53,476 nt of DNA from an uncultured Pseudomonadota bacterium (lineage in GTDB: Bacteria; SAR324; JACQKK01), in NCBI GenBank assembly GCA_964583525.1, contig CAZOXD010000010.1, positions 1-53,476 on the forward strand, in the 5' to 3' direction. Within the stretch, counting starts at the first letter, position 1. Each line of letters starts with the position of its first letter. Positions 1-53,476 of the stretch are shown here, piece after piece. The notes under the pieces were generated by a model. It was given only the letters and a program-made list of their open reading frames with translations. It did no database searches and was not told the DNA's origin. Position numbers and translations under genes: made by a program.

Positions 1-405
1 CCAAGGCTGAGTGGCTGATCGCGATGAAGGCCAAGCTGGAAAGCGATGAGGGCCGCAAGAAATACCGTTTGCGCAAACAGACGGTCGAACCGGTCTTCGG
101 GATCATCAAAAACGTGCTCGGCTTCCGCCGCTTCTCCCTGCGCGGACTGGCGAAAGTGGAAGGCGAGTGGGAGTTGTTGGCCTTGGCCTACAATTGCAAG
201 CGACTCCATCGCTTGCAGGGCGCACTGGCTGGATAAAAAGGGTAAACAGGCTAAAAAAAATCAGCCGCATTGGAGTACCGCATCGGTGTAGAGGAAAAAA
301 GGCTTTGGATCGGGTCGTTTCAGGCTCATGGTGGATCCGCCGAAATTTCGCGCCCGGAGCCGATCCAAAACGAAAATAATTAACCCAAGTCCGACAGACT
401 GCTAG
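1..405 (+). mobile_element. Right part of an IS1182-family insertion sequence, cut by the window edge
   Basis: Transposase C-terminus at 3-236, followed by the terminal motif AAGTCCGACAGACTGCTAG at 387-405, which ends in CTAG as is typical for IS1182-like ends and targets. Confidence 0.75.
3..236 (+). CDS. tnp: IS1182-family DDE transposase, C-terminal part (5'-partial)
   Basis: GRKKYRLRKQTVEPVFGIIKNVLGFRRFSLRGLAKVEGEWELLALAYN matches the DDE_Tnp_1_6-type C-terminal signature; the frame is open to the window edge. Confidence 0.9.
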   Translation, partial: KAEWLIAMKAKLESDEGRKKYRLRKQTVEPVFGIIKNVLGFRRFSLRGLAKVEGEWELLALAYNCKRLHRLQGALAG

Positions 406-997
406 TATCGATCCCGAGCCCCGGCTTCCTGATCAAGGAGGGAGATGGCCTTAGCGCCCACACCCTATCGCCTTTGACCAGGCGATTGAGGGACCCATTT
501 CCTCGACAGGCACAGGGGGCGATCTACCGGATGCCGCCTGAAGGCGCTCTACGACACGCTGCTGAGAGGGGAATCGAAATCGGGCTGGATGGTGAGGGTG
601 ACCGGAAGTGGCAGATTGTCAGGATTCCACTGGTGATCAGGACGATGGCTTTCGAGCCGCTCATCTAGGCTTGAGCCGCCGGGTAATAATCCTCCTTGCG
701 ATGGATTACAATATCAAAGTTCTGAACCCTAGCGGTCAGCGAGACAAGTGCATCGACCTACAGGCGAGACCATGCAGGCGGGCGTGAAAACGACGAAGAC
801 CTTATAATTACTGGTTCACTTGTTCGGGTCGAGCGATGGGAACGCTACCGTCCACTTTCGACTAGAATGAGGCGATCAGATACGATGGCCCAACGCGCGT
901 ATCAAAGGCTCGCAACCGGCGGGCCTTCTCAGTGGAGAGGCAGCTAAAAGGTCTATCCAATTACTGAATCCCGCCACCTTCACAACGTCAGATTGTA

Positions 998-3900
998 ATG
1001 CCATCCGAAAGATCATCAGTTCCCGTCTGGCTGGAAACCCCACCGGTCATCCTCCAGATCGCACCGCCCGTGCGTACCACGGCGCAGGTCCTGCCATTCA
1101 ACGAACTTGGATGGGAAAACTTTGAAAAGTTGTGCCTGCGCTTGGCACGCACGGTGGGGGATGTCGAGCATACCCAGTTGTATGGCACGCGCGGTCAAGC
1201 GCAAGAAGGCATCGATTTTTACGTGCGCCCGCACCTGGGAGATAGGTATCGAGTCTACCAGTGCAAACGCTACCGCAGACTCACCGCGGCGATAATTCGC
1301 TCCGCCGCCGATGCCTTCCTTAAAGGCGAATGGGCGGAGCGGAGCGAAACCTTCTATTTGTGCGCCACCGACAGCTTCACTAACCGTCGTCTTGCCAAAG
1401 CAATTGAGGACGCGGCCACGCGACTCCGTGAGCGAGGAGTTGCGTTGATTCCTCAAGGTCCTGACGAGTTGTCCCAGGAACTGCGCGAACATCCGGAAAT
1501 CGTGCATGATTTCTTCGGTCCGCCCTGGGTGCGGGAGTTCCTTGGGGAGGATATTGCCAATTCGTTTAAAAATCGACTAAGCCCCCAGGAGGTCCAAAAA
1601 TACAGGTCCGACCTCCGGGACTTCTGTAAGGTTATGTTCGAAATACAGGATCCCGGGGTTGATGTGGGGCTGCGATGGAGCCATCAAGAGACGCCCGCAC
1701 TCATTCCCCAGCCGGTCCCTCTTGAAAAGCGCTTCGTAGTACCGGACGTGGAGGAGATTTGGACGCAAAGTGATCCTGGCGAACCGGATCGCAACGCCGA
1801 TGATGGCCAATCCCCACCGTCGCCAACATTGAATGTTCCTGACTTTATCGTGAATGGCGCCCAAGGGTCTCCCGCGTCGCAGGCAGTGTTTAAATTCGGT
1901 CGAAGTTCGGCAGTGTCACGGCCCCGGCGCGAATCGTTTACCCGCCGAGTCTCTGCGCCTAACTGGCTCGCGCAGAAGGAGAACTGCGTCATTCTTGGGG
2001 TCCCAGGGAGCGGCAAATCGACCCTTGCCCGGTTTGTCACGCTTGATTTGCTGAGCGATGACCCAACGCTCCCTGTACTGGCTGCCAAATGGGGTTTGCA
2101 CCTGCCGTTGTGGCTCCCCTTCGCATTCTGGTGCGCTCAGGTCGCAAGGGAGGACGGTGAAGTGGTGTCGCTCACCGATGGAATCCAGCGTTGGTTGCGC
2201 ACATGGGACAGGTCGCATTTGTGGGGATTGGTCGAGAAGGCGATGACAGATGACCGATTATTGCTTGTGGTGGACGGACTCGACGAGTGGAGCGACGAAG
2301 ATGCAGCACAACGGGCGCTGGACCGCCTGTGTATGTTCATTGAGGAGCAGAACGTCCCGATATTGGCATTCAGTCGGCCACACGGCTACCGCCGCCTCCG
2401 TCTCGCGGGTCAAAGCTGGTCACAGGGGAGCTTGGCCGGATTATCCGTCGCCCAACAAGAGGAACTCGCCGGGCACTCCTTCCGACAACGCCATATCGCA
2501 CTTCGCACACCCCCAGGTTCGATCGCCGAGTTCGTGCACCAGGATACGTCCGCATTCATGGCCCAGATGGCGGAAATCCCGGACTTGCGCGAGTTGGCCG
2601 CGGTGCCCTTGCTCCTGCTTTTGATGACCCTTTTTCATCAGCACAACTTCCCGTTGCCTCAGAGTCGGTTTCGCGCCTATGCCAAGATCGTCGAGCATCT
2701 TGTCGCCATTCATCCTTCAAGTCGGTCGCGGGCTGCCCAGATCCAATCGGAACCCATCGGGCTTTCCGGAGAGGACTTGTTGCACGCTTACAGCCGGCTG
2801 GCAGCGGAGATTCACCTAAACCACCCGGGTGGAGCAATTCAGCGCGAGGGGGCTCGCCGTGCCATCTGCGACTACCTGCAGGATGACCAGTATGGCCTTG
2901 GCTACAGCAGACCGGACGCAATGCGCCTCGCAGAGGAACTGGTCCCCTATGGGGAGGGAACCATTGGGATCCTTGTGCCGAAGTCTCCCCAGGAAGTTGG
3001 CTTCTATCACCGCGCATTCCAAGAATACATGACAGCGCGGTGGCTCTCCTCTCGGCCGCTGAAGGAACAGCTTGAAACGGTGGTGGATCGGTACCCTGAT
3101 CCAACCTGGCGGGAAGTCATTCTTGGGCTATTCCAGATTTCTGGGCGTCCGTCCGATGTAGACACGCTTGTTCATGAGATTGACCAGCAACCGACCAATA
3201 CCATTGGGCGCCTAGCTCGGGAGGAGCTGCTGGCGGAGGCGTCATTTGGGGATTTCGGACTGTCCCCGCGCTCGGCCCGCACTCTCGCCGGACGCACATA
3301 CCAGTTGATCGAAGCTGATGATACCTGGATGCCTCATCGAACGCGTCTGCTCGGCCATGTCATCCCGGGTCTGAGACAAGGACCGTTAAGAGCAGACGTT
3401 CAGGGGAATATTAACCGTTGGTTTCCCCAGCGCACACGCTACCGCGGTGGTTTGTATCGAACGATTGGGCAGAACTGGCCGGCAACCGCCGAGACCGCAG
3501 CTATACTGTTTCGTGGTCTATTTGATGAAGGCTTCGGAAGTCGGGAAGCGGCCGCGGCCGCTATTGTTGAAAGATTTGCAGGAGATGAGCAGGTAGGGAG
3601 TGATTTAGTCAGGCTGGTGCGTTCGGCACAGGAGGAGGACGTACTCGCCCATGCGGCATTCGCCCGATTCGACGGCTGGCCGCCTGATTCGGACATGGAC
3701 GAGCTAGTTTCGGCATGCCTAGCCAACCCATCGCCAAGTGTCCGAGTTGCAGGGTACTTTGGGCGCATTAAGCAGGGGGAACAAGGGATTGCAGATAGGG
3801 ACGCCCTGCTGGATCTCGCGCAGAGCGGCGCGGCTTCTTACTCAAATTGGCGGGATTGGGTTAATGCCTGCCTGATTCAGGGTTGGCCGGGCGATACCAC

Positions 3901-5986
3901 CGTGCGCGACGTATTTCTTCGATTCGATTCTGGTGGGAGCCGCATGGACCGAAATAGCGCGTGGTGGCTGCTACTTGATGGGTTTGTTGGTGACGAGTAT
4001 ATCGCTCAAAAAATTGTGCGGGAGTTGCGCGAGGATCATCATCCTTTCCTTGAACTCGATTTCGTCTACGATTTATCCGATTCACTCCGCCTGTGGATAG
4101 ACCAGATTCCCGAGGTCGCGGCTGCATTCGAGGAGTTTCTCAGTAGACACACTCGCGATGATTTCCTTCGTTACCGCTACGCAAAGCTGGCGGCACTTCG
4201 GCCAACGGGCCACGCCAAAACAGTGCTGATAGAACAACTCTCCGACAAATATCGGTTTCACGCTGCCCGCGGTCTACTCGACGGGTGGGGCATGGAGGAC
4301 GGCGAAGTAAGCGCCGCGCTTGAACAATTGGCTTGGGGAGAACCTGGCCCTGCTTCGACAATCGCCCACCTTATGCCCCGCATAGTCGACGACCGGACCC
4401 ATTGCCACACGCGGCTAGTTGAGTTGTTGACAAGTAAGCAAACGGAGAGGCTCGACTTTGTAGTGGAGGGTTTGCTTGCCCTGGTACCAGAACCCGGAGA
4501 TTCTGAAATCCCGGAGCTTATTTTGGGGATGAGTCTCGATCCGGAGAGGTTGGACAATGAGACCATCCACGGGAAGCTCATTTCTGGATATCCATGGCAC
4601 CCTGCAGTGAGGGAACTAGCTTGGTCCAGTCTTCATGACGCAAGGAGAAACCATCTTGAAACGATTGCTCAGGCGTATGCAGAAGATGCAGAGATGCGTG
4701 ATGCTGTCGCGCAAATGGTTTCGTCCTTGCCTAATACGCTCCGACTCGCAATTGCCGATCGACTTCCGGACAGTGGCGACCGGCAGTTTGGAATGCAGAC
4801 CCTTGGCCGCTATCACCTGGAAACTAACGAAGAGATCGCTACCGCAGCTTCGATCAACTACCACCGCTTAGTTCGCAGTACCGGAACGGATGTACAACCC
4901 GCATTGGACCGAATTGCCAAGGAAATACAGGCTGTCGGCCCAGATTTTGATGATCGAAGGCAAGCCGCTTTAGCAGGATTGGTAGAAATTGACCGTCTAG
5001 ATACTCTCCGAGAGATACCGGAGTTATGGGATAGCAATGGGAAAATGGCCGGGTTGGGGATTAGAATCGACTTAAACGTTTCATTTATGAAATACATTAT
5101 AAGCCGGTGGCCGCAGGTGCAAAGCGCCTTCGAAGGGAAAATTTCGAATCAGTTGTTGGACATAACCAATGTTTATAATCTTGACGCCATCGCTCCATTG
5201 GTGGAGGTGAAGCACCCACTTCACGCCGAAATTATGTCTGTGCTTGAAACCCAAAGGCCGGAACACACCTCTGGCAACTTGTTAAAATTCCTGGCAGTCG
5301 AACGCCCCAAGAGTCGTCTCTTGTTGGATTATTGCCTGGGAACCGCCAATGTCCGGTCAGAACAACGCCCATCTGGGCCCGTGTATTTCGAAACACCGCA
5401 AAGCATTGCGACTTCCTTGGATTTGATCGAGGAACACTTCGCCAACGATCCAGATATCCTCCAGGAACTGGATCAGAAATATCGTCCCTTCAGCAATCGC
5501 TTCGACATGCTAGCCGTTCTGGTTGCTGGGTGGCCGCAGAGTTCACAGACGCAACGGATCATTCAGGAGACACAGGATCAATCGAAACCTTTTATTGTCT
5601 ATGCACGGACGACAGCTAAGCTGGGAGAGTCCAAAAAAATCGAGGAGTGGCTTTCGCAGGAGCTGAACGCTCCCTCGGATTTTCACTCCTTTCATTGGCA
5701 GGTGTGTGCAGAGCAAATCGTCAAGAGACTCCGCACTGACCAGGAACTAGCACGTCTTTTCGAAGAAAGAATCTTCTCCACACCCAGCGGGTTGGTGAAG
5801 ACAAGCTATCCGAAGCTTTTATCCACGGCCGGTCAATTAACTTCATCTCTTCGTGCCTGGTGTACAGAAGAACTGGAGCGACAAGTGAATTCTCCTGGTG
5901 TCCAGGAGTTTGGCGTAGATATCACCAGAGGCGAAATTGTATCAGTTGCGAGAGCGCAGTTGGAGATCCTTTGGCACGCTCAATAG
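998..5986 (+). CDS. STAND/NACHT NTPase with an N-terminal Mrr-like PD-(D/E)xK nuclease and a long helical-repeat C-terminus (Avs/bNACHT-like defence candidate)
   Basis: N-terminus WENFEKLC...YGTRGQAQEGIDFY...YQCKRY; Walker A GVPGSGKST; Walker B LLVVDGLDE; FYHRAFQEY motif typical of NACHT; 1662 aa. Confidence 0.85.
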   Translation: MPSERSSVPVWLETPPVILQIAPPVRTTAQVLPFNELGWENFEKLCLRLARTVGDVEHTQLYGTRGQAQEGIDFYVRPHLGDRYRVYQCKRYRRLTAAIIRSAADAFLKGEWAERSETFYLCATDSFTNRRLAKAIEDAATRLRERGVALIPQGPDELSQELREHPEIVHDFFGPPWVREFLGEDIANSFKNRLSPQEVQKYRSDLRDFCKVMFEIQDPGVDVGLRWSHQETPALIPQPVPLEKRFVVPDVEEIWTQSDPGEPDRNADDGQSPPSPTLNVPDFIVNGAQGSPASQAVFKFGRSSAVSRPRRESFTRRVSAPNWLAQKENCVILGVPGSGKSTLARFVTLDLLSDDPTLPVLAAKWGLHLPLWLPFAFWCAQVAREDGEVVSLTDGIQRWLRTWDRSHLWGLVEKAMTDDRLLLVVDGLDEWSDEDAAQRALDRLCMFIEEQNVPILAFSRPHGYRRLRLAGQSWSQGSLAGLSVAQQEELAGHSFRQRHIALRTPPGSIAEFVHQDTSAFMAQMAEIPDLRELAAVPLLLLLMTLFHQHNFPLPQSRFRAYAKIVEHLVAIHPSSRSRAAQIQSEPIGLSGEDLLHAYSRLAAEIHLNHPGGAIQREGARRAICDYLQDDQYGLGYSRPDAMRLAEELVPYGEGTIGILVPKSPQEVGFYHRAFQEYMTARWLSSRPLKEQLETVVDRYPDPTWREVILGLFQISGRPSDVDTLVHEIDQQPTNTIGRLAREELLAEASFGDFGLSPRSARTLAGRTYQLIEADDTWMPHRTRLLGHVIPGLRQGPLRADVQGNINRWFPQRTRYRGGLYRTIGQNWPATAETAAILFRGLFDEGFGSREAAAAAIVERFAGDEQVGSDLVRLVRSAQEEDVLAHAAFARFDGWPPDSDMDELVSACLANPSPSVRVAGYFGRIKQGEQGIADRDALLDLAQSGAASYSNWRDWVNACLIQGWPGDTTVRDVFLRFDSGGSRMDRNSAWWLLLDGFVGDEYIAQKIVRELREDHHPFLELDFVYDLSDSLRLWIDQIPEVAAAFEEFLSRHTRDDFLRYRYAKLAALRPTGHAKTVLIEQLSDKYRFHAARGLLDGWGMEDGEVSAALEQLAWGEPGPASTIAHLMPRIVDDRTHCHTRLVELLTSKQTERLDFVVEGLLALVPEPGDSEIPELILGMSLDPERLDNETIHGKLISGYPWHPAVRELAWSSLHDARRNHLETIAQAYAEDAEMRDAVAQMVSSLPNTLRLAIADRLPDSGDRQFGMQTLGRYHLETNEEIATAASINYHRLVRSTGTDVQPALDRIAKEIQAVGPDFDDRRQAALAGLVEIDRLDTLREIPELWDSNGKMAGLGIRIDLNVSFMKYIISRWPQVQSAFEGKISNQLLDITNVYNLDAIAPLVEVKHPLHAEIMSVLETQRPEHTSGNLLKFLAVERPKSRLLLDYCLGTANVRSEQRPSGPVYFETPQSIATSLDLIEEHFANDPDILQELDQKYRPFSNRFDMLAVLVAGWPQSSQTQRIIQETQDQSKPFIVYARTTAKLGESKKIEEWLSQELNAPSDFHSFHWQVCAEQIVKRLRTDQELARLFEERIFSTPSGLVKTSYPKLLSTAGQLTSSLRAWCTEELERQVNSPGVQEFGVDITRGEIVSVARAQLEILWHAQ

Positions 5987-6881
5987 TTTGGGCACTCTTC
6001 GAAGAAGGGAATGCGGCCCTTCATGCAGAGGCGATCCTCGAACTCCTGGGGGTGGAACATCTTCTCGGCCTCAATACGCGCACTCCACCTGGATCGTCGC
6101 GGCCGGTTCGAGCAACCAGGGCACCATCTATGACGTTAACGATGATATGACGATTTGGCGCTACACCGAGGATGGGCTTCTGGATACGACCTTCAACGGA
6201 AAAAGATACCGGGTATTCGACAGCGGGAATAATTATGACGCGGCACATTCCGTCAAAATCGATAACTCAGGACGAATTGTCGTCGCGGGTTTCAGCGGAA
6301 CCGACTTTTTCCGCGGAACCGAGATGGTGATCTGGCGATTCGACAGTGACGGTCAACCGGACGCGGCCTTTGGAGGGAATGGAATGGTCTCCTACCCCGG
6401 GGGGAGAGGATTCGCCCTCGCAATCGATGCATCCGGACGGATCCTGGTGGCCGGCGACATCAATGGCCATATGACGCTTTGGCGATACAACGGCGACGGG
6501 ACGCCGGACCCGACGTTCGGCGATAATGGGCTCATTACCTATGACTCCGCAAAAATGGGGTTTTCGGGGAGCATAGGAGCATCACTCGCCATCGATATCT
6601 TCGGAAGAATCACGGTGGCGGGGGAGGGTAACTACGAACCCCAACCCTACATCGATAGAGAAATGGTGGTATGGCGTTACCTGAGCGACGGCGCCCCGGA
6701 TGCCAATTTCAGCGATGACGGCGTCGCCATTTTCAACAGCGGCGGCACCAGCGTGAATGGCGATGGCGCCAATTCCATCGCAATCGATCATTCATGGCAC
6801 CCTGTTGTTACGGGTTTTATCGGCACGGGGACTTACGAAGTCAATGATGACGATATGGCGATCTGGCGGATTATTCCCTGA
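5937..6881 (+). CDS. Delta-60 repeat (DUF5122-like beta-propeller) protein, probably 5'-truncated
   Basis: Repeated units such as IWRYTEDGLLDTTF, IWRFDSDGQPDAAFG, LWRYNGDGTPDPTFG and AIDASGRILVAG. The first ~50 codons look non-homologous and there is no signal peptide. Confidence 0.7.
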   Translation: MYQLRERSWRSFGTLNSLGTLRRRECGPSCRGDPRTPGGGTSSRPQYAHSTWIVAAGSSNQGTIYDVNDDMTIWRYTEDGLLDTTFNGKRYRVFDSGNNYDAAHSVKIDNSGRIVVAGFSGTDFFRGTEMVIWRFDSDGQPDAAFGGNGMVSYPGGRGFALAIDASGRILVAGDINGHMTLWRYNGDGTPDPTFGDNGLITYDSAKMGFSGSIGASLAIDIFGRITVAGEGNYEPQPYIDREMVVWRYLSDGAPDANFSDDGVAIFNSGGTSVNGDGANSIAIDHSWHPVVTGFIGTGTYEVNDDDMAIWRIIP

Positions 6882-7113
6882 CGTAAGCAAGCCATGGTAC
6901 GAACTCGGGCGAGGGGGGCATACTCTGAGCGGCGGCCTTGTACTACCCCTGATGTGTGAACAGTGCGTGTGTATGTTTTGATGTCCCCCTCCACCCATCG
7001 CCGTACGATCTCGTCCCGCTTCCCCAGCCGATTTTTGTCACACACCACGTCACTCAAACCCGTGCAATGGTGGGGCAGTGCGTGAAGTGAGATTAATAGC
7101 GGAAACGCCGTCT

Positions 7114-7455
7114 CTATTGGACGGTCAGAACAATCCTCCCTTTGCGTGCCTTGACCGAAAATTTTCTCCCCGGCTTCGCCCCAGCCCTGGTTAGGGGTTC
7201 CTGGGGAATGTTCAATCCAAAAGCCTCGCCTTTTCCCCGTCTTTTCACTTCAACTGAATCAACTCGCTTTGCGACCTGATCCCTTCTGGATGGTTTAAAG
7301 GCGGGAACAGCTTTGCCAGTGGCCTGACTAGCTTTAACGAGGCGGCTGTTTAGCGTAAACGTTGTGTTAAATCCAAGTTCTTTGGCAATCTGTTTTTGCG
7401 TCATTCCCTGCTTCGCCAGGGATCCCACCCTCTTTAAAAGCTCAGTTGGTTCCAT
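7114..7455 (-). CDS. Small DNA-binding protein: N-terminal HTH-like part plus C-terminal AbrB-like swapped hairpin
   Basis: RBS AGAGGA before ATG at 7455; GMTQKQIAKELG (HTH-like); FGLNIPQEPLTRAGAKPGRKFSVKARKGRIVL (AbrB/MraZ-like). Confidence 0.55.
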   Translation of the reverse strand: MEPTELLKRVGSLAKQGMTQKQIAKELGFNTTFTLNSRLVKASQATGKAVPAFKPSRRDQVAKRVDSVEVKRRGKGEAFGLNIPQEPLTRAGAKPGRKFSVKARKGRIVLTVQ

Positions 7456-7652
7456 GCTTTCCTCTTTTTGGTCTGCTGGTTTTCTCCGCTTCTTGAAGAA
7501 CATCGTATCTTCGCCCGGTTATTGGTGAGCCCCTTGCCCACCCCAGTGCCTACCGGCTTGCGGCGAGGGAGTCAAAGAGCCTGAATTACTGGTAGTGACG
7601 CAGTTTGAATTATGGTGGTGGAGGAATCCGATGAGGGAAGGGCTTTAAGATA

Positions 7653-8096
7653 TTGCAGTTATTGCAGGCGGAGCGGCACACACCCACCGCAGGCTCCAAG
7701 CTCCCCGACTGGCGGAGCGTGACGGCGCGCGAGGTCTTCCCCGCGCTGGCGCCCCTGGAGGACTCGCTCAAGGAAAACCTCGCCATGCTCGCCGGGTACG
7801 CGAAGGGGGTGGAGACGGCCGTCGATATCGAGGCGGACCTGATCGCGGCGAAGAAGCAGCAACTTGCAGACCTGCAAAACCGGTTGACCGCGGCCTCGGC
7901 GCTGTTCGGTTTGGGACTCAACAACGCGGGGGTCTATGCGCTCCACGTCTCCGGGGCCGGGGGGAACGCGCTGCTCAAATCGGAGCTGCTCACCGCGACC
8001 GGGAGCGCGGGTCATGAGTTGAGCTTTTGCGCCGGCGTGGCCTGGGTGGGGGTCGATGGGAGCTTGTCGGAGGTGGCGGGGGTTTTGGGGGTTTAG
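7653..8096 (+). pseudogene. 5'-truncated phage tail/baseplate-region gene (HP1/K139-like) remnant
   Basis: SKLPDW...coiled segment (LIAAKKQQLADLQNRL)...VYALHVSG resembles the C-terminal half of the gene preceding the baseplate gene in HP1/K139-like phages (recalled similarity). GC-rich codon usage. Confidence 0.45.
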
Positions 8097-8761
8097 GGAG
8101 ACATATCGCCTAACTCGTCCCCTCGGTTTTTATCAAAATTTAGTTTTTTGAGAAGTGAATTTAAAACTGATTTTCCTGAGATACAGAGGGCCTTGATTCG
8201 TTCCATTTGATGCTCATCCAATGCGGGATGGCAGGCCTGAAGTTCAACAACAATCTTCTCGATAACTTCAAAATAGGCACCTACATGTTCGGCAATGTCG
8301 AGATTAGAAAACTCCCAATATTCTGCGGGAAAATGCTCGAACAAATTTCTGAAACCTTTATGAATTTTGATGATCGATTCTTCTTGTTCTGGCGTCAAAG
8401 TAAGTGGTGTCTCCTCAGCATACCCGGCCTTCTTGAGTCGATCGATACACTTGCACCAATCAAGTGCCGTGCCAAAGTCAATGATAAATTTAGGGTTATT
8501 TTCGCTTCGCACTAAATCTGGGTTTGAGCCGCGTAACGCAGCTAAACAGAATCCATATAGTGCTCCGTGCATCGCAATTACAACCCACTTCCAAGAAAGT
8601 GAATTAGTCGGAGTTTCAAGAAGAAATCGTACGCCGCGATCAAGATAGTCAATCGCATTAATTTCAGGGTCAACTTCAAATGTGCTTCGCAATTCAATCT
8701 CAACGCTTTCTCGATATTCAATTCCCCATTGGTCCCGATAATATCCATTTTCATCATCCAT
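8093..8761 (-). CDS. Hypothetical protein with a HEPN-type Rx4H motif
   Basis: 222-aa AT-rich ORF, predicted helical; WKWVVIAMHGAL segment and FRNLFEHF (R-x4-H). Confidence 0.6.
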   Translation of the reverse strand: MDDENGYYRDQWGIEYRESVEIELRSTFEVDPEINAIDYLDRGVRFLLETPTNSLSWKWVVIAMHGALYGFCLAALRGSNPDLVRSENNPKFIIDFGTALDWCKCIDRLKKAGYAEETPLTLTPEQEESIIKIHKGFRNLFEHFPAEYWEFSNLDIAEHVGAYFEVIEKIVVELQACHPALDEHQMERIKALCISGKSVLNSLLKKLNFDKNRGDELGDMSP

Positions 8762-8800
8762 TTCCTAACCCCCAATTGGCTCCAGGTTTAAGGCACCCCC

Positions 8801-8945
8801 ATGACCATTTTCCTTGAAGGCGTCAAGCTTCCCGGATTCGACCACAGGGTCACCGCCCAAGGCAAGATCGAGCGGAAAGACCTCTCCGGCGACACGAGCT
8901 CCACGGCCGGGGGGCACGGGGGTGGAAGCCTGGGATTCTTCAGGC
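8801..8945 (+). pseudogene. Frameshifted, 3'-truncated phage baseplate-complex gene fragment (HP1/K139-like)
   Basis: MTIFLEGVKLPGFDHRVTAQGKIERKDLSGDTSSTAGGHG, then after a frameshift in a G-run (G)WKPGILQ. This resembles the D(L/M)SGQ(T/S)SST...G.K motif of these proteins. Confidence 0.5.
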
Positions 8946-8990
8946 CACGGCTCCAGGTCACAGCCCGCTTTGGCAGGATGCCGGGACGGG
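8945..8990. repeat. Copy 1 of a conserved ~45-nt hairpin motif
   Basis: CCACGGCTCCAGGTCACAGCCCGCTTTGGCAGGATGCCGGGACGGG; near-identical copies at 28840-28885 and 30630-30675. Confidence 0.9.
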
Positions 8991-9022
8991 CATTGTTTGG
9001 AATTGCGGGGGATCAAAAAAGC

Positions 9023-10312
9023 CTACTCAGGCGCTCCCTGACTTTTCCTGACCATATCCAATCCTTTGAAAACATCTGCGGTCATTGGGGGATCCATGAC
9101 CTTCTTGTCTGTGATTGATAAGATTTTTTTTAATCGTTGTTCCCATTTTTCCAACGCCTCCCGTTTCTCTTTGTCGTACCTATGTCGATTATATAATCGG
9201 GTTACGCTAGTTTCAGTGTGGTTCAATAACTTCCCAATGATATTTTCGGGGACACCCTCCTCCCCCATGTAGGTGGAGGCAGTGCGGCGAAGGTCGTGAA
9301 GGACAAAGTCCTTCACCTTGGCTTTCTCGTCAACTCGTTGTTTTGCCTTCTGGATGTTGTTGATGAACTGTCCTTTGCGGGTTGGACTAGGGAAGACCCA
9401 ATCGGACTCTGCATCTTGATCCTCATCCTCCCCGTCCTTCTTTTTCGGGAGGGCCATGATGATTTCCAACGCAGTCTTGGTCAGGGGGACACGATGGGAC
9501 TTCTTGTTTTTTGCAAATTCCCCTGGGATAGTCCACCAGTTCACATCAGTATCAATATCCTGCCAACGCATATGAGATATCTCCCATCGTCTCTGCCCGG
9601 TGAGAAGCATTAGCTTCATAATTCCCCCGACATAGGTATTTTGTTTGTCGAAATTTTCCCACAGGATTTTGATCTCTTTTTCTTTGAGGACTCTATCTCG
9701 TTCTCTTTCATCGCTTGGCTTTTTCACCTGTTGACAGGGATTATAGTCCAATAAACCTTCTTCGATTGCCCAATTGAAAATTATACTGATCAGGGCACGA
9801 ACTCGATTGGCTTGAATAGGGGCAGGCCGCTCGACTATTTCGTCCAACAACCCTTTGATATCCCACCGGGTGATATCAGCTCCCTTCATCCCCTCCCATT
9901 TAGGTTTCAATTCTTTTTCAATTAAACGTTCATCAGCACGCCACTGTCTTTTTTTGGGTTTCGCGTGTTTTTCAATGTATTCATTCGCGATTGTCTCAAA
10001 TGAGGATTTCTTCGGCTTAGGTGGCTTGGTCTTGAAGTAATCCTTGCCTTTTTTAGCTAGCTTTCTAACCTCACTGGCCAATTCACGTGCATCAGCCAAA
10101 GAAAGGTCAGGATATGTCCCAATTTTTTTGTTGTTGAGAATATTAATTTCATTGGCCTTATCAACAACCCTGTACATGATTTTCCAAGTTTTTTTGCCAG
10201 ACGGGTAAACGTGAATTCCAAAGGAGGGATTTTTCTCGTCCCAATAGATTGTTACCCCCTTTTTTGGAGGGCGAATTGAGTCAAGAAATCGAACAGTAAG
10301 ATTTTTTTTCAC
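9023..10312 (-). CDS. int: Tyrosine recombinase/integrase with an N-terminal arm-binding domain (P4-like/DUF4102 type)
   Basis: Likely GTG start at 10312 (VKKNLTVRF); LLTGQRRWEI, HDLRRT, LLNH and catalytic Y in RLYNRH. Confidence 0.93.
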   Translation of the reverse strand: MKKNLTVRFLDSIRPPKKGVTIYWDEKNPSFGIHVYPSGKKTWKIMYRVVDKANEINILNNKKIGTYPDLSLADARELASEVRKLAKKGKDYFKTKPPKPKKSSFETIANEYIEKHAKPKKRQWRADERLIEKELKPKWEGMKGADITRWDIKGLLDEIVERPAPIQANRVRALISIIFNWAIEEGLLDYNPCQQVKKPSDERERDRVLKEKEIKILWENFDKQNTYVGGIMKLMLLTGQRRWEISHMRWQDIDTDVNWWTIPGEFAKNKKSHRVPLTKTALEIIMALPKKKDGEDEDQDAESDWVFPSPTRKGQFINNIQKAKQRVDEKAKVKDFVLHDLRRTASTYMGEEGVPENIIGKLLNHTETSVTRLYNRHRYDKEKREALEKWEQRLKKILSITDKKVMDPPMTADVFKGLDMVRKSQGAPE

Positions 10313-10331
10313 CAGGAATTCCCGAGAAAAA

Positions 10332-10350
10332 TAGTAACATATTAGTAACA
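10332..10350. promoter_or_regulatory. Tandem 11-bp-period repeats (TAGTAACA x2), putative integrase arm-type sites
   Basis: TAGTAACA at 10332 and 10343, between int and att; an analogous pair lies at 31974-31994. Confidence 0.55.
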
Positions 10351-10466
10351 AAAATCAGAAACTCAATGATACAACATGAAACAGCATGAATCATTTTTCA
10401 TTTTATAATACAGTATAATAGAAATTGAATATTGTCTCAAGGGAATTCATGGAATGCCATAAAATA

Positions 10467-10513
10467 GCGATTCATAATCGCGAGGTCGGGAGTTCAAGTC
10501 TCCCTCCTGCTAC
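10467..10513 (+). repeat. att scar 1: 3' half of a tRNA(CAU), Met or Ile2
   Basis: GCGA-TTCATAA-TCGC anticodon arm, GAGGTC, T-arm GGGAG-TTCAAGT-CTCCC, then TCCTGCTAC; no D-arm or 5' acceptor strand upstream. Confidence 0.92.
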
Positions 10514-10558
10514 TAGATATTCATAAGTAATACCAATAGGTTGCAACCCCTTCCAAGC

Positions 10559-11113
10559 TCACGCCTGGGAGGGATTTTTTGTTGGTGGCAATGTGTTGCC
10601 AGGAATTTCGATCTCTTTCCAAAACAAACGCGGTTCGCGTTTGCGTTTTTTTGAAAACGAACTATTAGCTCGCAGTTTGGCCATCTCCCATTCAAACTTC
10701 CTTATAAAAGCTCCTGGACCACCCGGAAGGTCTCTGAGGAATCCAAGATCCTTGAGAACCAATCTAGAACTCCTCGAGATTTCAGCAGAGAGAAAACTAA
10801 AAGCTTTGACCAGAATTTTCGGATTCCGCTTCTGCAAAGCATTGACCGCGATTTGTTTTTCCACCTCCTGGCGATAAGTTTCCAATTCCCGGGTCGCAGA
10901 AACCGTTGCTGATTTACTCCTGCGCATATTCCGTTCAAGTTGGCGGAGCCTCTTCACCCACATGGAATCGCAACCATGTTTGAAGGAGTTTTTAGAGGAG
11001 GTTGCTTTTCCCTGAGCGGTTCTGGGCCCCGTCGAGGAATCCCAAGGTGTCCAGTGCTTAATCGCCCGACTCTGAGTCTCCCGCTGATGTTTCGTCCATT
11101 TCCGCGCCGCCAT
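10559..11113 (-). CDS. Mobile-element hypothetical protein with an STGPRT..GK..S..N..KHG motif (HGGxSTG-related)
   Basis: MAARKWTKHQRETQSRAIKHWTPWDSSTGPRTAQGKATSSKNSFKHG; RBS GAGGAG upstream. Confidence 0.6.
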   Translation of the reverse strand: MAARKWTKHQRETQSRAIKHWTPWDSSTGPRTAQGKATSSKNSFKHGCDSMWVKRLRQLERNMRRSKSATVSATRELETYRQEVEKQIAVNALQKRNPKILVKAFSFLSAEISRSSRLVLKDLGFLRDLPGGPGAFIRKFEWEMAKLRANSSFSKKRKREPRLFWKEIEIPGNTLPPTKNPSQA

Positions 11114-11663
11114 TTTCTTCCTCCTCGTTAGTTTGGTTGGCTGGATCGGGCTTCAGTCCTAAAACCCTAAGCTTATATTCATTCCTTACTAAGCCCCTAA
11201 ATTCCAATGAATAAGGCAAATCCATTTCGTTGATTTCCTTTTCCTGCTCGAGGAAAATAAGGTGGTCAACCATCTTTTTGAAGTTATGGAAGGTCTGAAA
11301 AACGTCCCCGTGGAGCTGGAGCCTTTGGTCCGAGTCCGCCTCCCTCTGAATTGATGAGTCAAGGGCTTTCCAAAGAGAAATCTTATCTCGCGGCTCAAGC
11401 GAATTGAAAAAGTTCAGATTGAGAACTTCTATTTCAATTTCGCCCTTTAAAGCAATCCTTTTGTCCAGCGCACCTGCTCGAATCTCCATGTTTTCAAGTT
11501 GCTTTAATTGAATTTCAAGAAATTTTTGAAGAATCGTCTTGCCCTTCCTCGCTAATTTCTCAACCTTGGTTTCAGGCTTTTTTGATCCAGCTTTTGGGAG
11601 GTGCTTGGGCCTACGATTTTTTCCAGTCCCTCGGGGTTCTTTGGGGGCTCGCTTAGAAGCCAT
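11058..11663 (-). CDS. Hypothetical protein (basic N-terminus, acidic tail)
   Basis: 201-aa ORF overlapping the start of the next gene; no family recognised. Confidence 0.45.
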   Translation of the reverse strand: MASKRAPKEPRGTGKNRRPKHLPKAGSKKPETKVEKLARKGKTILQKFLEIQLKQLENMEIRAGALDKRIALKGEIEIEVLNLNFFNSLEPRDKISLWKALDSSIQREADSDQRLQLHGDVFQTFHNFKKMVDHLIFLEQEKEINEMDLPYSLEFRGLVRNEYKLRVLGLKPDPANQTNEEEENGGAEMDETSAGDSESGD

Positions 11664-12354
11664 AACGATACCTTTCTAAAGTCAAAGTTTCGGAACGCAA
11701 GAATCATGGACCGCTTTTCAAAGGACTGGTGGACAAAATTGTCCGCCAATGCGGAGAAAAACGAACTCCTGCGGTTGGTGTAAGAGCAGGCGCTGGCAGC
11801 ATAACTGCCGCCAATTCCCTCCTACACCCCGAAAAATATTTGACTGGAAATTAGAAAGTTAGAATTCAGGCCATTTTTTGGAAATCTGACTGCCCAAAGT
11901 CATTGGGTAATTTTCCAAAACCCTGAAAACTATTTCGAGGTTGGCGACTGCGGAGCCGGTTAAGAGATAGAAATCACCTCGTTTATCAGCCCTTTTCATA
12001 TTTCACCGTATATAATTGAAATGTCAAGAAGCCAGCCATAGCAATTAATATCAATCACATCAGATATAAAAAGATAGAGAAAACCAATTCGTAGATTCGA
12101 TTGAGAAAAAAAGGTTAGTGGAAAAATCGTCGTTTCCAAATACTTCCACAACCATTCATTGTTGAACCTAAGGAAGAAATGTCATTCCAGAAAAAACAAA
12201 ATGGTGTGAGCAACTGAAGATTGCCTCATTCAATCGCAGTGTCTGAGGGATGGGATTCTTTGACGCTCATAACCAAAATCTTGAGGAATTCTCTGGTGAC
12301 ACCCAGGGTGCAGAAAGGCGATACGACAAGGAGGGATTTTCAGGCTACATTTAG

Positions 12355-12379
12355 TTATGTACAATATAAATGTACATAA
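12355..12379. promoter_or_regulatory. TA operator dyad TTATGTACA-N7-TGTACATAA
   Basis: Perfect 9-bp inverted repeat 18 bp upstream of the antitoxin ATG. Confidence 0.7.
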
Positions 12380-12396
12380 TTTGGAGAAAAAATTCT

Positions 12397-12636
12397 ATGC
12401 GTAAAATCAACTTGACAGAATTTAGGCAACACCTACCGGGCTATATAAAACAGGTGCAACAGGGTGAATTTATCCAAATCACCCTGCATGGCAGGGTTGT
12501 GGCGCGTTTGGTGCCAGAACAGGATGCGGTCGAGGAAGCAAAAAAGTCCCTTTCAGAATGGGCCAGGTCGGCAAAAATAGGAGATTTACTGAGTCCGATT
12601 GGCGAAACTTGGGAGGTTCAGCGTGATCATGTGTGA
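12397..12636 (+). CDS. Phd/YefM-family antitoxin
   Basis: MRKINLTEFRQHLPGYIKQVQQGEFIQITLHGRVVARLVP. Confidence 0.9.
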   Translation: MRKINLTEFRQHLPGYIKQVQQGEFIQITLHGRVVARLVPEQDAVEEAKKSLSEWARSAKIGDLLSPIGETWEVQRDHV

Positions 12637-13015
12637 CACCCACTCATTGGTGTTCGATGCACTTGCCCCAGATCGATTGGGTCCTGAGGCAGAGAAAGCG
12701 ATTGAGAATTCGCATCGGGCCGGGGACTTGGCATGTGCCGACATCTCCCTATGGGAAATTGCCATGCTAATTGAAAAGGGGCGGTTAGAGGTTGAGGCCT
12801 CTATTGAGGATTTCCTGACTGCAATGATAGCCGCCCGCCGCCTAAATGTCCTTCCCATCACACCTGCCATAGCAGCGCTTTCGGTATCCGGCAGTGTACC
12901 AGATGGCGACCCGGCCGATCGTCTGATCGCAGCCACGGCTATTTCGCAAGGAGCAACTCTTATCACCAAGGACGAGCGATTGACCGGGCTTCCAGATTTG
13001 CCAACCATTTGGTGA
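12623..13015 (+). CDS. vapC: PIN-domain VapC-family toxin
   Basis: GTG start after GGGAGG; CDTHSLV, ISLWEIAML and DPADRLIAATA motifs; overlaps the antitoxin gene. Confidence 0.9.
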   Translation: MIMCDTHSLVFDALAPDRLGPEAEKAIENSHRAGDLACADISLWEIAMLIEKGRLEVEASIEDFLTAMIAARRLNVLPITPAIAALSVSGSVPDGDPADRLIAATAISQGATLITKDERLTGLPDLPTIW

Positions 13016-13187
13016 TGCTGCAGTCAGGGAAAATTCCGCAGCCCCTCCAAAGATTGTCAGTCGATATCCAATTGGCTTAGCCCCACGACACTCAATCGTG
13101 CGGTCGGGAATATGGGACTTCTTCCGAACACTACGGAGATTCGGAATCGCTCTTCAGAAGGATATCATCACCAATATGATAGCGACT

Positions 13188-14297
13188 TTATTTGGCGATT
13201 TCTGCCATTGAATAGCTGGTGCTACGCCCGCCGGATGCGTCCTTAACCAATATCCCGCGTTTGATAAGGTTATCAATATCGCGGGAGGCAGTATCTTGGG
13301 AGCATTTCCCTAGCTTCGCCCATTTCGAGGATGTAAGTTTTCCATCGAATCCATCCAGCACCCGGTTGAGGAGTATTCTTTGCCTGTCATTGAATGATTC
13401 ACCACCATGGAGTTCCCAAAAGCGTGCCTTCCTAAGTACGTCCGCCAGAATCGTGTCCGCACCATCGAAGGCGCGATCCAAACAGCCCAGGAACCATTCG
13501 AGCCATCCCGTGATCTCCAGATCTCCTTTCTGGGTTGCTTCCAGAATGTCGTAATAAGCAGTTCGTTCTACTCGAATTTGTGCGGACATGCTGTAAAACC
13601 GTTGCGGGCTTTCCTCCGACCGTGAAAGCGCCATATCGGCAATGGCTCGCGCGATACGACCATTGCCATCATCGAAGGGATGGATTGTGACGAACCACAA
13701 GTGGGCAATCCCGGCCTTTATTACACCATCAATAGGATTATCTCTGTTGAACCACTCGAGAAATTCGCCCATTCCGCGATCCAACTTACTGGCTACTGGC
13801 GCTTGGTAATGGACTCTTTCTTTTCCGATGGGGCCGGAAACCACCTGCATCGGTCCTGCACGGTCGTCTCGCCACTCTCCCACACGGATTTTCGACATAC
13901 CGCTTCGTCCAGTCGGAAACAAAGCAGCGTGCCAGTTACATAACCGGTCATTGGATAGAGGTGCATCAAACTTCTGTGTTGCATCAAGCATCATTTCAAC
14001 CACGCCTTCCACATTGCGGTCAGCTTGTGAAAGCCCCCCAACATCTATGCCCAGACGTCTAGCGATTGACGAACGTACCTGTTCCCGGTCCAGGATTTCG
14101 CCCTCTATCTCACTGGATTTGAGCACATCTTCGGTGATAGTACTGAGTGTGGCTTCCGCACGAAGGCCAAAACCCAATCCTTCCATTCGTCCGATCAACC
14201 GCCCTTGGCGATGGCGTAGAGAGGCAAGTTGATCTGCGAGGCGTTCCTGTCCCCAGCGGAATTTCGGCCAATCCTCTAATTCATATATATATGTCAT
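13188..14297 (-). CDS. fic: Fic family protein (DUF4172 N-terminus, C-terminal HTH)
   Basis: Start MTYIYELEDWPKFRW; Fic motif HPFDDGNGRIAR. Confidence 0.92.
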   Translation of the reverse strand: MTYIYELEDWPKFRWGQERLADQLASLRHRQGRLIGRMEGLGFGLRAEATLSTITEDVLKSSEIEGEILDREQVRSSIARRLGIDVGGLSQADRNVEGVVEMMLDATQKFDAPLSNDRLCNWHAALFPTGRSGMSKIRVGEWRDDRAGPMQVVSGPIGKERVHYQAPVASKLDRGMGEFLEWFNRDNPIDGVIKAGIAHLWFVTIHPFDDGNGRIARAIADMALSRSEESPQRFYSMSAQIRVERTAYYDILEATQKGDLEITGWLEWFLGCLDRAFDGADTILADVLRKARFWELHGGESFNDRQRILLNRVLDGFDGKLTSSKWAKLGKCSQDTASRDIDNLIKRGILVKDASGGRSTSYSMAEIAK

Positions 14298-14301
14298 CGC
14301 A

Positions 14302-14386
14302 ATAATCTCCGCATAACTTACGGAGATTATGGCAGCTATTCTCCGCAAGAGCAAGAATAAAATCCGCATTTTCTGCGGAGAAAATA
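14302..14386. promoter_or_regulatory. Array of TCCGCA/TGCGGA dyads upstream of fic
   Basis: Perfect IR ATAATCTCCG-N9-CGGAGATTAT (14302-14330), plus further TCTCCGCA, ATCCGCA and TGCGGAGA half-sites. Confidence 0.55.
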
Positions 14387-14720
14387 GGCCATATTGTCCG
14401 CAATTTGGTCTTCGCGCCAGAAATGAGACAACTATTAATGGAAAATACGTCTGAAACTGAGTCCAGAGCCTGTGACATTCAATCGAGCGGATTGGGGTCT
14501 GGGTTTCGCCCCATAGCATTGTAATTAAGGGGTAATCCTGGGGCGACGGGCTGGGCCGATATCGGAAAACGGACGAAGATGATTAAACGGTAAAATGAGT
14601 CCGACGAAAGCGTCGACAGATCGGAGATGAAAATTACCTCAGGTTTTCATCAAAATTTACCGCTGTAGGTAGTGGTCGGGATCGGAAGTATTTTGAAGGG
14701 GTTTATTCGTGTGATTTTTT

Positions 14721-15074
14721 TTATTTGCGGTCCTGTTCTTCCTCCATAAGGCCCCGCACCTCAACCAAAAGAATGGGGACTTCGGTGGTAACTGCCTGCC
14801 ACACGCGTTGGTCGACTACCGCATCGTATCCATGGGCCAATACATTTCGGAAACTAATGATCTGCGCCATCTCTGATATCCGCGCGCTTACATCCGGGTG
14901 CGAGCTGGAAAGTCGACGCAGAGCCTCTCCAATGATCTCGAACTCTTGTTCGACAGCACGACGAATCGGCTTGTTTTCCAGATAGTCGGCTTCGGGAAAC
15001 CCATGCGTTTACTCCTAGATGGAGGACGCAGCTACGCGGATATCCTCCAACACCTTGAGTACACTACGCCGCAT
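14721..15074 (-). pseudogene. hepT: HepT/DUF86 HEPN toxin with two in-frame stops
   Basis: MRRSVLKVLEDIRVAASSI*E*THGF...AVEQEFEIIGEAL...IISFRNVLAHGYDAV; TAG at 15015-15017 and TAA at 15009-15011. Absent from the ORF track. Confidence 0.88.
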
Positions 15075-15372
15075 AGATCGGCACCTGCGTTTCGTCTATC
15101 TCTTCTTGGAAGTAAGGATTACGAACCGCCGCTCGCTCCACCAAGTCTACATCCCGCCCGAAAAGTTTTTCTAGGCCCTCCTTGAAACCAAAGTACGCAT
15201 CCATCGTCATAGCCTCCTGAACCGGCAGGTATTCAACCACGAAATCCAGGTCGCCATGACCCGCGTCGAAACGCCCGCTAGCAGCGGATCCAAACAAGTC
15301 CAACTTGGCCACATGGTACCGAAGGCAAAGTTCGTGAAGCTGTGGCATCCGCTCTTGGATAATCTGGTGCAT
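15064..15372 (-). CDS. mntA: Minimal nucleotidyltransferase (MNT/MntA) antitoxin
   Basis: LFGSAASGRFDAGHGDLDFVV (GS-x10-DxD) and LFGRDVDLV; overlaps the HepT start. Confidence 0.9.
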   Translation of the reverse strand: MHQIIQERMPQLHELCLRYHVAKLDLFGSAASGRFDAGHGDLDFVVEYLPVQEAMTMDAYFGFKEGLEKLFGRDVDLVERAAVRNPYFQEEIDETQVPIYAA

Positions 15373-15866
15373 CAGGTATTCTCCGAATCTCCATGAGCAA
15401 TGGGGCAGGAGATGTGGTTGGCTGCAATAACCCGTTCAAACAAAGTTGGAATTACACGCTGCCTGCGGCCAGCCTCTCAGCATACCGGTCATAATCGTAC
15501 CACACCAAAATCATTCACGTTGCGACCATCTACATCCATTACTCCCTCAGAAAAAGGCCGGAAGTGGGTAAGCGTTATTTCACCGAACAGGTGGTTAAAA
15601 AAAAATTCTCACCCGAGAACTCTTAATTTAGGTTGTTGATTTAATACTGCATTCAATCGCGTGGCATGAGGAATCGGATCCCCTCATGAGGCCTGAGGGA
15701 AGCGGGCTAGCGCAGACCAATACCCTTTAGAGAAATCCTGTTGCCAGTGGGGATGGGTGGGCTTGGCAGGGAATTTTCAGAGTATGAATCAGAGAGGGAA
15801 ATTCTTTTCCAGGCACTTTACAACTTCACGCTTTTTCGAGCCGGGGTCTGTCAGGTAAAGCTCTGT

Positions 15867-15907
15867 TGACCTGCCCCCAGTTATTTTACCACCTCGTATG
15901 TTAGTCC
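15867..15907. mobile_element. Isolated IS3-family terminal inverted repeat remnant
   Basis: TGACCTGCCCCCAGTTATTTTACCACCTCGTATGTTAGTCC; a similar end lies at 32231. Confidence 0.5.
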
Positions 15908-15929
15908 CGAAGAATCGATGACCTGATCC

Positions 15930-16991
15930 TCAGCGACGCTGGCTCCTGATCTTGGTTCGCGTCCGCCGGTAATCCATTAGGATCGCGCTGACGTTCATGG
16001 TCGGGGGAGCCATGACACGCAGATTGGGTGCACTGACCAGGCCGAGTGTTTCATCGCCTAGCCTCCCGAAGATTCTCATGGTCAGCACCGCGTCTTGCGG
16101 CGCCTCGGCAATGGCGGCACGCACCTTCCCGAGCAACTCATTCTGGCCGTCCCCCTCCGCGTACAGGGATTTCAACACCATCGGCCGGGTGGGCAGTCCG
16201 CGAAATTCCCAACACACCACCCTCCCCCCCGCAGGCCCGTCTCCGGCCAGTTCGAGCATCAGGTAGCCCTTAGGTTCGCCTATTTCGGCAGAGGAAGTAC
16301 GCTCCACCGATCCAGGATAAAATACCGGCGCTGGGAGGGTGCGGCCGTCCAGCCCATGCTCCAGCACCTGCCAGCGGTGGATATGCCCCGAGAGTAGCGC
16401 GGCGAGGCCCGGGGGCAGATCGGCCGCCCGAACCACGTCATCCGCGTGACGGAACACGTAATCGGCGGGCCCCACCGTCGCGCCCTCGAAGCATTGGTGC
16501 ATGCACAACAGCCGGATATCGGCGTCCCGCGCGAACAGGTTGGATTGCGCGATCAAATCCCTGAAGTGGCGCCGCACGCCCCCGTAAAAATAAGGGAACC
16601 CGGCGAAGGCCACCAGCACCCCGTTCGCCTCGGCGGTGAAGGTGCCGGGCTCGTCGAAAATATGGATCAGCGGGTGGACAGCCAGCAGCCGTGCGGGAAT
16701 GCGACCACGCTCGTGATTGCCGGGCACGAGCAACACGGGCACCCCCGTGTCCGCCACGCGCTTCAAGGGATCGAAAGCCATGGCGACCAAATCTGCCGGG
16801 ACCCGGCTCCGGTAGAGTAAGTCCCCGCCGTGCACAACAAAATCCACCTCGCCCTCAAGCGCTGGCTGCAGTGCCCTTTCGAAATTAGCGAAGAAATCGG
16901 GGCCCCGCCGGCGACGTGCGATGCGCGGCCGGAAGGGCAGATCGAATCCAAGGTGGGTATCGGCCAGCAGGAGAATTCGAACTACACCCAT
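15930..16991 (-). CDS. SbcD/Mre11-like metallophosphoesterase (DNA exonuclease)
   Basis: ADTHLG, HGGDL, GNHE, MHQ and GHIH motifs. Confidence 0.88.
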   Translation of the reverse strand: MGVVRILLLADTHLGFDLPFRPRIARRRRGPDFFANFERALQPALEGEVDFVVHGGDLLYRSRVPADLVAMAFDPLKRVADTGVPVLLVPGNHERGRIPARLLAVHPLIHIFDEPGTFTAEANGVLVAFAGFPYFYGGVRRHFRDLIAQSNLFARDADIRLLCMHQCFEGATVGPADYVFRHADDVVRAADLPPGLAALLSGHIHRWQVLEHGLDGRTLPAPVFYPGSVERTSSAEIGEPKGYLMLELAGDGPAGGRVVCWEFRGLPTRPMVLKSLYAEGDGQNELLGKVRAAIAEAPQDAVLTMRIFGRLGDETLGLVSAPNLRVMAPPTMNVSAILMDYRRTRTKIRSQRR

Positions 16992-17329
16992 CGCAGCATC
17001 CCGGCCAGGGTTTCGCGCGTCCAGATACGGCCGAGCCCCAACCGCACCTCTACCCGCTCACTCTCCTCGACGAGCCGTTTCAATTCCGTGGTCAGCACCC
17101 GCATCCGGTCGTAGGTCGCCCGGTCGAAGTACCTCTGCCGCTCCAGCAGAGGAATCGTGCGCCCCGCCGGTTTCTTCTGGCCGCCATTTTTAAATGCACT
17201 GGAACCCTCCTCGTCAGGCCGCCCGCCGCGGAAGGCGAGAATGCGCGCCGGAGCCTCTGGCCCGCCGGGCTCCTGCCAGATCAGGGTGGATTCGCTCAGC
17301 AGGCAAAACCATTCGTGCCCGGCTTTGTC
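16982..17329 (-). pseudogene. 5'-truncated gene fragment coupled to the metallophosphoesterase
   Basis: Open frame DKAGHEWFCLLSESTLIWQEPG...RYFDRATYDRMRVLTTELKRL...MLRWV* with no start codon at its 5' end; its stop overlaps the downstream ATG region. Confidence 0.45.
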
Positions 17330-17599
17330 CTAACCAAATCAGGAAGTACCTCACTTGGTCACAGCTTCTTAGTAATAACGGTTGTCCAACAAAGTCTGTT
17401 TTCTTAATGTCCCAAGAACACGAAGACAGAGGAGATCACAAAGGGTTGGTGGAGGTAAAAAGAGAGGATGGTTTTGGAGGTGTTCTTCTTTGGGAGGACG
17501 TATTTCGGATTGCGGATGCCCCCTTACAAGAGATGCTTGGCCCACACATCCATGGGAAATAATTTTAAATACACACGGTTGCATTGATAGCGTTTACCC

Positions 17600-19346
17600 A
17601 TGCCCCCATCCCTCCACCCCATCCCCCCTCCCTGACACCATCCGCCGCGACCCGCGCTTCCTGGCGGAGGTGCGGGTGTACGACGCCCTGGCGGCCTCCC
17701 TGCCGGAGGACTACGCGGGCTATCACGGGGTGGCATGGCTGGCCAAGAAGTCAGGCGCCAATGCCTGGGACGGGGAAGCCGACTTCGTGATCGCCCACCC
17801 GGAGCGGGGGGTGCTGGTGCTGGAGGTGAAAGGAGGCGAGGAAATCCGCTACGAGGCCGATCCGGGCAAGTGGTACAGCCGCAACGTCCAGGGGGAATTC
17901 CACACCATCAAGGATCCCTTCGAACAGGCCCGCAAAAGCAAGTACGCCCTGCTGCACAAGCTGAAGGACCTCCCCGCCCTGAAGGGGCGGCGGCTGCCCA
18001 TGGCCCACGCGGTCTGCTTCCCCGGGGTGCTGAAGGAGCACGTGCCGCTACGGCCCGACGCCCCGCCGGAGATCGTGCTGGACCGGGCGGACCTGGACGA
18101 TCCCGCGCCCCGCATTGAAGCCATCTTCGACTTCTGGCAGGGCCAGGAGGGTACGGGAATAAGCACCACCGAGCCCCTGGGCCCCTCCGGCATGGATGCC
18201 GTGCGGCGCCTGTTGGCCCGCTCCTTCGAATTGCGCACCCCGCTGGGACGCGAAATCGCGGAGGAGGAGCGGGAAATCCTCAGGCTATCGCAAGGACAGT
18301 TTTCCCTGCTGGACTTTCTGGCGCGCCACCGCCGGGCGGCCATCCATGGCGGGGCCGGCACCGGCAAGACCTTGCTGGCGCTGGAGAAGGCCAGGCGCCT
18401 CGCCGCCGAGGGGTTCCGCACCCTGCTCACCTGCTACAACGTTCCGCTCGAGGCGCATCTCAGGGCCAGTAGCAGGATTAGCGAGAACCTGACCATTCAG
18501 CGCTTCCACACCCTCTGCGAGGAAGCCGCCCGTGCCCGCGGGGTGCCGGTGGATTCCAGGCCGCCGGATCATCCCGACGATGCCCATTGGAAAGAGGTAT
18601 TGCCCAAAGCGCTGCTGGATGCGCTGGATGCGGGCTTCGAGAAATTCGACGCCATCGTGGTGGACGAGGGCCAGGACATTGCCGAGGACTGGTGGACGAA
18701 TCTGCGGCTCTGTCTCAACGACCCGGATCAGGGCATTCTCTATGCCTTCCTGGACCCCGGGCAATTGATCTATGGCCACGGCGGGGACTTCCTGGACGAC
18801 CTGCCGGTCTTCGAGTTGAACGCCAACCTGCGCAATACGCGCCAGATCCATTACCTAGCTCAGCACTTCTCACCCGGCCACAACCTGATTCCCCAGGGCC
18901 CGGAGGGACGTCCCCCCGAGATCATCTCCCTGCCGGAGACCGCCGACCTCCAGCGCGAATTGGGAAAAGTGCTGCATCGCCTGATCCGCGAGGGACAGAT
19001 TCCCGCGGAGGACATCGCGATCCTGCTGGGCCGCCGTCCGGAATCCGTCGGGCTGCCCAGGACGGGGAGCATCGGCGCCTTCGCCATTACCAATGCCCTG
19101 GAACCTTCGCCCGGCAAGGTCATCCTGGAGACCATCCATCGCTTCAAGGGCATGGAAGCCCCGGCGGTCATTCTCACCGGGTTGGAGGGCATGCACTCCG
19201 CCACGGCGGAGACGTTGCTCTACGTGGGCATCACCCGCGCCAAGGGGCACTTGGTGGTGATGGAGAAGGCGGAGGTATTGGAAAAATGGGGGTTGGGGCC
19301 CAAAAGTAAGGAGTCAAAACCGGATGGGACGTTGGGTCCGTCCTGA
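17600..19346 (+). CDS. NERD nuclease fused to an SF1 (UvrD-like) helicase; N-terminus probably frameshifted in a C-rich tract
   Basis: DGEADFVIAHPERGVLVLEVKGG (NERD), GGAGTGKT, IVVDEGQD, NLRNT, TIHRFKGME and LLYVGITRAK. Confidence 0.88.
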
Positions 19347-19387
19347 TTCGTGGATCGCTTGAAACCTATCAGCGAGGAGAGGGGATC

Positions 19388-19891
19388 ATGTCAAGGGAAT
19401 TATCGATCCAATGGGCACTGAGCGTTATGGCCAATTCACGGCAGTGGGCAATTCTAGACACGGAGACCACGGGCTTCGCGGGTGACGACGAGGTGATCCA
19501 AATCGGGATTCTGGGGGTGGAAGGTGAAACTCTGCTCGAATCGCTGGTCAAACCGGTGAAGGGTTGGATTCATCCACAGGCCTCCAAAGTTAATGGAATC
19601 ACCATGGAAATGTTGGCGGATGCTCCCCTATTTCGGGAAATCCATGGAAATTTCTCCGGAGTGCTACGAGGAAGGCGTGTAATCGCCTATAACGCTCTCT
19701 TCGACCGGAGGTTGATCGCCCAGAGTGAAAGGGCAAACGGCCTCGAACCCCTGAGCCTGGAGTGGGAATGTGCCATGCAGCAGTTCACCCGGTTCAGCGG
19801 AAGCCAGACCCGGTTGCAGGGTGGGGATCACAGCGCGATTGGGGACTGCCAGGCCACCCTCGAGGTCATCAAGGTCATGGCAATGGGGTGA
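19388..19891 (+). CDS. DEDDh (DnaQ-like) 3'-5' exonuclease
   Basis: ILDTETTG, AYNALFD and HSAIGDC motifs. Confidence 0.88.
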   Translation: MSRELSIQWALSVMANSRQWAILDTETTGFAGDDEVIQIGILGVEGETLLESLVKPVKGWIHPQASKVNGITMEMLADAPLFREIHGNFSGVLRGRRVIAYNALFDRRLIAQSERANGLEPLSLEWECAMQQFTRFSGSQTRLQGGDHSAIGDCQATLEVIKVMAMG

Positions 19892-20035
19892 ATTTTAAAA
19901 TTGGTATCCGCCGTTGCCCATGTGCCAATCCCACCCTTCCATGATCGTCAATTCCGGTCGCGTGGTCTCAAGGTTATCGGCTCATCTCTTTGTAATCACA
20001 GCCATTAATTCTGCTGATACTCATACGCTTCCCCC

Positions 20036-20077
20036 TTCATAATCGCGAGGTCGGGAGTTCAAGTCTCCCTCATGCTA
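20036..20077 (+). repeat. att scar 2: 3' part of a tRNA(CAU), starting exactly at the anticodon loop
   Basis: TTCATAATCGCGAGGTCGGGAGTTCAAGTCTCCCTCATGCTA; one mismatch to copies 1 and 3. Confidence 0.9.
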
Positions 20078-20118
20078 TTTGATATGAAAAGGCTTTTCGG
20101 TATTTCCGGGAAGCTACC

Positions 20119-20270
20119 TTCTCATAAGTTATTATGACACAAAAACAGGCGGATTTGAAGGCGATTCGAGGGGTTTTGCAAAGCTGCGATCAAAGCAAAA
20201 AAGACCGGGAAACCCCTTTTGGATCGACCTGTACTTTCATCAACAGGGCGTCGACACCACCACGCCCGGC
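20119..20270 (+). mobile_element. res-like dyad plus internal serine-resolvase fragment (miniature remnant, copy A)
   Basis: TCATAA-GTTA-TTATGA dyad, then (G)IDLYFHQQGVDTTTP; a homologous block lies at 47362-47505. Confidence 0.65.
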
Positions 20271-20323
20271 TGCGGCGGTGGGCACCCGCTCGGGAATCTC
20301 GTCTCGCGCTGAATTGGCCGCGC

Positions 20324-21160
20324 CTATTGTTCGGGAACCTCGATCGGCAAGTCCTGCCGACCCCCCCACTCTTTCCATGACCCAATGAAATTGTGAATTC
20401 TTTCATAGCCCAGCAATCGTAGGGCCAGATGGGCATGGGAAGAGCGGTAGCCGCCTTGTCAGAAGGGCACGATGGCCTTGTCGCGCAGCACACCCGCGCC
20501 CTCAAACATAGCTGTCAATTCCGCCGCGCTCTTGAACTTGCCGTCCTCATCCAGGTAGTTCGTCCATTCCAGGTGAACCGCCCCAGGGATGGTGCCGCCC
20601 CTGGGCCCGCCGCGCGTGTTTTTCCCTGTCCACTCATCGTCGCTGCGGGTATCCAGCACGACCAGGTCGCTGTCACCCAACTTGGCGTTCAGGTCATCGG
20701 CCGACATGAATAATTCGCTGCGGAGTGTGATGCTCAGGGAATGAGCCTTAGGCGTGTTTATCTTCCGCACGGTCTCATAGCCCGCGGCGCGCCAAGCTTT
20801 CATGCCGCCGTCGAGCAGATGCACATCCGTGTGGCCAAAGTATTCCAGCATCCAGAAAGTACGGGCCGCCCGCATGCCCGAATCCTCCTCGTAAACCACC
20901 ACGGTACGATCCATGCCTACCCCACGCATTTCCATCAGGGAGCACATCATTTCATTGTACAAACTCAGGGGTTCGGGCTGGGTATTGGACAAGTATACTC
21001 TGTAATGATCAAAGTGGGTCGCGCCGGGAATGATGCCCTCCATCACCAGATGAGTCGGTCTGGTATCGAGGATCACCAGGTTTTCATCACCCAGCCGTCC
21101 ATGTAGTTTTTCCGGCGTCCAGATCAGGTCGCTGTTGGTATAATCATCAACTCCCGCCAT
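20324..21160 (-). CDS. Two-domain rhodanese/sulfurtransferase with UGA (probable selenocysteine) at the catalytic position
   Basis: The frame continues past TGA (20459-20461): VPF-U-QGGYRSSHAHLALRLLGYERIHNFIGSWKEWG...EQ* (TAG 20324-20326), matching the CxxGxR loop and the GSWxEW C-terminal motif; 278 aa. Confidence 0.88.
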
Positions 21161-21464
21161 CGAGTTCCCCTTGAGCCAGTCGGGTTATCAAATCCACCAT
21201 CAGCCGCACACCCACGCCGCTGCTCCCTTTGGGAAATAGCGGGTGCCCACCGTCGCTCCATGCATAACATTCCATGTGGGCCCTCGCAATGTCGCCGGCG
21301 AATTCCTTGAGAAACATCGCCACCGTGATGGCGCCGCCAATGCCGGGAGAAGCCTTAGGTTTTGGCTGAGTTGACCTCTACCCACAGGCGTTCTATTTCG
21401 GTTTCCGAAAGCGCTAACGTTCAAGGAACTCTCCTATTTTTGTTACCCGACATTCCCCAGATGG

Positions 21465-21713
21465 AGCCTTGAAGAACTACACGCCCTCGGGATCGACCTG
21501 TATTTGCAACAGCAGGGGCTGGATACCACCACGCCAGCCGGTAAGGCGATGTTCCAGATGTGCGGGGTGTTCGCGGAGTTCGAGCGATCCATAATCAGGG
21601 AACGGATCAACGCTGGGCTGGAGAGGGCGAAAACGAACGGGAAGATATTGGAAAGACCTAGGGTAGATCAATCGGTTGAACAGGTAAATCCGAGAGGCTC
21701 TGCAAATAGGTGA
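21465..21713 (+). pseudogene. Serine resolvase/invertase internal fragment
   Basis: LEELHALGIDLYLQQQGLDTTTPAGKAMFQMCGVFAEFERSIIRERINAGLERAK; the catalytic N-terminus is absent. Confidence 0.85.
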
Positions 21714-21747
21714 CAAGGGGATGCGAAAGTACCGCTTGTAAGGCAGG

Positions 21748-24051
21748 TCACACGCTCCCTTTTATGGAGGCTACATCCCTTCCCGCGATTTCATACATGG
21801 CCTGAGCAGACAGTAAGTAGGAAAGGGTAGACTCCGCTCCCTGGTTACGATTGATACCGTGAGCGCTAAGGCCGTCGAAGCACCCACCCGTTTTTAGGTC
21901 GCAGACCATTTCTTCAATATCATTCATGCCTAGGAACCAGGAAAAACAACGCTCCGCTTCACGCCGCCATTCTTCCTTGCCGCTCAGCCAGTAGGCCGCA
22001 GTACACGCCCAGACCAAACCCATGGCTTCCACAGGCTGTTGGTCGAATTGGGCTTTCTTTCCGCCCCGCTCTAGCCATCCACTGTTGCCGATGATCGAAA
22101 GGTTGCCATCAGAAGCTGTTTGATGGCTCAGCAGCCAAGTGAGCACGGCGATTCCTTTTTCGTACATCGGCTGATTGTTCAGCAGAGAACCTGCAACCAT
22201 CAGCGCGTGGGAAAGCTTCGCGTTGGAATAGTTAACCGTGTCCTCCAACCAGATCCAGTCCTTTGAAGCATTGGCCTCGAATCGCCGCAGCAATTCACTT
22301 GAAAGTGCCTCCAGCACACGTCGGGCAGATTCATGATCCGGATTGTGGCGGAGGTAGTGATATGTGCCGAGGATGCTGAACGCCCAAGCACGTGGGGACG
22401 TCATTTTCTCCGTGGCGGGGAGTGCCCGTTCCATCAGTTCAAGTGCCATCGACGAAATCAGATTATTTGCGGCGTAACGCGCAGTGAAGCCGAGGCTCCA
22501 TAGGGACCGGCCATGGCAGTCTTCACTTCCTTTTTCATTCAGCCATCTGCGGTCGTAAGACATAAAATTGCGGAAAAATCCGGTTGACGAATCAAACGCA
22601 TCCAGGACAAACGCAAGATATCTCTTGATCAGGGGAATGACGGATTCATCTTTTCTCAAGCGATAGTAGTCACAGGCCACGATCAGCGCACGGGCGTTGT
22701 CATCGGTACAGTACCCTTCCCTCCTGTTGGGGATGTCGTAGGTGGCATGCTGAAGTATGCCAGTATCGTCTGTGAGCACCAGCATATGCCCCAAGTTGAT
22801 TTCCGGGACCACGTCGAGCAATTTCTGTGCGGGGGGGCGCTTTTCAACGATTTCGAAGATTCTTTTCCTTGGAACCTTTCTTGTTGCAATAATCTCATCC
22901 ACAAGACCCAGGTAGTCGCGGGCGACTTGCTTCCAAATCATGGAGCGACTGAAATGGTAGGCTGCGGTTCGCATGGCCTCCCGTTCCGCGTCGTTTGAAA
23001 GGAGCCGGCTAATCGCCTTGCTTAGGTCTTCTGAATTTCCAAATGGAACGAGGCAGCCGCGTCCGTCTTCGAGTAGCTCCTCGGCATACCAGTAAGGAGT
23101 GGAAACAACAGTATTCCCAGCGCCAAAGGAATAGGCAAGCGTCCCAGAGGTTATTTGTTCAGGCTGGGTGTAGGGAGACACGTATATATCTGATGCCAGC
23201 AGGTACTCAACAAGATCCTGCAGATCAACAAATTGGTTGTGAAACAAGACGCAACCATCCAACCCCAATTCTTTGGATATGTACTGGAGCTTGAGCCGAT
23301 AGTCTTCGCCCTGTTCCCGCTTGATATCCGGGTGTGTTTCACCAAGGATCACGTAAATAGCATCGGGATGCTCTGAGACAATATCCGGCATTGCCTGAAT
23401 CATGTCTTCCACACCCTTGTTCGGACTCAGCAGCCCGAAGGTGAGCATCACCTTGTGGCCTTCAAATCCAAGCTTCACCTTCATTTTGTCGGGGGACTGC
23501 AGTGGCAGGTCGGGAATTCCGTGGGGAATGAATTTCACTTTCTCAGGAGGCAGGCCATACACGTCTTGCAAGATAAGTTCAGCTTTGCGGCTCATGACAG
23601 TGAGGTATTGCGAACAGTCAGCCAATTCCAGCAGGACTCGCTTCTGGCTTTCACTGGGCTTGAGCAAAACCGTATGAAGGGTTGTAATCAGGGGAGACCT
23701 GAGGTTTCCGACAAGGTGTAAGATGTAGGCGCCAGCCTCACCACCGAAAATCCCATATTCGTGCTGAAGAATTACGGCATCGTGGTGCGTCGTGTTTAAG
23801 AATTCCGCGGCGCGCAAATACTCTGCCTGGACATTCGCCGAAACCGAAAATTTCACACGTTCCGGATACGGATATTCTTTCTGAATATCGGTCATAGCGA
23901 CCGCAATAACCTCGTCAATTTGCGCTTGATCTTCCCGGGCCAGCGCCTCCGCTAAATCAGTCGTGAAGGTGGCGATGCCGCACCGCCGTGGAAGGTAGTT
24001 TCCGATCAGTGCAAGTTTGTAGGTGGATGGGATTTCGGTAATATTAATAAT
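21748..24051 (-). CDS. GT4 glycosyltransferase fused to a C-terminal six-hairpin glycosidase-like domain
   Basis: Conserved N-terminal LIGNYLPRRCGIATFT lies upstream of the first ATG (23895); QHEYGIFGG, FGLLSPNKG, QITSGTLAY, YCTDDNARAL and NQGAESTL motifs. Start inferred at ATT 24051 or 24048. Confidence 0.85.
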   Translation of the reverse strand: MINITEIPSTYKLALIGNYLPRRCGIATFTTDLAEALAREDQAQIDEVIAVAMTDIQKEYPYPERVKFSVSANVQAEYLRAAEFLNTTHHDAVILQHEYGIFGGEAGAYILHLVGNLRSPLITTLHTVLLKPSESQKRVLLELADCSQYLTVMSRKAELILQDVYGLPPEKVKFIPHGIPDLPLQSPDKMKVKLGFEGHKVMLTFGLLSPNKGVEDMIQAMPDIVSEHPDAIYVILGETHPDIKREQGEDYRLKLQYISKELGLDGCVLFHNQFVDLQDLVEYLLASDIYVSPYTQPEQITSGTLAYSFGAGNTVVSTPYWYAEELLEDGRGCLVPFGNSEDLSKAISRLLSNDAEREAMRTAAYHFSRSMIWKQVARDYLGLVDEIIATRKVPRKRIFEIVEKRPPAQKLLDVVPEINLGHMLVLTDDTGILQHATYDIPNRREGYCTDDNARALIVACDYYRLRKDESVIPLIKRYLAFVLDAFDSSTGFFRNFMSYDRRWLNEKGSEDCHGRSLWSLGFTARYAANNLISSMALELMERALPATEKMTSPRAWAFSILGTYHYLRHNPDHESARRVLEALSSELLRRFEANASKDWIWLEDTVNYSNAKLSHALMVAGSLLNNQPMYEKGIAVLTWLLSHQTASDGNLSIIGNSGWLERGGKKAQFDQQPVEAMGLVWACTAAYWLSGKEEWRREAERCFSWFLGMNDIEEMVCDLKTGGCFDGLSAHGINRNQGAESTLSYLLSAQAMYEIAGRDVASIKGSV

Positions 24052-24299
24052 ATGGGCCCCCTTTATACCCGGGGAGTCAAATTAGATTGGTTCACAAAAA
24101 ATAACCGTTGCTCCACTAAACTCCTGATTTTCCATCGGTAGCTCTGAATTCGCAACATGGGGAAGGGGGAAAAGGGCCTCTCGATGCAGGCGATGGGAGA
24201 AATCCGTGCACCTAAATGAAGTCGCCGGAGCCACGCTTGGTTGTGTCACCGCTTGCCCGCCCTATCCAAGTCTACTGGAGGACAGCAAGTCGCAAGGAC

Positions 24300-25763
24300 T
24301 CAAGATGATTTTAGCGCGGAAAGCAGATCTCCGATAGGGACCACCGCGATGGTCGATGCCTGGTCCGACATTGCATAGGGAATGATGAGTTCTTCGTTAT
24401 GAATGATCGAACCGCAACTGTAGACCACATTCGGAACATAGCCTTCCCGCTCATCCCGATTGGGAATTAGTAATGGGTCCCTTAGCTTTCCAATCACCCG
24501 GTTTGGTCTGTCCAGATCCAACAAGATAGCCCCGATAAAGTACTGCCGCATGGGACCGACGCCATGGGTGAGGAGGAGCCATCCTTCGGGGGTTTCGATG
24601 GGTGAGCCGCAATTCCCGATCTGAATGAACTCCCAGGGGTCAACCGGTTTCTGTAGGCGTTGGGCGTCATTCCAAATATGGACATTATCGGAAGTTGAAA
24701 TGTACATGTTTTCGCCGTCTAACCGCGAGATCATCACATAACGCCCATTTATTCTTCGTGGGAAGAGGGCCATTCCTTTGTCTTTAGCGGAATCTCCGTT
24801 GAGCGTAATCATGCGGAAATGAAGAAAATCCTTGGTGACGACAATCTGCGGCAGGATGTTCCAGCCATCAAATGCAGTACAGGTCGCATAATAGGTTGTT
24901 TCCCCATTGTCATCTACGAATCGAACGAAGCGAGCGTCTTCGATGCCACTACTTTCATTTTCCGAAACCGGAAATATCACTCGTTCGGAAAGATTGCGCT
25001 CAGGATCAAACCGGATTTCGTAGTTGGAGCGGGCAAGCCATAGCATATGGTCAATGGTCTTTTTAATTACTACCCGATGATTCTTTGGCCTTTCGTACTC
25101 GTTGATGGCTTTCATCAATTCTTCAAATGTGAATTCATCATTGAGCTGTGAAAGAATCGTTTCTGAAAAAATGTTCTTCCAGTCCATCTCTTCAAGCTTA
25201 CGAAGGAAGTTTTCTAAATAGTAATTTGGATTTTTAACAATATCTGCTCGCTCCACATAACGGCTGACAGGATCGAATACGGTAGAATTGTCTTTCTTAA
25301 AAATGCCACTGCGAAACTCGATTGATGAGAGATGTCCTTCGCCCGTGGAACGAAAACTCATCACGAACCGAAGTTCTCCTGGCTTGAGTCCGCTTTGGTC
25401 CGGATGTGGAACAATGGAAGGGTTGAAGAAGGCAGCTGACTGGATAGAATATTCATGGGTAAAATAAGCTCCGATAAGCAGGCGTTTAGTGTCAATAATT
25501 TTATTTTCCGGGGGCATAAACCGGGATACATGTTGGAAATTTATTTCGAAGTCGCCCCAAATATCTTTGTGCCTGTTATCAAAATTCCGTTTGATCCCTT
25601 CTAAAACATGCTCGGAATCAATGTCCGACATACTGAGTACGCGGTTGATAACATTTCGAATACGATCTTCTCCGCCGGGGAAAAAAGGTTTGGTGATCAC
25701 ACGTGATGAATCAATGTGAAAGACTTCCTCTCGCCGCCTAGCTATGACCGTAACATTATGCAT
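24300..25763 (-). CDS. GH130-like (DUF377) glycoside hydrolase/phosphorylase, long form
   Basis: FFNPSIV, GIEDARFV, KDKGMALFPRRING, IGNCGSP, GYVPNVVYSCG; RBS-supported ATG at 25763. Confidence 0.85.
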   Translation of the reverse strand: MHNVTVIARRREEVFHIDSSRVITKPFFPGGEDRIRNVINRVLSMSDIDSEHVLEGIKRNFDNRHKDIWGDFEINFQHVSRFMPPENKIIDTKRLLIGAYFTHEYSIQSAAFFNPSIVPHPDQSGLKPGELRFVMSFRSTGEGHLSSIEFRSGIFKKDNSTVFDPVSRYVERADIVKNPNYYLENFLRKLEEMDWKNIFSETILSQLNDEFTFEELMKAINEYERPKNHRVVIKKTIDHMLWLARSNYEIRFDPERNLSERVIFPVSENESSGIEDARFVRFVDDNGETTYYATCTAFDGWNILPQIVVTKDFLHFRMITLNGDSAKDKGMALFPRRINGRYVMISRLDGENMYISTSDNVHIWNDAQRLQKPVDPWEFIQIGNCGSPIETPEGWLLLTHGVGPMRQYFIGAILLDLDRPNRVIGKLRDPLLIPNRDEREGYVPNVVYSCGSIIHNEELIIPYAMSDQASTIAVVPIGDLLSALKSS

Positions 25764-25862
25764 GCTGTGACTTCCTTTTCCGCGGATGAGCGAAGGGTAA
25801 AGCCTCACGCTTTATTAACTGATTATCCCCCATTGACTATCTGGGAGCCCAATTGGATTTCC

Positions 25863-26807
25863 CTATAGAGGCTCTCTCGCGCGAGTCAAGCACATGTCCG
25901 CGAGATCAGCTATAGAAGCTGTCCCGGCACACATTACCGTATCGGCGCCTCCCCAATAAATTTTTACCGTTCCGTCATCTTCCGGGATTGCTCCGCAGCT
26001 AAACACCACATTCGGTACATAACCTGTTCGCTCCCAGGGAGCAGCAGGTTCAAGGATCCATTCATCGGCCACGCCAAGGATGCGCTCCGGGTTATCCAGG
26101 TCGTGAAGGGCAACCCCCAGGCGGTAGACTGCCCCTCCCATTGTTTGAAAAACCCCGTGGTAGATGTGTATCCAGCCTTTTTTGCTGGGAATAGGGGGTG
26201 CCCCTGGCCCAATCTTCATCTCATCCCAATGGTATTTCATAGGGTTCATAATGACACGGGAATTTCCCCAGTGGATCAAATCCGGGGAATAGGAGATGCA
26301 AATAGGCCACGGGTTGATTTCCGAGTGGGGCCGGTCGAGGCGAACGTAGTGACCGTCGAATTTTCTCGGGAAAATCACGGTATTGCGCATATCCGGCTGG
26401 GAAATGAAAGCAATCCGCTCGACCATATCAAAATCCCGGGTTCGAGCCAGGCCAATTCTAACGCCGTATCTTGAATAGGCGCTGTAAGTCAGCAGGTACT
26501 CACCTTCACAGGGGGAAATGCGCATATCCTCCACCCCATATTCCTCGTACTCGGCAAAAACCCCTTCTGTTGCCGGTTCGAGAAACGGTTGAGGGTGTAC
26601 GACAAAGGAAAAACCATCAACGCTCTCGGCACAGCCAATGATCGAGCGCCCGTTCAGGCGATGCGACCGAAAGAGCAATATGTAACGGTCCTGGAACTTG
26701 CAAGCCCCTGCGTTGTGCACCGTTGCGACCGGGTAGGGAATATCCTCTTTGGTCAAAATGGGATTCTTCTCATATCGGCGAACAATGCCAGCGTGTTTTT
26801 CCACCAC
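25863..26807 (-). CDS. GH130 family glycoside phosphorylase/hydrolase
   Basis: VHNAGA, YGVEDMRI, RNTVIFP, KIGPGAPP and YVPNVVFSCG. Confidence 0.9.
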   Translation of the reverse strand: MVEKHAGIVRRYEKNPILTKEDIPYPVATVHNAGACKFQDRYILLFRSHRLNGRSIIGCAESVDGFSFVVHPQPFLEPATEGVFAEYEEYGVEDMRISPCEGEYLLTYSAYSRYGVRIGLARTRDFDMVERIAFISQPDMRNTVIFPRKFDGHYVRLDRPHSEINPWPICISYSPDLIHWGNSRVIMNPMKYHWDEMKIGPGAPPIPSKKGWIHIYHGVFQTMGGAVYRLGVALHDLDNPERILGVADEWILEPAAPWERTGYVPNVVFSCGAIPEDDGTVKIYWGGADTVMCAGTASIADLADMCLTRAREPL

Positions 26808-26838
26808 GACTTTTGCTCCGTTGTGTCCCGCATCGGTG

Positions 26839-27882
26839 TTACGATGCAGGAGTCAGCCTGTCAAGCCCTCCCGCTCCTCTCAAGATCTCGCGGTAAACAG
26901 AAAGATACTCGTCAACCATACGCTCGGACGAAAACCGCTTTTCAACCGACTTGCGGCACTCTGCCCGCTCTATTGATCCGATCTGTGCAACTGCCTCCAC
27001 GGCGCCATCGACGTCCCGCACCAGAAAACCGTTGGTCCCCGACGTGATCAGTTCAGGCATCGAACCTCGATTAAAGGCAATTACCGGAGTGCCGCAGGCC
27101 ATCGACTCCACCACAGACAGTCCAAAGGGTTCCTCAAAATAAATCGGGTGGAGCAGGGCATAGGCTTGGCGCAGCATGCGATTTCGTTCGGCCGGCCCGA
27201 CGCTTCCGATGTACTGAACCTGATTGTCATCGATATGAGGTTTTACATGAGTATCAAAATAATCCTGGTCCTGGATGATGCCGGCGATAATCAATTTTTG
27301 CCCTGAGCGTCTGGCAACTTCAATGGCTTCCCGGGTTCCTTTATCCGGGTGTATTCGCCCGAAGAAAAGAAGATAGTCGTTGGGACTGGGGTTGAAGTCA
27401 AACTGTTCAAGTTCAACACCGTGATGGATTGTCCGCAGATAGTTCAACCTCTCGCTCCGATCTGCATCGCTGATCGACACATAATGGGTCTTGCCGTTGT
27501 ATTTTTCGTAAATCGGCAAAATTTCCGGCGAGGAGAACCCGTGGATCGTCGTGAGAACCGGCGTCGCGACCAATGCGGTGTAGGTAAGCGGCAGGAAGTC
27601 GAAATGGTTGTGGATGAGATCGAATTCCCGGGCGTGCTCAAAGACCTCGGCTATATGCAGGCACTCCCAGACCTTGGGGATGATGCTGCTGTCTTCTTCA
27701 TAGCCGGATCGACATACACCTCTAAGTTCTGCCTGCGTCAGAGAATCTTTCGTGGCAAACAAGGTCACCGCAACGCCCCGGCGCACCAATCCTTCCGTCA
27801 GCACTGAGACCACGCTTTCCCAGGGTCCATAGTGCTGAGGGGGGGTTCGCCAAGCGATCGGCGATAACATCGCGATTTTCAT
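26839..27882 (-). CDS. GT4 family glycosyltransferase
   Basis: MKIAMLSPIAWRTPPQHYGPWE, FGRIHPDKG and EEPFGLSVVESMACGTPVI. Confidence 0.92.
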   Translation of the reverse strand: MKIAMLSPIAWRTPPQHYGPWESVVSVLTEGLVRRGVAVTLFATKDSLTQAELRGVCRSGYEEDSSIIPKVWECLHIAEVFEHAREFDLIHNHFDFLPLTYTALVATPVLTTIHGFSSPEILPIYEKYNGKTHYVSISDADRSERLNYLRTIHHGVELEQFDFNPSPNDYLLFFGRIHPDKGTREAIEVARRSGQKLIIAGIIQDQDYFDTHVKPHIDDNQVQYIGSVGPAERNRMLRQAYALLHPIYFEEPFGLSVVESMACGTPVIAFNRGSMPELITSGTNGFLVRDVDGAVEAVAQIGSIERAECRKSVEKRFSSERMVDEYLSVYREILRGAGGLDRLTPAS

Positions 27883-27989
27883 CTCTTCACCTTCTGAGGG
27901 GATGTCCCCTCCGCCGTGGAATTTATCCGGCACCCCTTGTCTATGGTGGAATATTGCTCCATGGGGGCCGGGTGCGCTCGGATTTTGAA

Positions 27990-28346
27990 TCAGCTCCTTC
28001 CGTAGTCGTCCTCGCGCCGTTCGATGTCGTCCTCACCGAAGTAGTCGCCCCGCTGAATCTCGATGAAAACGAAAGGCACCTCGCCTGGGTTGCGGATGCG
28101 GTGCCATGCGCCCTGGGGAATGTCCACGGCATCGCCCGGGGCAAACGGGATCTCCTCATCGTCCCGCGTGACGACGGCCCGCCCTGAAACGGCGAACCAG
28201 TGCTCGCTACGCCTTTCGTGGCGCTGGAGGCTCAAGCGCTGGCCGGGATCCACGACGATGCGCTTGACCTTGTGATCGGATTTGTCCGCAAGGACGACGT
28301 AGTGACCCCAGGGTCGATGGTTGGTTTCAATGCCGTGTTCGTTCAT
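27990..28346 (-). CDS. Cupin, type II mannose-6-phosphate isomerase C-terminal-like domain
   Basis: RPWGHY, LSLQRHERRSEHW, HRIRNPG and IEIQRGDYFGEDDIER. Confidence 0.88.
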   Translation of the reverse strand: MNEHGIETNHRPWGHYVVLADKSDHKVKRIVVDPGQRLSLQRHERRSEHWFAVSGRAVVTRDDEEIPFAPGDAVDIPQGAWHRIRNPGEVPFVFIEIQRGDYFGEDDIERREDDYGRS

Positions 28347-28839
28347 GCTGGTCTCCTTTCGGTGGGTTCCGCAGAAATTCCATGGGCCTTCCTGCCGCAC
28401 GCTTCGCCAGGCTGCAATCCTCATTGGGTCCATTCAGCAACGGCCTGGAGACCAACCTCTAACCTTCGCTTATCGGCAGGTTCGATCTAAAATGACCTGC
28501 CAATAAGCGTTGAACAAATTCCATGACATTTTTACCACGAACCCAGAAGCCACTACCAAGAAATTGTTGGAGTGGCTTCTTTCTGGATTGGTGAAGGATG
28601 CTGGAATCCCTTTTCCCGGGGTTCCACCACAGGGGGCGACCAGAAGCCTTATCACTCCCATTTTTGTCATACACCCTGCTACACAAACCTGTTTGATAGT
28701 TGGGCATACCGTGTGATACTGTCACGCGGTGTGTAGCACACAAGTGACTGTTAGGAATGATAAGTTGCTGATATTGCAGTGAATACTACCGGATCGAGTT
28801 CGACTCTTCCCGTCGAACTTTTATTTCACCGATTCATCC

Positions 28840-28885
28840 CTATGGAAGTAGGTCACAGCCCGCTTTGGGAGGATGCCGGGGTGGG
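28840..28885. repeat. Copy 2 of the conserved ~45-nt hairpin motif
   Basis: CTATGGAAGTAGGTCACAGCCCGCTTTGGGAGGATGCCGGGGTGGG. Confidence 0.9.
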
Positions 28886-29020
28886 TGTTTGTTGGATGTG
28901 CTTCTCTTTCCTATTTCAGATGCTGCGTTCTTCGTTCCCTGTTGGAAATTCCCACCCGATCAAATAGACTACCCTCCACACCGAAATTTCGTTTCATGCC
29001 TTCTCTGGGGGAAGGGCGCC

Positions 29021-29107
29021 ATGGCCCCATCCGACGTCCAACGCAAGTTGACCGCCATCCTTTGCACTGATGTGGTGGGCTACTCGCGCCTGATGGGTGC
29101 CGGTGAG
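29021..29107 (+). pseudogene. N-terminal fragment of a class III adenylate/guanylate cyclase
   Basis: MAPSDVQRKLTAILCTDVVGYSRLMG, after which homology is lost. Confidence 0.65.
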
Positions 29108-29171
29108 GGTTGCCAGGACATCCCAACGGTCACAACAATATTATATCGCAACAACCAAATTCGAAAACGCC

Positions 29172-29480
29172 ATGGCAGAAACCCTTGTCACATCGTTGAT
29201 GCACATCGAGGCCGATCTGGCCGAAGTAACGGAGTTGGGAAAGACCTCCGAGGGCCAGCGGCGCATGATCGCCATCCTGGGTGGTACTTTTTACGGCAGA
29301 ATCCAGGGTAAGTTGTTGCCGGGTGGGGCCGACTGGCAGCTGATCCGAAACGATGGCATCGCCGACATTTCCGCCCGCTACCCTCTGGAAACCGACAGCG
29401 GCGCACGGATCGTAGTCCGTAGCGAGGGATACCGCCACGGCCCACCTGACGTTATCGCACGCCTTCCATGGGGCCCATAG
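29172..29480 (+). pseudogene. DUF3237-like protein, 3'-truncated
   Basis: GQRRMIAILGGTF...LPGGADWQLIRNDG...ARYPLETDSGARIVVRSEGYRHGPPDV; ends early. Confidence 0.7.
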
Positions 29481-29549
29481 GGTGATTTCCAACTTACAAG
29501 TGTTTGAAGAACTGGCTTCGGTAACGCTGCAACAGCCACGGTGAGGATA

Positions 29550-30314
29550 ATGATCTGGACTGACGATGCCATCAGACGATTGGAACGTGTTCCGGAAGGC
29601 TTCATGCGAAAAGCAGCAAGGAATACCGTAGAAGAGTATGCCAAGGAAAACGGTTTTGCCGAAATTACGTTGGGAGTCGCCGAGGCCGCCTTAATCGATT
29701 CAAGGAAGAAAATGTTCGCTGCCTCTCAGGAAAACGCCTCGCAAGAATTCAGTGCCCCGGAAGATCGAAAGGGGAAGACAGCGGATACCGTGACAATCGA
29801 TGAGGGATCATTTGAGTGTGGCTTATGCGGACTTGTCACATTTGGCAGCAAACCCGATCATTGTCCATCTTGTCACTTTGATGAATTTCGGATGTTAACA
29901 GGAGAAGAGCTAAAGAACATCACTAGATCAGCAAGTTTGATACTAGAATGGGATCAAGATGCGTTGGATAAGTTGGAGCGAATCCCCCCTGGATTTATGC
30001 GTCAGATGACGAAATGCCGGGTCGAGCATTGGGCCAGAAAATGCGGTGCCGAACGTGTAACTGTTGATGTGGTTGAAGGTAAGTACAAGAATTGGGAACA
30101 GGGTACCCCCCGGTCGCCGAGTGAACTCGAATGGAGTGCTGGAGCGAGGTCACGAGTGGAAAAGATTCCTCAATTCATTCGGCCAGTGGTGGTGAAAGAG
30201 ATCGAGCAGAAGGTCAAAGACATTGGTGGGAATTTCGTCGATGACGAGGCAATAGACGCAGTCATTCGTGGCTGGAGCAAGGACATGGATTCATTCCACG
30301 TTGGGAGTGAATAA
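29550..30314 (+). CDS. Protein with three PCP_red-like repeats and a rubredoxin-like CxxC...CxxC domain
   Basis: Repeats WTDDAIRRLERVP, WDQDALDKLERIP and WSAGARSRVEKIP; CGLC...CPSC between repeats 1 and 2. Confidence 0.75.
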   Translation: MIWTDDAIRRLERVPEGFMRKAARNTVEEYAKENGFAEITLGVAEAALIDSRKKMFAASQENASQEFSAPEDRKGKTADTVTIDEGSFECGLCGLVTFGSKPDHCPSCHFDEFRMLTGEELKNITRSASLILEWDQDALDKLERIPPGFMRQMTKCRVEHWARKCGAERVTVDVVEGKYKNWEQGTPRSPSELEWSAGARSRVEKIPQFIRPVVVKEIEQKVKDIGGNFVDDEAIDAVIRGWSKDMDSFHVGSE

Positions 30315-30339
30315 TTTTCAAAACGTTTTACTTTACATC

Positions 30340-30583
30340 GTGCTTTGAGGAAGCCAGCCTCCAGGTCGAGCAGCTCTTGTCCATAAACAAGGACAACCTT
30401 GCCGATGGCGAGCCGGTACTCATCAGCGGCTTTGGGCAGTGGAAGGTGCGGGAAAAGAAATCGAGGGTTGGGCGCAACCCGAAAACCTTGGAGGAGTTTG
30501 AGGTTTCCGCAAGGCGGGTGGTGACCTTTTATTCTTCGAGTGTCTGGCGGGAAGAAATCTCCAACAAGTCAGGCATGAAATAG
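30340..30583 (+). pseudogene. ihfA: Integration host factor alpha-like gene lacking its N-terminus
   Basis: EPVLISGFGQWKVREKKSRVGRNPKT...VSARRVVTF; no start codon or first helix. Confidence 0.7.
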
Positions 30584-30629
30584 GCTGAAGGGTTCAGATC
30601 CTTTCCAGGGGGTTTGATCTCCCCCATCT

Positions 30630-30675
30630 CCACGGAAGTAGGTCACAGCCCGCTTTGGCATGATGCCGGGGCGGG
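30630..30675. repeat. Copy 3 of the conserved ~45-nt hairpin motif
   Basis: CCACGGAAGTAGGTCACAGCCCGCTTTGGCATGATGCCGGGGCGGG, 4 bp from the stop codon of int2. Confidence 0.9.
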
Positions 30676-30679
30676 AAAT

Positions 30680-31948
30680 TTACTGATATTTTCCATCCTG
30701 CATTTCTTTTGCATAATTTTCCATAATCCTTACCCCGTTTTTTAGCCAAAAAGCCCAGGCCTCTTCATTGGTTTTCGGAGCATGAATAGGATCGAGTATG
30801 GTTAAGAGTTTGTTTTCCCAAGTCTCAAGTGCATTCATCTTCTCCAGATCGTAGGAATATCTGTCATAAAGACGAGTAACACCTGCTTCAACGTGATTAA
30901 GAACTTTTGATAGTACCGGCCCAGGAATGCCTGCGGATGCCATATGGCTAGTAGCGGTTCGCCTGAGATCATGGAGCCAAAAATCTTGGATCCCCGATAA
31001 TTCTTTTACTCGTTGAGCTGCCTTTTGGACATTAGCTATGTGCTGGTTCTCCCTTGTCGGGCTAGGAAACACCCAAACCTGATCCTTTTTCTTTTCTGGA
31101 AGAGAAGAAATGATTTCCTTGGCCGTGACGCATAATGGCACTCGATGAAAATGTCCATTTTTTACAAACTCCCCCGGGATCGTCCACCATTTGCCTTTTT
31201 CATCAATATCCCGGAACCGCATATGGGAAATTTCCCAGCGCCGTTGAGCCAAAAGAAGCATGAGTTTAAAAATTGCCCCTACATGGGCTCCTTGCTCATC
31301 AAAAGCGATCCAAACCGATCTGATTTCCTCCTCTGTCAGGACTCTCTCTCGTTCATTTTCCTTTGAGAGTTTTTTTATCCCATGACATGGATTTACCTCC
31401 AACATGTCACGGCTAATCGCCCAGTTAAAAATTACGCTAATCAATGAGTGAATACGGTTCGCCTGAATTGGAGCGCCTCTGGATACAACACCATCTAGTA
31501 AAGCAATTACATCACGTTTTTTAATGTCGGTGGCTCGGAGTCTCCCCCAGGCTGGAAGCAATTCTTTTTTAATCAGTCTCTCGTCCGCTTTCCACTGTCG
31601 CTTTTTAGGCTTGGCATGTTTTTCAAGATATTCATTGGAGATTGCCTTAAAAGTCTTCCCATCAAGCCTCTTTGTTTTTTTCCGCTCGTAAACTAAATCC
31701 AACCCTTTTTGCGCAGAATTCAGAATATCCCTTGCCTCTCTTTTGGCTTCTGCCATTTTCATTGTTGGATAGACACCAAGTTTTTTGCTTTTCTGTTTAC
31801 CTCCGACCCGGTACATCACGATCCACGACTTTTTTCCTGAACTGTAGACATTAAGGCCTAGCTCGGCATCTTTATCCCAATATTGATCCTTTCCCTCCTG
31901 TGGAGGCTTGAGTGCCTTAACAATCCGATCTGTCAGTTTTTTTTTCAT
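30680..31948 (-). CDS. int: Tyrosine recombinase/integrase with arm-binding domain, paralogue of 9023-10312
   Basis: MKKKLTDRIV..., LLAQRRWEI, HDLRRT, VLNH and RLYDRYSY; long blocks shared with int1. Confidence 0.95.
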   Translation of the reverse strand: MKKKLTDRIVKALKPPQEGKDQYWDKDAELGLNVYSSGKKSWIVMYRVGGKQKSKKLGVYPTMKMAEAKREARDILNSAQKGLDLVYERKKTKRLDGKTFKAISNEYLEKHAKPKKRQWKADERLIKKELLPAWGRLRATDIKKRDVIALLDGVVSRGAPIQANRIHSLISVIFNWAISRDMLEVNPCHGIKKLSKENERERVLTEEEIRSVWIAFDEQGAHVGAIFKLMLLLAQRRWEISHMRFRDIDEKGKWWTIPGEFVKNGHFHRVPLCVTAKEIISSLPEKKKDQVWVFPSPTRENQHIANVQKAAQRVKELSGIQDFWLHDLRRTATSHMASAGIPGPVLSKVLNHVEAGVTRLYDRYSYDLEKMNALETWENKLLTILDPIHAPKTNEEAWAFWLKNGVRIMENYAKEMQDGKYQ

Positions 31949-31973
31949 GGGAGCCGGAGAAATATTTTATTCA

Positions 31974-31994
31974 TATAACTAACGTATAACTAAC
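31974..31994. promoter_or_regulatory. Tandem 11-bp-period repeats (TATAACTAAC x2), putative arm-type sites
   Basis: Copies at 31974 and 31985, between int2 and att3. Confidence 0.55.
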
Positions 31995-32120
31995 AAAAAG
32001 TCGAGTTTGATATCACGTAAATTTTCGTGTTTTTCTTCTCAAAACAAAATAATTGTCATAATATCAATCATATGAAACAATTTTACCTAATAATTCCAAC
32101 GAGATGGATTAAAAAATTAA

Positions 32121-32166
32121 GCGATTCATAATCGCGAGGTCGGGAGTTCAAGTCTCCCTCCTGCTA
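32121..32166 (+). repeat. att scar 3: 3' half of a tRNA(CAU)
   Basis: GCGATTCATAATCGCGAGGTCGGGAGTTCAAGTCTCCCTCCTGCTA, identical to copy 1. Confidence 0.92.
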
Positions 32167-32230
32167 TTTCAAGATGTTGTGTGATTACAGGGATTTGTGA
32201 ACCCTTTTCGGCGATTGCCGGGGAGGGTTT

Positions 32231-32340
32231 TGACCTGCCCCCCGTTTTTGTACCACTCGTGAGTTGGTCCGAAGAGATTCCAGCTAAAACCGGTAATGCG
32301 GGGGCTACAGGTGGCGATCCACCCAGACTAATGCGGCCTA
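32231..32340 (-). mobile_element. IS3-family right-end remnant
   Basis: Terminal TGACCTGCCCCCGTTTTTGTACCACTCGTGAGTTGGTCC; the adjacent minus-strand SLGGSPPVAP resembles an IS3 OrfB C-terminus. Confidence 0.5.
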
Positions 32341-32450
32341 ACTCACTTACGCTTTTATCGCCCCGCGGATACCGAAAGGATTTGCAGGCAGGATTATCGG
32401 CGAAAACTTCGACTTTGCCGCTGGGACGTGTTCGCAGCCGCCGGACGATC
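32330..32450 (-). pseudogene. Possible S24/CI-repressor C-terminal remnant
   Basis: IVRRLRTRPSGKVEVFADNPACKSF...ELGRI resembles VKRL...SDNP...IIGRV. Confidence 0.35.
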
Positions 32451-32475
32451 CTGTTGCCCCCCACCCTTCGTGCAT

Positions 32476-34026
32476 TTATTCCGTCGGGTTGGTGGCCTGG
32501 CCCGGATCCCCCTCGGAAGGGTGAGCAGTTGGAATGGAGCCAAAGGGCGCAGATTCCCGCGCCCTCAAAATGATTGGCTTGCTTGACAGGATCTTAGGGC
32601 GAATCACGATCAGGATTTCGGTTTCCAGGATTTGCGACTTTTCTTCACGGAAGAATACACCGAGCAAGGGGATATCCCCCAGTACCGGCACTTTCGTAAT
32701 CTGGAAGCGCCGTTTCTTTTGCAAAAGTCCACCCAGGATAATAGATTCCCCTTCCCTGATGCGGACGGTGTTGGAAATCGAATGGGATACGATTTCAGGG
32801 AATCCTTTGTCGCTGGTGGTAAGATCGCTCACCCGAGCCGTGAGGATATTCAACACGACTTCGTTGGTCTCTGCGATGTGGGGGATGATCTTCAACTCCA
32901 CCCCGAAGCGCACACTCTCATTCTTGCGGGTTTCATCGTTCGGGGTCAGATCGATCCAGGATTCATGGATGGAAGAGAAGGTGGCCATGCGGCCATCGAG
33001 TGTGACGATGCTGGGTGTGGCCTTGAGCGATGCATCGCCCTTCCGGCTGAGCCATTTGACCGACGCCGCGAATTCCTTCGTCAGCAGGTTGGCCATTTTG
33101 TATTGCAGTCCGAGACCTCCACCATTTCCGCTGACTTGCCATGATGAACCAAACCCGCTGGATTCTTCGGAAGGACTTTGCCCACCCGACCAATCGATGC
33201 CCAGGAATTTACGGCCTTTTTGGGTGATTTCGAGAATGGTCATCTCCAGCAGAACCTGAGGCGGTTGCCGGTCAATCGTCAACACGTCTTTTTGAATTCG
33301 CCGCTGAACCGACGTGGGCGCCACGACCGTCAGCAGTCCACGTTTCTCGTGGAGGGTTATGAAGCGGCGATAGTATGGGGAGATTAATTCGTGGACTTCC
33401 TTTGGGCTGAGATGGACAGGTTTGTACAGGCAGGTTTCGGACAACAGATGAAAAGAGGGATTCTCCGGCGTACCCTCGCCGATCAGATAGAATTCATCGA
33501 TCCTCCGAAAGCTGAAATTTCCGGGAGATAGAATCATCTCCAGACTTTTTTCCAAGAGCTGATTTTTAATGTTGGCCGAAATCAATCCCTGCACCGTCTC
33601 ATCCGGTATAATGGTGACCTCGCTCTGAATGCTCAATTCCAGCAGCGCTTCACGCAGATCGGCTTCCACGAACAATGCGGAAACCAAAGGCTGCTCTCGA
33701 TTTTGCGAGGGCTCGCTTTCTTTGTCGCTACATACGAATTCCGTCTTGCCGGTCTCGCTTGCCGCGGTCACGACAGGGTGCGAGCCGTTCGAAACAGCTT
33801 CCAGCGCGCGCCGTGATTTCAGGATGTACTGCCAGGCCAATTCCTGCTCCTGGGGATGGTCACGGTAAATCCCCTCGAATGCCGCGAGGGCCTGCCGGTA
33901 TTTTCCTTGATCGAACAGGCTCTTCCCCTCCCACATGCCGAGGGGGGGAGAATCGGAAGCGGAACAGGAGGCCAGCAGACCGGCCGTCAGCCCCGCCAGC
34001 ATCATTTTTCTGAAGGCGGTTTTCAT
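32476..34026 (-). CDS. Lipoprotein secretin (type II/III secretin family) with TPR-like, N0/STN and N3 domains
   Basis: Lipobox LAS-C; PPQVLLEMTILE, LGIDW, TPSIVTLDG, GVELKIIPHI, GESIILGGL and VPVLGDIPLLGVFFR...ETEILIVIRPKI. Confidence 0.92.
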   Translation of the reverse strand: MKTAFRKMMLAGLTAGLLASCSASDSPPLGMWEGKSLFDQGKYRQALAAFEGIYRDHPQEQELAWQYILKSRRALEAVSNGSHPVVTAASETGKTEFVCSDKESEPSQNREQPLVSALFVEADLREALLELSIQSEVTIIPDETVQGLISANIKNQLLEKSLEMILSPGNFSFRRIDEFYLIGEGTPENPSFHLLSETCLYKPVHLSPKEVHELISPYYRRFITLHEKRGLLTVVAPTSVQRRIQKDVLTIDRQPPQVLLEMTILEITQKGRKFLGIDWSGGQSPSEESSGFGSSWQVSGNGGGLGLQYKMANLLTKEFAASVKWLSRKGDASLKATPSIVTLDGRMATFSSIHESWIDLTPNDETRKNESVRFGVELKIIPHIAETNEVVLNILTARVSDLTTSDKGFPEIVSHSISNTVRIREGESIILGGLLQKKRRFQITKVPVLGDIPLLGVFFREEKSQILETEILIVIRPKILSSKPIILRARESAPFGSIPTAHPSEGDPGQATNPTE

Positions 34027-34032
34027 CTCAAC

Positions 34033-35310
34033 TCATCCCTGGCCGTTTTTCAGCGAAATTCGATGTTTCGGCGAATTCGGGTAATGAGCCGTGGCGCCTT
34101 GACCGCTGACGGTCCGGATTTCCAGTGGGGTGGAAACACCGCTTTCATCCACAACCTCGGCAGTGAAGGTTTGTTGCGCATTCACCATCGATCCAACCTG
34201 CTTTTGTTTGAGAATGACCCGTCCGCGACCTTTACCTGCCAGCCGCACCTCGCGCGGGACAAAGGTATATCCGCCTGTTCGATTCCCATCGGTTGGGCCG
34301 GAGGGCAGCCGCACCAGGACCGCCTTAACCTGCGTGTTGACGAGGGTGAGCACGGAAAACGCAGTGCGATCCTTGCGCCATTTTATCCGGATCGGATTGG
34401 GCGTTACCCGCACCGGATTTGGATTGCGAGAAACCACGCTGGGCGGGAGAGCTTCCGCAAGATGCTCCGGCTTGATTTCGATTTCACCGCTCACCACCAC
34501 CTGGCCGCGCCGGCCGAGCCGGTTGACGATGCGCATCCTGTAGCTTCCGGGCCGCGTCACTTTTTCCAGCCGGCCCATCAGGCGCACCTTGGCGCCGGGA
34601 AATACCAGCGATCGTTCATCTCCATTCTTCCAGGTTGCCGCCGATTTGAGTTCGATTCGCTCCAGCAACCTGTTGTTCCCATCGCGCAATTGCAGGTGGG
34701 AGCGTACCCGATAATCCTGAAGCGAAACATTGCTGAGAACGCCGGAGATCATTGGTTTGCCGTTCACCTTTTCGATCCGGATGCCGTCGAACTGTCCCCG
34801 TTCACGGACATGTTTGCCGGCAATTTTCACCTTGATAATGACGGCATAGCGGACATTGATCCGGATGCCGTTGGCCTTGGATTCGCTTTCGCCTTCCTCC
34901 ACCATCACTGCGAATAATTTCGTACCCCTGACCCGCCGCGGCAGGACGACTTTCCCTTTCACCACCACCGGCCTGTTGGCCGTAATGTTCAGGTTGGATT
35001 TTTCCAGCAACACGAAGGGGCCCTTGGACTCTCGCTTGCCGGGAGAAGCGGCGAAAAACTCCATGTGACCGGATTCCTGTTGCGCCATGCCGAAAGGGGT
35101 GAGTTTTATTTCCCCGCTGCTCTTGGCGTGAACCGAAAAGGAAAAAGCGTGCTCGCTGTTGGGCCGCTGCTCTATTTCAATCAGCATTGGGGATACGGAC
35201 AATTCCGCCCCTTTCCCGATGTTGGCCATTGCCAAAATCATCAAGGACGCCATCCACCAGAGCATGATCACCCGGAAAACGATGCGGGATTTTCGTGATA
35301 ATTTATTCAT
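34033..35310 (-). CDS. Exported multi-Ig-domain PapD/FimC-like chaperone-type protein
   Basis: N-terminal hydrophobic signal; mature LSVSPMLIEI, VRYAVIIKV strand, LVFPG..VRL motif in domain 2, and a third beta-rich domain starting VRVTPNPIRI. Confidence 0.65.
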   Translation of the reverse strand: MNKLSRKSRIVFRVIMLWWMASLMILAMANIGKGAELSVSPMLIEIEQRPNSEHAFSFSVHAKSSGEIKLTPFGMAQQESGHMEFFAASPGKRESKGPFVLLEKSNLNITANRPVVVKGKVVLPRRVRGTKLFAVMVEEGESESKANGIRINVRYAVIIKVKIAGKHVRERGQFDGIRIEKVNGKPMISGVLSNVSLQDYRVRSHLQLRDGNNRLLERIELKSAATWKNGDERSLVFPGAKVRLMGRLEKVTRPGSYRMRIVNRLGRRGQVVVSGEIEIKPEHLAEALPPSVVSRNPNPVRVTPNPIRIKWRKDRTAFSVLTLVNTQVKAVLVRLPSGPTDGNRTGGYTFVPREVRLAGKGRGRVILKQKQVGSMVNAQQTFTAEVVDESGVSTPLEIRTVSGQGATAHYPNSPKHRISLKNGQG

Positions 35311-35333
35311 GTCCGATTCGGGGTTGGAGAGTG

Positions 35334-35378
35334 AAAAAACAGCCCATACGGGATTGCAAATGAATCACCGTACGGGCT
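35334..35378 (-). terminator. Intercistronic stem-loop with U-tract between the pilin-like gene and the chaperone gene
   Basis: AGCCCATACGG...CCGTACGGGCT (one mismatch, G-U on the minus-strand RNA), followed on the minus strand by GTTTTTTCAC. Confidence 0.7.
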
Positions 35379-35398
35379 CGGGGGGAAAAGACAGTGGA

Positions 35399-35872
35399 TT
35401 ACAGTGCCGACACGGTGATGGTGATATCACCGGAATAGGCGCCTGCTTCCTGGTCGGAAACGTCTCCCAGGGTCGCCGAGGCGGATACCGTGTGGCTGGA
35501 ATTGTGAACGCCCGCGCCCGTGTCGAAGGTCAGGCCGGCGCTGTCCAAGGCGTAGGACGGTGTGATCACGTTCGCCCCATTCACCAGATCCGCACCGGTC
35601 AGGGTCACGCTGATCTGCCCGTTGGATTTCACCGTGAAGGCATCCGAACCGGAGTAGATGGCGTTTTCCGAACCATCGGCGTCCGAGGTGGCCAGGGCGA
35701 AGTCATCCAGACCGACGATGGTGGCGAAAAGGCCGACGTTCAAGCTCACCGTGGCGCTGTCGCTGACGGTCCCACCACTCGCGATTCTTCCGCCGGCGGC
35801 GAAGGCCATTCCGTTGGCGGCGATCATAAAGAGAGAGAAAACGGCGACCAGCGTTTTGATAGTGTTCTTCAT
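35399..35872 (-). CDS. Sec-exported Csu/CS1 (SCPU-like) pilin-like subunit, 157 aa
   Basis: RBS GGAG; SPI signal ending AFA-A; small, Cys-free, rich in Ser/Thr/Ala/Gly/Asp; N-terminal SDSATVSLNV strand; C-terminal AGAYSGDITITVSAL. Confidence 0.7.
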   Translation of the reverse strand: MKNTIKTLVAVFSLFMIAANGMAFAAGGRIASGGTVSDSATVSLNVGLFATIVGLDDFALATSDADGSENAIYSGSDAFTVKSNGQISVTLTGADLVNGANVITPSYALDSAGLTFDTGAGVHNSSHTVSASATLGDVSDQEAGAYSGDITITVSAL

Positions 35873-36010
35873 TTGTTCAACTCCAATTTTAGGCAAGTTT
35901 GCCTGTTTTGATTGTGTGGCGAAGGGGAGCCGATTGTTATCGGCGCCGGTCCTCCGCAACCATGACCGGAAACAGTACTTGATGCTTCCCGGCCCTTCAC
36001 TTCTCCTTAT

Positions 36011-36026
36011 CGCAATCACCGTGCCA
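36011..36026 (-). promoter_or_regulatory. Sigma54 (-24/-12) promoter of the pilin-chaperone-secretin operon
   Basis: The minus strand reads TGGCACG-GTGA-TTGCG, matching the TGGCACG-N4-TTGC consensus. Confidence 0.85.
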
Positions 36027-36233
36027 CGGTGTTAGCCATTGTAATTATTGATGAATCACAGAATAACGGTATGTAACATAGTGACAACACCTGTAACGAG
36101 GGTGTAACATCAACCGTATCAAACCCACCCGTGTGGGGTGGGATGGGCAAAGTAAAGGAAATATCCGACTCAGGGGCCGGGCTGGGGGGGAAGAAACAGG
36201 CTTCATCGGGCCGGATTAGATGATGGAACATTC

Positions 36234-38195
36234 ATGAACGAGGCGATTATCCTGGCGGTCGATGACCAGGAAGAGATGCTATCCGCTTACAAGAACATCT
36301 TTTCCGGGCCACAAAGCCCCGCCCCCAATAGGCTGTTCGACGGCCCCCAATCCCATGAGGAAGCGCCTGCGGCAAGAAAGAACTTCACCCTGGTAACGGC
36401 AAACCAAGGCGAAGAGGCAGTGCGGATTGTTGAGGCATTGCATCGGGAGAACAGGCCGATTCAAGCTGTCTTTCTCGACGTCCAAATGCCTCCCGGAATC
36501 GACGGGCTGGAAACGGCCAAGCGGATGCGGGCCATCGACTCCGAGTTGCAGATCGTCATTTGCACGGCTTATTCGGAGCATCCCTTCGAGAACTTCATCG
36601 AGCAACTGGGGCGGCCCGATCACCTGTATTACCTGGAAAAGCCCTTTTCCCCGGACGAGGTGTTGCAACTGGCCCATTCCCTGGCCGGTCAATGGTCACG
36701 GCGCCAGGAAATGAGTCAGGTCATGAGCCACCTTCGGCGCAATGCTGAAAAAACGGTTAATGAGGCTTTCAGTGGAAAGACCCATACAGGAAGTCTTCAG
36801 AATTTGTGCCTGGAATTCAACGATCTTACGGGAGCCCTTTCATCCTCACTCGTCCGGGAAGAAAGATCGGGAGCGTTGAAATTCCTGTACGGGTGCGGAC
36901 TGTTGGAATCCGACCAGGACATTTCACGGGCCCGAAACAACCGCCTGCCCCTGAAAATCTTCCGCATCGCCACCGGGGACGTCGAATCGTCCCTGGGCCG
37001 GCTGGCTGTCCTCTTGTTGCAGCCCAATCAATCGGATTTTTTTTGTCGTCAGGTGGTGGAAGCCTATAAGCCCGTAATGATTACCTTCGCCAGGGAAATG
37101 GAAAATAAACCCGGGCCGGAAAGCAACGCTTCGGCCTCCTCCCCGGAATCGGCCGCAGGGGGAGAGGGGCTGTCCCCGCTCAAGGAATTTCATGGCATCC
37201 TCAGCGGCGATCCCGGCATGCAACGCTTATGGGAGCAAATCGCCCGTGTTGCATTGCAGGATGTACCGGTTTTCATTTCCGGTGAAACGGGCGCTGGCAA
37301 GGAACTCGTGGCGCAAGCGATGCATCGGGAAAGCCCGCGCTCCACCCACACTTTCGTCGCGCTGAACTGCGCCAATCTCTCCGAAACCATGCTGGAGTCA
37401 CAACTGTTCGGCCACCACAAAGGGGCCTTCACGGGGGCCGTGCGCGATCAACCCGGACTATTGAGCGAGGCGGATGGCGGCACCCTGTTTCTCGACGAGG
37501 TGGCGGAAATTCCGCTGCCCATTCAGGCCAAATTGCTGCGGGTGCTCCAGGAGCGGGAATATCTTCCCCTCGGTGCGACCAAACCGGTGCGATTCGACAC
37601 CTTGATCGTTTCGGCCTCCCACAGTCCATTGCGGCAGGCTGTGCAGGAGGGCCGGTTTCGCGAAGACCTGTTCTACCGGCTGCACGTGATCCCCCTGGAA
37701 CTCCCGCCTCTGCGGGACCGCGGCGGCGATGCAGTCCTTCTGTTTCAGCATTTTCTGCAGGCTGAACTGGCAAAGAAAAAGGCCGGGTCGAAGCTTCCTG
37801 CAATCGGTCCGGATGTGCTTACCGTGATTCGGCTGCATGAATGGCCGGGCAATGTCCGCGAATTGCAAAATTTTTGCGCTTATATCGCAGCCATGAGCGA
37901 TGGCGATCGCATCACATTGGATCACTTGCCCCGCGAATTGAGGGAGGCTGTTGTCAATGCAGGAGGAGGAGAGTTTGCCGTTCCAGGCGCCGGTTCCCAG
38001 TTGACAATCCCCTCTTCAGGTCCTTCCGGAAGCATCGCCGGCCATCCCGAAACTTTTGCCCGGCCCTCACAATTAAATCGGGACACCATCCTCGCGGCGC
38101 TCGAACGCTGCGGAGGTAACCGGAGTGAAGTCGCAAGGCAATTCGGAGTAAGCCGGATGACCCTGTGGCGCCATATGAAGGCCGAGGGCATCTAG
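36234..38195 (+). CDS. Sigma54-dependent enhancer-binding response regulator (REC-linker-AAA+-HTH)
   Basis: REC (VDD, LDVQM, TAY, KPF); GETGAGKE; GAFTGA; LFLDEV; FREDLFYRL; WPGNVREL; C-terminal Fis-like HTH. Confidence 0.95.
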   Translation: MNEAIILAVDDQEEMLSAYKNIFSGPQSPAPNRLFDGPQSHEEAPAARKNFTLVTANQGEEAVRIVEALHRENRPIQAVFLDVQMPPGIDGLETAKRMRAIDSELQIVICTAYSEHPFENFIEQLGRPDHLYYLEKPFSPDEVLQLAHSLAGQWSRRQEMSQVMSHLRRNAEKTVNEAFSGKTHTGSLQNLCLEFNDLTGALSSSLVREERSGALKFLYGCGLLESDQDISRARNNRLPLKIFRIATGDVESSLGRLAVLLLQPNQSDFFCRQVVEAYKPVMITFAREMENKPGPESNASASSPESAAGGEGLSPLKEFHGILSGDPGMQRLWEQIARVALQDVPVFISGETGAGKELVAQAMHRESPRSTHTFVALNCANLSETMLESQLFGHHKGAFTGAVRDQPGLLSEADGGTLFLDEVAEIPLPIQAKLLRVLQEREYLPLGATKPVRFDTLIVSASHSPLRQAVQEGRFREDLFYRLHVIPLELPPLRDRGGDAVLLFQHFLQAELAKKKAGSKLPAIGPDVLTVIRLHEWPGNVRELQNFCAYIAAMSDGDRITLDHLPRELREAVVNAGGGEFAVPGAGSQLTIPSSGPSGSIAGHPETFARPSQLNRDTILAALERCGGNRSEVARQFGVSRMTLWRHMKAEGI

Positions 38196-38301
38196 CCGGC
38201 CCACGGTCAAGACCCGCGATCAAGCCACGGCCGGCGATGTGACTCCAGCGCTGGTTCCTGGCCCGGGTTAGTGGCGGAGGGTCGAAACGGCAGGGTGCAA
38301 G

Positions 38302-39651
38302 TCAAACATAGAGAATCGACTCGCCTTCATTTTCCCCATCATTTTTGCCGGAAACCAGACGGCGCTTGAGATAGTGCTGAACGATTCGATCCTTCGGGCT
38401 GAGAGCATAAATCTCCCGAAACATCTTCTGGGCCGCGGTGAATTGGTTGGAATGATAGAGGACAATCGCTTCGTCGAATTTCGTTCTGGTGGCTTGTTTC
38501 GCTTCTTTTACGTCAGCGGGATCCGCATCGAAAATCTCATGAATCACCACCGATTTCGTGATTCCCTTGAACGTCACCCGATCGATGATCCTGGCGAGGT
38601 ATCGGGTGGGATCGCTTAGGCTGCCAAACGTGTTTTCGCTAATGAGAATCCCAACCCCGTACCGTTTTGTGAGGCTTTCAATGCGGGATGCGATGTTCAC
38701 CGCATCGCTCACCACGGAGCTATCCATGCGTTGACCTTCGCCAAGGGTTCCTAACATGACATCACCGGTATTAATGCCAATTCCGATGTCGATAGGTGAA
38801 TATCCCGCTCTTTTCCGTCCCTGGTTATACTCAAATAATCTATTCCGCATGGATATGGCGGCATCGACGGCATGATCAGGTCTAGCATCGAATATCCCCA
38901 TGATCGCGTCCCCGATGTACTTGTCTATAACGCCCTGGTGCTTTCGTATTATCGGCCCCATTTTTCCGAGGTAGGAATTTAAGAAATTGAAATTTTCTTT
39001 TGGAGAGAGCGTCTCGGAGAGATTGGTGAACGACCGGATATCAGCAAATAGAATGGATAAATATTTGTTGACATGATCCCCTATTTTGACTTCCAGGATG
39101 CTTTTCTTGTCCATCATTTTTAACATTTGCTTGGGGACGAACCGTTCATAGGCCCGGTTGATTTGGGCCAACTTCCAGCGAAAAGTCAGGAATTGGGCCA
39201 TTTGCATCAACTCGTCGCGATCAAAAGGTTTTTTCAGCAGGAGAAATCTATTCTCTCCCAATTTCTGGTCCATTTCCTGGAGGGATTTATCCGCAAAGGC
39301 GGTGACAATGGCAATCTCGATTTGTGGGTCGAGTGCTAAAATCCTTTGCGCGGTTTCCAGCCCGTCGATGCCGTGTTGCATCCGCATATCGATGAAAACC
39401 AGGGCATAGGGGGATCCTTCAGCAATCGCTGAGGAAACGGCTTCGACACCCTCCAACCCTTGCTGAACCGTTGTGGTCTGGAATTTCGTTTTTTCGCCGT
39501 TCTGAATATCCCCGTGTTCATCGCAATAAGATTGATCCTCGAATATGTTCAGCTTCTGACCAACTTTCACTCCTGAAGGAGTAAGGATCGATTGGTACGC
39601 CTCCAGGATTTTCGGATCGTCATCGATGATCAATACATTGAATTCATTCAT
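38302..39651 (-). CDS. Response-regulator class III adenylate/guanylate cyclase
   Basis: REC, then ILFADIRSFT, KYIGDAIM, GIGINTG and DAVNIASRIESLTK. Confidence 0.93.
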   Translation of the reverse strand: MNEFNVLIIDDDPKILEAYQSILTPSGVKVGQKLNIFEDQSYCDEHGDIQNGEKTKFQTTTVQQGLEGVEAVSSAIAEGSPYALVFIDMRMQHGIDGLETAQRILALDPQIEIAIVTAFADKSLQEMDQKLGENRFLLLKKPFDRDELMQMAQFLTFRWKLAQINRAYERFVPKQMLKMMDKKSILEVKIGDHVNKYLSILFADIRSFTNLSETLSPKENFNFLNSYLGKMGPIIRKHQGVIDKYIGDAIMGIFDARPDHAVDAAISMRNRLFEYNQGRKRAGYSPIDIGIGINTGDVMLGTLGEGQRMDSSVVSDAVNIASRIESLTKRYGVGILISENTFGSLSDPTRYLARIIDRVTFKGITKSVVIHEIFDADPADVKEAKQATRTKFDEAIVLYHSNQFTAAQKMFREIYALSPKDRIVQHYLKRRLVSGKNDGENEGESILYV

Positions 39652-39727
39652 CGTTCATGAAAAGAATGGAGTTTGGGAAAGATGGAAGTCCATTCAACCG
39701 TTGCCGGCCCACGATCAAGCCCCACAA

Positions 39728-40855
39728 TCAAGCCGCGGCCGGTAATGTGAAACGAATGGAAGTCCCCTGCCCGGGCACGGAGCGGACCGCCAGATCTGAA
39801 TGGTGCAGGTCCATCACGACTTTCTTCACCATTGCCAACCCGAAACCGGTCTTTTTTTCACTCTGTTGAAGGGTTACCCCAGGTTCGAACACCAGGTTGA
39901 GATTCTCTTTGGATATTCCAGATCCTCTGTCTTCCACGAGGAATTCGATCTGCTCCTCTTCAGTTTCACGGATGGTTACGTTGACGGGCCCGGTGGAATA
40001 TTCGAGAGCATTGGCAATCAGGGATTTCAAGGCAATCCCGATCAAATTGCGGTATCCCCGGATTTTCGATAGGGCCGAGGTTGCAGGCTCGCTGAAAGTG
40101 GATACGCGGGCATCAAATTTCATATCTCCCAACAAATCCTCCAAAAGGAAGGACTCCTCCGGCACGCCATTATTTTTCCGGAGGATGGCCTCCACCAGTT
40201 CCAGTACCCGCTCGTTTTTCTGGATCATCTCCGGTATCCGCTGGGAGCTGAGGGACCGAACCAGCTCGAAGCTTCTCAATTCGAGCAGGGCATCGAACAA
40301 CTGCATCGAGCCGACTTTGTGCCCCCGCGTGAAGTTCACGAGATTGCGCACCGCCTCCATTTGCCACAGGTTCCGGTGGATGTTTTCACGCATATACAGC
40401 AGCGCCTGCAGCACCTCCTGTAATTCAAAGGGCTTCTTGATGAACATGAATTGGGTGCTGGCCACTCCGAGGTGGCGGGAAATGTCATGAATCGACCAGT
40501 TGGAATAAGCGGTAATAAACACAATGTTCAAGCTGGGATCGATCGCCAGCAAGGTGGAAGCCACCTCCAACCCGGAAGATTCGGGCAATTGCATGTCCAA
40601 CACCGCGATTTGGAATTGGCGGAACGTCCCGAACGCGTTGCGAAAAGCATCCAAGGCCTGTTTGGCTTCCTTGAAGTAGGCCCCCTTGAATTCCACCTCC
40701 TGAATAGGGATGAATCCTTTGTCTTGCTTTATCAGCGGTGGGTCGAACAGGTCCCCCGGTTCCTCGGAGGAATCCAATTGGAACAGGGCCGGATTTTCCA
40801 TCAACCGATAGGTATCAAGCATTTCCGGGTGGTCGTCTAAAAATAGAATATTCAT
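39728..40855 (-). CDS. Receiver domain fused to an HATPase_c domain (atypical hybrid kinase)
   Basis: REC MNILFLDD; LIANALEY, DRGSGI, FEPGVT and GFGLAMV; no canonical HisKA H-box (possible His in RGHK). Confidence 0.8.
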   Translation of the reverse strand: MNILFLDDHPEMLDTYRLMENPALFQLDSSEEPGDLFDPPLIKQDKGFIPIQEVEFKGAYFKEAKQALDAFRNAFGTFRQFQIAVLDMQLPESSGLEVASTLLAIDPSLNIVFITAYSNWSIHDISRHLGVASTQFMFIKKPFELQEVLQALLYMRENIHRNLWQMEAVRNLVNFTRGHKVGSMQLFDALLELRSFELVRSLSSQRIPEMIQKNERVLELVEAILRKNNGVPEESFLLEDLLGDMKFDARVSTFSEPATSALSKIRGYRNLIGIALKSLIANALEYSTGPVNVTIRETEEEQIEFLVEDRGSGISKENLNLVFEPGVTLQQSEKKTGFGLAMVKKVVMDLHHSDLAVRSVPGQGTSIRFTLPAAA

Positions 40856-40915
40856 GGTATTCAACCTTCGTTGGAATGAAATTCCTTGGCTGATCCGCAC
40901 AAAATTTGGGCGGGA

Positions 40916-41689
40916 TTATTCAAGCCGTGATTTGTCGTTCATATTTTGCATCAGTCTGTTGAAAAGCCTTTCCTGTTTTTCATCGAACTCAATTCCTACG
41001 CGGAATCGCTCCCCTTCCTGTTTCACCCAGCGCACCTGCCCGTCGGCCTCGACTCCGAGGGACGGGAAGCGCAGGGAGACCGGTTGGCCGGCCGGGAATT
41101 CCATGGAGACATCGTTCACCTGGATACCGTCCATGCTCGCATCGACCAGATCCCCTTCCAGTTCCTGGGGGGATTGAAAGGAAACCCGCTGGATGGTTTC
41201 CATGCGTTTGCGCTGTCGCCGGTCCCGGTTCAACTCGATCCAGGTGGCCAACTCGGATTCCACCGCCTGCTTGAAGACAAGAGGCGACACTAATTTTTCC
41301 AGATAGATAAAACTGGAGTTGCCGGCTTTCTGCTTGAGGGTTTCCATGGAGAAATCGGCGGTGGCCGTAAAAACGATCAACCGGATCCGGGAATCGATGC
41401 GCCGCGCCTCCTCAACCAGCCAGATTCCGTCCTTTTTGGGCATGCGTACATCGGTGACCAGCAAGTGAAAGGGATTTCCTTCCTGGTAGGCCTTGTGTAA
41501 TGCATCCCGTGCGGTCAACGGACAATCGAAGAATTCAACGGAAAACTCCTCTTCGTGGCTTTCCTCTGCCAGGGACTGCCCGCTGCCGAACAAGTCCAAA
41601 GGGTGGGTGTTCCCCGGAATTCGCAGGATCGAACGCACCATATCGTGCATGGCCGGTTCGTCGTCGATATATGCGATCCTCGCTTTCAT
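40916..41689 (-). CDS. Receiver domain-PilZ protein
   Basis: REC MKARIAYIDD; PilZ RRQRKR...DASMDGI...VRWV...GIEF. Confidence 0.88.
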   Translation of the reverse strand: MKARIAYIDDEPAMHDMVRSILRIPGNTHPLDLFGSGQSLAEESHEEEFSVEFFDCPLTARDALHKAYQEGNPFHLLVTDVRMPKKDGIWLVEEARRIDSRIRLIVFTATADFSMETLKQKAGNSSFIYLEKLVSPLVFKQAVESELATWIELNRDRRQRKRMETIQRVSFQSPQELEGDLVDASMDGIQVNDVSMEFPAGQPVSLRFPSLGVEADGQVRWVKQEGERFRVGIEFDEKQERLFNRLMQNMNDKSRLE

Positions 41690-44238
41690 ATGCGCATCTC
41701 CTTGGGGAAGGTCATGGTCGCATTGGCGCCCTTGCCCAAGCCCTCGGAATGCAACTCGAACCGCCCCCCGCCGCGGGCCATGAACAGCCTGCAATTGTGG
41801 ATACCCAAACCGGAACCACCCTCGCCGGAAGTTGCATCCTGCTTGGTGGTAAAGCCGATCTGCCCCACCTGCTGCAAATTCTCGGGGGATATTCCGTTTC
41901 CATTGTCTCTCACCTCCAACACGACCTGGTCCGGACCCGATTTGAGAACGATATCAATCCGTTTGTCCGCGCCATTAATGCCCGCAAAGGTTTCCCCCGC
42001 GTTTTTCAGCACGTTTTGAATCATGTTGAACAAGCGCACTTTTTCCACCTTGAGCAACACTGCGGAAGGCGGCGCTGACCCATTGGACGATTCGATCCTG
42101 AATTGCGATCGGATTCCCTTCGACTCCCAATTGTCTGCAAGGATGGAAAGAACGGCCCGCACCACCATGATCAAATCGACATCCTCACGCAGGGATATTT
42201 CCTGTTGCAGGTGGGATTGGGATATGGTCGATTCCACGACCTTTCCGAGGGTGGTGTCGATGGTGGCCAGTTCTTCCATGGTCTTGGACTCGATGTTGCG
42301 CAACAATTCCAAACCGTTGATAAAACCAGCCAAATCGTTTTTCCCGTCTGCTCTCAAATATTCAGACAGATCGCCTTGTTCCGCCCGCTCCTGAATCAGC
42401 TTCACGCGGGTCACCAGTTGCTCCAGGTAGTGATTCGTATGCCGGTCGGCGACCAGGTTGGCGGATTTCACCCGCACCGGCGTGATCAGATTGCCGATGG
42501 TGTGCACAAAGTCGCGGAAGGCTTCGATCCTGGCATGTTGGCTGGTTTGCAACTCCAGTTCGGTTTGCATCTGCTTCAATTTTGTCAGAGTTTCCTTCAG
42601 TTCGACCGAATTCACCCGTTCCAGGTAAAGGAGGCGTTGGATTTCCAGAGCGGAGTCGCGGACTTTTCCCGACAGGTTGTCCATCTCCAGGATTGGCGAG
42701 GACAGTTGGGTCTCGATATGGATTCCGTCTGCGACATTGCGTTGCACCTCATCGGTGTAGGTCATCACTCTTTGCATCTGCCGATTGAAATAGGCGCTTA
42801 TCAGCGAAGTGATGAGGATAAAGCTGCTCATCAGGAGCAATAGTTCCACCAGGATGTGATTGATCCGGTTCTGCATCACCGCCTGATACTCCCGCAGGGG
42901 TTGCTCCAAATGCAGGCTTCCTCCCAGGGCGGTCAGGGGGGCCGTATAGAGCATCGCCGATTCCCCCCAGCGCACCATGGCGGGTTTTTCCCCTGGGGGA
43001 AATTTCATGGTGAAGCCATCGCCCAACGCCTCCATTTGCACGGCGTCAAGAGAAAATTTTTCGTGGGGTGAACTGGGAGGGGGGAAAACGATTCGCTTTT
43101 CCGGATCAGTGAAGATGACTTTGGTTCCGGAATCGGAAAACAGGGTGTTGAGCATATCAAGCGCCTGCCCCAGGGCATTCGGGGAAACCGTTCCCACCGC
43201 CAGACAATCTATTTCCCCATTCGGTTTGTAGAGGGTCTCCACAATCGCCAGTTGGATGTTTTCCTTCCCCTCGGAAGGCACCGATGCCCAGGCAAACTGG
43301 TGGCCATTGGTGGTCCACAATAGTTGGGGGGTCTGATCGTCGATGAGAAGTTGCCTCCCCGGCGTGGTATCTCCCGCCTGGAGCGGCAGTAAATTGTGCA
43401 GCAGCCGGCCTTGGGAGTCGGTGAGATAGAAGCGATTGAGGAGGGGGTATTGCTCCCGCAAGGAAAGCGCCAACGCTCGTATTTCAGCTTCCTGACGTGC
43501 CGGATTGTCTTTCAGCGCCCGCAGCTTCGGAACGAAGTTCCCGACCTGGACCACACCCTGGCGGCTGGTGATCAGCAAATGTTCCAGGCTTTGTTGGATC
43601 GCATGCGCTTTTTCCTGCAGGTCCGACCGGATTTCCCTGTTGAGTTCACGGTACAAATCGCGGCCCGAATAGGCCGTCTCCGCGAAGAGGATCAATCCGA
43701 TGAACAGCATCAGTCCGGCGCCGATGTAGTCCGACAGGGAGGGGAGATGAAAATTCTCCCCCAGCAGGCGGGAGCGAAGCGGTTTCCAAAGCAGCAGGGC
43801 CCCAGCGATGGAAAGATTGAACAGCGCGTTGGTGGACTGCTTCAGGGCGATTAAAAAGGTGGACGTGAGGGAAAGGGAAAGCACGTGATAATAGAAAAAA
43901 TAAACCAGGGGCATCCCGGCGAGCAACCAGTAAAACAGATCCGAGCCCAGGGCCCAGCGCCTGCTTCTACCGGCCACGAAACCCACCGCGGCTGCTTCCA
44001 GCGTGAAAATAATGATCGCGTAGGGATGTCCCCAGAGAAAATAGGTGTAGGACGAGGCGATCAGGGCCGCCGCCGCCCCGTACCAGGGGCCATAGGCCAG
44101 CACGATCAGCATCGGCAGGATGCCCCCGAAAATGATGTTCACCCCGAATGACAACTCGATGTTGACCGCGTTGATCAGGAATCCAATCCCCCCGGCCAAG
44201 GCCGTCACCAGAATTTTTTTCTGAATTTGAGCATTCAT
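41686..44238 (-). CDS. Membrane sensor histidine kinase with a multi-TM N-terminal domain and an extracytoplasmic domain
   Basis: TM-rich N-terminus (FGVNIIFGGILPMLIVLAYGPWYG); H-box FVHTIGNLITP; NVLKNA, DNGNGI, FTTK and GSGLG. Stop overlaps the next ATG. Confidence 0.9.
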   Translation of the reverse strand: MNAQIQKKILVTALAGGIGFLINAVNIELSFGVNIIFGGILPMLIVLAYGPWYGAAAALIASSYTYFLWGHPYAIIIFTLEAAAVGFVAGRSRRWALGSDLFYWLLAGMPLVYFFYYHVLSLSLTSTFLIALKQSTNALFNLSIAGALLLWKPLRSRLLGENFHLPSLSDYIGAGLMLFIGLILFAETAYSGRDLYRELNREIRSDLQEKAHAIQQSLEHLLITSRQGVVQVGNFVPKLRALKDNPARQEAEIRALALSLREQYPLLNRFYLTDSQGRLLHNLLPLQAGDTTPGRQLLIDDQTPQLLWTTNGHQFAWASVPSEGKENIQLAIVETLYKPNGEIDCLAVGTVSPNALGQALDMLNTLFSDSGTKVIFTDPEKRIVFPPPSSPHEKFSLDAVQMEALGDGFTMKFPPGEKPAMVRWGESAMLYTAPLTALGGSLHLEQPLREYQAVMQNRINHILVELLLLMSSFILITSLISAYFNRQMQRVMTYTDEVQRNVADGIHIETQLSSPILEMDNLSGKVRDSALEIQRLLYLERVNSVELKETLTKLKQMQTELELQTSQHARIEAFRDFVHTIGNLITPVRVKSANLVADRHTNHYLEQLVTRVKLIQERAEQGDLSEYLRADGKNDLAGFINGLELLRNIESKTMEELATIDTTLGKVVESTISQSHLQQEISLREDVDLIMVVRAVLSILADNWESKGIRSQFRIESSNGSAPPSAVLLKVEKVRLFNMIQNVLKNAGETFAGINGADKRIDIVLKSGPDQVVLEVRDNGNGISPENLQQVGQIGFTTKQDATSGEGGSGLGIHNCRLFMARGGGRFELHSEGLGKGANATMTFPKEMRI

Positions 44239-44297
44239 GCCGTTGTTCCTTCTTCTCTTTTGCTGCGTTAGGGTTCGTTGTGTAAATATTATATTTC

Positions 44298-44350
44298 TTA
44301 CAGCATAACCCTGATATGTGCTTGAATTATGCGTATATTGTGCAAATTTC
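44298..44350. promoter_or_regulatory. Duplicated AT-rich regulatory block, copy A
   Basis: TTACAGCATAACCCTGATA...TATTGTGCAAATTTC; similar to 46481-46543. Confidence 0.5.
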
Positions 44351-44410
44351 ATCTAATTTGGGGAGCAGTGCGAGGGAAAGACATACCGCGAGGCCAGCGG
44401 GGGGAAAGTC

Positions 44411-45484
44411 TTATTCCGCCAGTCGGCGAAAAATTTCCGCAAACGCATCGGCTTTGAGCCGGAAGATTTCCAGTAGCCGCGGGTCGAAATGAGACGGGTC
44501 GGTTCGGCTATCTCCTTCCAACATGATCCGCAGCGCGGTTTCATGATCGAAGGCGGGTTTGTAGGGACGCTGCGAGCGGAGTGCGTCGTAGATGTCACCG
44601 AAGGCGGTAATGCGGGCTTCCAACGGGATTTCGTTTTCCTTCAGTCCCCGTGGATAACCACCGCCATCCCACCTTTCATGGTGCGCCCAGGCGATATTGG
44701 CGGCGAATCGGGTGGTTGGATGACTGGAGCGGGAGAGGATCTTGTGTCCGATCTCTGCATGACCCTTCATGGTTCCCACCTCAGCGCCGGAAAGCTTTCC
44801 CGGTTTGAGGAGCACCGCGTCCGGGATCCCGATCTTGCCGGCGTCATGCAGTTCCGCGGCTATCTCGATCATGGCCTGTCGATCCTTCGACCAGCCAAGT
44901 TCCGCCGCCATCAAACGGGAATAGGCGCCGATGCGGCGAATGTGTTGCCCGGTTTCGGGGTCTTTGTATTCGGACGCCGTGGCCAGAATTTCCAGCGCAT
45001 CGCGTTAGGCGGTCTCCACATTTCGCAGCAGGCCCCGGATTTCGCTGGTTTTGGCGAGGATGTCCGCCTCCATTCCCTTTTCGTAATGACGGCGAGCGCG
45101 TTTCAGGTTCACCAACTCTTCCGCCCGTTGCACCACGTGAACAAGACGGTCGGGGTCGATGGGCTTTTCGATGAAGTCCAGGGCGCCGAGCCTGAGGGCG
45201 GTGATGGCCTCCTGGCTCCCGCCGTGGCCGGTCATGATGATCAGTTCGAAGTCCCGGTCTTCCTGCAATTCCGAACGGACGTTTGCGGCGAAATCCAGGC
45301 CCGATTTCCCGGGCATCCGGATATCGGTCAACGCAATACTGACTTCGGGATCGTTCCGCACGATGTCCAAAGCCGGTTCGACACTGTTCGCTTCCAGGAT
45401 CTGGTATCCCTCGTCGGCCAGACATTCTGCCACCTCCTCCCGGGCGGCCGCATCGTCGTCGATCACGAGAATCCTGGTGGGCAT
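44411..45484 (-). pseudogene. REC-HD-GYP c-di-GMP phosphodiesterase split by an in-frame TAA
   Basis: ETA*RDALEILATASEYKDPETGQHIRRIG continues in frame to HDAGKIG, HHERWDGGGYP; TAA at 45005-45007. Confidence 0.9.
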
Positions 45485-45514
45485 ATCAATCCTCGATAAA
45501 ACCTGGTTTGCGGC

Positions 45515-46315
45515 CTATCCCAAGGGATGCTTGTAAGCTTCCTCCACCACTTCTTTTTCCGTATCGTCGCCAGCGGAACTCGATTCCGCCAGGTACTCCG
45601 ACACCGCGATAATCGTAGTCAATGGGGTACGCAGTTCGTGGGAAACCAACGAAAGAAACTCGTCCTTGACCCGGTTGGCGATGGCCAGTTCCCGGGCCGT
45701 TTGATTCAGCTGCGATTTCGTATCCTCGAGATTCCGGGTCAGATCGCCTCTTTCCCGTTGCTGGGACGTCACCTGGGATTCGAGCCGTTTTTCCTTCAGC
45801 CGCTTCATTCCGCTGAGGAGGATGGACTGGGAGGCCCGGTTCACCGCCCGCAGCAATTTTTCGGGTGAAACGGGCTTGATGAGAAAATCACCCGCCCCCA
45901 GCCGCAGGGCGTCGATGGCCTCGTCCATCCCCGCATGACCGGTGATGACGACGATCTCGATATTCCGGTGCGGGGAAATGGTGTCCCTCACCATGCGTAC
46001 CAATTCGAGCCCACCGATTTCCGGCATTTTCAAATCGGTGACCATGATCGAGATTTCCGGATTCTCCTTGAGCAAGTCCAGTGCCTTCGACCCACTGCCG
46101 GCCGTCTTACAGACGTACCCTGAGCTTTCGAACAATTCGGCCATCTCTTCCAGGATTTCGGGTTCGTCGTCCACGACCAACACCCAGGGAGAGACGCCCG
46201 ACCAGGCCTGCACTTCCTGCCCTGTCGATCCTGGTGCGGGATAATCCTGACCGGGGTTCTGGTTCTCCCCGCCCTCGCTGGCATGATCTTGCGGATGCAA
46301 TTTATTCTGGCTCAT
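45515..46315 (-). pseudogene. REC-HisKA hybrid kinase truncated before the HATPase domain
   Basis: REC (VVDDE, TDLKMP, KPV), then SHELRTPL, and the ORF ends ~30 aa later. Confidence 0.75.
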
Positions 46316-46480
46316 GACAAATTCTCCCTCAATTTGGAGCCGCAATGACTCTGATTCGCTGGGCGCTCTTTGCTTGCAGCATTGAATTCGACCGGCGCCT
46401 TCAATCTATCGCTTTTCATTCAAGGGGAATATTTAATATTACACAGATCGAATCAAGCAGGTTTTATTCCCGTCTCTTTT

Positions 46481-46543
46481 TAACAGCATAAACCTGTTAT
46501 TTGCCTACAACATCTCTCTTATGTGAAATATTGTGTAAATCTC
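46481..46543. promoter_or_regulatory. Duplicated AT-rich regulatory block, copy B
   Basis: Perfect dyad TAACAG-N7-CTGTTA, then TATTGTGTAAATCTC. Confidence 0.5.
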
Positions 46544-46583
46544 GTGTCAAGCCTCCAGCTCACGAACCCGAGGAGAGCCGACA

Positions 46584-47315
46584 ATGACACAGTCCGTTTT
46601 GATCGTGGAAGACGACAGGGAAACCCTGGAGGAAGTCGCTGAAACCCTTTCCGATGAGGGTTACCGTGCCCTAAAGGCAGGAAGCGCGGCCGAAATGTGG
46701 GTGCAGTTGGAAAAACAACCGGTGGATCTGATCCTTTTGGACCTCATCCTTCCTGATGAAAACGGACTTGACCTGGCCCGGAAAATCCGTCAGCGCTCCG
46801 ATGTCGGTATCATTATTGTTTCGGGAAAGACGGAGGAAGTGGATCGTGTCGTCGGTCTGGAACTGGGCGCGGACGATTACGTCACCAAGCCCTTTTCGCC
46901 TCGTGAATTGCTGGCCCGGGTTCGCTCGGTGCTCCGCCGTACAGAGGGAAAGTCCTATCAAAAAGGTGACGCACAGGCCCGAGAGGGGGATATCCCGATT
47001 CTGGAGTTCGATAAGTGGCGAATCGACACCGCGGCGCACAGCCTGTTCGATCCTGCCGGGAAGGAAGTGAATTTGACCACGGCGGAATTTAAAGTATTGC
47101 AGATCTTCACCAACCATCCCAACCGTGTATTCACTCGCGATCGCCTGATCGACCGCCTCCACGGTCAGGATTGGGCGGGCTATGACCGGAGTATCGACGG
47201 CCTGGTGAGCCGGTTGCGGCGAAAAGTCCACCCCGGCCCAAAGGAGCCGGAATACATCAAAACGGTGCGGGGAATTGGTTATTTGTTTACGCCGAAGGTG
47301 GTTTCCACCCTATAA
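46584..47315 (+). CDS. OmpR/TorR-family DNA-binding response regulator
   Basis: IVEDD, LDLILP, GADDYVTKPF, LTTAEF, RSIDGLVSRLRRK and IKTVRGIGY. Confidence 0.95.
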   Translation: MTQSVLIVEDDRETLEEVAETLSDEGYRALKAGSAAEMWVQLEKQPVDLILLDLILPDENGLDLARKIRQRSDVGIIIVSGKTEEVDRVVGLELGADDYVTKPFSPRELLARVRSVLRRTEGKSYQKGDAQAREGDIPILEFDKWRIDTAAHSLFDPAGKEVNLTTAEFKVLQIFTNHPNRVFTRDRLIDRLHGQDWAGYDRSIDGLVSRLRRKVHPGPKEPEYIKTVRGIGYLFTPKVVSTL

Positions 47316-47361
47316 CGGTATCAACCTCGCATCTGGTGGAGTGGGCATTTGAGAAGTATAA

Positions 47362-47505
47362 TTCTCATAAGTAATTATGACACAAAATCAAGCGAAAATA
47401 AAAGCGGTTCGAGGGGTTTTGCATACCTGCGTCCAAAGTTAAAAATTACTGAGTAACACCCTGGGAATCGACCTGTATCTGCATCAGCAGGGCATCGACA
47501 CCACT
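47362..47505 (+). mobile_element. res-like dyad plus internal serine-resolvase fragment (miniature remnant, copy B)
   Basis: TCATAA-GTAA-TTATGA dyad, shared TTCGAGGGGTTTTGCA, then LGIDLYLHQQGIDTT. Confidence 0.65.
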
Positions 47506-47583
47506 GAACCCACCACAAAGTCCGCCCCACGCCGAGAACAAGCCGACGGCCAATTGGGCGAAGGCGCCAGGAACAGGAGAAGA

Positions 47584-48678
47584 TCAGCGCAACGTTTTCA
47601 GATACGCCACCAAATGATGGATTTCCTTGACCGGCAGGCCAACCGCCGGCATGAGGGAAACCATTTTCCCGTTTTGCAGGGAAAAGTGGTTCTTTCCCGG
47701 AACGATGAAGGCCGAAGGGTTCACCAATGACTCGAAAAGGTAATGGGGGCGGTGAATGCCGCCCACATATGTGAGATCCGGGCCAATCTTTTTCTGTGCC
47801 GGGTTGCCGGGGAAGAAATGGCAGACGATACAGCCGGCTTTTTCGACGAGGAGCATCCCGGTCCGGGGGCTGCCTTGATATTCCGGCCGCCATGCAAGGC
47901 TATCCACGTAGGCAGGATCCACCTTGCCCCGCTCGAAGTGCAGGAAATGCCAGGAGGAAAGCAGCTTGTCCCCATCCCGTTGATTCTCTTCGCCGTTCCA
48001 GATTGCCAGGGCGATCGGAACCAGTCCTTGCCTCGCAGGTTGAATCTGCACCGAATAGGTGCCGGGAGGGGTCCGAAGCGAGCGCTTGATGACGACCCGC
48101 CACGCCTCGGCTTCCCACAGCCCGTTGGCCCGCACCCCCTCGGACGGCTGGCCGGTCAGGCTCCCAAACCCCTCGGCGGCCAGCATCTCTACTTTCCCAT
48201 CGGCACGCCAGAACCAGATTGTCACCGGACTGCCCGGATCACCCATTCCGACATATGGTAACCGGGCACCTGGGCCGTAGCGAGTGGGGAACTGGATGGC
48301 GAAGGCGTCGGCGAACCTCCCGATACCCCGCTGCTCCGCCGGGGTCCGATCCGGCCATTCAATGGAGAGGGCCAGTTCATCCTCATTGTAGAGTGCTCTC
48401 ACCATCGCCGTGAGGCTGGAACGCTGGGTGTATTTGGGGGTAGTTGTGACTTGCGGGTAGAGGATTACCCGCGTCGACTCGGCCTGATTCCATGCGGGAG
48501 CCCTTGCGTCCACGGGAAGAGGCCCAGTGGACCATCGAGCGGTGACTATTTCTCCCTCCCGGCGAAGTGCCGCGAGGGACTCCTGCCCGTAAGCCGCTAC
48601 GGACAACCCCAGCCAAGCCACCCAGGCCAAAGCCGTCCATATCGGCATTTTATGCCATCCCGTCATCTTCCATTCCAC
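47584..48678 (-). CDS. Gamma subunit: EbdC-like heme b domain fused to a C-terminal c-type cytochrome
   Basis: Signal peptide; DAFAIQFP, PYVGMG (Met) and RDGDK (Lys) as in EB_dh-type domains; CIVCH...IGPDLT...ESLVNP. Confidence 0.85.
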   Translation of the reverse strand: MEWKMTGWHKMPIWTALAWVAWLGLSVAAYGQESLAALRREGEIVTARWSTGPLPVDARAPAWNQAESTRVILYPQVTTTPKYTQRSSLTAMVRALYNEDELALSIEWPDRTPAEQRGIGRFADAFAIQFPTRYGPGARLPYVGMGDPGSPVTIWFWRADGKVEMLAAEGFGSLTGQPSEGVRANGLWEAEAWRVVIKRSLRTPPGTYSVQIQPARQGLVPIALAIWNGEENQRDGDKLLSSWHFLHFERGKVDPAYVDSLAWRPEYQGSPRTGMLLVEKAGCIVCHFFPGNPAQKKIGPDLTYVGGIHRPHYLFESLVNPSAFIVPGKNHFSLQNGKMVSLMPAVGLPVKEIHHLVAYLKTLR

Positions 48679-49789
48679 CTTTCTTTACTGCGCGGCGGGC
48701 CGAACCGGAATTAAAGCCGGGACCAGCCGATGGAGTTGGGCCGGAGGCGTCACGTCTTGCCAGGCTGGAATCCTGCTGGAGGGTGAACATCTCCTCATGC
48801 CGGTAGGCGATCAAGAGTTCCATCAGTTCGGATGGCTGGCCCTGTTTCTTTTTCTCCCGTTCGGCTTTGAGGGTCTCCAGCACTTCAGGCACCGTGGGTC
48901 CGAATAACCCGATGAGCAACTCCATGGGGATGCGAGGCTCGGCGGTCAGTTCGCCCTTTTCATTAGATTTGGGTGGAGAAAGTGGCGGGACGTAATAGAC
49001 ATTGGGCTGAGTCCCGTAATCCGCCCGCAGGGGAAGGGCCACTTTCCACTTCGCCACCAGTTGGTGCACCGGGCTGTCCGGGTCGTCCAGATATCCCACG
49101 AAACGGATGCGCCCCACACATTGCCGGGCGCAGGCGGGCGGCAATCCCTGCTCGACCCGGGGAAAACAGAAGATACACTTTTCCGACCGGTTGAAAAGAG
49201 GATTGAAGTAAATTTTCTTGTAGGGGCAGGCCGCGATACAATGCTGGTACCCACGGCACCGGGATTGGTCGATAAGAACGATGCCGTCTTCCTGCCGCTT
49301 GTAGATCGCCTTGCGGGGACAGGCCTGGAGACAGGCCGGGTTCGTGCAGTGGTTGCAGATACGGGGGAGGTAAAAATAGTAGGTGTTGGGGTACTCCCCG
49401 CCTCCCGTGTCTTCGTCCCAGTTCGGTCCCCACACCGGTTCGCTGGCAGGCTGGAGCGGGGGGTTCCTGTTCCCTTGGGATGGTGCTTCATCACCCCCCG
49501 GCCCCGTGCCCAGGGCCTCCTCATAATTGTAGTCCCAGGGGACACCGTAATCTTCGATGAGGGAGGGGATGCGTCCCGGATTGAGGGTTTTCCCTGAAGC
49601 ATCGAACCCTCCGCCGCTCTCCTGCCAAGCTCTCGGATACCCTTTTCCGGGAACGGTTTCGACGTTGTTCCAGTACATGTAGTCCCGCTCGTTGCGGTTG
49701 GTCCATTGAACCTTGCAGGCCATGGTACAGGTCTGGCAGCCGATGCACTTGTTCAGGTCCATCACCATTGCCAATTGCCGTTCAGACAT
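48650..49789 (-). CDS. DMSO-reductase type II iron-sulfur (beta) subunit
   Basis: CIGCQTCTMAC, CNHCTNPACLQACP, CRGYQHCIAACPY, CIFC...CARQC and YGTQPNVYY. Confidence 0.95.
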   Translation of the reverse strand: MSERQLAMVMDLNKCIGCQTCTMACKVQWTNRNERDYMYWNNVETVPGKGYPRAWQESGGGFDASGKTLNPGRIPSLIEDYGVPWDYNYEEALGTGPGGDEAPSQGNRNPPLQPASEPVWGPNWDEDTGGGEYPNTYYFYLPRICNHCTNPACLQACPRKAIYKRQEDGIVLIDQSRCRGYQHCIAACPYKKIYFNPLFNRSEKCIFCFPRVEQGLPPACARQCVGRIRFVGYLDDPDSPVHQLVAKWKVALPLRADYGTQPNVYYVPPLSPPKSNEKGELTAEPRIPMELLIGLFGPTVPEVLETLKAEREKKKQGQPSELMELLIAYRHEEMFTLQQDSSLARRDASGPTPSAGPGFNSGSARRAVKKGGMEDDGMA

Positions 49790-50001
49790 ATTCCTCCTCC
49801 GTCTCCTGTCAGCCGCTTCTCATCTCATCCCGAAAGCCAAGCTCCGGGGAGGAAAAACAAATTGTCCACCCGCTCCCCTCTCCGAATATCCGAACAGAAT
49901 TCATCTCAAAAACGCGCCCGACCATACCGCGCATGAGACAGCGATCCAGGCTCGCTGAAAGAAAGATCCGTTTGAGACGAGCCGCCCGGCACTTCCACGG
50001 A

Positions 50002-52764
50002 TCATGCCCTTTCCACCTCCACTGAGCTTTCATGGGCAATCTGGTTTCCATCCCACTGGGGGGAGAAGGTGAGATGGCCCCACCCGCCGGCCAACTCCAG
50101 GGGCGAGAGCAACCCCGCAACCGGAGCGTTCATTCCCTTCCTGTCCTTGAACTGGTGGGGTTCCCAAGCGTGGTCCATCACGAGCGTGCCAGGCCGTACG
50201 CCAGGGGAGAGCTTGGCCATGGCGTGGAAGGAGCCCACGTCGTTCCAGACCCGCACCCGGCTTCCATCTGCGATATCTCTTTTCCGCGCCTCTTCGGGGC
50301 TGATGCAGAGGTGGGGAATGCCGCGCTGCATGCGAAGCATGTGCTTGTTGGAACGCCAAGTGGAGTGGATCCCCCACCGGGTGTGGGGGGAGTAGAACCG
50401 AAGCGGGAACTTCGAGGGGTGGAGCGATTCCCGGGCCGTGGGCACCGGCGAGCCCAACCGGAGGTATACCTCCTGGTCGATGTAGAACTGCTGGCGGCCG
50501 GAGAGGGTGGGATAAGGCCGCTTGAGATAGACCTGCTCCTCGAAGGAGTGATAGGGTCTGTTTGCATACAAGGGCGAGGTGAATCCCGCCTCCTTGTTGA
50601 GCACGATAAAGCCCCGCTCCGCGGCATCCTTGAACTTCCAGGGCTTGAAGGCCGGCACGTTCTCCAGCAGCCATCCCACCACATCCCGGTCGGTGCGGAG
50701 CTTTCCACTCATCGTAAAATCCACGTGGAGGGTGTCGAGGTCCCGTGTCAGGGTCTCGGACTTCTCATCGCGGGTGAGCGGGAATTCCGGATCAGGCAGC
50801 CTGGAAAGACCGCGGCCCTTGGCCACCTGCTCAATCCTTTCCGCCAGGAGCCGGCAGATCTCCCACTCGCTCTTGGCTTCTCCCACGGGTTTCAGACCCT
50901 TTGGCGGCACAACCAGGTTCGCGAAGCGGTGATAGCCCACCTCGCCCCGGATATCCCATCCCTCGTAATGGCTCTGGCTCGGCAGGACGTAATCGGCCAG
51001 TTCCGCGGAGGAGTCCATGCGGTAATTCACGGCCACGTAAAGTTCTGTCGCATCCAGGACGGTCTGTTGGTAATGTTCCGCGGATTTATTCCGGCGAAAG
51101 AGGTTGTCGGCGAAAAGAATGCGCGCCTTCGGCTCTCCGTAGTAAGTGAGCCATTTTTTTTCCAGGCTTTCCTCGGCGAGCCGGAGGAGCTCCCCCCCGC
51201 CTATTCCGGCCCTTTCCCGGAACTCCCGGTCGTTGTCGTAGTGTTTGCGGAACGTCTCCCACATCCTCCCCGCCTGCCACTCGGAGAGGAATCCCGAGCC
51301 GAACCGGGGCGGCTTGGGGGAAGTGAGGGCGCCGATACCGCCCAGGCTCCACTGATGTTCCGTATCCAGACCTCCGGTGTCGGCCGCATGGCCGGTCAAG
51401 GCGCACAGGAGCGCCTGCCCCCAACAGGCGAGGATCCCCCAGGCGTACTTGTGCATGGAAAATCCAATGGTGATCCCCGCTTTATTGGCTGAGGCGAATT
51501 CGCGGGCCAGGCGTTCGACAACGCCCGGGTGGATGCCGGTTTTTTCGCTTGTCGCCTCGGGTGGGAATCTGGCGGCCTCGGTGCGGGCCAGTTCGAACAC
51601 CGTGGTGACCTTGATCGCCCGGCTTTCTTTTCCCTTCACCTCGTAGGTTCCTTCCAGGGCCGGAACGGTCTTTCCCAGCCGGAGGGTGTCCCGCCGGCTT
51701 CCCCGGGTACCGGGCGCCTCGGAGGGTTTTCCCGTCTCCTGATCCCAGACATAAAAGATATCCTCTCGGCCGTCCTGTTTGAGGTCGCTCTCCCTGAGCA
51801 GCCTCCGGTTGTCGAGCCGAACCAGGAAGGGCAGATCCGTCTGTTCCCGAATGAATTCCTCCTTGTAGAGCTTTTCCCGGAACACGACATGCACCAGGGA
51901 CATGGCCAGGAAGCTGTCGTTCCCCGGGGTGATGGGGATCCACTGATCGGCATGGATGGAAGTCTGGTTGTAGTCGGGCGCAATGGTGACGATCTTCGCC
52001 CCGTTGTACTTCCCCTCCCAGAGATAGTGGGCGTCGGGGATGCGGGTCACGTTGGGATTGATGCCCCAAAGGACGATGTAGTCCATTTCGAACCAGGCAT
52101 CCAGGGAATGACCGATGTTGGGAACGCCATAGGCAAGCGTTGCGCCGGTGAACATGTCGCCCACGGCGCTGGAAGGATAGATCCGGATGGCCCCCAGCAG
52201 CGACCCCAGCCGCAGGGGGCCGGCGCGGCGGCCCTGGGAAACGAGACCGGTTCCGGTGTGGATCATCAGGCCGCCGGGGCCGTATTGGGCCAGGATATCC
52301 ACCACCTTCTCGCTGATTTCCGTGATGGCCTGCTCCCACGTGATTCGCCGCCATCTCCCCTCTCCCCGTTTCCCTTCCCGTTTGAGGGGCTGGCGAATTC
52401 GATCCCGCTCGTACATGGCCTGGGAATGGATCACTCCCTTGTTACAGCCACGGGGATTGGCATCGGGGATCTCGAAATCGATCTGGGGATACTGGGCGAG
52501 TTGCTCCTCGCGGACGATCACGCCGTCCTTGGAGAACAACTGAAAGGCGCAGTTGCCCTGGCAATTGGAGCAATGGAAGGCGAACCCTTTGGCGTCCCCC
52601 CGGGTGGCGGTAAATTCCTTGCGGTAAAAATCCTCCCATTCCCGCGCCGGGTAGGAAGTCAAAGGGTCTTCCACGTGAACCACCCTGGCCCAGAGTCTGG
52701 CCGGGAGACTCAATCCCAGCCCGCAGAGACCGGACAACTTCAACAAATTTCTGCGGCTAAACAT
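50002..52764 (-). CDS. Tat-exported Mo/W-bisPGD catalytic (alpha) subunit, DMSO-reductase type II, substrate unknown
   Basis: Tat SRRNLLK; FS0 motif HCSNCQGNC...NPRGCNKG; candidate Asp ligand VGDMFTG; PHTRWGIHS; 920 aa. Confidence 0.93.
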   Translation of the reverse strand: MFSRRNLLKLSGLCGLGLSLPARLWARVVHVEDPLTSYPAREWEDFYRKEFTATRGDAKGFAFHCSNCQGNCAFQLFSKDGVIVREEQLAQYPQIDFEIPDANPRGCNKGVIHSQAMYERDRIRQPLKREGKRGEGRWRRITWEQAITEISEKVVDILAQYGPGGLMIHTGTGLVSQGRRAGPLRLGSLLGAIRIYPSSAVGDMFTGATLAYGVPNIGHSLDAWFEMDYIVLWGINPNVTRIPDAHYLWEGKYNGAKIVTIAPDYNQTSIHADQWIPITPGNDSFLAMSLVHVVFREKLYKEEFIREQTDLPFLVRLDNRRLLRESDLKQDGREDIFYVWDQETGKPSEAPGTRGSRRDTLRLGKTVPALEGTYEVKGKESRAIKVTTVFELARTEAARFPPEATSEKTGIHPGVVERLAREFASANKAGITIGFSMHKYAWGILACWGQALLCALTGHAADTGGLDTEHQWSLGGIGALTSPKPPRFGSGFLSEWQAGRMWETFRKHYDNDREFRERAGIGGGELLRLAEESLEKKWLTYYGEPKARILFADNLFRRNKSAEHYQQTVLDATELYVAVNYRMDSSAELADYVLPSQSHYEGWDIRGEVGYHRFANLVVPPKGLKPVGEAKSEWEICRLLAERIEQVAKGRGLSRLPDPEFPLTRDEKSETLTRDLDTLHVDFTMSGKLRTDRDVVGWLLENVPAFKPWKFKDAAERGFIVLNKEAGFTSPLYANRPYHSFEEQVYLKRPYPTLSGRQQFYIDQEVYLRLGSPVPTARESLHPSKFPLRFYSPHTRWGIHSTWRSNKHMLRMQRGIPHLCISPEEARKRDIADGSRVRVWNDVGSFHAMAKLSPGVRPGTLVMDHAWEPHQFKDRKGMNAPVAGLLSPLELAGGWGHLTFSPQWDGNQIAHESSVEVERA

Positions 52765-52779
52765 ATCGTTTCCGTCAAT

Positions 52780-53343
52780 TCACCCGGCCCGCGATGGGCT
52801 CATTCCCTTCAGCATGGCTTCGACGGCCGCCTTGGCCGGCCGGTCGTCCCAAGGATATTCGCCGGCCACCCGGTATACGATCCTCCCCGCCGGGCTTATC
52901 AGAAACGAGAAGGGGATGCCGATTACGCCATAGCGGGGACTGGTTAAATCATCGCGATCGTGTAGCACGGAAAAGCTCAAACCCATTTCTTCGGCAAATG
53001 CCCGGACTGTCGCGGAGGAAGCGCGGTCTATCGAGACCGCCACCACCTCAAGGCCCCGCGAGCGATAGGTTTTGTATAGACGTTCCAGGGAAGGCATCTC
53101 CCTGCGGCAAGGGACACACCAGGTGGCCCAGAAGTTGAGCAACACCACTTTTCCCCGGAAATCGGATAAGCGGACGCGCTTGCCGTTCATGTCCCTCAGG
53201 GCGAAGTCGTCGGCCGGGATCGACACGCGCAGGGGTTTCATCGCGAGCGCTGCTTCCGTCTGCCGCACGAACCCCGCATGGATAAGCGCCGCGGCAAGCA
53301 GGAGCGCCAGGAACCCGGCAAGGGCCATCCTCTTGCCGTTCAT
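52780..53343 (-). CDS. TlpA/ResA-family thiol-disulfide oxidoreductase
   Basis: N-terminal membrane anchor/signal; LNFWATWCVPCRREMP; YGVIGIP. Confidence 0.93.
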   Translation of the reverse strand: MNGKRMALAGFLALLLAAALIHAGFVRQTEAALAMKPLRVSIPADDFALRDMNGKRVRLSDFRGKVVLLNFWATWCVPCRREMPSLERLYKTYRSRGLEVVAVSIDRASSATVRAFAEEMGLSFSVLHDRDDLTSPRYGVIGIPFSFLISPAGRIVYRVAGEYPWDDRPAKAAVEAMLKGMSPSRAG

Positions 53344-53474
53344 GCTTCCTTATCCCCCCCACGGAGGGGTTGGTTCATAGTCACCCGGCCGGTCCCCGGG
53401 CCATTGCACTGGTATCCACCAGGCCGCTTTGTTCAGGCAGGCGTGCCATGAACCAGGCGGCCATCCCACCCCCC
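53340..53474 (-). CDS. 3' end of an upstream gene coupled to tlpA (partial)
   Basis: Open frame GGGMAAWFMARLPEQ...WGDKEA* with its TGA overlapping the tlpA ATG (ATGA). Confidence 0.5.
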
Positions 53475-53476
53475 AT

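Follow-up and report, generated by a model that had tools for sequence, protein, structure and literature searches.

Why does a rhodanese-like open reading frame in this DNA terminate at the very codon where a catalytic cysteine would be expected, and could the UGA be read as selenocysteine (Sec)? If so, which element in the RNA would direct its decoding? We use the term window for the whole stretch of DNA that was analysed, at its full length of 53,476 nt. Sec-containing rhodaneses are predicted by comparative genomics and are uncharacterized (PMC1088965, PMC2398784, PMC13188914), in agreement with the first-pass annotation of this locus. Since the family was predicted in 2005, the gene alone would be a case of routine mis-annotation. 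Taking the evidence together, we consider it likely that the locus encodes a rhodanese in which Sec replaces the catalytic Cys, that the UGA is decoded via a hairpin brought close to it by intervening RNA structure, and that the gene is carried as an island cassette.

The reading frame continues through an in-frame UGA

The gene and its internal TGA are located as follows.

20324..21160, minus strand: complete predicted selenoprotein gene, comprising 233 codons, UGA (Sec234), 44 codons and TAG
20459..20461, minus strand: in-frame TGA, proposed Sec234, aligned with the catalytic Cys230 of RhdA

On the minus strand a 233-codon ORF runs from an ATG at 21160 to a stop TGA at 20461-20459. Exactly 44 in-frame sense codons (QGGYRSSHAHLALRLLGYERIHNFIGSWKEWGGRQDLPIEVPEQ) lie beyond it, ending at a TAG at 20326-20324. 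This reproduces the frame that had been proposed from inspection of the sequence, i.e. an ORF stop at 20459 followed by 44 further codons of rhodanese C-terminus, and the span 20324-21160 is exact. The read-through product of 278 aa is a two-domain rhodanese of the RhdA/SseA type, containing two rhodanese stretches by Pfam PF00581 (E 1.7e-32). Its best solved relative is RhdA of A. vinelandii (PDB 1e0c; E 1.5e-44, residues 4-274), and full-length alignments are also obtained to 8k55, 3p3a, 1uar and 3hzu. In the 1e0c alignment the TGA is placed opposite Cys230 of RhdA in the active-site loop CQTHHRS, the loop here being U-QGGYRS. The catalytic nucleophile occupies the first position of the six-residue loop in the C-terminal domain, and would be Sec here. 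A sulfurtransferase activity, from thiosulfate or 3-mercaptopyruvate to an acceptor, is putative; the protein scores 122.7 bits against the NCBIfam 3-mercaptopyruvate sulfurtransferase model, for which the cutoff is 250 bits, and is therefore not an SseA equivalog.

Gene callers end at 20459 and so return 233 aa instead of 278. By the 1e0c alignment this shorter product is devoid of the catalytic loop and of the last 44 residues of the rhodanese domain. It is identical in two independent assemblies from one environment (Logan SRR8799001 and ENA ERZ23500248), and no variant was seen at the TGA in the contigs of four public runs, so the TGA is not a sequencing error.

The UGA alternates with cysteine codons and the codons after it are under selection

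The catalytic codon was compared in 132 homologous loci, where it is TGA in 48, TGC in 58 and TGT in 26, and never TAA or TAG. Alignment with Cys orthologues had been set as a check on the selenoprotein proposal, and the homologues are evidently not Cys only. All 84 TGY homologues have Cys in the catalytic column, while the 23 closest protein clusters all end at one residue (...IVPF). The TGA forms are spread over at least six phyla (SAR324, Lambdaproteobacteria, Nitrospinota, Gemmatimonadota, Latescibacterota and Poribacteria MAGs), and the tree needs at least seven switches between Sec and Cys within the family. The more distant TGA members have Cys at position -2 (C-Y/F-U), the window clade having P-F-U.

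Throughout the TGA loci the frame following the TGA is open and conserved. Comparing the window with individual loci over this part of the gene gave dN 0 and dS 0.147 for L163, 0.065 and 0.281 for L165, and 0.082 and 0.479 for L002. In four of the five comparisons the ratio dN/dS is between 0 and 0.3, far under 1; the remaining one, with L164 (98% identical), has only three synonymous and three nonsynonymous changes after the TGA. These substitution patterns indicate that the 44 codons 3′ of the TGA are under purifying selection. For three of the five loci compared (L163, L165 and L002), dS falls 2-3-fold from the part before the TGA to the part following it, as expected where RNA structure overlaps coding sequence; it is approximately equal in L001, and higher in L164.

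Might the TGA nevertheless be a nonsense mutation of TGC or TGT, leaving a pseudogene or a 233-aa ORF that is the real product? A single transition or transversion turns TGY into TGA, and the gene callers do stop at 20459. Against this, TGA recurs in 48 loci of at least six phyla and TAA or TAG in none, selection continues past an always-open frame, the TGA forms share an RNA structure specific to them (see below), and the truncated product would lack the loop on which catalysis depends together with the end of the domain. From the codon counts, the spread over phyla and the post-TGA selection it follows that the TGA is not a nonsense mutation, and we give this explanation almost no weight.

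A second alternative is that UGA is read as Trp or Gly in a variant code with no involvement of Sec. UGA is reassigned in some uncultured bacteria. However, TGA terminates about half of the window's long ORFs, with no meaningful extension beyond it, and translation table 11 translates the window normally. Moreover the TGA is seen at the catalytic Cys codon alone, a site at which Trp or Gly would abolish enzyme activity, and the six phyla with TGA forms use the standard code. A variant code is thus highly improbable.

The first-pass proposal of a selenoprotein with UGA at the catalytic Cys is therefore upheld by the 48 TGA and 84 TGY codons with no TAA or TAG, the selection after the TGA and the TGA-specific RNA structure. 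We conclude from this comparative analysis that the gene is a real selenoprotein gene as predicted, and a member of the already predicted family.

Selenocysteine machinery and other genes in the window

No selA, selB, selD or tRNA-Sec was found in the 53-kb window, nor in the flanks of the 48 TGA loci. Searches with genes from either end of the window, meant to extend it, gave shorter contigs only. A search for pairs of ORFs joined across a TGA in the window recognised no second selenoprotein gene. One such pair comprises an AhpC/TSA ORF (52783-53343) that is in frame with a 920-aa molybdoenzyme across a TGA; it is not a selenoprotein. These are separate genes, since the Fe4S4 domain follows an ATG and the Pfam redoxin domain is complete. 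The best named matches of the molybdoenzyme are mixed, coming from Rhodospirillaceae, Betaproteobacteria, Nitrospinae and Gammaproteobacteria at 71-74% identity.

Conserved RNA structure 3′ of the UGA

RNA structure was compared between 46 distinct TGA sequences and 78-79 Cys sequences as control. The features in the window, in the order in which they follow the UGA, are listed below.

20448..20458, minus strand: spacer of 11 nt from the UGA to the first conserved helix, CAAGGCGGCUA (alignment A6, columns 4-14)
20455-20451 / 20447-20443, minus strand: GGCGG-CUA-CCGCU, first hairpin named in the first-pass annotation, probably not a functional element
20440..20447, minus strand: 5′ strand of helix A, CCGCUCUU, pairing with 20373-20366
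20375..20439, minus strand: interior of the closed domain (window fold)
20438-20434 with 20379-20375, minus strand: helix B, CCAUG with CAUGG (window fold; partly conserved)
20433-20431 with 20383-20381, minus strand: helix C, CCC with GGG (window fold; partly conserved)
20429-20422 with 20411-20403, minus strand: clade-specific apical hairpin, UCUGGCCC/GGGCUA.GA (window fold)
20366..20373, minus strand: 3′ strand of helix A, AAGAGUGG, closing the 82-nt domain 20447-20366 (mean pair probability 0.72-0.94)
20342..20362, minus strand: hairpin F, the proposed SelB-binding SECIS hairpin (third-codon-position entropy)
20362-20355 with 20349-20342, minus strand: stem of hairpin F, GGUCGGCA with UGCCGAUC, including the six core pairs
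20354-20350, minus strand: loop of hairpin F, GGACU, with GG invariant across the family

Two elements are conserved in the TGA forms, the 8-bp long-range helix A and hairpin F with a stem of 6-8 bp, and only these reach conservation of 90% or more. Both are found in each of the 46 distinct TGA sequences, and in no Cys sequence out of 78. Scoring the pairs of both together, 43 of the 46 Sec sequences have 14 out of 14 and the other three have 13. None of 78 Cys sequences scores 14; four score 13, and these are nested among Sec clades. RNAalifold, as an independent prediction, gave exactly helix A and hairpin F when applied to the Sec set; with the Cys set it predicted no element. The 132 nt of the window itself fold into the structure with helix A and hairpin F, with an MFE of -51.3 kcal/mol (z = -2.3); an extra closing helix in this fold (columns 7-13 with 123-129) is not conserved.

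Both elements exhibit repeated compensatory changes. In helix A, pair 18-93 is CG in 31 sequences and UA in 15, with none unpaired and at least five independent changes, while pair 21-90 is CG in 27, UA in 15 and UG in three, with one unpaired and approximately eight to nine independent changes. The changes in helix A are in synonymous third positions of Arg, Ser, Lys and Glu codons. In the Cys control the helix A pairs are unpaired in at least 50 of the 78-79 sequences. The six core pairs of hairpin F are unpaired in none of the 46 Sec sequences, and include UA 35 / CG 11, CG 43 / AU 3 and CG 45 / AU 1; the corresponding figure for the Cys control is 61.5% paired. The GG is present in the loop of hairpin F in all 46 sequences. 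This hairpin is also the site of the strongest Sec-specific synonymous constraint, with third-codon-position entropies of 0.00, 0.00, 1.35, 0.15 and 0.34 for Sec compared with 1.5-1.6 for Cys.

The interior of the 82-nt domain is variable, since the inner helix differs between clades. Helices B and C are partly conserved (pair 39-96 is CG in 23, UG in 11, UA in seven and GC in two), and in most other clades an inner helix GUUGCGC/GCGCAAC takes the place of the apical hairpin of the window.

Two hairpins downstream of the UGA had been named in the first-pass annotation, GGCGG/CCGCU immediately after the UGA and the apical hairpin further on. Both exist at those sites, but neither is the element conserved in the family. 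The first is 97% paired but with zero double-sided changes, its pairing being a consequence of the codons for Gly-Gly-Tyr-Arg. Positions 20447-20443 belong to helix A as well, with which this hairpin therefore competes, and its loop is only 9 nt past the UGA, which is too close. The second is present in the window but confined to its clade. The original caution over the identity of the SECIS was thus justified on both counts.

A bridged SECIS element is proposed

The bacterial SECIS consensus comprises a stem of 4-16 bp and a loop of 3-9 nt with G in one of its first two positions, situated 16-37 nt from the UGA (PMC13188914, PMC8659212). A strict scan with the bSECIS model, using our own implementation that accepts perfect stems only, found no consensus hairpin in the window. 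Across the family no hairpin of consensus type is common to more than 16 of the 46 sequences. Hairpin F has the required stem, loop and G; the distance of its loop from the UGA, however, is about 103 nt compared with 16-37 nt in the consensus. Leaving out the closed domain shortens the route from the UGA to the GG of the loop to approximately 11 + 4 + 6 = 21 nt.

We propose the following mechanism. While the UGA occupies the A site, the stable 8-bp helix A (20447-20440 with 20373-20366) would hold the mRNA 11 nt downstream of it. This would close the 82-nt folded domain, and hairpin F (20362-20342) would be located 3-4 nt past it, presenting the stem, loop size and loop Gs of a canonical bacterial SECIS. 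The closed domain would act as a bridge, so that the path through space from UGA to GG would be about 21 nt, similar to that in E. coli fdhF. In its complex with GTP and Sec-tRNASec, SelB would bind hairpin F and deliver Sec to the UGA, and the resulting enzyme would hold sulfane sulfur (or selenium) on a selenolate and not on a thiolate. The copy in the window would be functional only if the host has selA, selB, selC and selD.

We infer the bridging by helix A and the binding of SelB by hairpin F from the geometry and from the resemblance to the canonical hairpin. On that basis we regard a bridged SECIS, i.e. a GG-loop hairpin some 100 nt from the UGA that is brought near by the 82-nt domain, as an evenly balanced proposition. 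In the literature on distant or bridged bacterial SECIS elements we found only general mentions of atypical classes, and the bridged architecture seems to be undescribed.

An alternative arrangement would also lead to insertion of Sec, with SelB binding the apical part of the 82-nt domain and hairpin F employed otherwise, for example in ribosome pausing, mRNA stability or a second contact with SelB. The UCUGGCCC...GGGCUA hairpin is present in both the MFE and centroid structures of the window, and within it an inner C-G pair closes a GAUU loop. This loop has G as its first nucleotide and lies about 40 nt from the UGA, exceeding the 37-nt limit by only some 3 nt. The GUUGCGC/GCGCAAC helix of the other clades shows some covariation, at pair 57-78. 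Yet the domain interior varies from clade to clade, the sharing of a model-fitting hairpin by at most 16 of 46 sequences compares poorly with the conservation of helix A and hairpin F, and both the synonymous constraint and the invariant GG loop point to hairpin F. Binding at the apical hairpin is therefore rather unlikely, and we favor hairpin F as the candidate site.

The gene is carried in a recurring cassette within an integrative island

The mobile elements around the gene are as follows.

21161..21345, minus strand: remnant of the 3′ end of pepA (M17 leucyl aminopeptidase), directly upstream of the rhodanese gene (DNA alignment with L001, L002 and L007)
20267..21345, minus strand: cassette of ~1.08 kb, pepA 3′ remnant plus rhodanese gene, recurring in other flanking contexts
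20212..20266, plus strand: serine-recombinase (resolvase) gene fragment abutting the cassette, repeat D1, translations GIDLYFHQQGVDTTTP / GIDLYLQQQGLDTTTPAGKAMFQM...
20049..20071, plus strand: tRNA 3′ fragment (T-arm and acceptor 3′ strand), presumed left att, exact repeat
30680..31948, minus strand: tyrosine integrase at the right end of the island (Pfam Arm-DNA-bind_3, Phage_int_M and Phage_integrase), adjoining the att copy 32138-32160

In eight related loci and in L165 a full pepA gene lies directly upstream on the same strand, and L163 has a called ORF of 58 aa with a weak Peptidase_M17 match. pepA is the only consistent neighbor of the rhodanese gene, and that in the SAR324-like clade only; the neighbors in other clades are unrelated. 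In the window the gene has lost this native upstream gene. L163 (87% aa identity) is homologous to the window as far as 21325 on one side and 20321 on the other, its flanks being unrelated, and the cassette with the same pepA truncation has been kept through 11% nucleotide divergence with UGA, frame and RNA pairs intact. In L164 (98%) position 20267 is joined directly to 21345, indicating a tandem or circular copy; a 19-nt inverted repeat (20272-20290 / 21238-21256) would span this junction. The resolvase fragment is a 55-nt repeat of 21481-21535 (78% identical), so that such fragments lie on both sides of the cassette.

A 23-nt exact core of the tRNA fragment is found at 10484, 20049 and 32138, where none is expected by chance, and about 45 nt are alignable around the copies at 20049 and 32138. 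In other contigs the true 5′ half of the tRNA stands in front of 20036. A second tyrosine integrase is located at 9023-10351, and both integrases lie just to the left of an att copy. The gene was earlier described as island cargo, and its position between two direct copies of the tRNA 3′ fragment, together with the tyrosine integrase at the right end of the island, supports its assignment as cargo of a tRNA-associated integrative island. Both integrases carry P4-like Arm-DNA-bind_3 domains and there is no IntI-type integrase in the window. By cassette we mean the recurring 1.08-kb unit, which is not classed as an integron cassette.

Could this be an intact selenoprotein gene that is silent or untranslatable here, i.e. 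a recently transferred, promoterless cassette in a host that lacks Sec, giving an inactive 233-aa product? The region is scrambled: the gene is preceded by a truncated pepA and flanked on either side by resolvase fragments, and an att site lies at a distance of 250 bp. A scan of promoters and terminators gave no more sites than in shuffled sequence, and no sigma-70-like promoter or promoter-like site was found upstream of the gene. None of the RNA runs contain the sequence, and the failure to find Sec machinery or a second selenoprotein gene within 53 kb is in keeping with a silent copy. Yet for L163 dN/dS is ~0.14 before the TGA, and after it there are zero nonsynonymous and four synonymous changes, while every RNA pair is kept despite the 11% nucleotide divergence. 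This is not the pattern expected for an unexpressed gene. The cassette is also present in several marine metagenomes with the TGA intact. A silent cassette is thus quite improbable, and we retain the reading of a selenoprotein gene that is probably expressed.

Implications

bSECISearch misses 'atypical' bacterial SECIS elements, amounting to ~13% of known genes (PMC12013277). If our proposal is correct, the bridged SECIS would be one concrete class among these, and bacterial Sec insertion would tolerate a long linear distance between UGA and SECIS where RNA structure bridges it. The field states that 'distinct classes' of SECIS exist but has not defined them; here a structure supported by covariation is available for a recoding signal that the single existing consensus model does not cover. 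A sharp prediction follows from the bridged geometry, which could also benefit selenoprotein gene finders, whose search is limited to 16-37 nt past the UGA.

With at least seven Sec/Cys switches in one family and a nearly intact structure in some of the Cys forms, nature has provided a control series, useful for study of the gain and loss of a SECIS inside strongly constrained coding sequence. The selenoprotein gene would travel with its own SECIS as a 1.08-kb island cassette, and such a small unit bears on the spread of Sec-dependent genes among hosts that already own Sec machinery.

Comparison with known systems

Like RhdA (1e0c) and SseA / thiosulfate sulfurtransferases, the window protein has two tandem rhodanese domains, these proteins being 271-280 aa in length. 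The active-site loop of RhdA is of equal length with the same R-S ending (CQTHHRS compared with UQGGYRS), but the window protein has Sec for Cys230 and GGY in the loop instead of THH. NCBIfam NF041203 (rhodanese_LYCAU, 'rhodanese-related (seleno)protein', form 3, CxU) also combines the rhodanese fold with Sec at the active site. It is however a single domain of 126 aa, against which the window protein scores 59.5 bits compared with a cutoff of 115, and its motif is C-x-U where the window clade has P-F-U.

The closest known relatives are in the 'rhodanese-related sulfurtransferase' selenoprotein family predicted from the Sargasso Sea (Zhang et al. 2005, Table 1, COG2897; PMC1088965). Sec rhodanese was listed as cd01449 in the GOS survey of 2008 (PMC2398784), and UxxG is designated form 4 of Sec rhodanese (PMC13188914). 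The Sargasso proteins likewise have Sec for the catalytic Cys in the C-terminal domain, and are also known from sequence alone. The U-x-x-G motif is common to both (UQGG in the window, uQAG and uQGG in the Sargasso proteins), and the window protein aligns Sec on Sec with two Sargasso fragments at 31-35% identity (E 4e-17 and 5e-15). Nevertheless the clade is different, with RSSH.YLALRLLGY...GSWKEWG in the window compared with RAAH...GSMGEWA. In the Sargasso genes the UGA is followed at some 17 nt by a canonical local SECIS, UGCGUGC-GGC-GCACGCA; in contrast the window clade has no local SECIS at that position, but has the long-range helix and a hairpin whose loop is about 103 nt downstream.

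As in fdhF and the elements found by bSECISearch, the candidate SECIS of the window lies within the coding sequence 3′ of the UGA. It departs from the canonical arrangement in that an 82-nt closed domain is interposed, with no conserved hairpin within the canonical 16-37 nt. Hairpin F itself compares well with the consensus, having a stem of 6-8 bp, a loop of 5-7 nt and two successive Gs in the loop, the first of them at position 1 or 2. The minimal SECIS hairpin of E. coli fdhF starts at nt 15 (PMC8659212), and counting from the U of the UGA this is just where helix A of the window starts.

A rhodanese reading frame with UGA at the catalytic position

The gene under study lies on the minus strand of the window:
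21160 to 20324, minus strand: Sec-rhodanese gene, from the ATG at 21160 to the TAG at 20326-20324, with an open frame across TGA

A 233-codon reading frame that starts at the ATG ends at TGA 20461-20459, beyond which 44 sense codons (QGGYRSSHAHLALRLLGYERIHNFIGSWKEWGGRQDLPIEVPEQ) continue in the same frame to the TAG. The coordinates, codon count and motif reported in the first-pass annotation are all right. The read-through product is a protein of 278 amino acids with two rhodanese domains (Pfam PF00581, E 1.7e-32). It aligns over its full length with two-domain sulfurtransferases of solved structure, of which the top match is Azotobacter vinelandii RhdA (PDB 1e0c, E 1.5e-44). In this alignment the TGA codon is opposite Cys230 of RhdA, in the CQTHHRS loop, so that the UGA falls at the catalytic cysteine as had been proposed.

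The UGA is probably a selected selenocysteine codon

A search with the read-through protein returned about 23 nearest protein clusters (59-98% identity) of 230-240 amino acids, every one ending ...IVPF, and remoter relatives (50-59% identity) of 277-280 amino acids with ...VPFCQGGYRSSH.... We fetched the DNA of 160 related loci, 80 of them from species-representative genomes and the other 80 from metagenomes. Of these, 132 had a readable active-site codon, which is TGA in 48, TGC in 58 and TGT in 26; TAA or TAG was found in none of the 132. The frame downstream is open and conserved in every TGA locus. Metagenome-assembled genomes with TGA forms are labeled SAR324, Lambdaproteobacteria, Nitrospinota, Gemmatimonadota, Latescibacterota and Poribacteria, and a neighbor-joining tree of the N-terminal 180 residues requires at least seven switches between selenocysteine (Sec) and Cys.

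The sequence after the TGA is under purifying selection. Nei-Gojobori comparison of the window with five TGA relatives (L163, L165, L002, L001 and L164) gave, for the post-TGA region, dN 0 and dS 0.147 against L163, and dN 0.065 and dS 0.281 against L165. Against L163, L165 and L002 (three of the five relatives) dS drops 2-3-fold from the part before the TGA to the part after it; for L001 the two values are about the same, and for the nearly identical L164 the post-TGA value is the higher. Lower synonymous divergence after the TGA is the signature of RNA structure superimposed on coding sequence.

The first-pass annotation had noted that a host without Sec machinery together with homologues that have only Cys would make this a nonsense mutation. 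The alignment instead reveals a Sec/Cys pair (48 TGA against 84 TGC or TGT), and a nonsense mutation is contradicted by this distribution of codons with neither TAA nor TAG, by the conserved open frame and by the purifying selection.

The remoter TGA forms (Gemmatimonadota, Latescibacterota, Poribacteria and others) have a Cys two residues before the Sec, as C-Y/F-U (loci L028, L031, L032, L035-L038, L044, L045, L063, L066, L070, L077, L080, L122, L128, L130, L131, L156 and L158), which could form a selenenylsulfide. In the clade of the window P-F-U takes its place.

A long-range helix and a hairpin 3′ to the UGA

RNA structure was analyzed in an indel-free region, with 46 distinct TGA sequences in alignments A2 and A6 and 78-79 distinct Cys sequences in alignments A3 and A7. 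Two elements were located:
20447-20440 with 20373-20366, minus strand: helix A, CCGCUCUU with AAGAGUGG, starting 11 nt after the UGA
20362-20355 with 20349-20342, minus strand: hairpin F, 8-bp stem with loop GGACU in the window copy

When conserved complementary stacks were searched for exhaustively, a single long-range helix of 8 bp (helix A) emerged in the Sec set, and no comparable stack in the Cys set. Two of its pairs fall on synonymous third positions. The first (Arg CGY with Glu GAR) is CG in 31 sequences and UA in 15, and is never unpaired; the second (Ser UCY with Lys AAR) is CG in 27, UA in 15 and UG in three, with one unpaired. By Fitch count these represent at least five and about 8-9 independent changes respectively. 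Of 79 Cys sequences, 50 leave these columns unpaired, and in the Cys set the structure as a whole does no better than shuffled controls. Helix A is prolonged by helices B and C (CCAUG/CAUGG and CCC/GGG), with weaker conservation.

The peak of Sec-specific synonymous constraint in the profile of third-position entropy lies at codons +34 to +38, with values of 0.00, 0.00, 1.35, 0.15 and 0.34 bits compared with 1.5-1.6 in the Cys genes. Hairpin F has the consensus AUCGGC-[U/A]GGA[Y/G]YU-GCCGAU. Its six core pairs are unbroken in all 46 Sec sequences, with compensatory changes at three (UA 35/CG 11, CG 43/AU 3 and CG 45/AU 1), one pairing a synonymous Asp change with a change of Ile to Val, others Arg CGG to AGG with Pro CCG to CCU. 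Every Sec sequence has the GG of the loop, whereas this position varies among the Cys sequences, in which pairing of hairpin F is 61.5%.

Blind application of RNAalifold to alignment A6 returned exactly helix A plus hairpin F, while no structure was predicted for the Cys set. All 14 core pairs are formed in 43 of 46 Sec sequences and 13 in the other three; no Cys sequence forms all 14. Four TGC or TGT forms nested among Sec clades (L018, L087, L093 and L098) have 13, and are probably recent Sec-to-Cys conversions in which the SECIS signal is decaying. At the level of the family, there is thus a strong case for a genuine, selected Sec codon with an RNA signal of its own.

A possible bridged SECIS

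The consensus bacterial SECIS has an apical loop of 3-9 nt with G in the first two loop positions, a stem of 4-16 bp and a UGA-to-loop distance of 16-37 nt (PMC13188914). Our scan for perfect stems against these published criteria found no fitting hairpin in the window or across the family, in keeping with the caution of the first-pass annotation on this point. With ~103 nt between the UGA and its loop, hairpin F is outside the range, though it has the required stem, loop and G. The recoding signal misses a defining feature of the consensus, the spacing, and is of a different architecture, supported by covariation.

Counting from the U of the UGA, helix A starts at nt 15, the same position at which the minimal SelB-binding hairpin of Escherichia coli fdhF starts (PMC8659212). 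It encloses 82 nt, and hairpin F begins 3-4 nt past the end of this domain. If the closed domain served to bridge the gap, the UGA and the GG loop would be separated by a path of ~11 + 4 + 6 = 21 nt, within the canonical range. Because of this path length and the start of helix A we propose a bridged, or split, SECIS in which SelB would bind hairpin F. A plausible rationale is that the codons next to the UGA are taken up by the active-site loop QGGYRSS, leaving little room for a local hairpin. We found no description of such an architecture for a bacterial SECIS in the literature.

The main rival places SelB binding in the apical part of the 82-nt domain. The interior of the domain can form GUUGCGC/GCGCAAC in most sequences, though it varies by clade. 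The clade of the window has instead the UCUGGCCC/GGGCUA hairpin, the second of those noted in the first-pass annotation; it is present there, but other clades differ.

The gene is carried by a cassette within a probable island

A tRNA 3′ fragment occurs three times on the plus strand in exact copies (10484-10506, 20049-20071 and 32138-32160). Two of these have an integrase directly to the left:
9023-10351, minus strand: P4-type tyrosine integrase, beside the copy at 10484
30680-31948, minus strand: P4-type tyrosine integrase, beside the copy at 32138

The arrangement resembles integrative islands arrayed in tandem. The window contains no intact tRNA; an Rfam match at 32098-32166 was rejected as a pseudo-tRNA (ARAGORN negative, five of seven acceptor pairs formed). 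A real tRNA 5′ half precedes position 20036 in other contigs from the same environment. The rhodanese gene is about 250 bp inside the segment 20071-32138, which supports its earlier description as island cargo.

Within this segment the gene is part of a smaller unit:
21345-20267, minus strand: cassette of ~1.08 kb, made up of the final ~170 nt of pepA, an M17 aminopeptidase gene, and the rhodanese gene

A full pepA lies immediately upstream of the Sec-rhodanese on the same strand in SAR324-like relatives. The two genes are adjacent, and sometimes overlap, in L001, L002, L004-L007, L085, L102 and L165; they may form an operon that couples the breakdown of Cys-Gly or peptides to the transfer of sulfur or selenium. 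The truncated unit is also found in L163 (87% amino acid identity) with unrelated flanks. In L164 (ENA k141_1131858; 98% identical) the 3′ end of the cassette is joined to its 5′ end, the pepA remnant, at positions 906-908 (20267/21345 in window coordinates), which indicates that the 1.08-kb unit is either duplicated in tandem or present as a circle.

Two resolvase-gene fragments bracket the cassette in the window, and cassette-free related contigs exist. Read depth in the source run is 300-595 at 20013-20225 and ~129 at 21504-21645, against 55 in the surrounding contig (2-10x), and several contigs link ~20146-20248 straight to ~21483-21660. The two stretches are multicopy repeat or resolvase-like sequences, and there are related elements without the rhodanese cassette. 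The rhodanese gene lies between the arms of a 19-nt inverted repeat (20272-20290/21238-21256, 95% complementary): one is in the pepA remnant (codons SDGGHPL), and the other is its inverted copy just past the rhodanese stop. Among public runs the cassette was found only in marine sediment and seawater metagenomes.

No selA, selB, selD or tRNA-Sec gene was found in the window or the flanks of the 48 TGA loci, no promoter-like site upstream of the rhodanese gene, and no RNA data with the sequence in public runs. Full-length translation of the window copy in its host is likely. The best indirect argument for it is that, across 11% nucleotide divergence, purifying selection has been maintained on the cassette on both sides of the TGA and on its RNA pairs.

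Other genes in the window

Beside the cassette there is a glycan-related cluster (21748-27933, minus strand) of two GT4 glycosyltransferases and two GH130 mannoside phosphorylase-like genes, also found on Logan contig L161. Defense-like island cargo (998-5986, 13188-14519, 17382-19346 and 19388-19891) includes a 1662-amino-acid NACHT/STAND NTPase with an Mrr_cat nuclease domain, a DUF4172-Fic/DOC protein, a NERD plus UvrD-like helicase and an RNase T-like exonuclease. At 47584-53343 (minus strand) lies a type II DMSO-reductase family operon encoding a 920-amino-acid alpha subunit (closest named matches 'dimethylsulfide dehydrogenase'), a 4Fe-4S beta subunit and an EB_dh/cytochrome c gamma subunit. 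An AhpC/TSA redoxin reading frame precedes the alpha subunit in the same frame across TGA 52780-52782; we judged these to be two separate genes rather than one joined by TGA.

Relation to known selenoproteins

The window protein belongs to the 'rhodanese-related sulfurtransferase' family, a predicted, uncharacterized selenoprotein family that appeared as COG2897 in the 2005 Sargasso Sea study (PMC1088965), as cd01449 in the GOS study (PMC2398784) and as 'Form 4, UxxG' in a 2026 review (PMC13188914); Sec-rhodaneses are indeed known from comparative genomics, as the first-pass annotation stated. It is not an equivalog of SseA (122.7 versus 250 bits) or of the single-domain selenoprotein NF041203 (59.5 versus 115 bits). 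The protein is thus a further member of a kind already predicted, and what may be novel is the architecture of the recoding signal. The published Sargasso Sea sequences form a separate clade (31-35% identity), with QAGVRAAH or QGGIRAAH after the Sec in place of the QGGYRSS found here, and 17 nt beyond their UGA they form a local hairpin of the canonical type, UGCGUGC-GGC-GCACGCA.

Follow-up and report, generated by a model that had tools for sequence, protein, structure and literature searches.

The locus described here raises the question of what a pilin-type subunit and a chaperone-like protein are doing in one operon with a secretin and without an usher. Their three genes, that of the chaperone-like protein (hereafter the middle protein) being central, form one cassette on the minus strand, at 32476-36026 of the window, by which we mean the whole stretch of 53,476 nucleotides analysed from an uncultured Pseudomonadota bacterium. 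The features of the cassette and of its divergent neighbour are:

36012-36026, minus strand: sigma54 -24/-12 promoter element TGGCACGGTGATTGC, about 140 nt 5' of the subunit start codon
35399-35872, minus strand: subunit gene, 157 aa (open reading frame and homologue alignment)
35334-35378, minus strand: hairpin and U-run just 3' of the subunit stop codon (RNA folding)
34033-35310, minus strand: middle-protein gene, 425 aa (open reading frame)
32476-34026, minus strand: lipoprotein secretin gene, 516 aa (open reading frame and Pfam Secretin)
36234-38195, plus strand: sigma54 enhancer-binding response regulator, divergent (Pfam and NCBIfam matches)

We hypothesize, with a probability of about 0.5, that the chaperone-like protein assembles the subunits into a donor-strand fibre, which is then extruded by way of the secretin. 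A hybrid chaperone-secretin route had been proposed in the initial annotation, and our findings support that reading, none of its refuting conditions that could be run here having been fulfilled; donor-strand polymerisation and passage through the secretin remain inferred, and no complex was modelled. The locus is best read as a self-contained module for assembling fibres at the outer membrane, of a type that has not been described before, for which we propose the name chaperone-secretin pathway.

The initial annotation had placed the three co-oriented genes under a single sigma54 promoter, and all of them were found where it had put them. The element TGGCACGGTGATTGC has only one exact match in the 53 kb window (0.12 expected by chance), and equivalents precede the subunit gene in seven of the eight related close-family loci checked; its position is kept in the SAR324 loci L011-13 and L016, and L001, L004, L007, L010, L014 and L021 carry near-consensus versions. 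The secretin gene starts only 6 nt beyond the stop codon of the middle gene. Immediately after the subunit stop codon, a hairpin (35341-35378) is followed by a U6 run (35334-35339, minus strand), with a folding energy of -25 kcal/mol and a z-score of -3.58, equalled by 1 of 200 shuffles. This structure is probably an intrinsic terminator or attenuator setting the ratio of subunit to machinery, and the strength of the hairpin with its U6 run suggests that the middle and secretin genes probably rely on read-through and are less strongly expressed than the subunit gene. The divergent response regulator, with receiver, AAA+ Sigma54_activat and HTH_8 domains (Pfam, NCBIfam), is likely the activator of the operon and would turn its expression on; an equivalent regulator adjoins the subunit gene in L010, L011, L014, L021 and L022 and lies near the module in L004-6. 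The surroundings of the regulator are a dense cluster of two-component and cyclic-nucleotide signalling genes, and the gammaproteobacterial modules have an H-NOX sensor-kinase pair beside them, which together suggest a role in surface attachment or biofilm formation.

The small subunit starts at an ATG at 35872, with GGAG 10 nt 5' of it. The mechanical open reading frame extends to a GTG at 36019, and the 157-aa start is preferred because homologues align over their full length to this form. A class I Sec signal spans approximately residues 1-25 and ends AFA|A; the 157-aa Sec-exported protein with the strand SDSATVSLNV that had been annotated was recovered. The N-terminal strand (D38-G47) is conserved and carries alternating hydrophobic residues (A40/V42/L44/V46), as a donor strand might; a beta-sandwich follows at 50-156, and the C-terminus (AGAYSGDITITVSAL) ends in TVSAL, its last strand following the pattern G-x-Y-x-G-x-[IL]-x-[IV]-T-V. 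The family comprises 107 proteins, and 99 of 100 major subunits terminate exactly three residues past the T[VLI] of the last strand, with a hydrophobic final residue. In chaperone-usher (CU) systems, basic cleft residues of the chaperone (PapD R8/K112 type) anchor the C-terminal carboxylate of the subunit, and a fixed C-terminal length with a hydrophobic end is what would be expected if the carboxylate docks in a chaperone cleft.

No sequence match of the subunit to FimA was found. With DUF4402 (PF14352) the window subunit scored 14.2 bits (E 0.073), under the gathering threshold of 25.2 bits, and sub-threshold matches were obtained for 19 of 24 family members (best E 0.0014); on sequence grounds it may be a distant relative of DUF4402 at most. 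The AF2 model, built from 20 sequences, reached a mean pLDDT of 74 and two of five models failed; its core has a pLDDT of 82-90 and strand 150-156 is the last element of the fold. This monomer model finds no place for residues 26-49, despite the at least 90% conservation of D38-G47. Among the best 30 Foldseek matches in the PDB, about 24 are CU pilus subunits, the top matches being CfaB, the PapG pilin domain (TM 0.56, rmsd 4.1) and CsuA/B, and FimA and FimG being also among them, with E-values of only about 1e-3. The subunit is therefore predicted, from the model, to have a fold of the CU pilin type with the N-terminal strand outside it, although an open groove is not shown. The Csu and CS1 types named in the initial annotation reappear among the structural matches, which include Csu and CFA/I (CS1-class) pilins, and the subunit is not a complete self-contained domain in the monomer model, which leaves strand exchange itself undemonstrated.

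The system is broader than the initial annotation saw, both in its distribution across phyla and in its accessory subunit fusions. Many Gammaproteobacteria have one or two extra genes that join the subunit domain, at its C-terminal side, to a LruC/DUF4842 or other domain; the operon of the window is the minimal version, without fusion genes, and profile scans in six frames revealed no second subunit or middle-protein gene in the window. In the fusions the extra domain comes after the pilin domain, on its C-terminal side, whereas CU adhesins have the opposite order. The fusions share two conserved Cys, of which the first lies in the N-terminal strand and the second 9-10 residues beyond the last strand, a pair that may tie the N-terminal strand to the linker behind the domain. 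On the simplest reading, the fusions would be the first-in (tip) subunits, displaying an adhesive or enzymatic head.

The Cys pair might equally lock the N-terminal strand in its own groove and yield monomers, and such an intramolecular lock, giving a self-complemented domain, would suit another explanation, unlikely in our view but not to be set aside. The module may serve specifically to secrete folded Ig-domain proteins that do not polymerise, with the small protein and the fusions as cargo and the N-terminal beta-sandwich as an export tag, which the middle protein reads before passing the cargo on to the secretin; the exported proteins would stay monomeric or form a surface coat. A whole N-terminal subunit domain joined to unrelated C-terminal domains is typical of a tag plus cargo, and T2SS secretins are generally known to pass folded proteins. 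Nevertheless, the Cys pair is missing from the major subunit (94 of 100 have no Cys at all), whose fold resembles polymerising CU pilins and whose gene is promoter-proximal and followed by the putative attenuator hairpin, as in major pilins. Distant loci moreover hold three to four paralogous small subunits, like heteropolymeric pili, and a 13-kDa monomer without a piston has no obvious means to open the secretin gate.

Three beta-sandwich domains (37-163, 172-279 and 300-402) form the body of the middle protein; they are preceded by a signal or anchor helix at the N-terminus and followed by a polar, low-confidence C-terminal tail without a helix. Its loop 140-153 is modelled as a low-confidence hairpin and is followed by the invariant R154-Y155-A156; R169 and R209 are likewise invariant arginines. 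No Pfam, NCBIfam or PDB sequence match was found for it, and a Pfam match is absent in 18 relatives as well. The AF2 model has a mean pLDDT of 80.9 and shows tandem Ig-like domains, with uncertain inter-domain geometry (pTM 0.54). Its best fold match by Foldseek is the Enterococcus WxLIP (9i1y, 9i25; TM 0.61-0.65, E 6e-12), followed by CfaA (TM 0.58), CsuC (0.48-0.54) and PapD (0.45), with DraB and FaeE also matched, bearing in mind that tandem Ig-like domains resemble many unrelated proteins. The same PDB systems were matched independently by both partners, namely CfaA-CfaB and CsuC-CsuA/B for the middle protein and the subunit. The description of a PapD-like, beta-rich protein thus stands for the fold and fails for the sequence family: membership of the PapD family (PF00345/PF02753) was ruled out, with no Pfam match and an hhalign probability of 0.1% with FimC of E. 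coli.

Judged from sequence relationships, the middle protein belongs to a putative WxLIP-like superfamily touching DUF916/DUF3324, with 1173 cluster representatives in SAR324, Gammaproteobacteria and diderm Firmicutes. Two distant relatives, P0167 with 33.3 bits and P0264 with 38.2 bits, exceed the cut-off of WxLIP_PGBD (PF06030) and other distant relatives match WxLIP_HBD (PF11797) weakly; the window protein itself matches neither. In the WxL clusters of Firmicutes, WxLIP (DUF916 plus DUF3324), the closest compact structure to the middle protein, is predicted to complete the beta-sandwich of its partner by donating a parallel strand, and it has been proposed to bind peptidoglycan and to retain WxL proteins on the surface of the cell (PMC10599100). 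Those clusters are monoderm, without outer membrane or secretin, whereas the module described here has a secretin.

The fold match and the relatives above the WxLIP_PGBD cut-off, together with this proposed peptidoglycan binding, raise the possibility that the middle protein is a WxLIP-like envelope scaffold, bound to peptidoglycan and holding the small protein or the secretin in place within the periplasm or at the outer membrane, with the secretin perhaps exporting something else, for instance a polymer; secretins have been linked to exopolymer slime secretion in a preprint abstract (10.1101/2022.03.08.483542). We consider this quite improbable, as the middle protein lacks the C-terminal transmembrane helix that anchors WxLIP, the window subunit has neither the WxL motif of WxLIP partners nor any Trp, and the module has no conserved association with polysaccharide genes, its sole invariant gene set being subunit, middle protein and secretin.

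The secretin opens with a conserved lipobox (LLAS|C), continues with a TPR-like helix pair, an N0/STN-like region and then an N3 domain, and closes with the secretin domain; its periplasmic part is short, with a minimal N0-N3. Its identity, asserted in the initial annotation, is secure: Pfam Secretin (PF00263) matches with E 6.6e-33, GspD structures of the PDB match residues 223-484 with E 1.6e-23, and PilQ, RcpA and pIV structures match over the same residues; Secretin_N and TPR matches are weak. The protein falls far short of all NCBIfam secretin equivalog cut-offs (126 bits vs 351 for GspD, 111 vs 284 for PilQ, 103 vs 250 for MshL). Its lipobox presumably recalls the self-piloting lipoprotein secretins. 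An N3 domain and an N0/STN-like region are also found in GspD of T2SS, PilQ of T4P, RcpA of Tad, MshL of MSHA, SctC of T3SS and pIV. We know of no secretin that can dispense with both an inner-membrane machine and a phage assembly complex (T2SS, T3SS, T4P/Tad, filamentous phage), which counts against the chaperone-secretin reading. In contrast to the known secretin machines, 20 of 22 loci lack neighbouring genes for an ATPase, a platform, a prepilin peptidase or class III pilins. In the window, Pfam scans of 27 large ORFs revealed no usher (PF00577), T2SSE (PilB/GspE), T2SSF (PilC/GspF) or prepilin peptidase, as had been claimed, and no filamentous-phage assembly or coat genes were found in the window or in related loci.

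Subunit, middle and secretin genes follow one another in this order in 17 of the 18 non-redundant close loci, from SAR324 and several Gammaproteobacteria; in the 18th the contig ends before the subunit gene. All four distant relatives of the middle protein inspected (L023, L024, L025 and L026) adjoin a secretin and small Sec-signal proteins, L024 being Natronospora (order Halanaerobiales), a diderm Firmicute. Since the gene order recurs in related loci, it is not due to chance. An usher is absent in all 22 non-redundant loci (Pfam lists; FimD phmmer), and type IV filament genes lie within the ±10 kb flanks, the rest of the genomes not being covered, in only two, so that homologous loci do not routinely include either. 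In L026 a divergent type IV filament cluster adjoins the module, and in L030 PilT/PilU-like ORFs lie about 4 kb upstream. These two cases, the restriction of the survey to the flanks and the fact that all characterised secretins work with an inner-membrane machine or phage complex speak for the secretin as an alternative outer-membrane conduit of a T2SS or type IV filament machine encoded elsewhere, with the small protein as substrate and the middle protein as specificity adaptor or pilot. We give this reading very little weight, because such genes are missing from the ±10 kb flanks of 20 of 22 loci, the cluster beside L026 carries its own secretin, the subunit signal is class I Sec and not class III prepilin, and this secretin, with its short N0-N3 part, is always accompanied by the middle protein across phyla.

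Among the known systems close to the module are archaic and alternate CU pili, namely the Csu pili of Acinetobacter and the CFA/I-CS1 class 5 pili of ETEC. These likewise have a small Sec-exported subunit of the CU pilin fold predicted here, an N-terminal strand with alternating hydrophobic residues, a C-terminal strand of the pattern given above for the subunit, and a tandem-Ig periplasmic partner, the fold of the middle protein approaching CfaA and CsuC; an attenuator after the major subunit gene, and minor or fusion subunits in related loci, add to the likeness. The differences are that a secretin is present and an usher missing in 22 of 22 loci, that the chaperone-like protein has three to four domains and stands outside the PapD sequence family, and that the extra domain of the fusion subunits is C-terminal and not N-terminal. 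In Synechocystis, CccS and CccP likewise represent a CU-type subunit (SCPU) and a chaperone in an operon without an usher, and their first describers tied them functionally to the PilQ secretin, as a review relates (PMC4390875). Unlike the middle protein, CccP is a true PapD_N member; no dedicated secretin is encoded with the pair, and the Synechocystis usher slr0019 is encoded elsewhere in the genome, being adjacent in other cyanobacteria (PMC4390875). The abstract of a recent preprint presents Pam pili of the Candidate Phyla Radiation as Ig-like pilins with donor-strand exchange, CU-like putative chaperones and a non-canonical pathway, and that abstract, in contrast to the module here, does not mention a secretin (bioRxiv 10.64898/2026.03.03.709456). 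No published description of an usher-less pilin-chaperone-secretin system was found, in agreement with the initial claim that no characterised system has this composition.

We propose that Sec carries the subunit over the inner membrane, where it would fold as an incomplete Ig-like sandwich of the CU pilin type, closing with its C-terminal strand. The middle protein would then capture it by donating the hairpin strand of domain 1 (residues ~140-160, GIRINVRYAVII) into the open groove. Strand donation is what CU chaperones do and is predicted also of WxLIP toward WxL proteins. Beneath the secretin, the DSATVSLNV strand of an incoming subunit may displace the chaperone strand of the previous one (donor-strand exchange), and folding energy would push the thin growing fibre through the secretin gate without ATP. 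It is a tentative but serious possibility that this represents a widespread, undescribed fibre-assembly or secretion pathway, with a WxLIP/PapD-like chaperone, CU-type pilins, donor-strand exchange and a lipoprotein secretin, and without usher, ATPase or inner-membrane platform.

The recurrence of the module across phyla and the lack of a published description suggest that it is probably a new way to build or export surface fibres. If this is true, the secretin would be the first to work independently of type IV filament, T3SS and phage machines, and the module would provide an evolutionary bridge between the WxL clusters of Gram-positive bacteria and chaperone-usher pili.

In this work, a small exported subunit, a chaperone-like middle protein and a lipoprotein secretin were shown to constitute a conserved, self-contained module under sigma54 control, without usher or ATPase in the ±10 kb seen around each locus. 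In the window, the ORF listing places the three genes in a row on the minus strand:

32476-34026, minus strand: secretin gene, 516 aa, starting 6 nt past the middle-gene stop codon
34033-35310, minus strand: middle gene, 425 aa, from the ORF listing
35399-36019, minus strand: subunit ORF, true start ATG 35872 giving 157 aa, with GGAG 10 nt upstream and homologues aligning end to end with the 157-aa form
36012-36026, minus strand: sigma54 element TGGCACGGTGATTGC, exact TGGCAC-N5-TTGC match
36234-38195, divergent to the operon: sigma54 enhancer-binding response regulator (Pfam/NCBIfam matches)

The TGGCAC-N5-TTGC match is the single exact one in 53 kb, where chance would give 0.12, and together with the ORFs it confirms the three co-oriented genes under one sigma54 promoter proposed by the initial annotation. 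The lack of usher, T2SSE ATPase, T2SSF platform and prepilin peptidase, also claimed there, held in Pfam scans of the 27 large ORFs of the window, and profile scans of all six frames revealed no second subunit or middle-protein gene. A hairpin (-25 kcal/mol, z -3.6) with a U6 run behind it lies directly 3' of the subunit stop codon; hairpin attenuators of this kind are found 3' of major pilin genes. Upstream of the sigma54 regulator, a dense, multi-gene signalling cluster (38302-46345) encodes a receiver-adenylate/guanylate cyclase, receiver-HATPase, receiver-PilZ, an 888-aa histidine kinase, an HD-GYP-type HD_5 fragment and a receiver-HisKA, a set that is syntenic in the SAR324 MAG locus L011.

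All the traits first ascribed to the 157-aa subunit are present, namely a Sec signal peptide, which is of class I (…NGMAFA/AGG), the N-terminal strand SDSATVSLNV and the C-terminus AGAYSGDITITVSAL. Single-sequence and profile searches revealed no PDB sequence relative of the subunit and no Pfam, NCBIfam or PDB match of the middle protein; the sole PDB return of the searches with both proteins, a VDAC match (E 1.3), was dismissed as spurious. The only Pfam signal of the subunit was DUF4402 (14.2 bits, below the cut-off), seen again in 19 of 24 family members. In the AF2 model of the subunit, residues 50-156 form a beta-sandwich with the C-terminal strand as its last element; the model was built on a shallow alignment of 20 sequences and has a mean pLDDT of 74 (82-90 in the core), with two of the five models failing. 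Residues 26-49 lie outside any strand, and D38-S-A-T-V…V46-G47 is invariant or at least 90% conserved despite having no placement in the model. With modest E-values (~1e-3), the top Foldseek matches in the PDB were almost only chaperone-usher (CU) pilus subunits: CfaB, the PapG pilin domain (TM 0.56, rmsd 4.1 Å), CsuA/B, FimA, FimG and CfaE. Of 100 major subunits bearing the motif, 99 terminate exactly three residues past the T[VLI] of the last strand, with a hydrophobic final residue; the mature part of 94 is free of cysteine. A long Asn/Gly-Asn repeat (NNNNN or GNNGNN) separates the signal peptide from the conserved N-terminal strand in major subunits of Pseudohongiellaceae-type loci (L004:2709-3296 and L007:4413-4925).

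The middle protein was predicted by AF2 (mean pLDDT 80.9, pTM 0.54) to consist of an N-terminal helix, which is a cleavable signal in most orthologues (AxA/AEF), and three beta-sandwich domains, with a low-confidence hairpin loop at 140-153 followed by an invariant R154-Y155-A156 strand. Its best compact Foldseek match was the Enterococcus faecium WxLIP, a Gram-positive WxL-cluster protein (9i1y, 9i25; E 6e-12, TM 0.61-0.65), followed by the CU chaperones CfaA (0.58), CsuC (0.48-0.54), PapD, DraB and FaeE. Subunit and middle protein thus each match, in separate Foldseek results, one partner of the same solved systems (CfaA-CfaB, CsuC-CsuA/B). Since hhalign detected no similarity between the middle-protein profile and E. 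coli FimC, nor between the subunit-family profile and E. coli FimA, the CU relationship rests on fold only. An exhaustive profile search with the middle protein returned 1173 cluster representatives at E <1e-3 (129 at <1e-30), including a large subfamily of ~510 aa and four domains; some of them score above the Pfam threshold for WxLIP_PGBD (DUF916) and weakly match WxLIP_HBD (DUF3324). For WxLIP, a published AF2 prediction (PMC10599100) has a disordered hairpin forming a strand that inserts alongside a WxL strand, in parallel orientation, and so closes a gap in the WxL beta-sandwich; this predicted insertion is donor-strand complementation in all but name. The term 'PapD-like' chosen by the initial annotation is therefore right for the fold and for the probable mechanism, given the WxLIP parallel, and wrong as a sequence family, because the fold matches come without Pfam or FimC matches.

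The third gene had been called a secretin, and this was borne out by Pfam Secretin (E 6.6e-33) and by a PDB search in which residues 223-484 match GspD, PilQ, RcpA, InvG and phage pIV structures. The Secretin_N (N3) match is weak; an N0/STN-like stretch is present, several orthologues scoring as STN, and the N-terminus has a TPR-like helix pair and a lipobox (LLAS/C), which is kept in every orthologue inspected. The score falls far under the cut-off of every NCBIfam secretin equivalog. Judged by its sequence, the protein is a true secretin outside all named classes, and its predicted periplasmic part is short. A phage origin was rejected, no phage genes being present in the window or near the related modules.

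The close family of the middle protein is rare (18 clusters by word-indexed search), and the subunit family comprises 20 clusters by single-sequence and 107 by profile search. The 18 non-redundant close loci, window included, derive from SAR324 MAGs, Fluviicoccus, Moraxellaceae, Pseudohongiellaceae, Agarilytica, a 3.86-Mb closed contig and several metagenomes; a middle-protein homologue also occurs in the cultured genus Cysteiniphilum (WP_192485200.1). Genome and metagenome scans relied on one restrictive peptide pattern of the close-family alignment (6 and 7 loci), so that the distribution is underestimated; tblastn of the middle protein and one distant relative against 72,556 plasmids gave no match. 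The order subunit-middle-secretin occurs in 17 of the 18 close loci, the contig of the last ending before the subunit gene. In most of them a sigma54 regulator adjoins the subunit gene, a -24/-12 element precedes it in seven of the eight checked, and in Gammaproteobacteria an H-NOX and histidine-kinase pair is usually alongside. In the SAR324 loci L011 (10589-11005) and L013 (8322-8738), an extra gene between subunit and middle genes encodes a 138-aa protein with signal peptide, possible lipobox and no Pfam match; the window lacks it, with just 88 bp between the two genes. Distant middle-protein relatives, sampled at four loci only (L023-L026), all adjoin a secretin as well as several small proteins with Sec signals. 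Most of these small proteins share an N-terminal 'V-x-V-x-V…FA' strand and a C-terminal 'aGxYxGxvxvTvs' motif; they have no Pfam matches and show weak homology (14-22 bits to the subunit-family profile) to the window subunit. One such locus, L024, is from Natronospora cellulosivora of the Halanaerobiales, an order of diderm Firmicutes. Chance juxtaposition of the three genes was rejected, since gene order is conserved across phyla.

The proposal of a usher-less route would have been refuted by homologous loci routinely including an usher or T2SS/T4P machinery. This was not the case, as within ±10 kb no related locus has an usher and only two, L026 and L030, have type IV filament genes near the module. 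At L026 (1-6881) these form a divergent cluster, which comprises an N_methyl pilin, T2SSE, T2SSF and PilM and has a secretin of its own; at L030 (490-2830) they are two PilT/PilU-like ORFs ~4 kb upstream of the subunit gene.

The surroundings of the operon in the window are as follows (the first five features lie in a stretch, 998-19346, with a GC dip of 0.44-0.48 at 8-14 kb, which looks like a mobile or defence island):

998-5986, strand not given: NACHT protein, 1662 aa
9023-10351, strand not given: second integrase
13188-14519, strand not given: DUF4172-Fic protein
15930-16991, strand not given: metallophosphoesterase
17382-19346, strand not given: NERD + UvrD_C helicase
21748-27933, minus strand: glycan cluster of two GT4-type glycosyltransferase and two GH130 (mannoside phosphorylase family) genes
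29541-30314, plus strand: 257-aa protein with two PCP_red domains either side of a Cys-rich segment (CGLCG…CPSC)
30680-31948, minus strand: P4-type tyrosine integrase, downstream of the secretin, beyond the tRNA-like site
32098-32166, plus strand: tRNA-like element (Rfam RF00005, 38.5 bits), between secretin stop codon and integrase
47584-52764, minus strand: operon for a molybdopterin oxidoreductase (920 aa), a 4Fe-4S subunit and an EB_dh (ethylbenzene-dehydrogenase gamma-like) subunit, a combination presumably typical of type II DMSO-reductase-family enzymes

The 5' half of the tRNA-like element appears degenerate, and ARAGORN called no tRNA in the window, this element included. Site and integrase together look like an integration hot-spot bordering the operon on its 3' side; in L011 an integrase fragment also lies 3' of the secretin. 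Delivery of the operon by this integrase was rejected, since the window shares its upstream synteny with SAR324 MAGs and the integrase lies beyond the tRNA-like site.

We hypothesize, with a probability of about one half, that the three proteins work together in a single inferred mechanism, with structure models of monomers only and without fibres having been shown. The subunit would be exported by Sec and captured by the middle protein through strand donation; below the secretin, subunits would polymerise by exchanging their conserved N-terminal strand, and a thin fibre would be extruded via the secretin with folding energy as the drive. An export of tagged, non-polymerising cargo seems unlikely, and the accessory genes bear on it. 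Thirteen of the 18 close loci have, 3' of the secretin, one or two genes that start with a full copy of the subunit domain, followed by a C-terminal domain that is either LruC/DUF4842 (~430 aa) or another without assignment (whole protein 240-290 aa). These fusions are missing in the window and in SAR324 loci.

Fusion genes 3' of the secretin in related loci, encoding a subunit domain and a Cys pair (strand not given)
L001:12433-13740
L004:6016-6870
L010:12962-14365
L014:13188-15309
L021:13157-15200
L022:13078-14379

Compared with major subunits, the fusions have Cys in place of Ser43, within the N-terminal strand, and another Cys 9-10 residues past the last strand. No further cysteine occurs in the three accessory proteins from the database for which cysteines were counted, or in the ones read directly; therefore, the N-terminal strand is probably disulfide-tied to the linker. 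We read the fusions as first-in (tip) subunits, unable to donate their own strand and displaying a head domain; alternatively, they are self-complemented monomeric cargo. Beside assembly of a fibre, a WxLIP-like envelope scaffold, with a different substrate for the secretin, could draw on the best fold match of the middle protein and is improbable, the module differing from a WxL cluster in having neither membrane anchor nor WxL partner. It is very improbable that the module depends on a T2SS or T4P machine from another part of the genome; within the ±10 kb seen, it has only the secretin in common with these systems.

The module differs from the chaperone-usher pathway in having no usher and no PapD-family chaperone, and it is most like an archaic/alternate CU system with a secretin in the usher's place, its function being inferred. 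The nearest printed precedent is CccS/CccP of Synechocystis, a CU-type pair without adjacent usher, once linked to PilQ; it differs in that its chaperone truly belongs to PapD_N, an usher is encoded at another site of that genome and the pair has no secretin dedicated to it (PMC4390875). In the full text of open-access papers and preprints, no description of a chaperone-secretin or usher-less secretin module was found, and on computational evidence alone we regard the module as new in composition.

The pilus and secretion pathways of diderms form a short, well-catalogued set, to which a chaperone-secretin route would be a new entry, made from parts thought to belong to separate machines. The window's minimal three-gene form is compact enough to be reconstituted directly in a heterologous host and examined by cryo-EM, and the fusion subunits suggest a natural scaffold for domain display on a fibre. 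If the hypothesis is true, the opening of a secretin gate could dispense with an inner-membrane motor, the energy presumably coming from folding during donor-strand exchange; WxLIP proteins, enigmatic in Firmicutes, would be tied to a chaperone function, and more than 1000 clusters of 'hypothetical' proteins in marine, freshwater and sediment bacteria would acquire a function.
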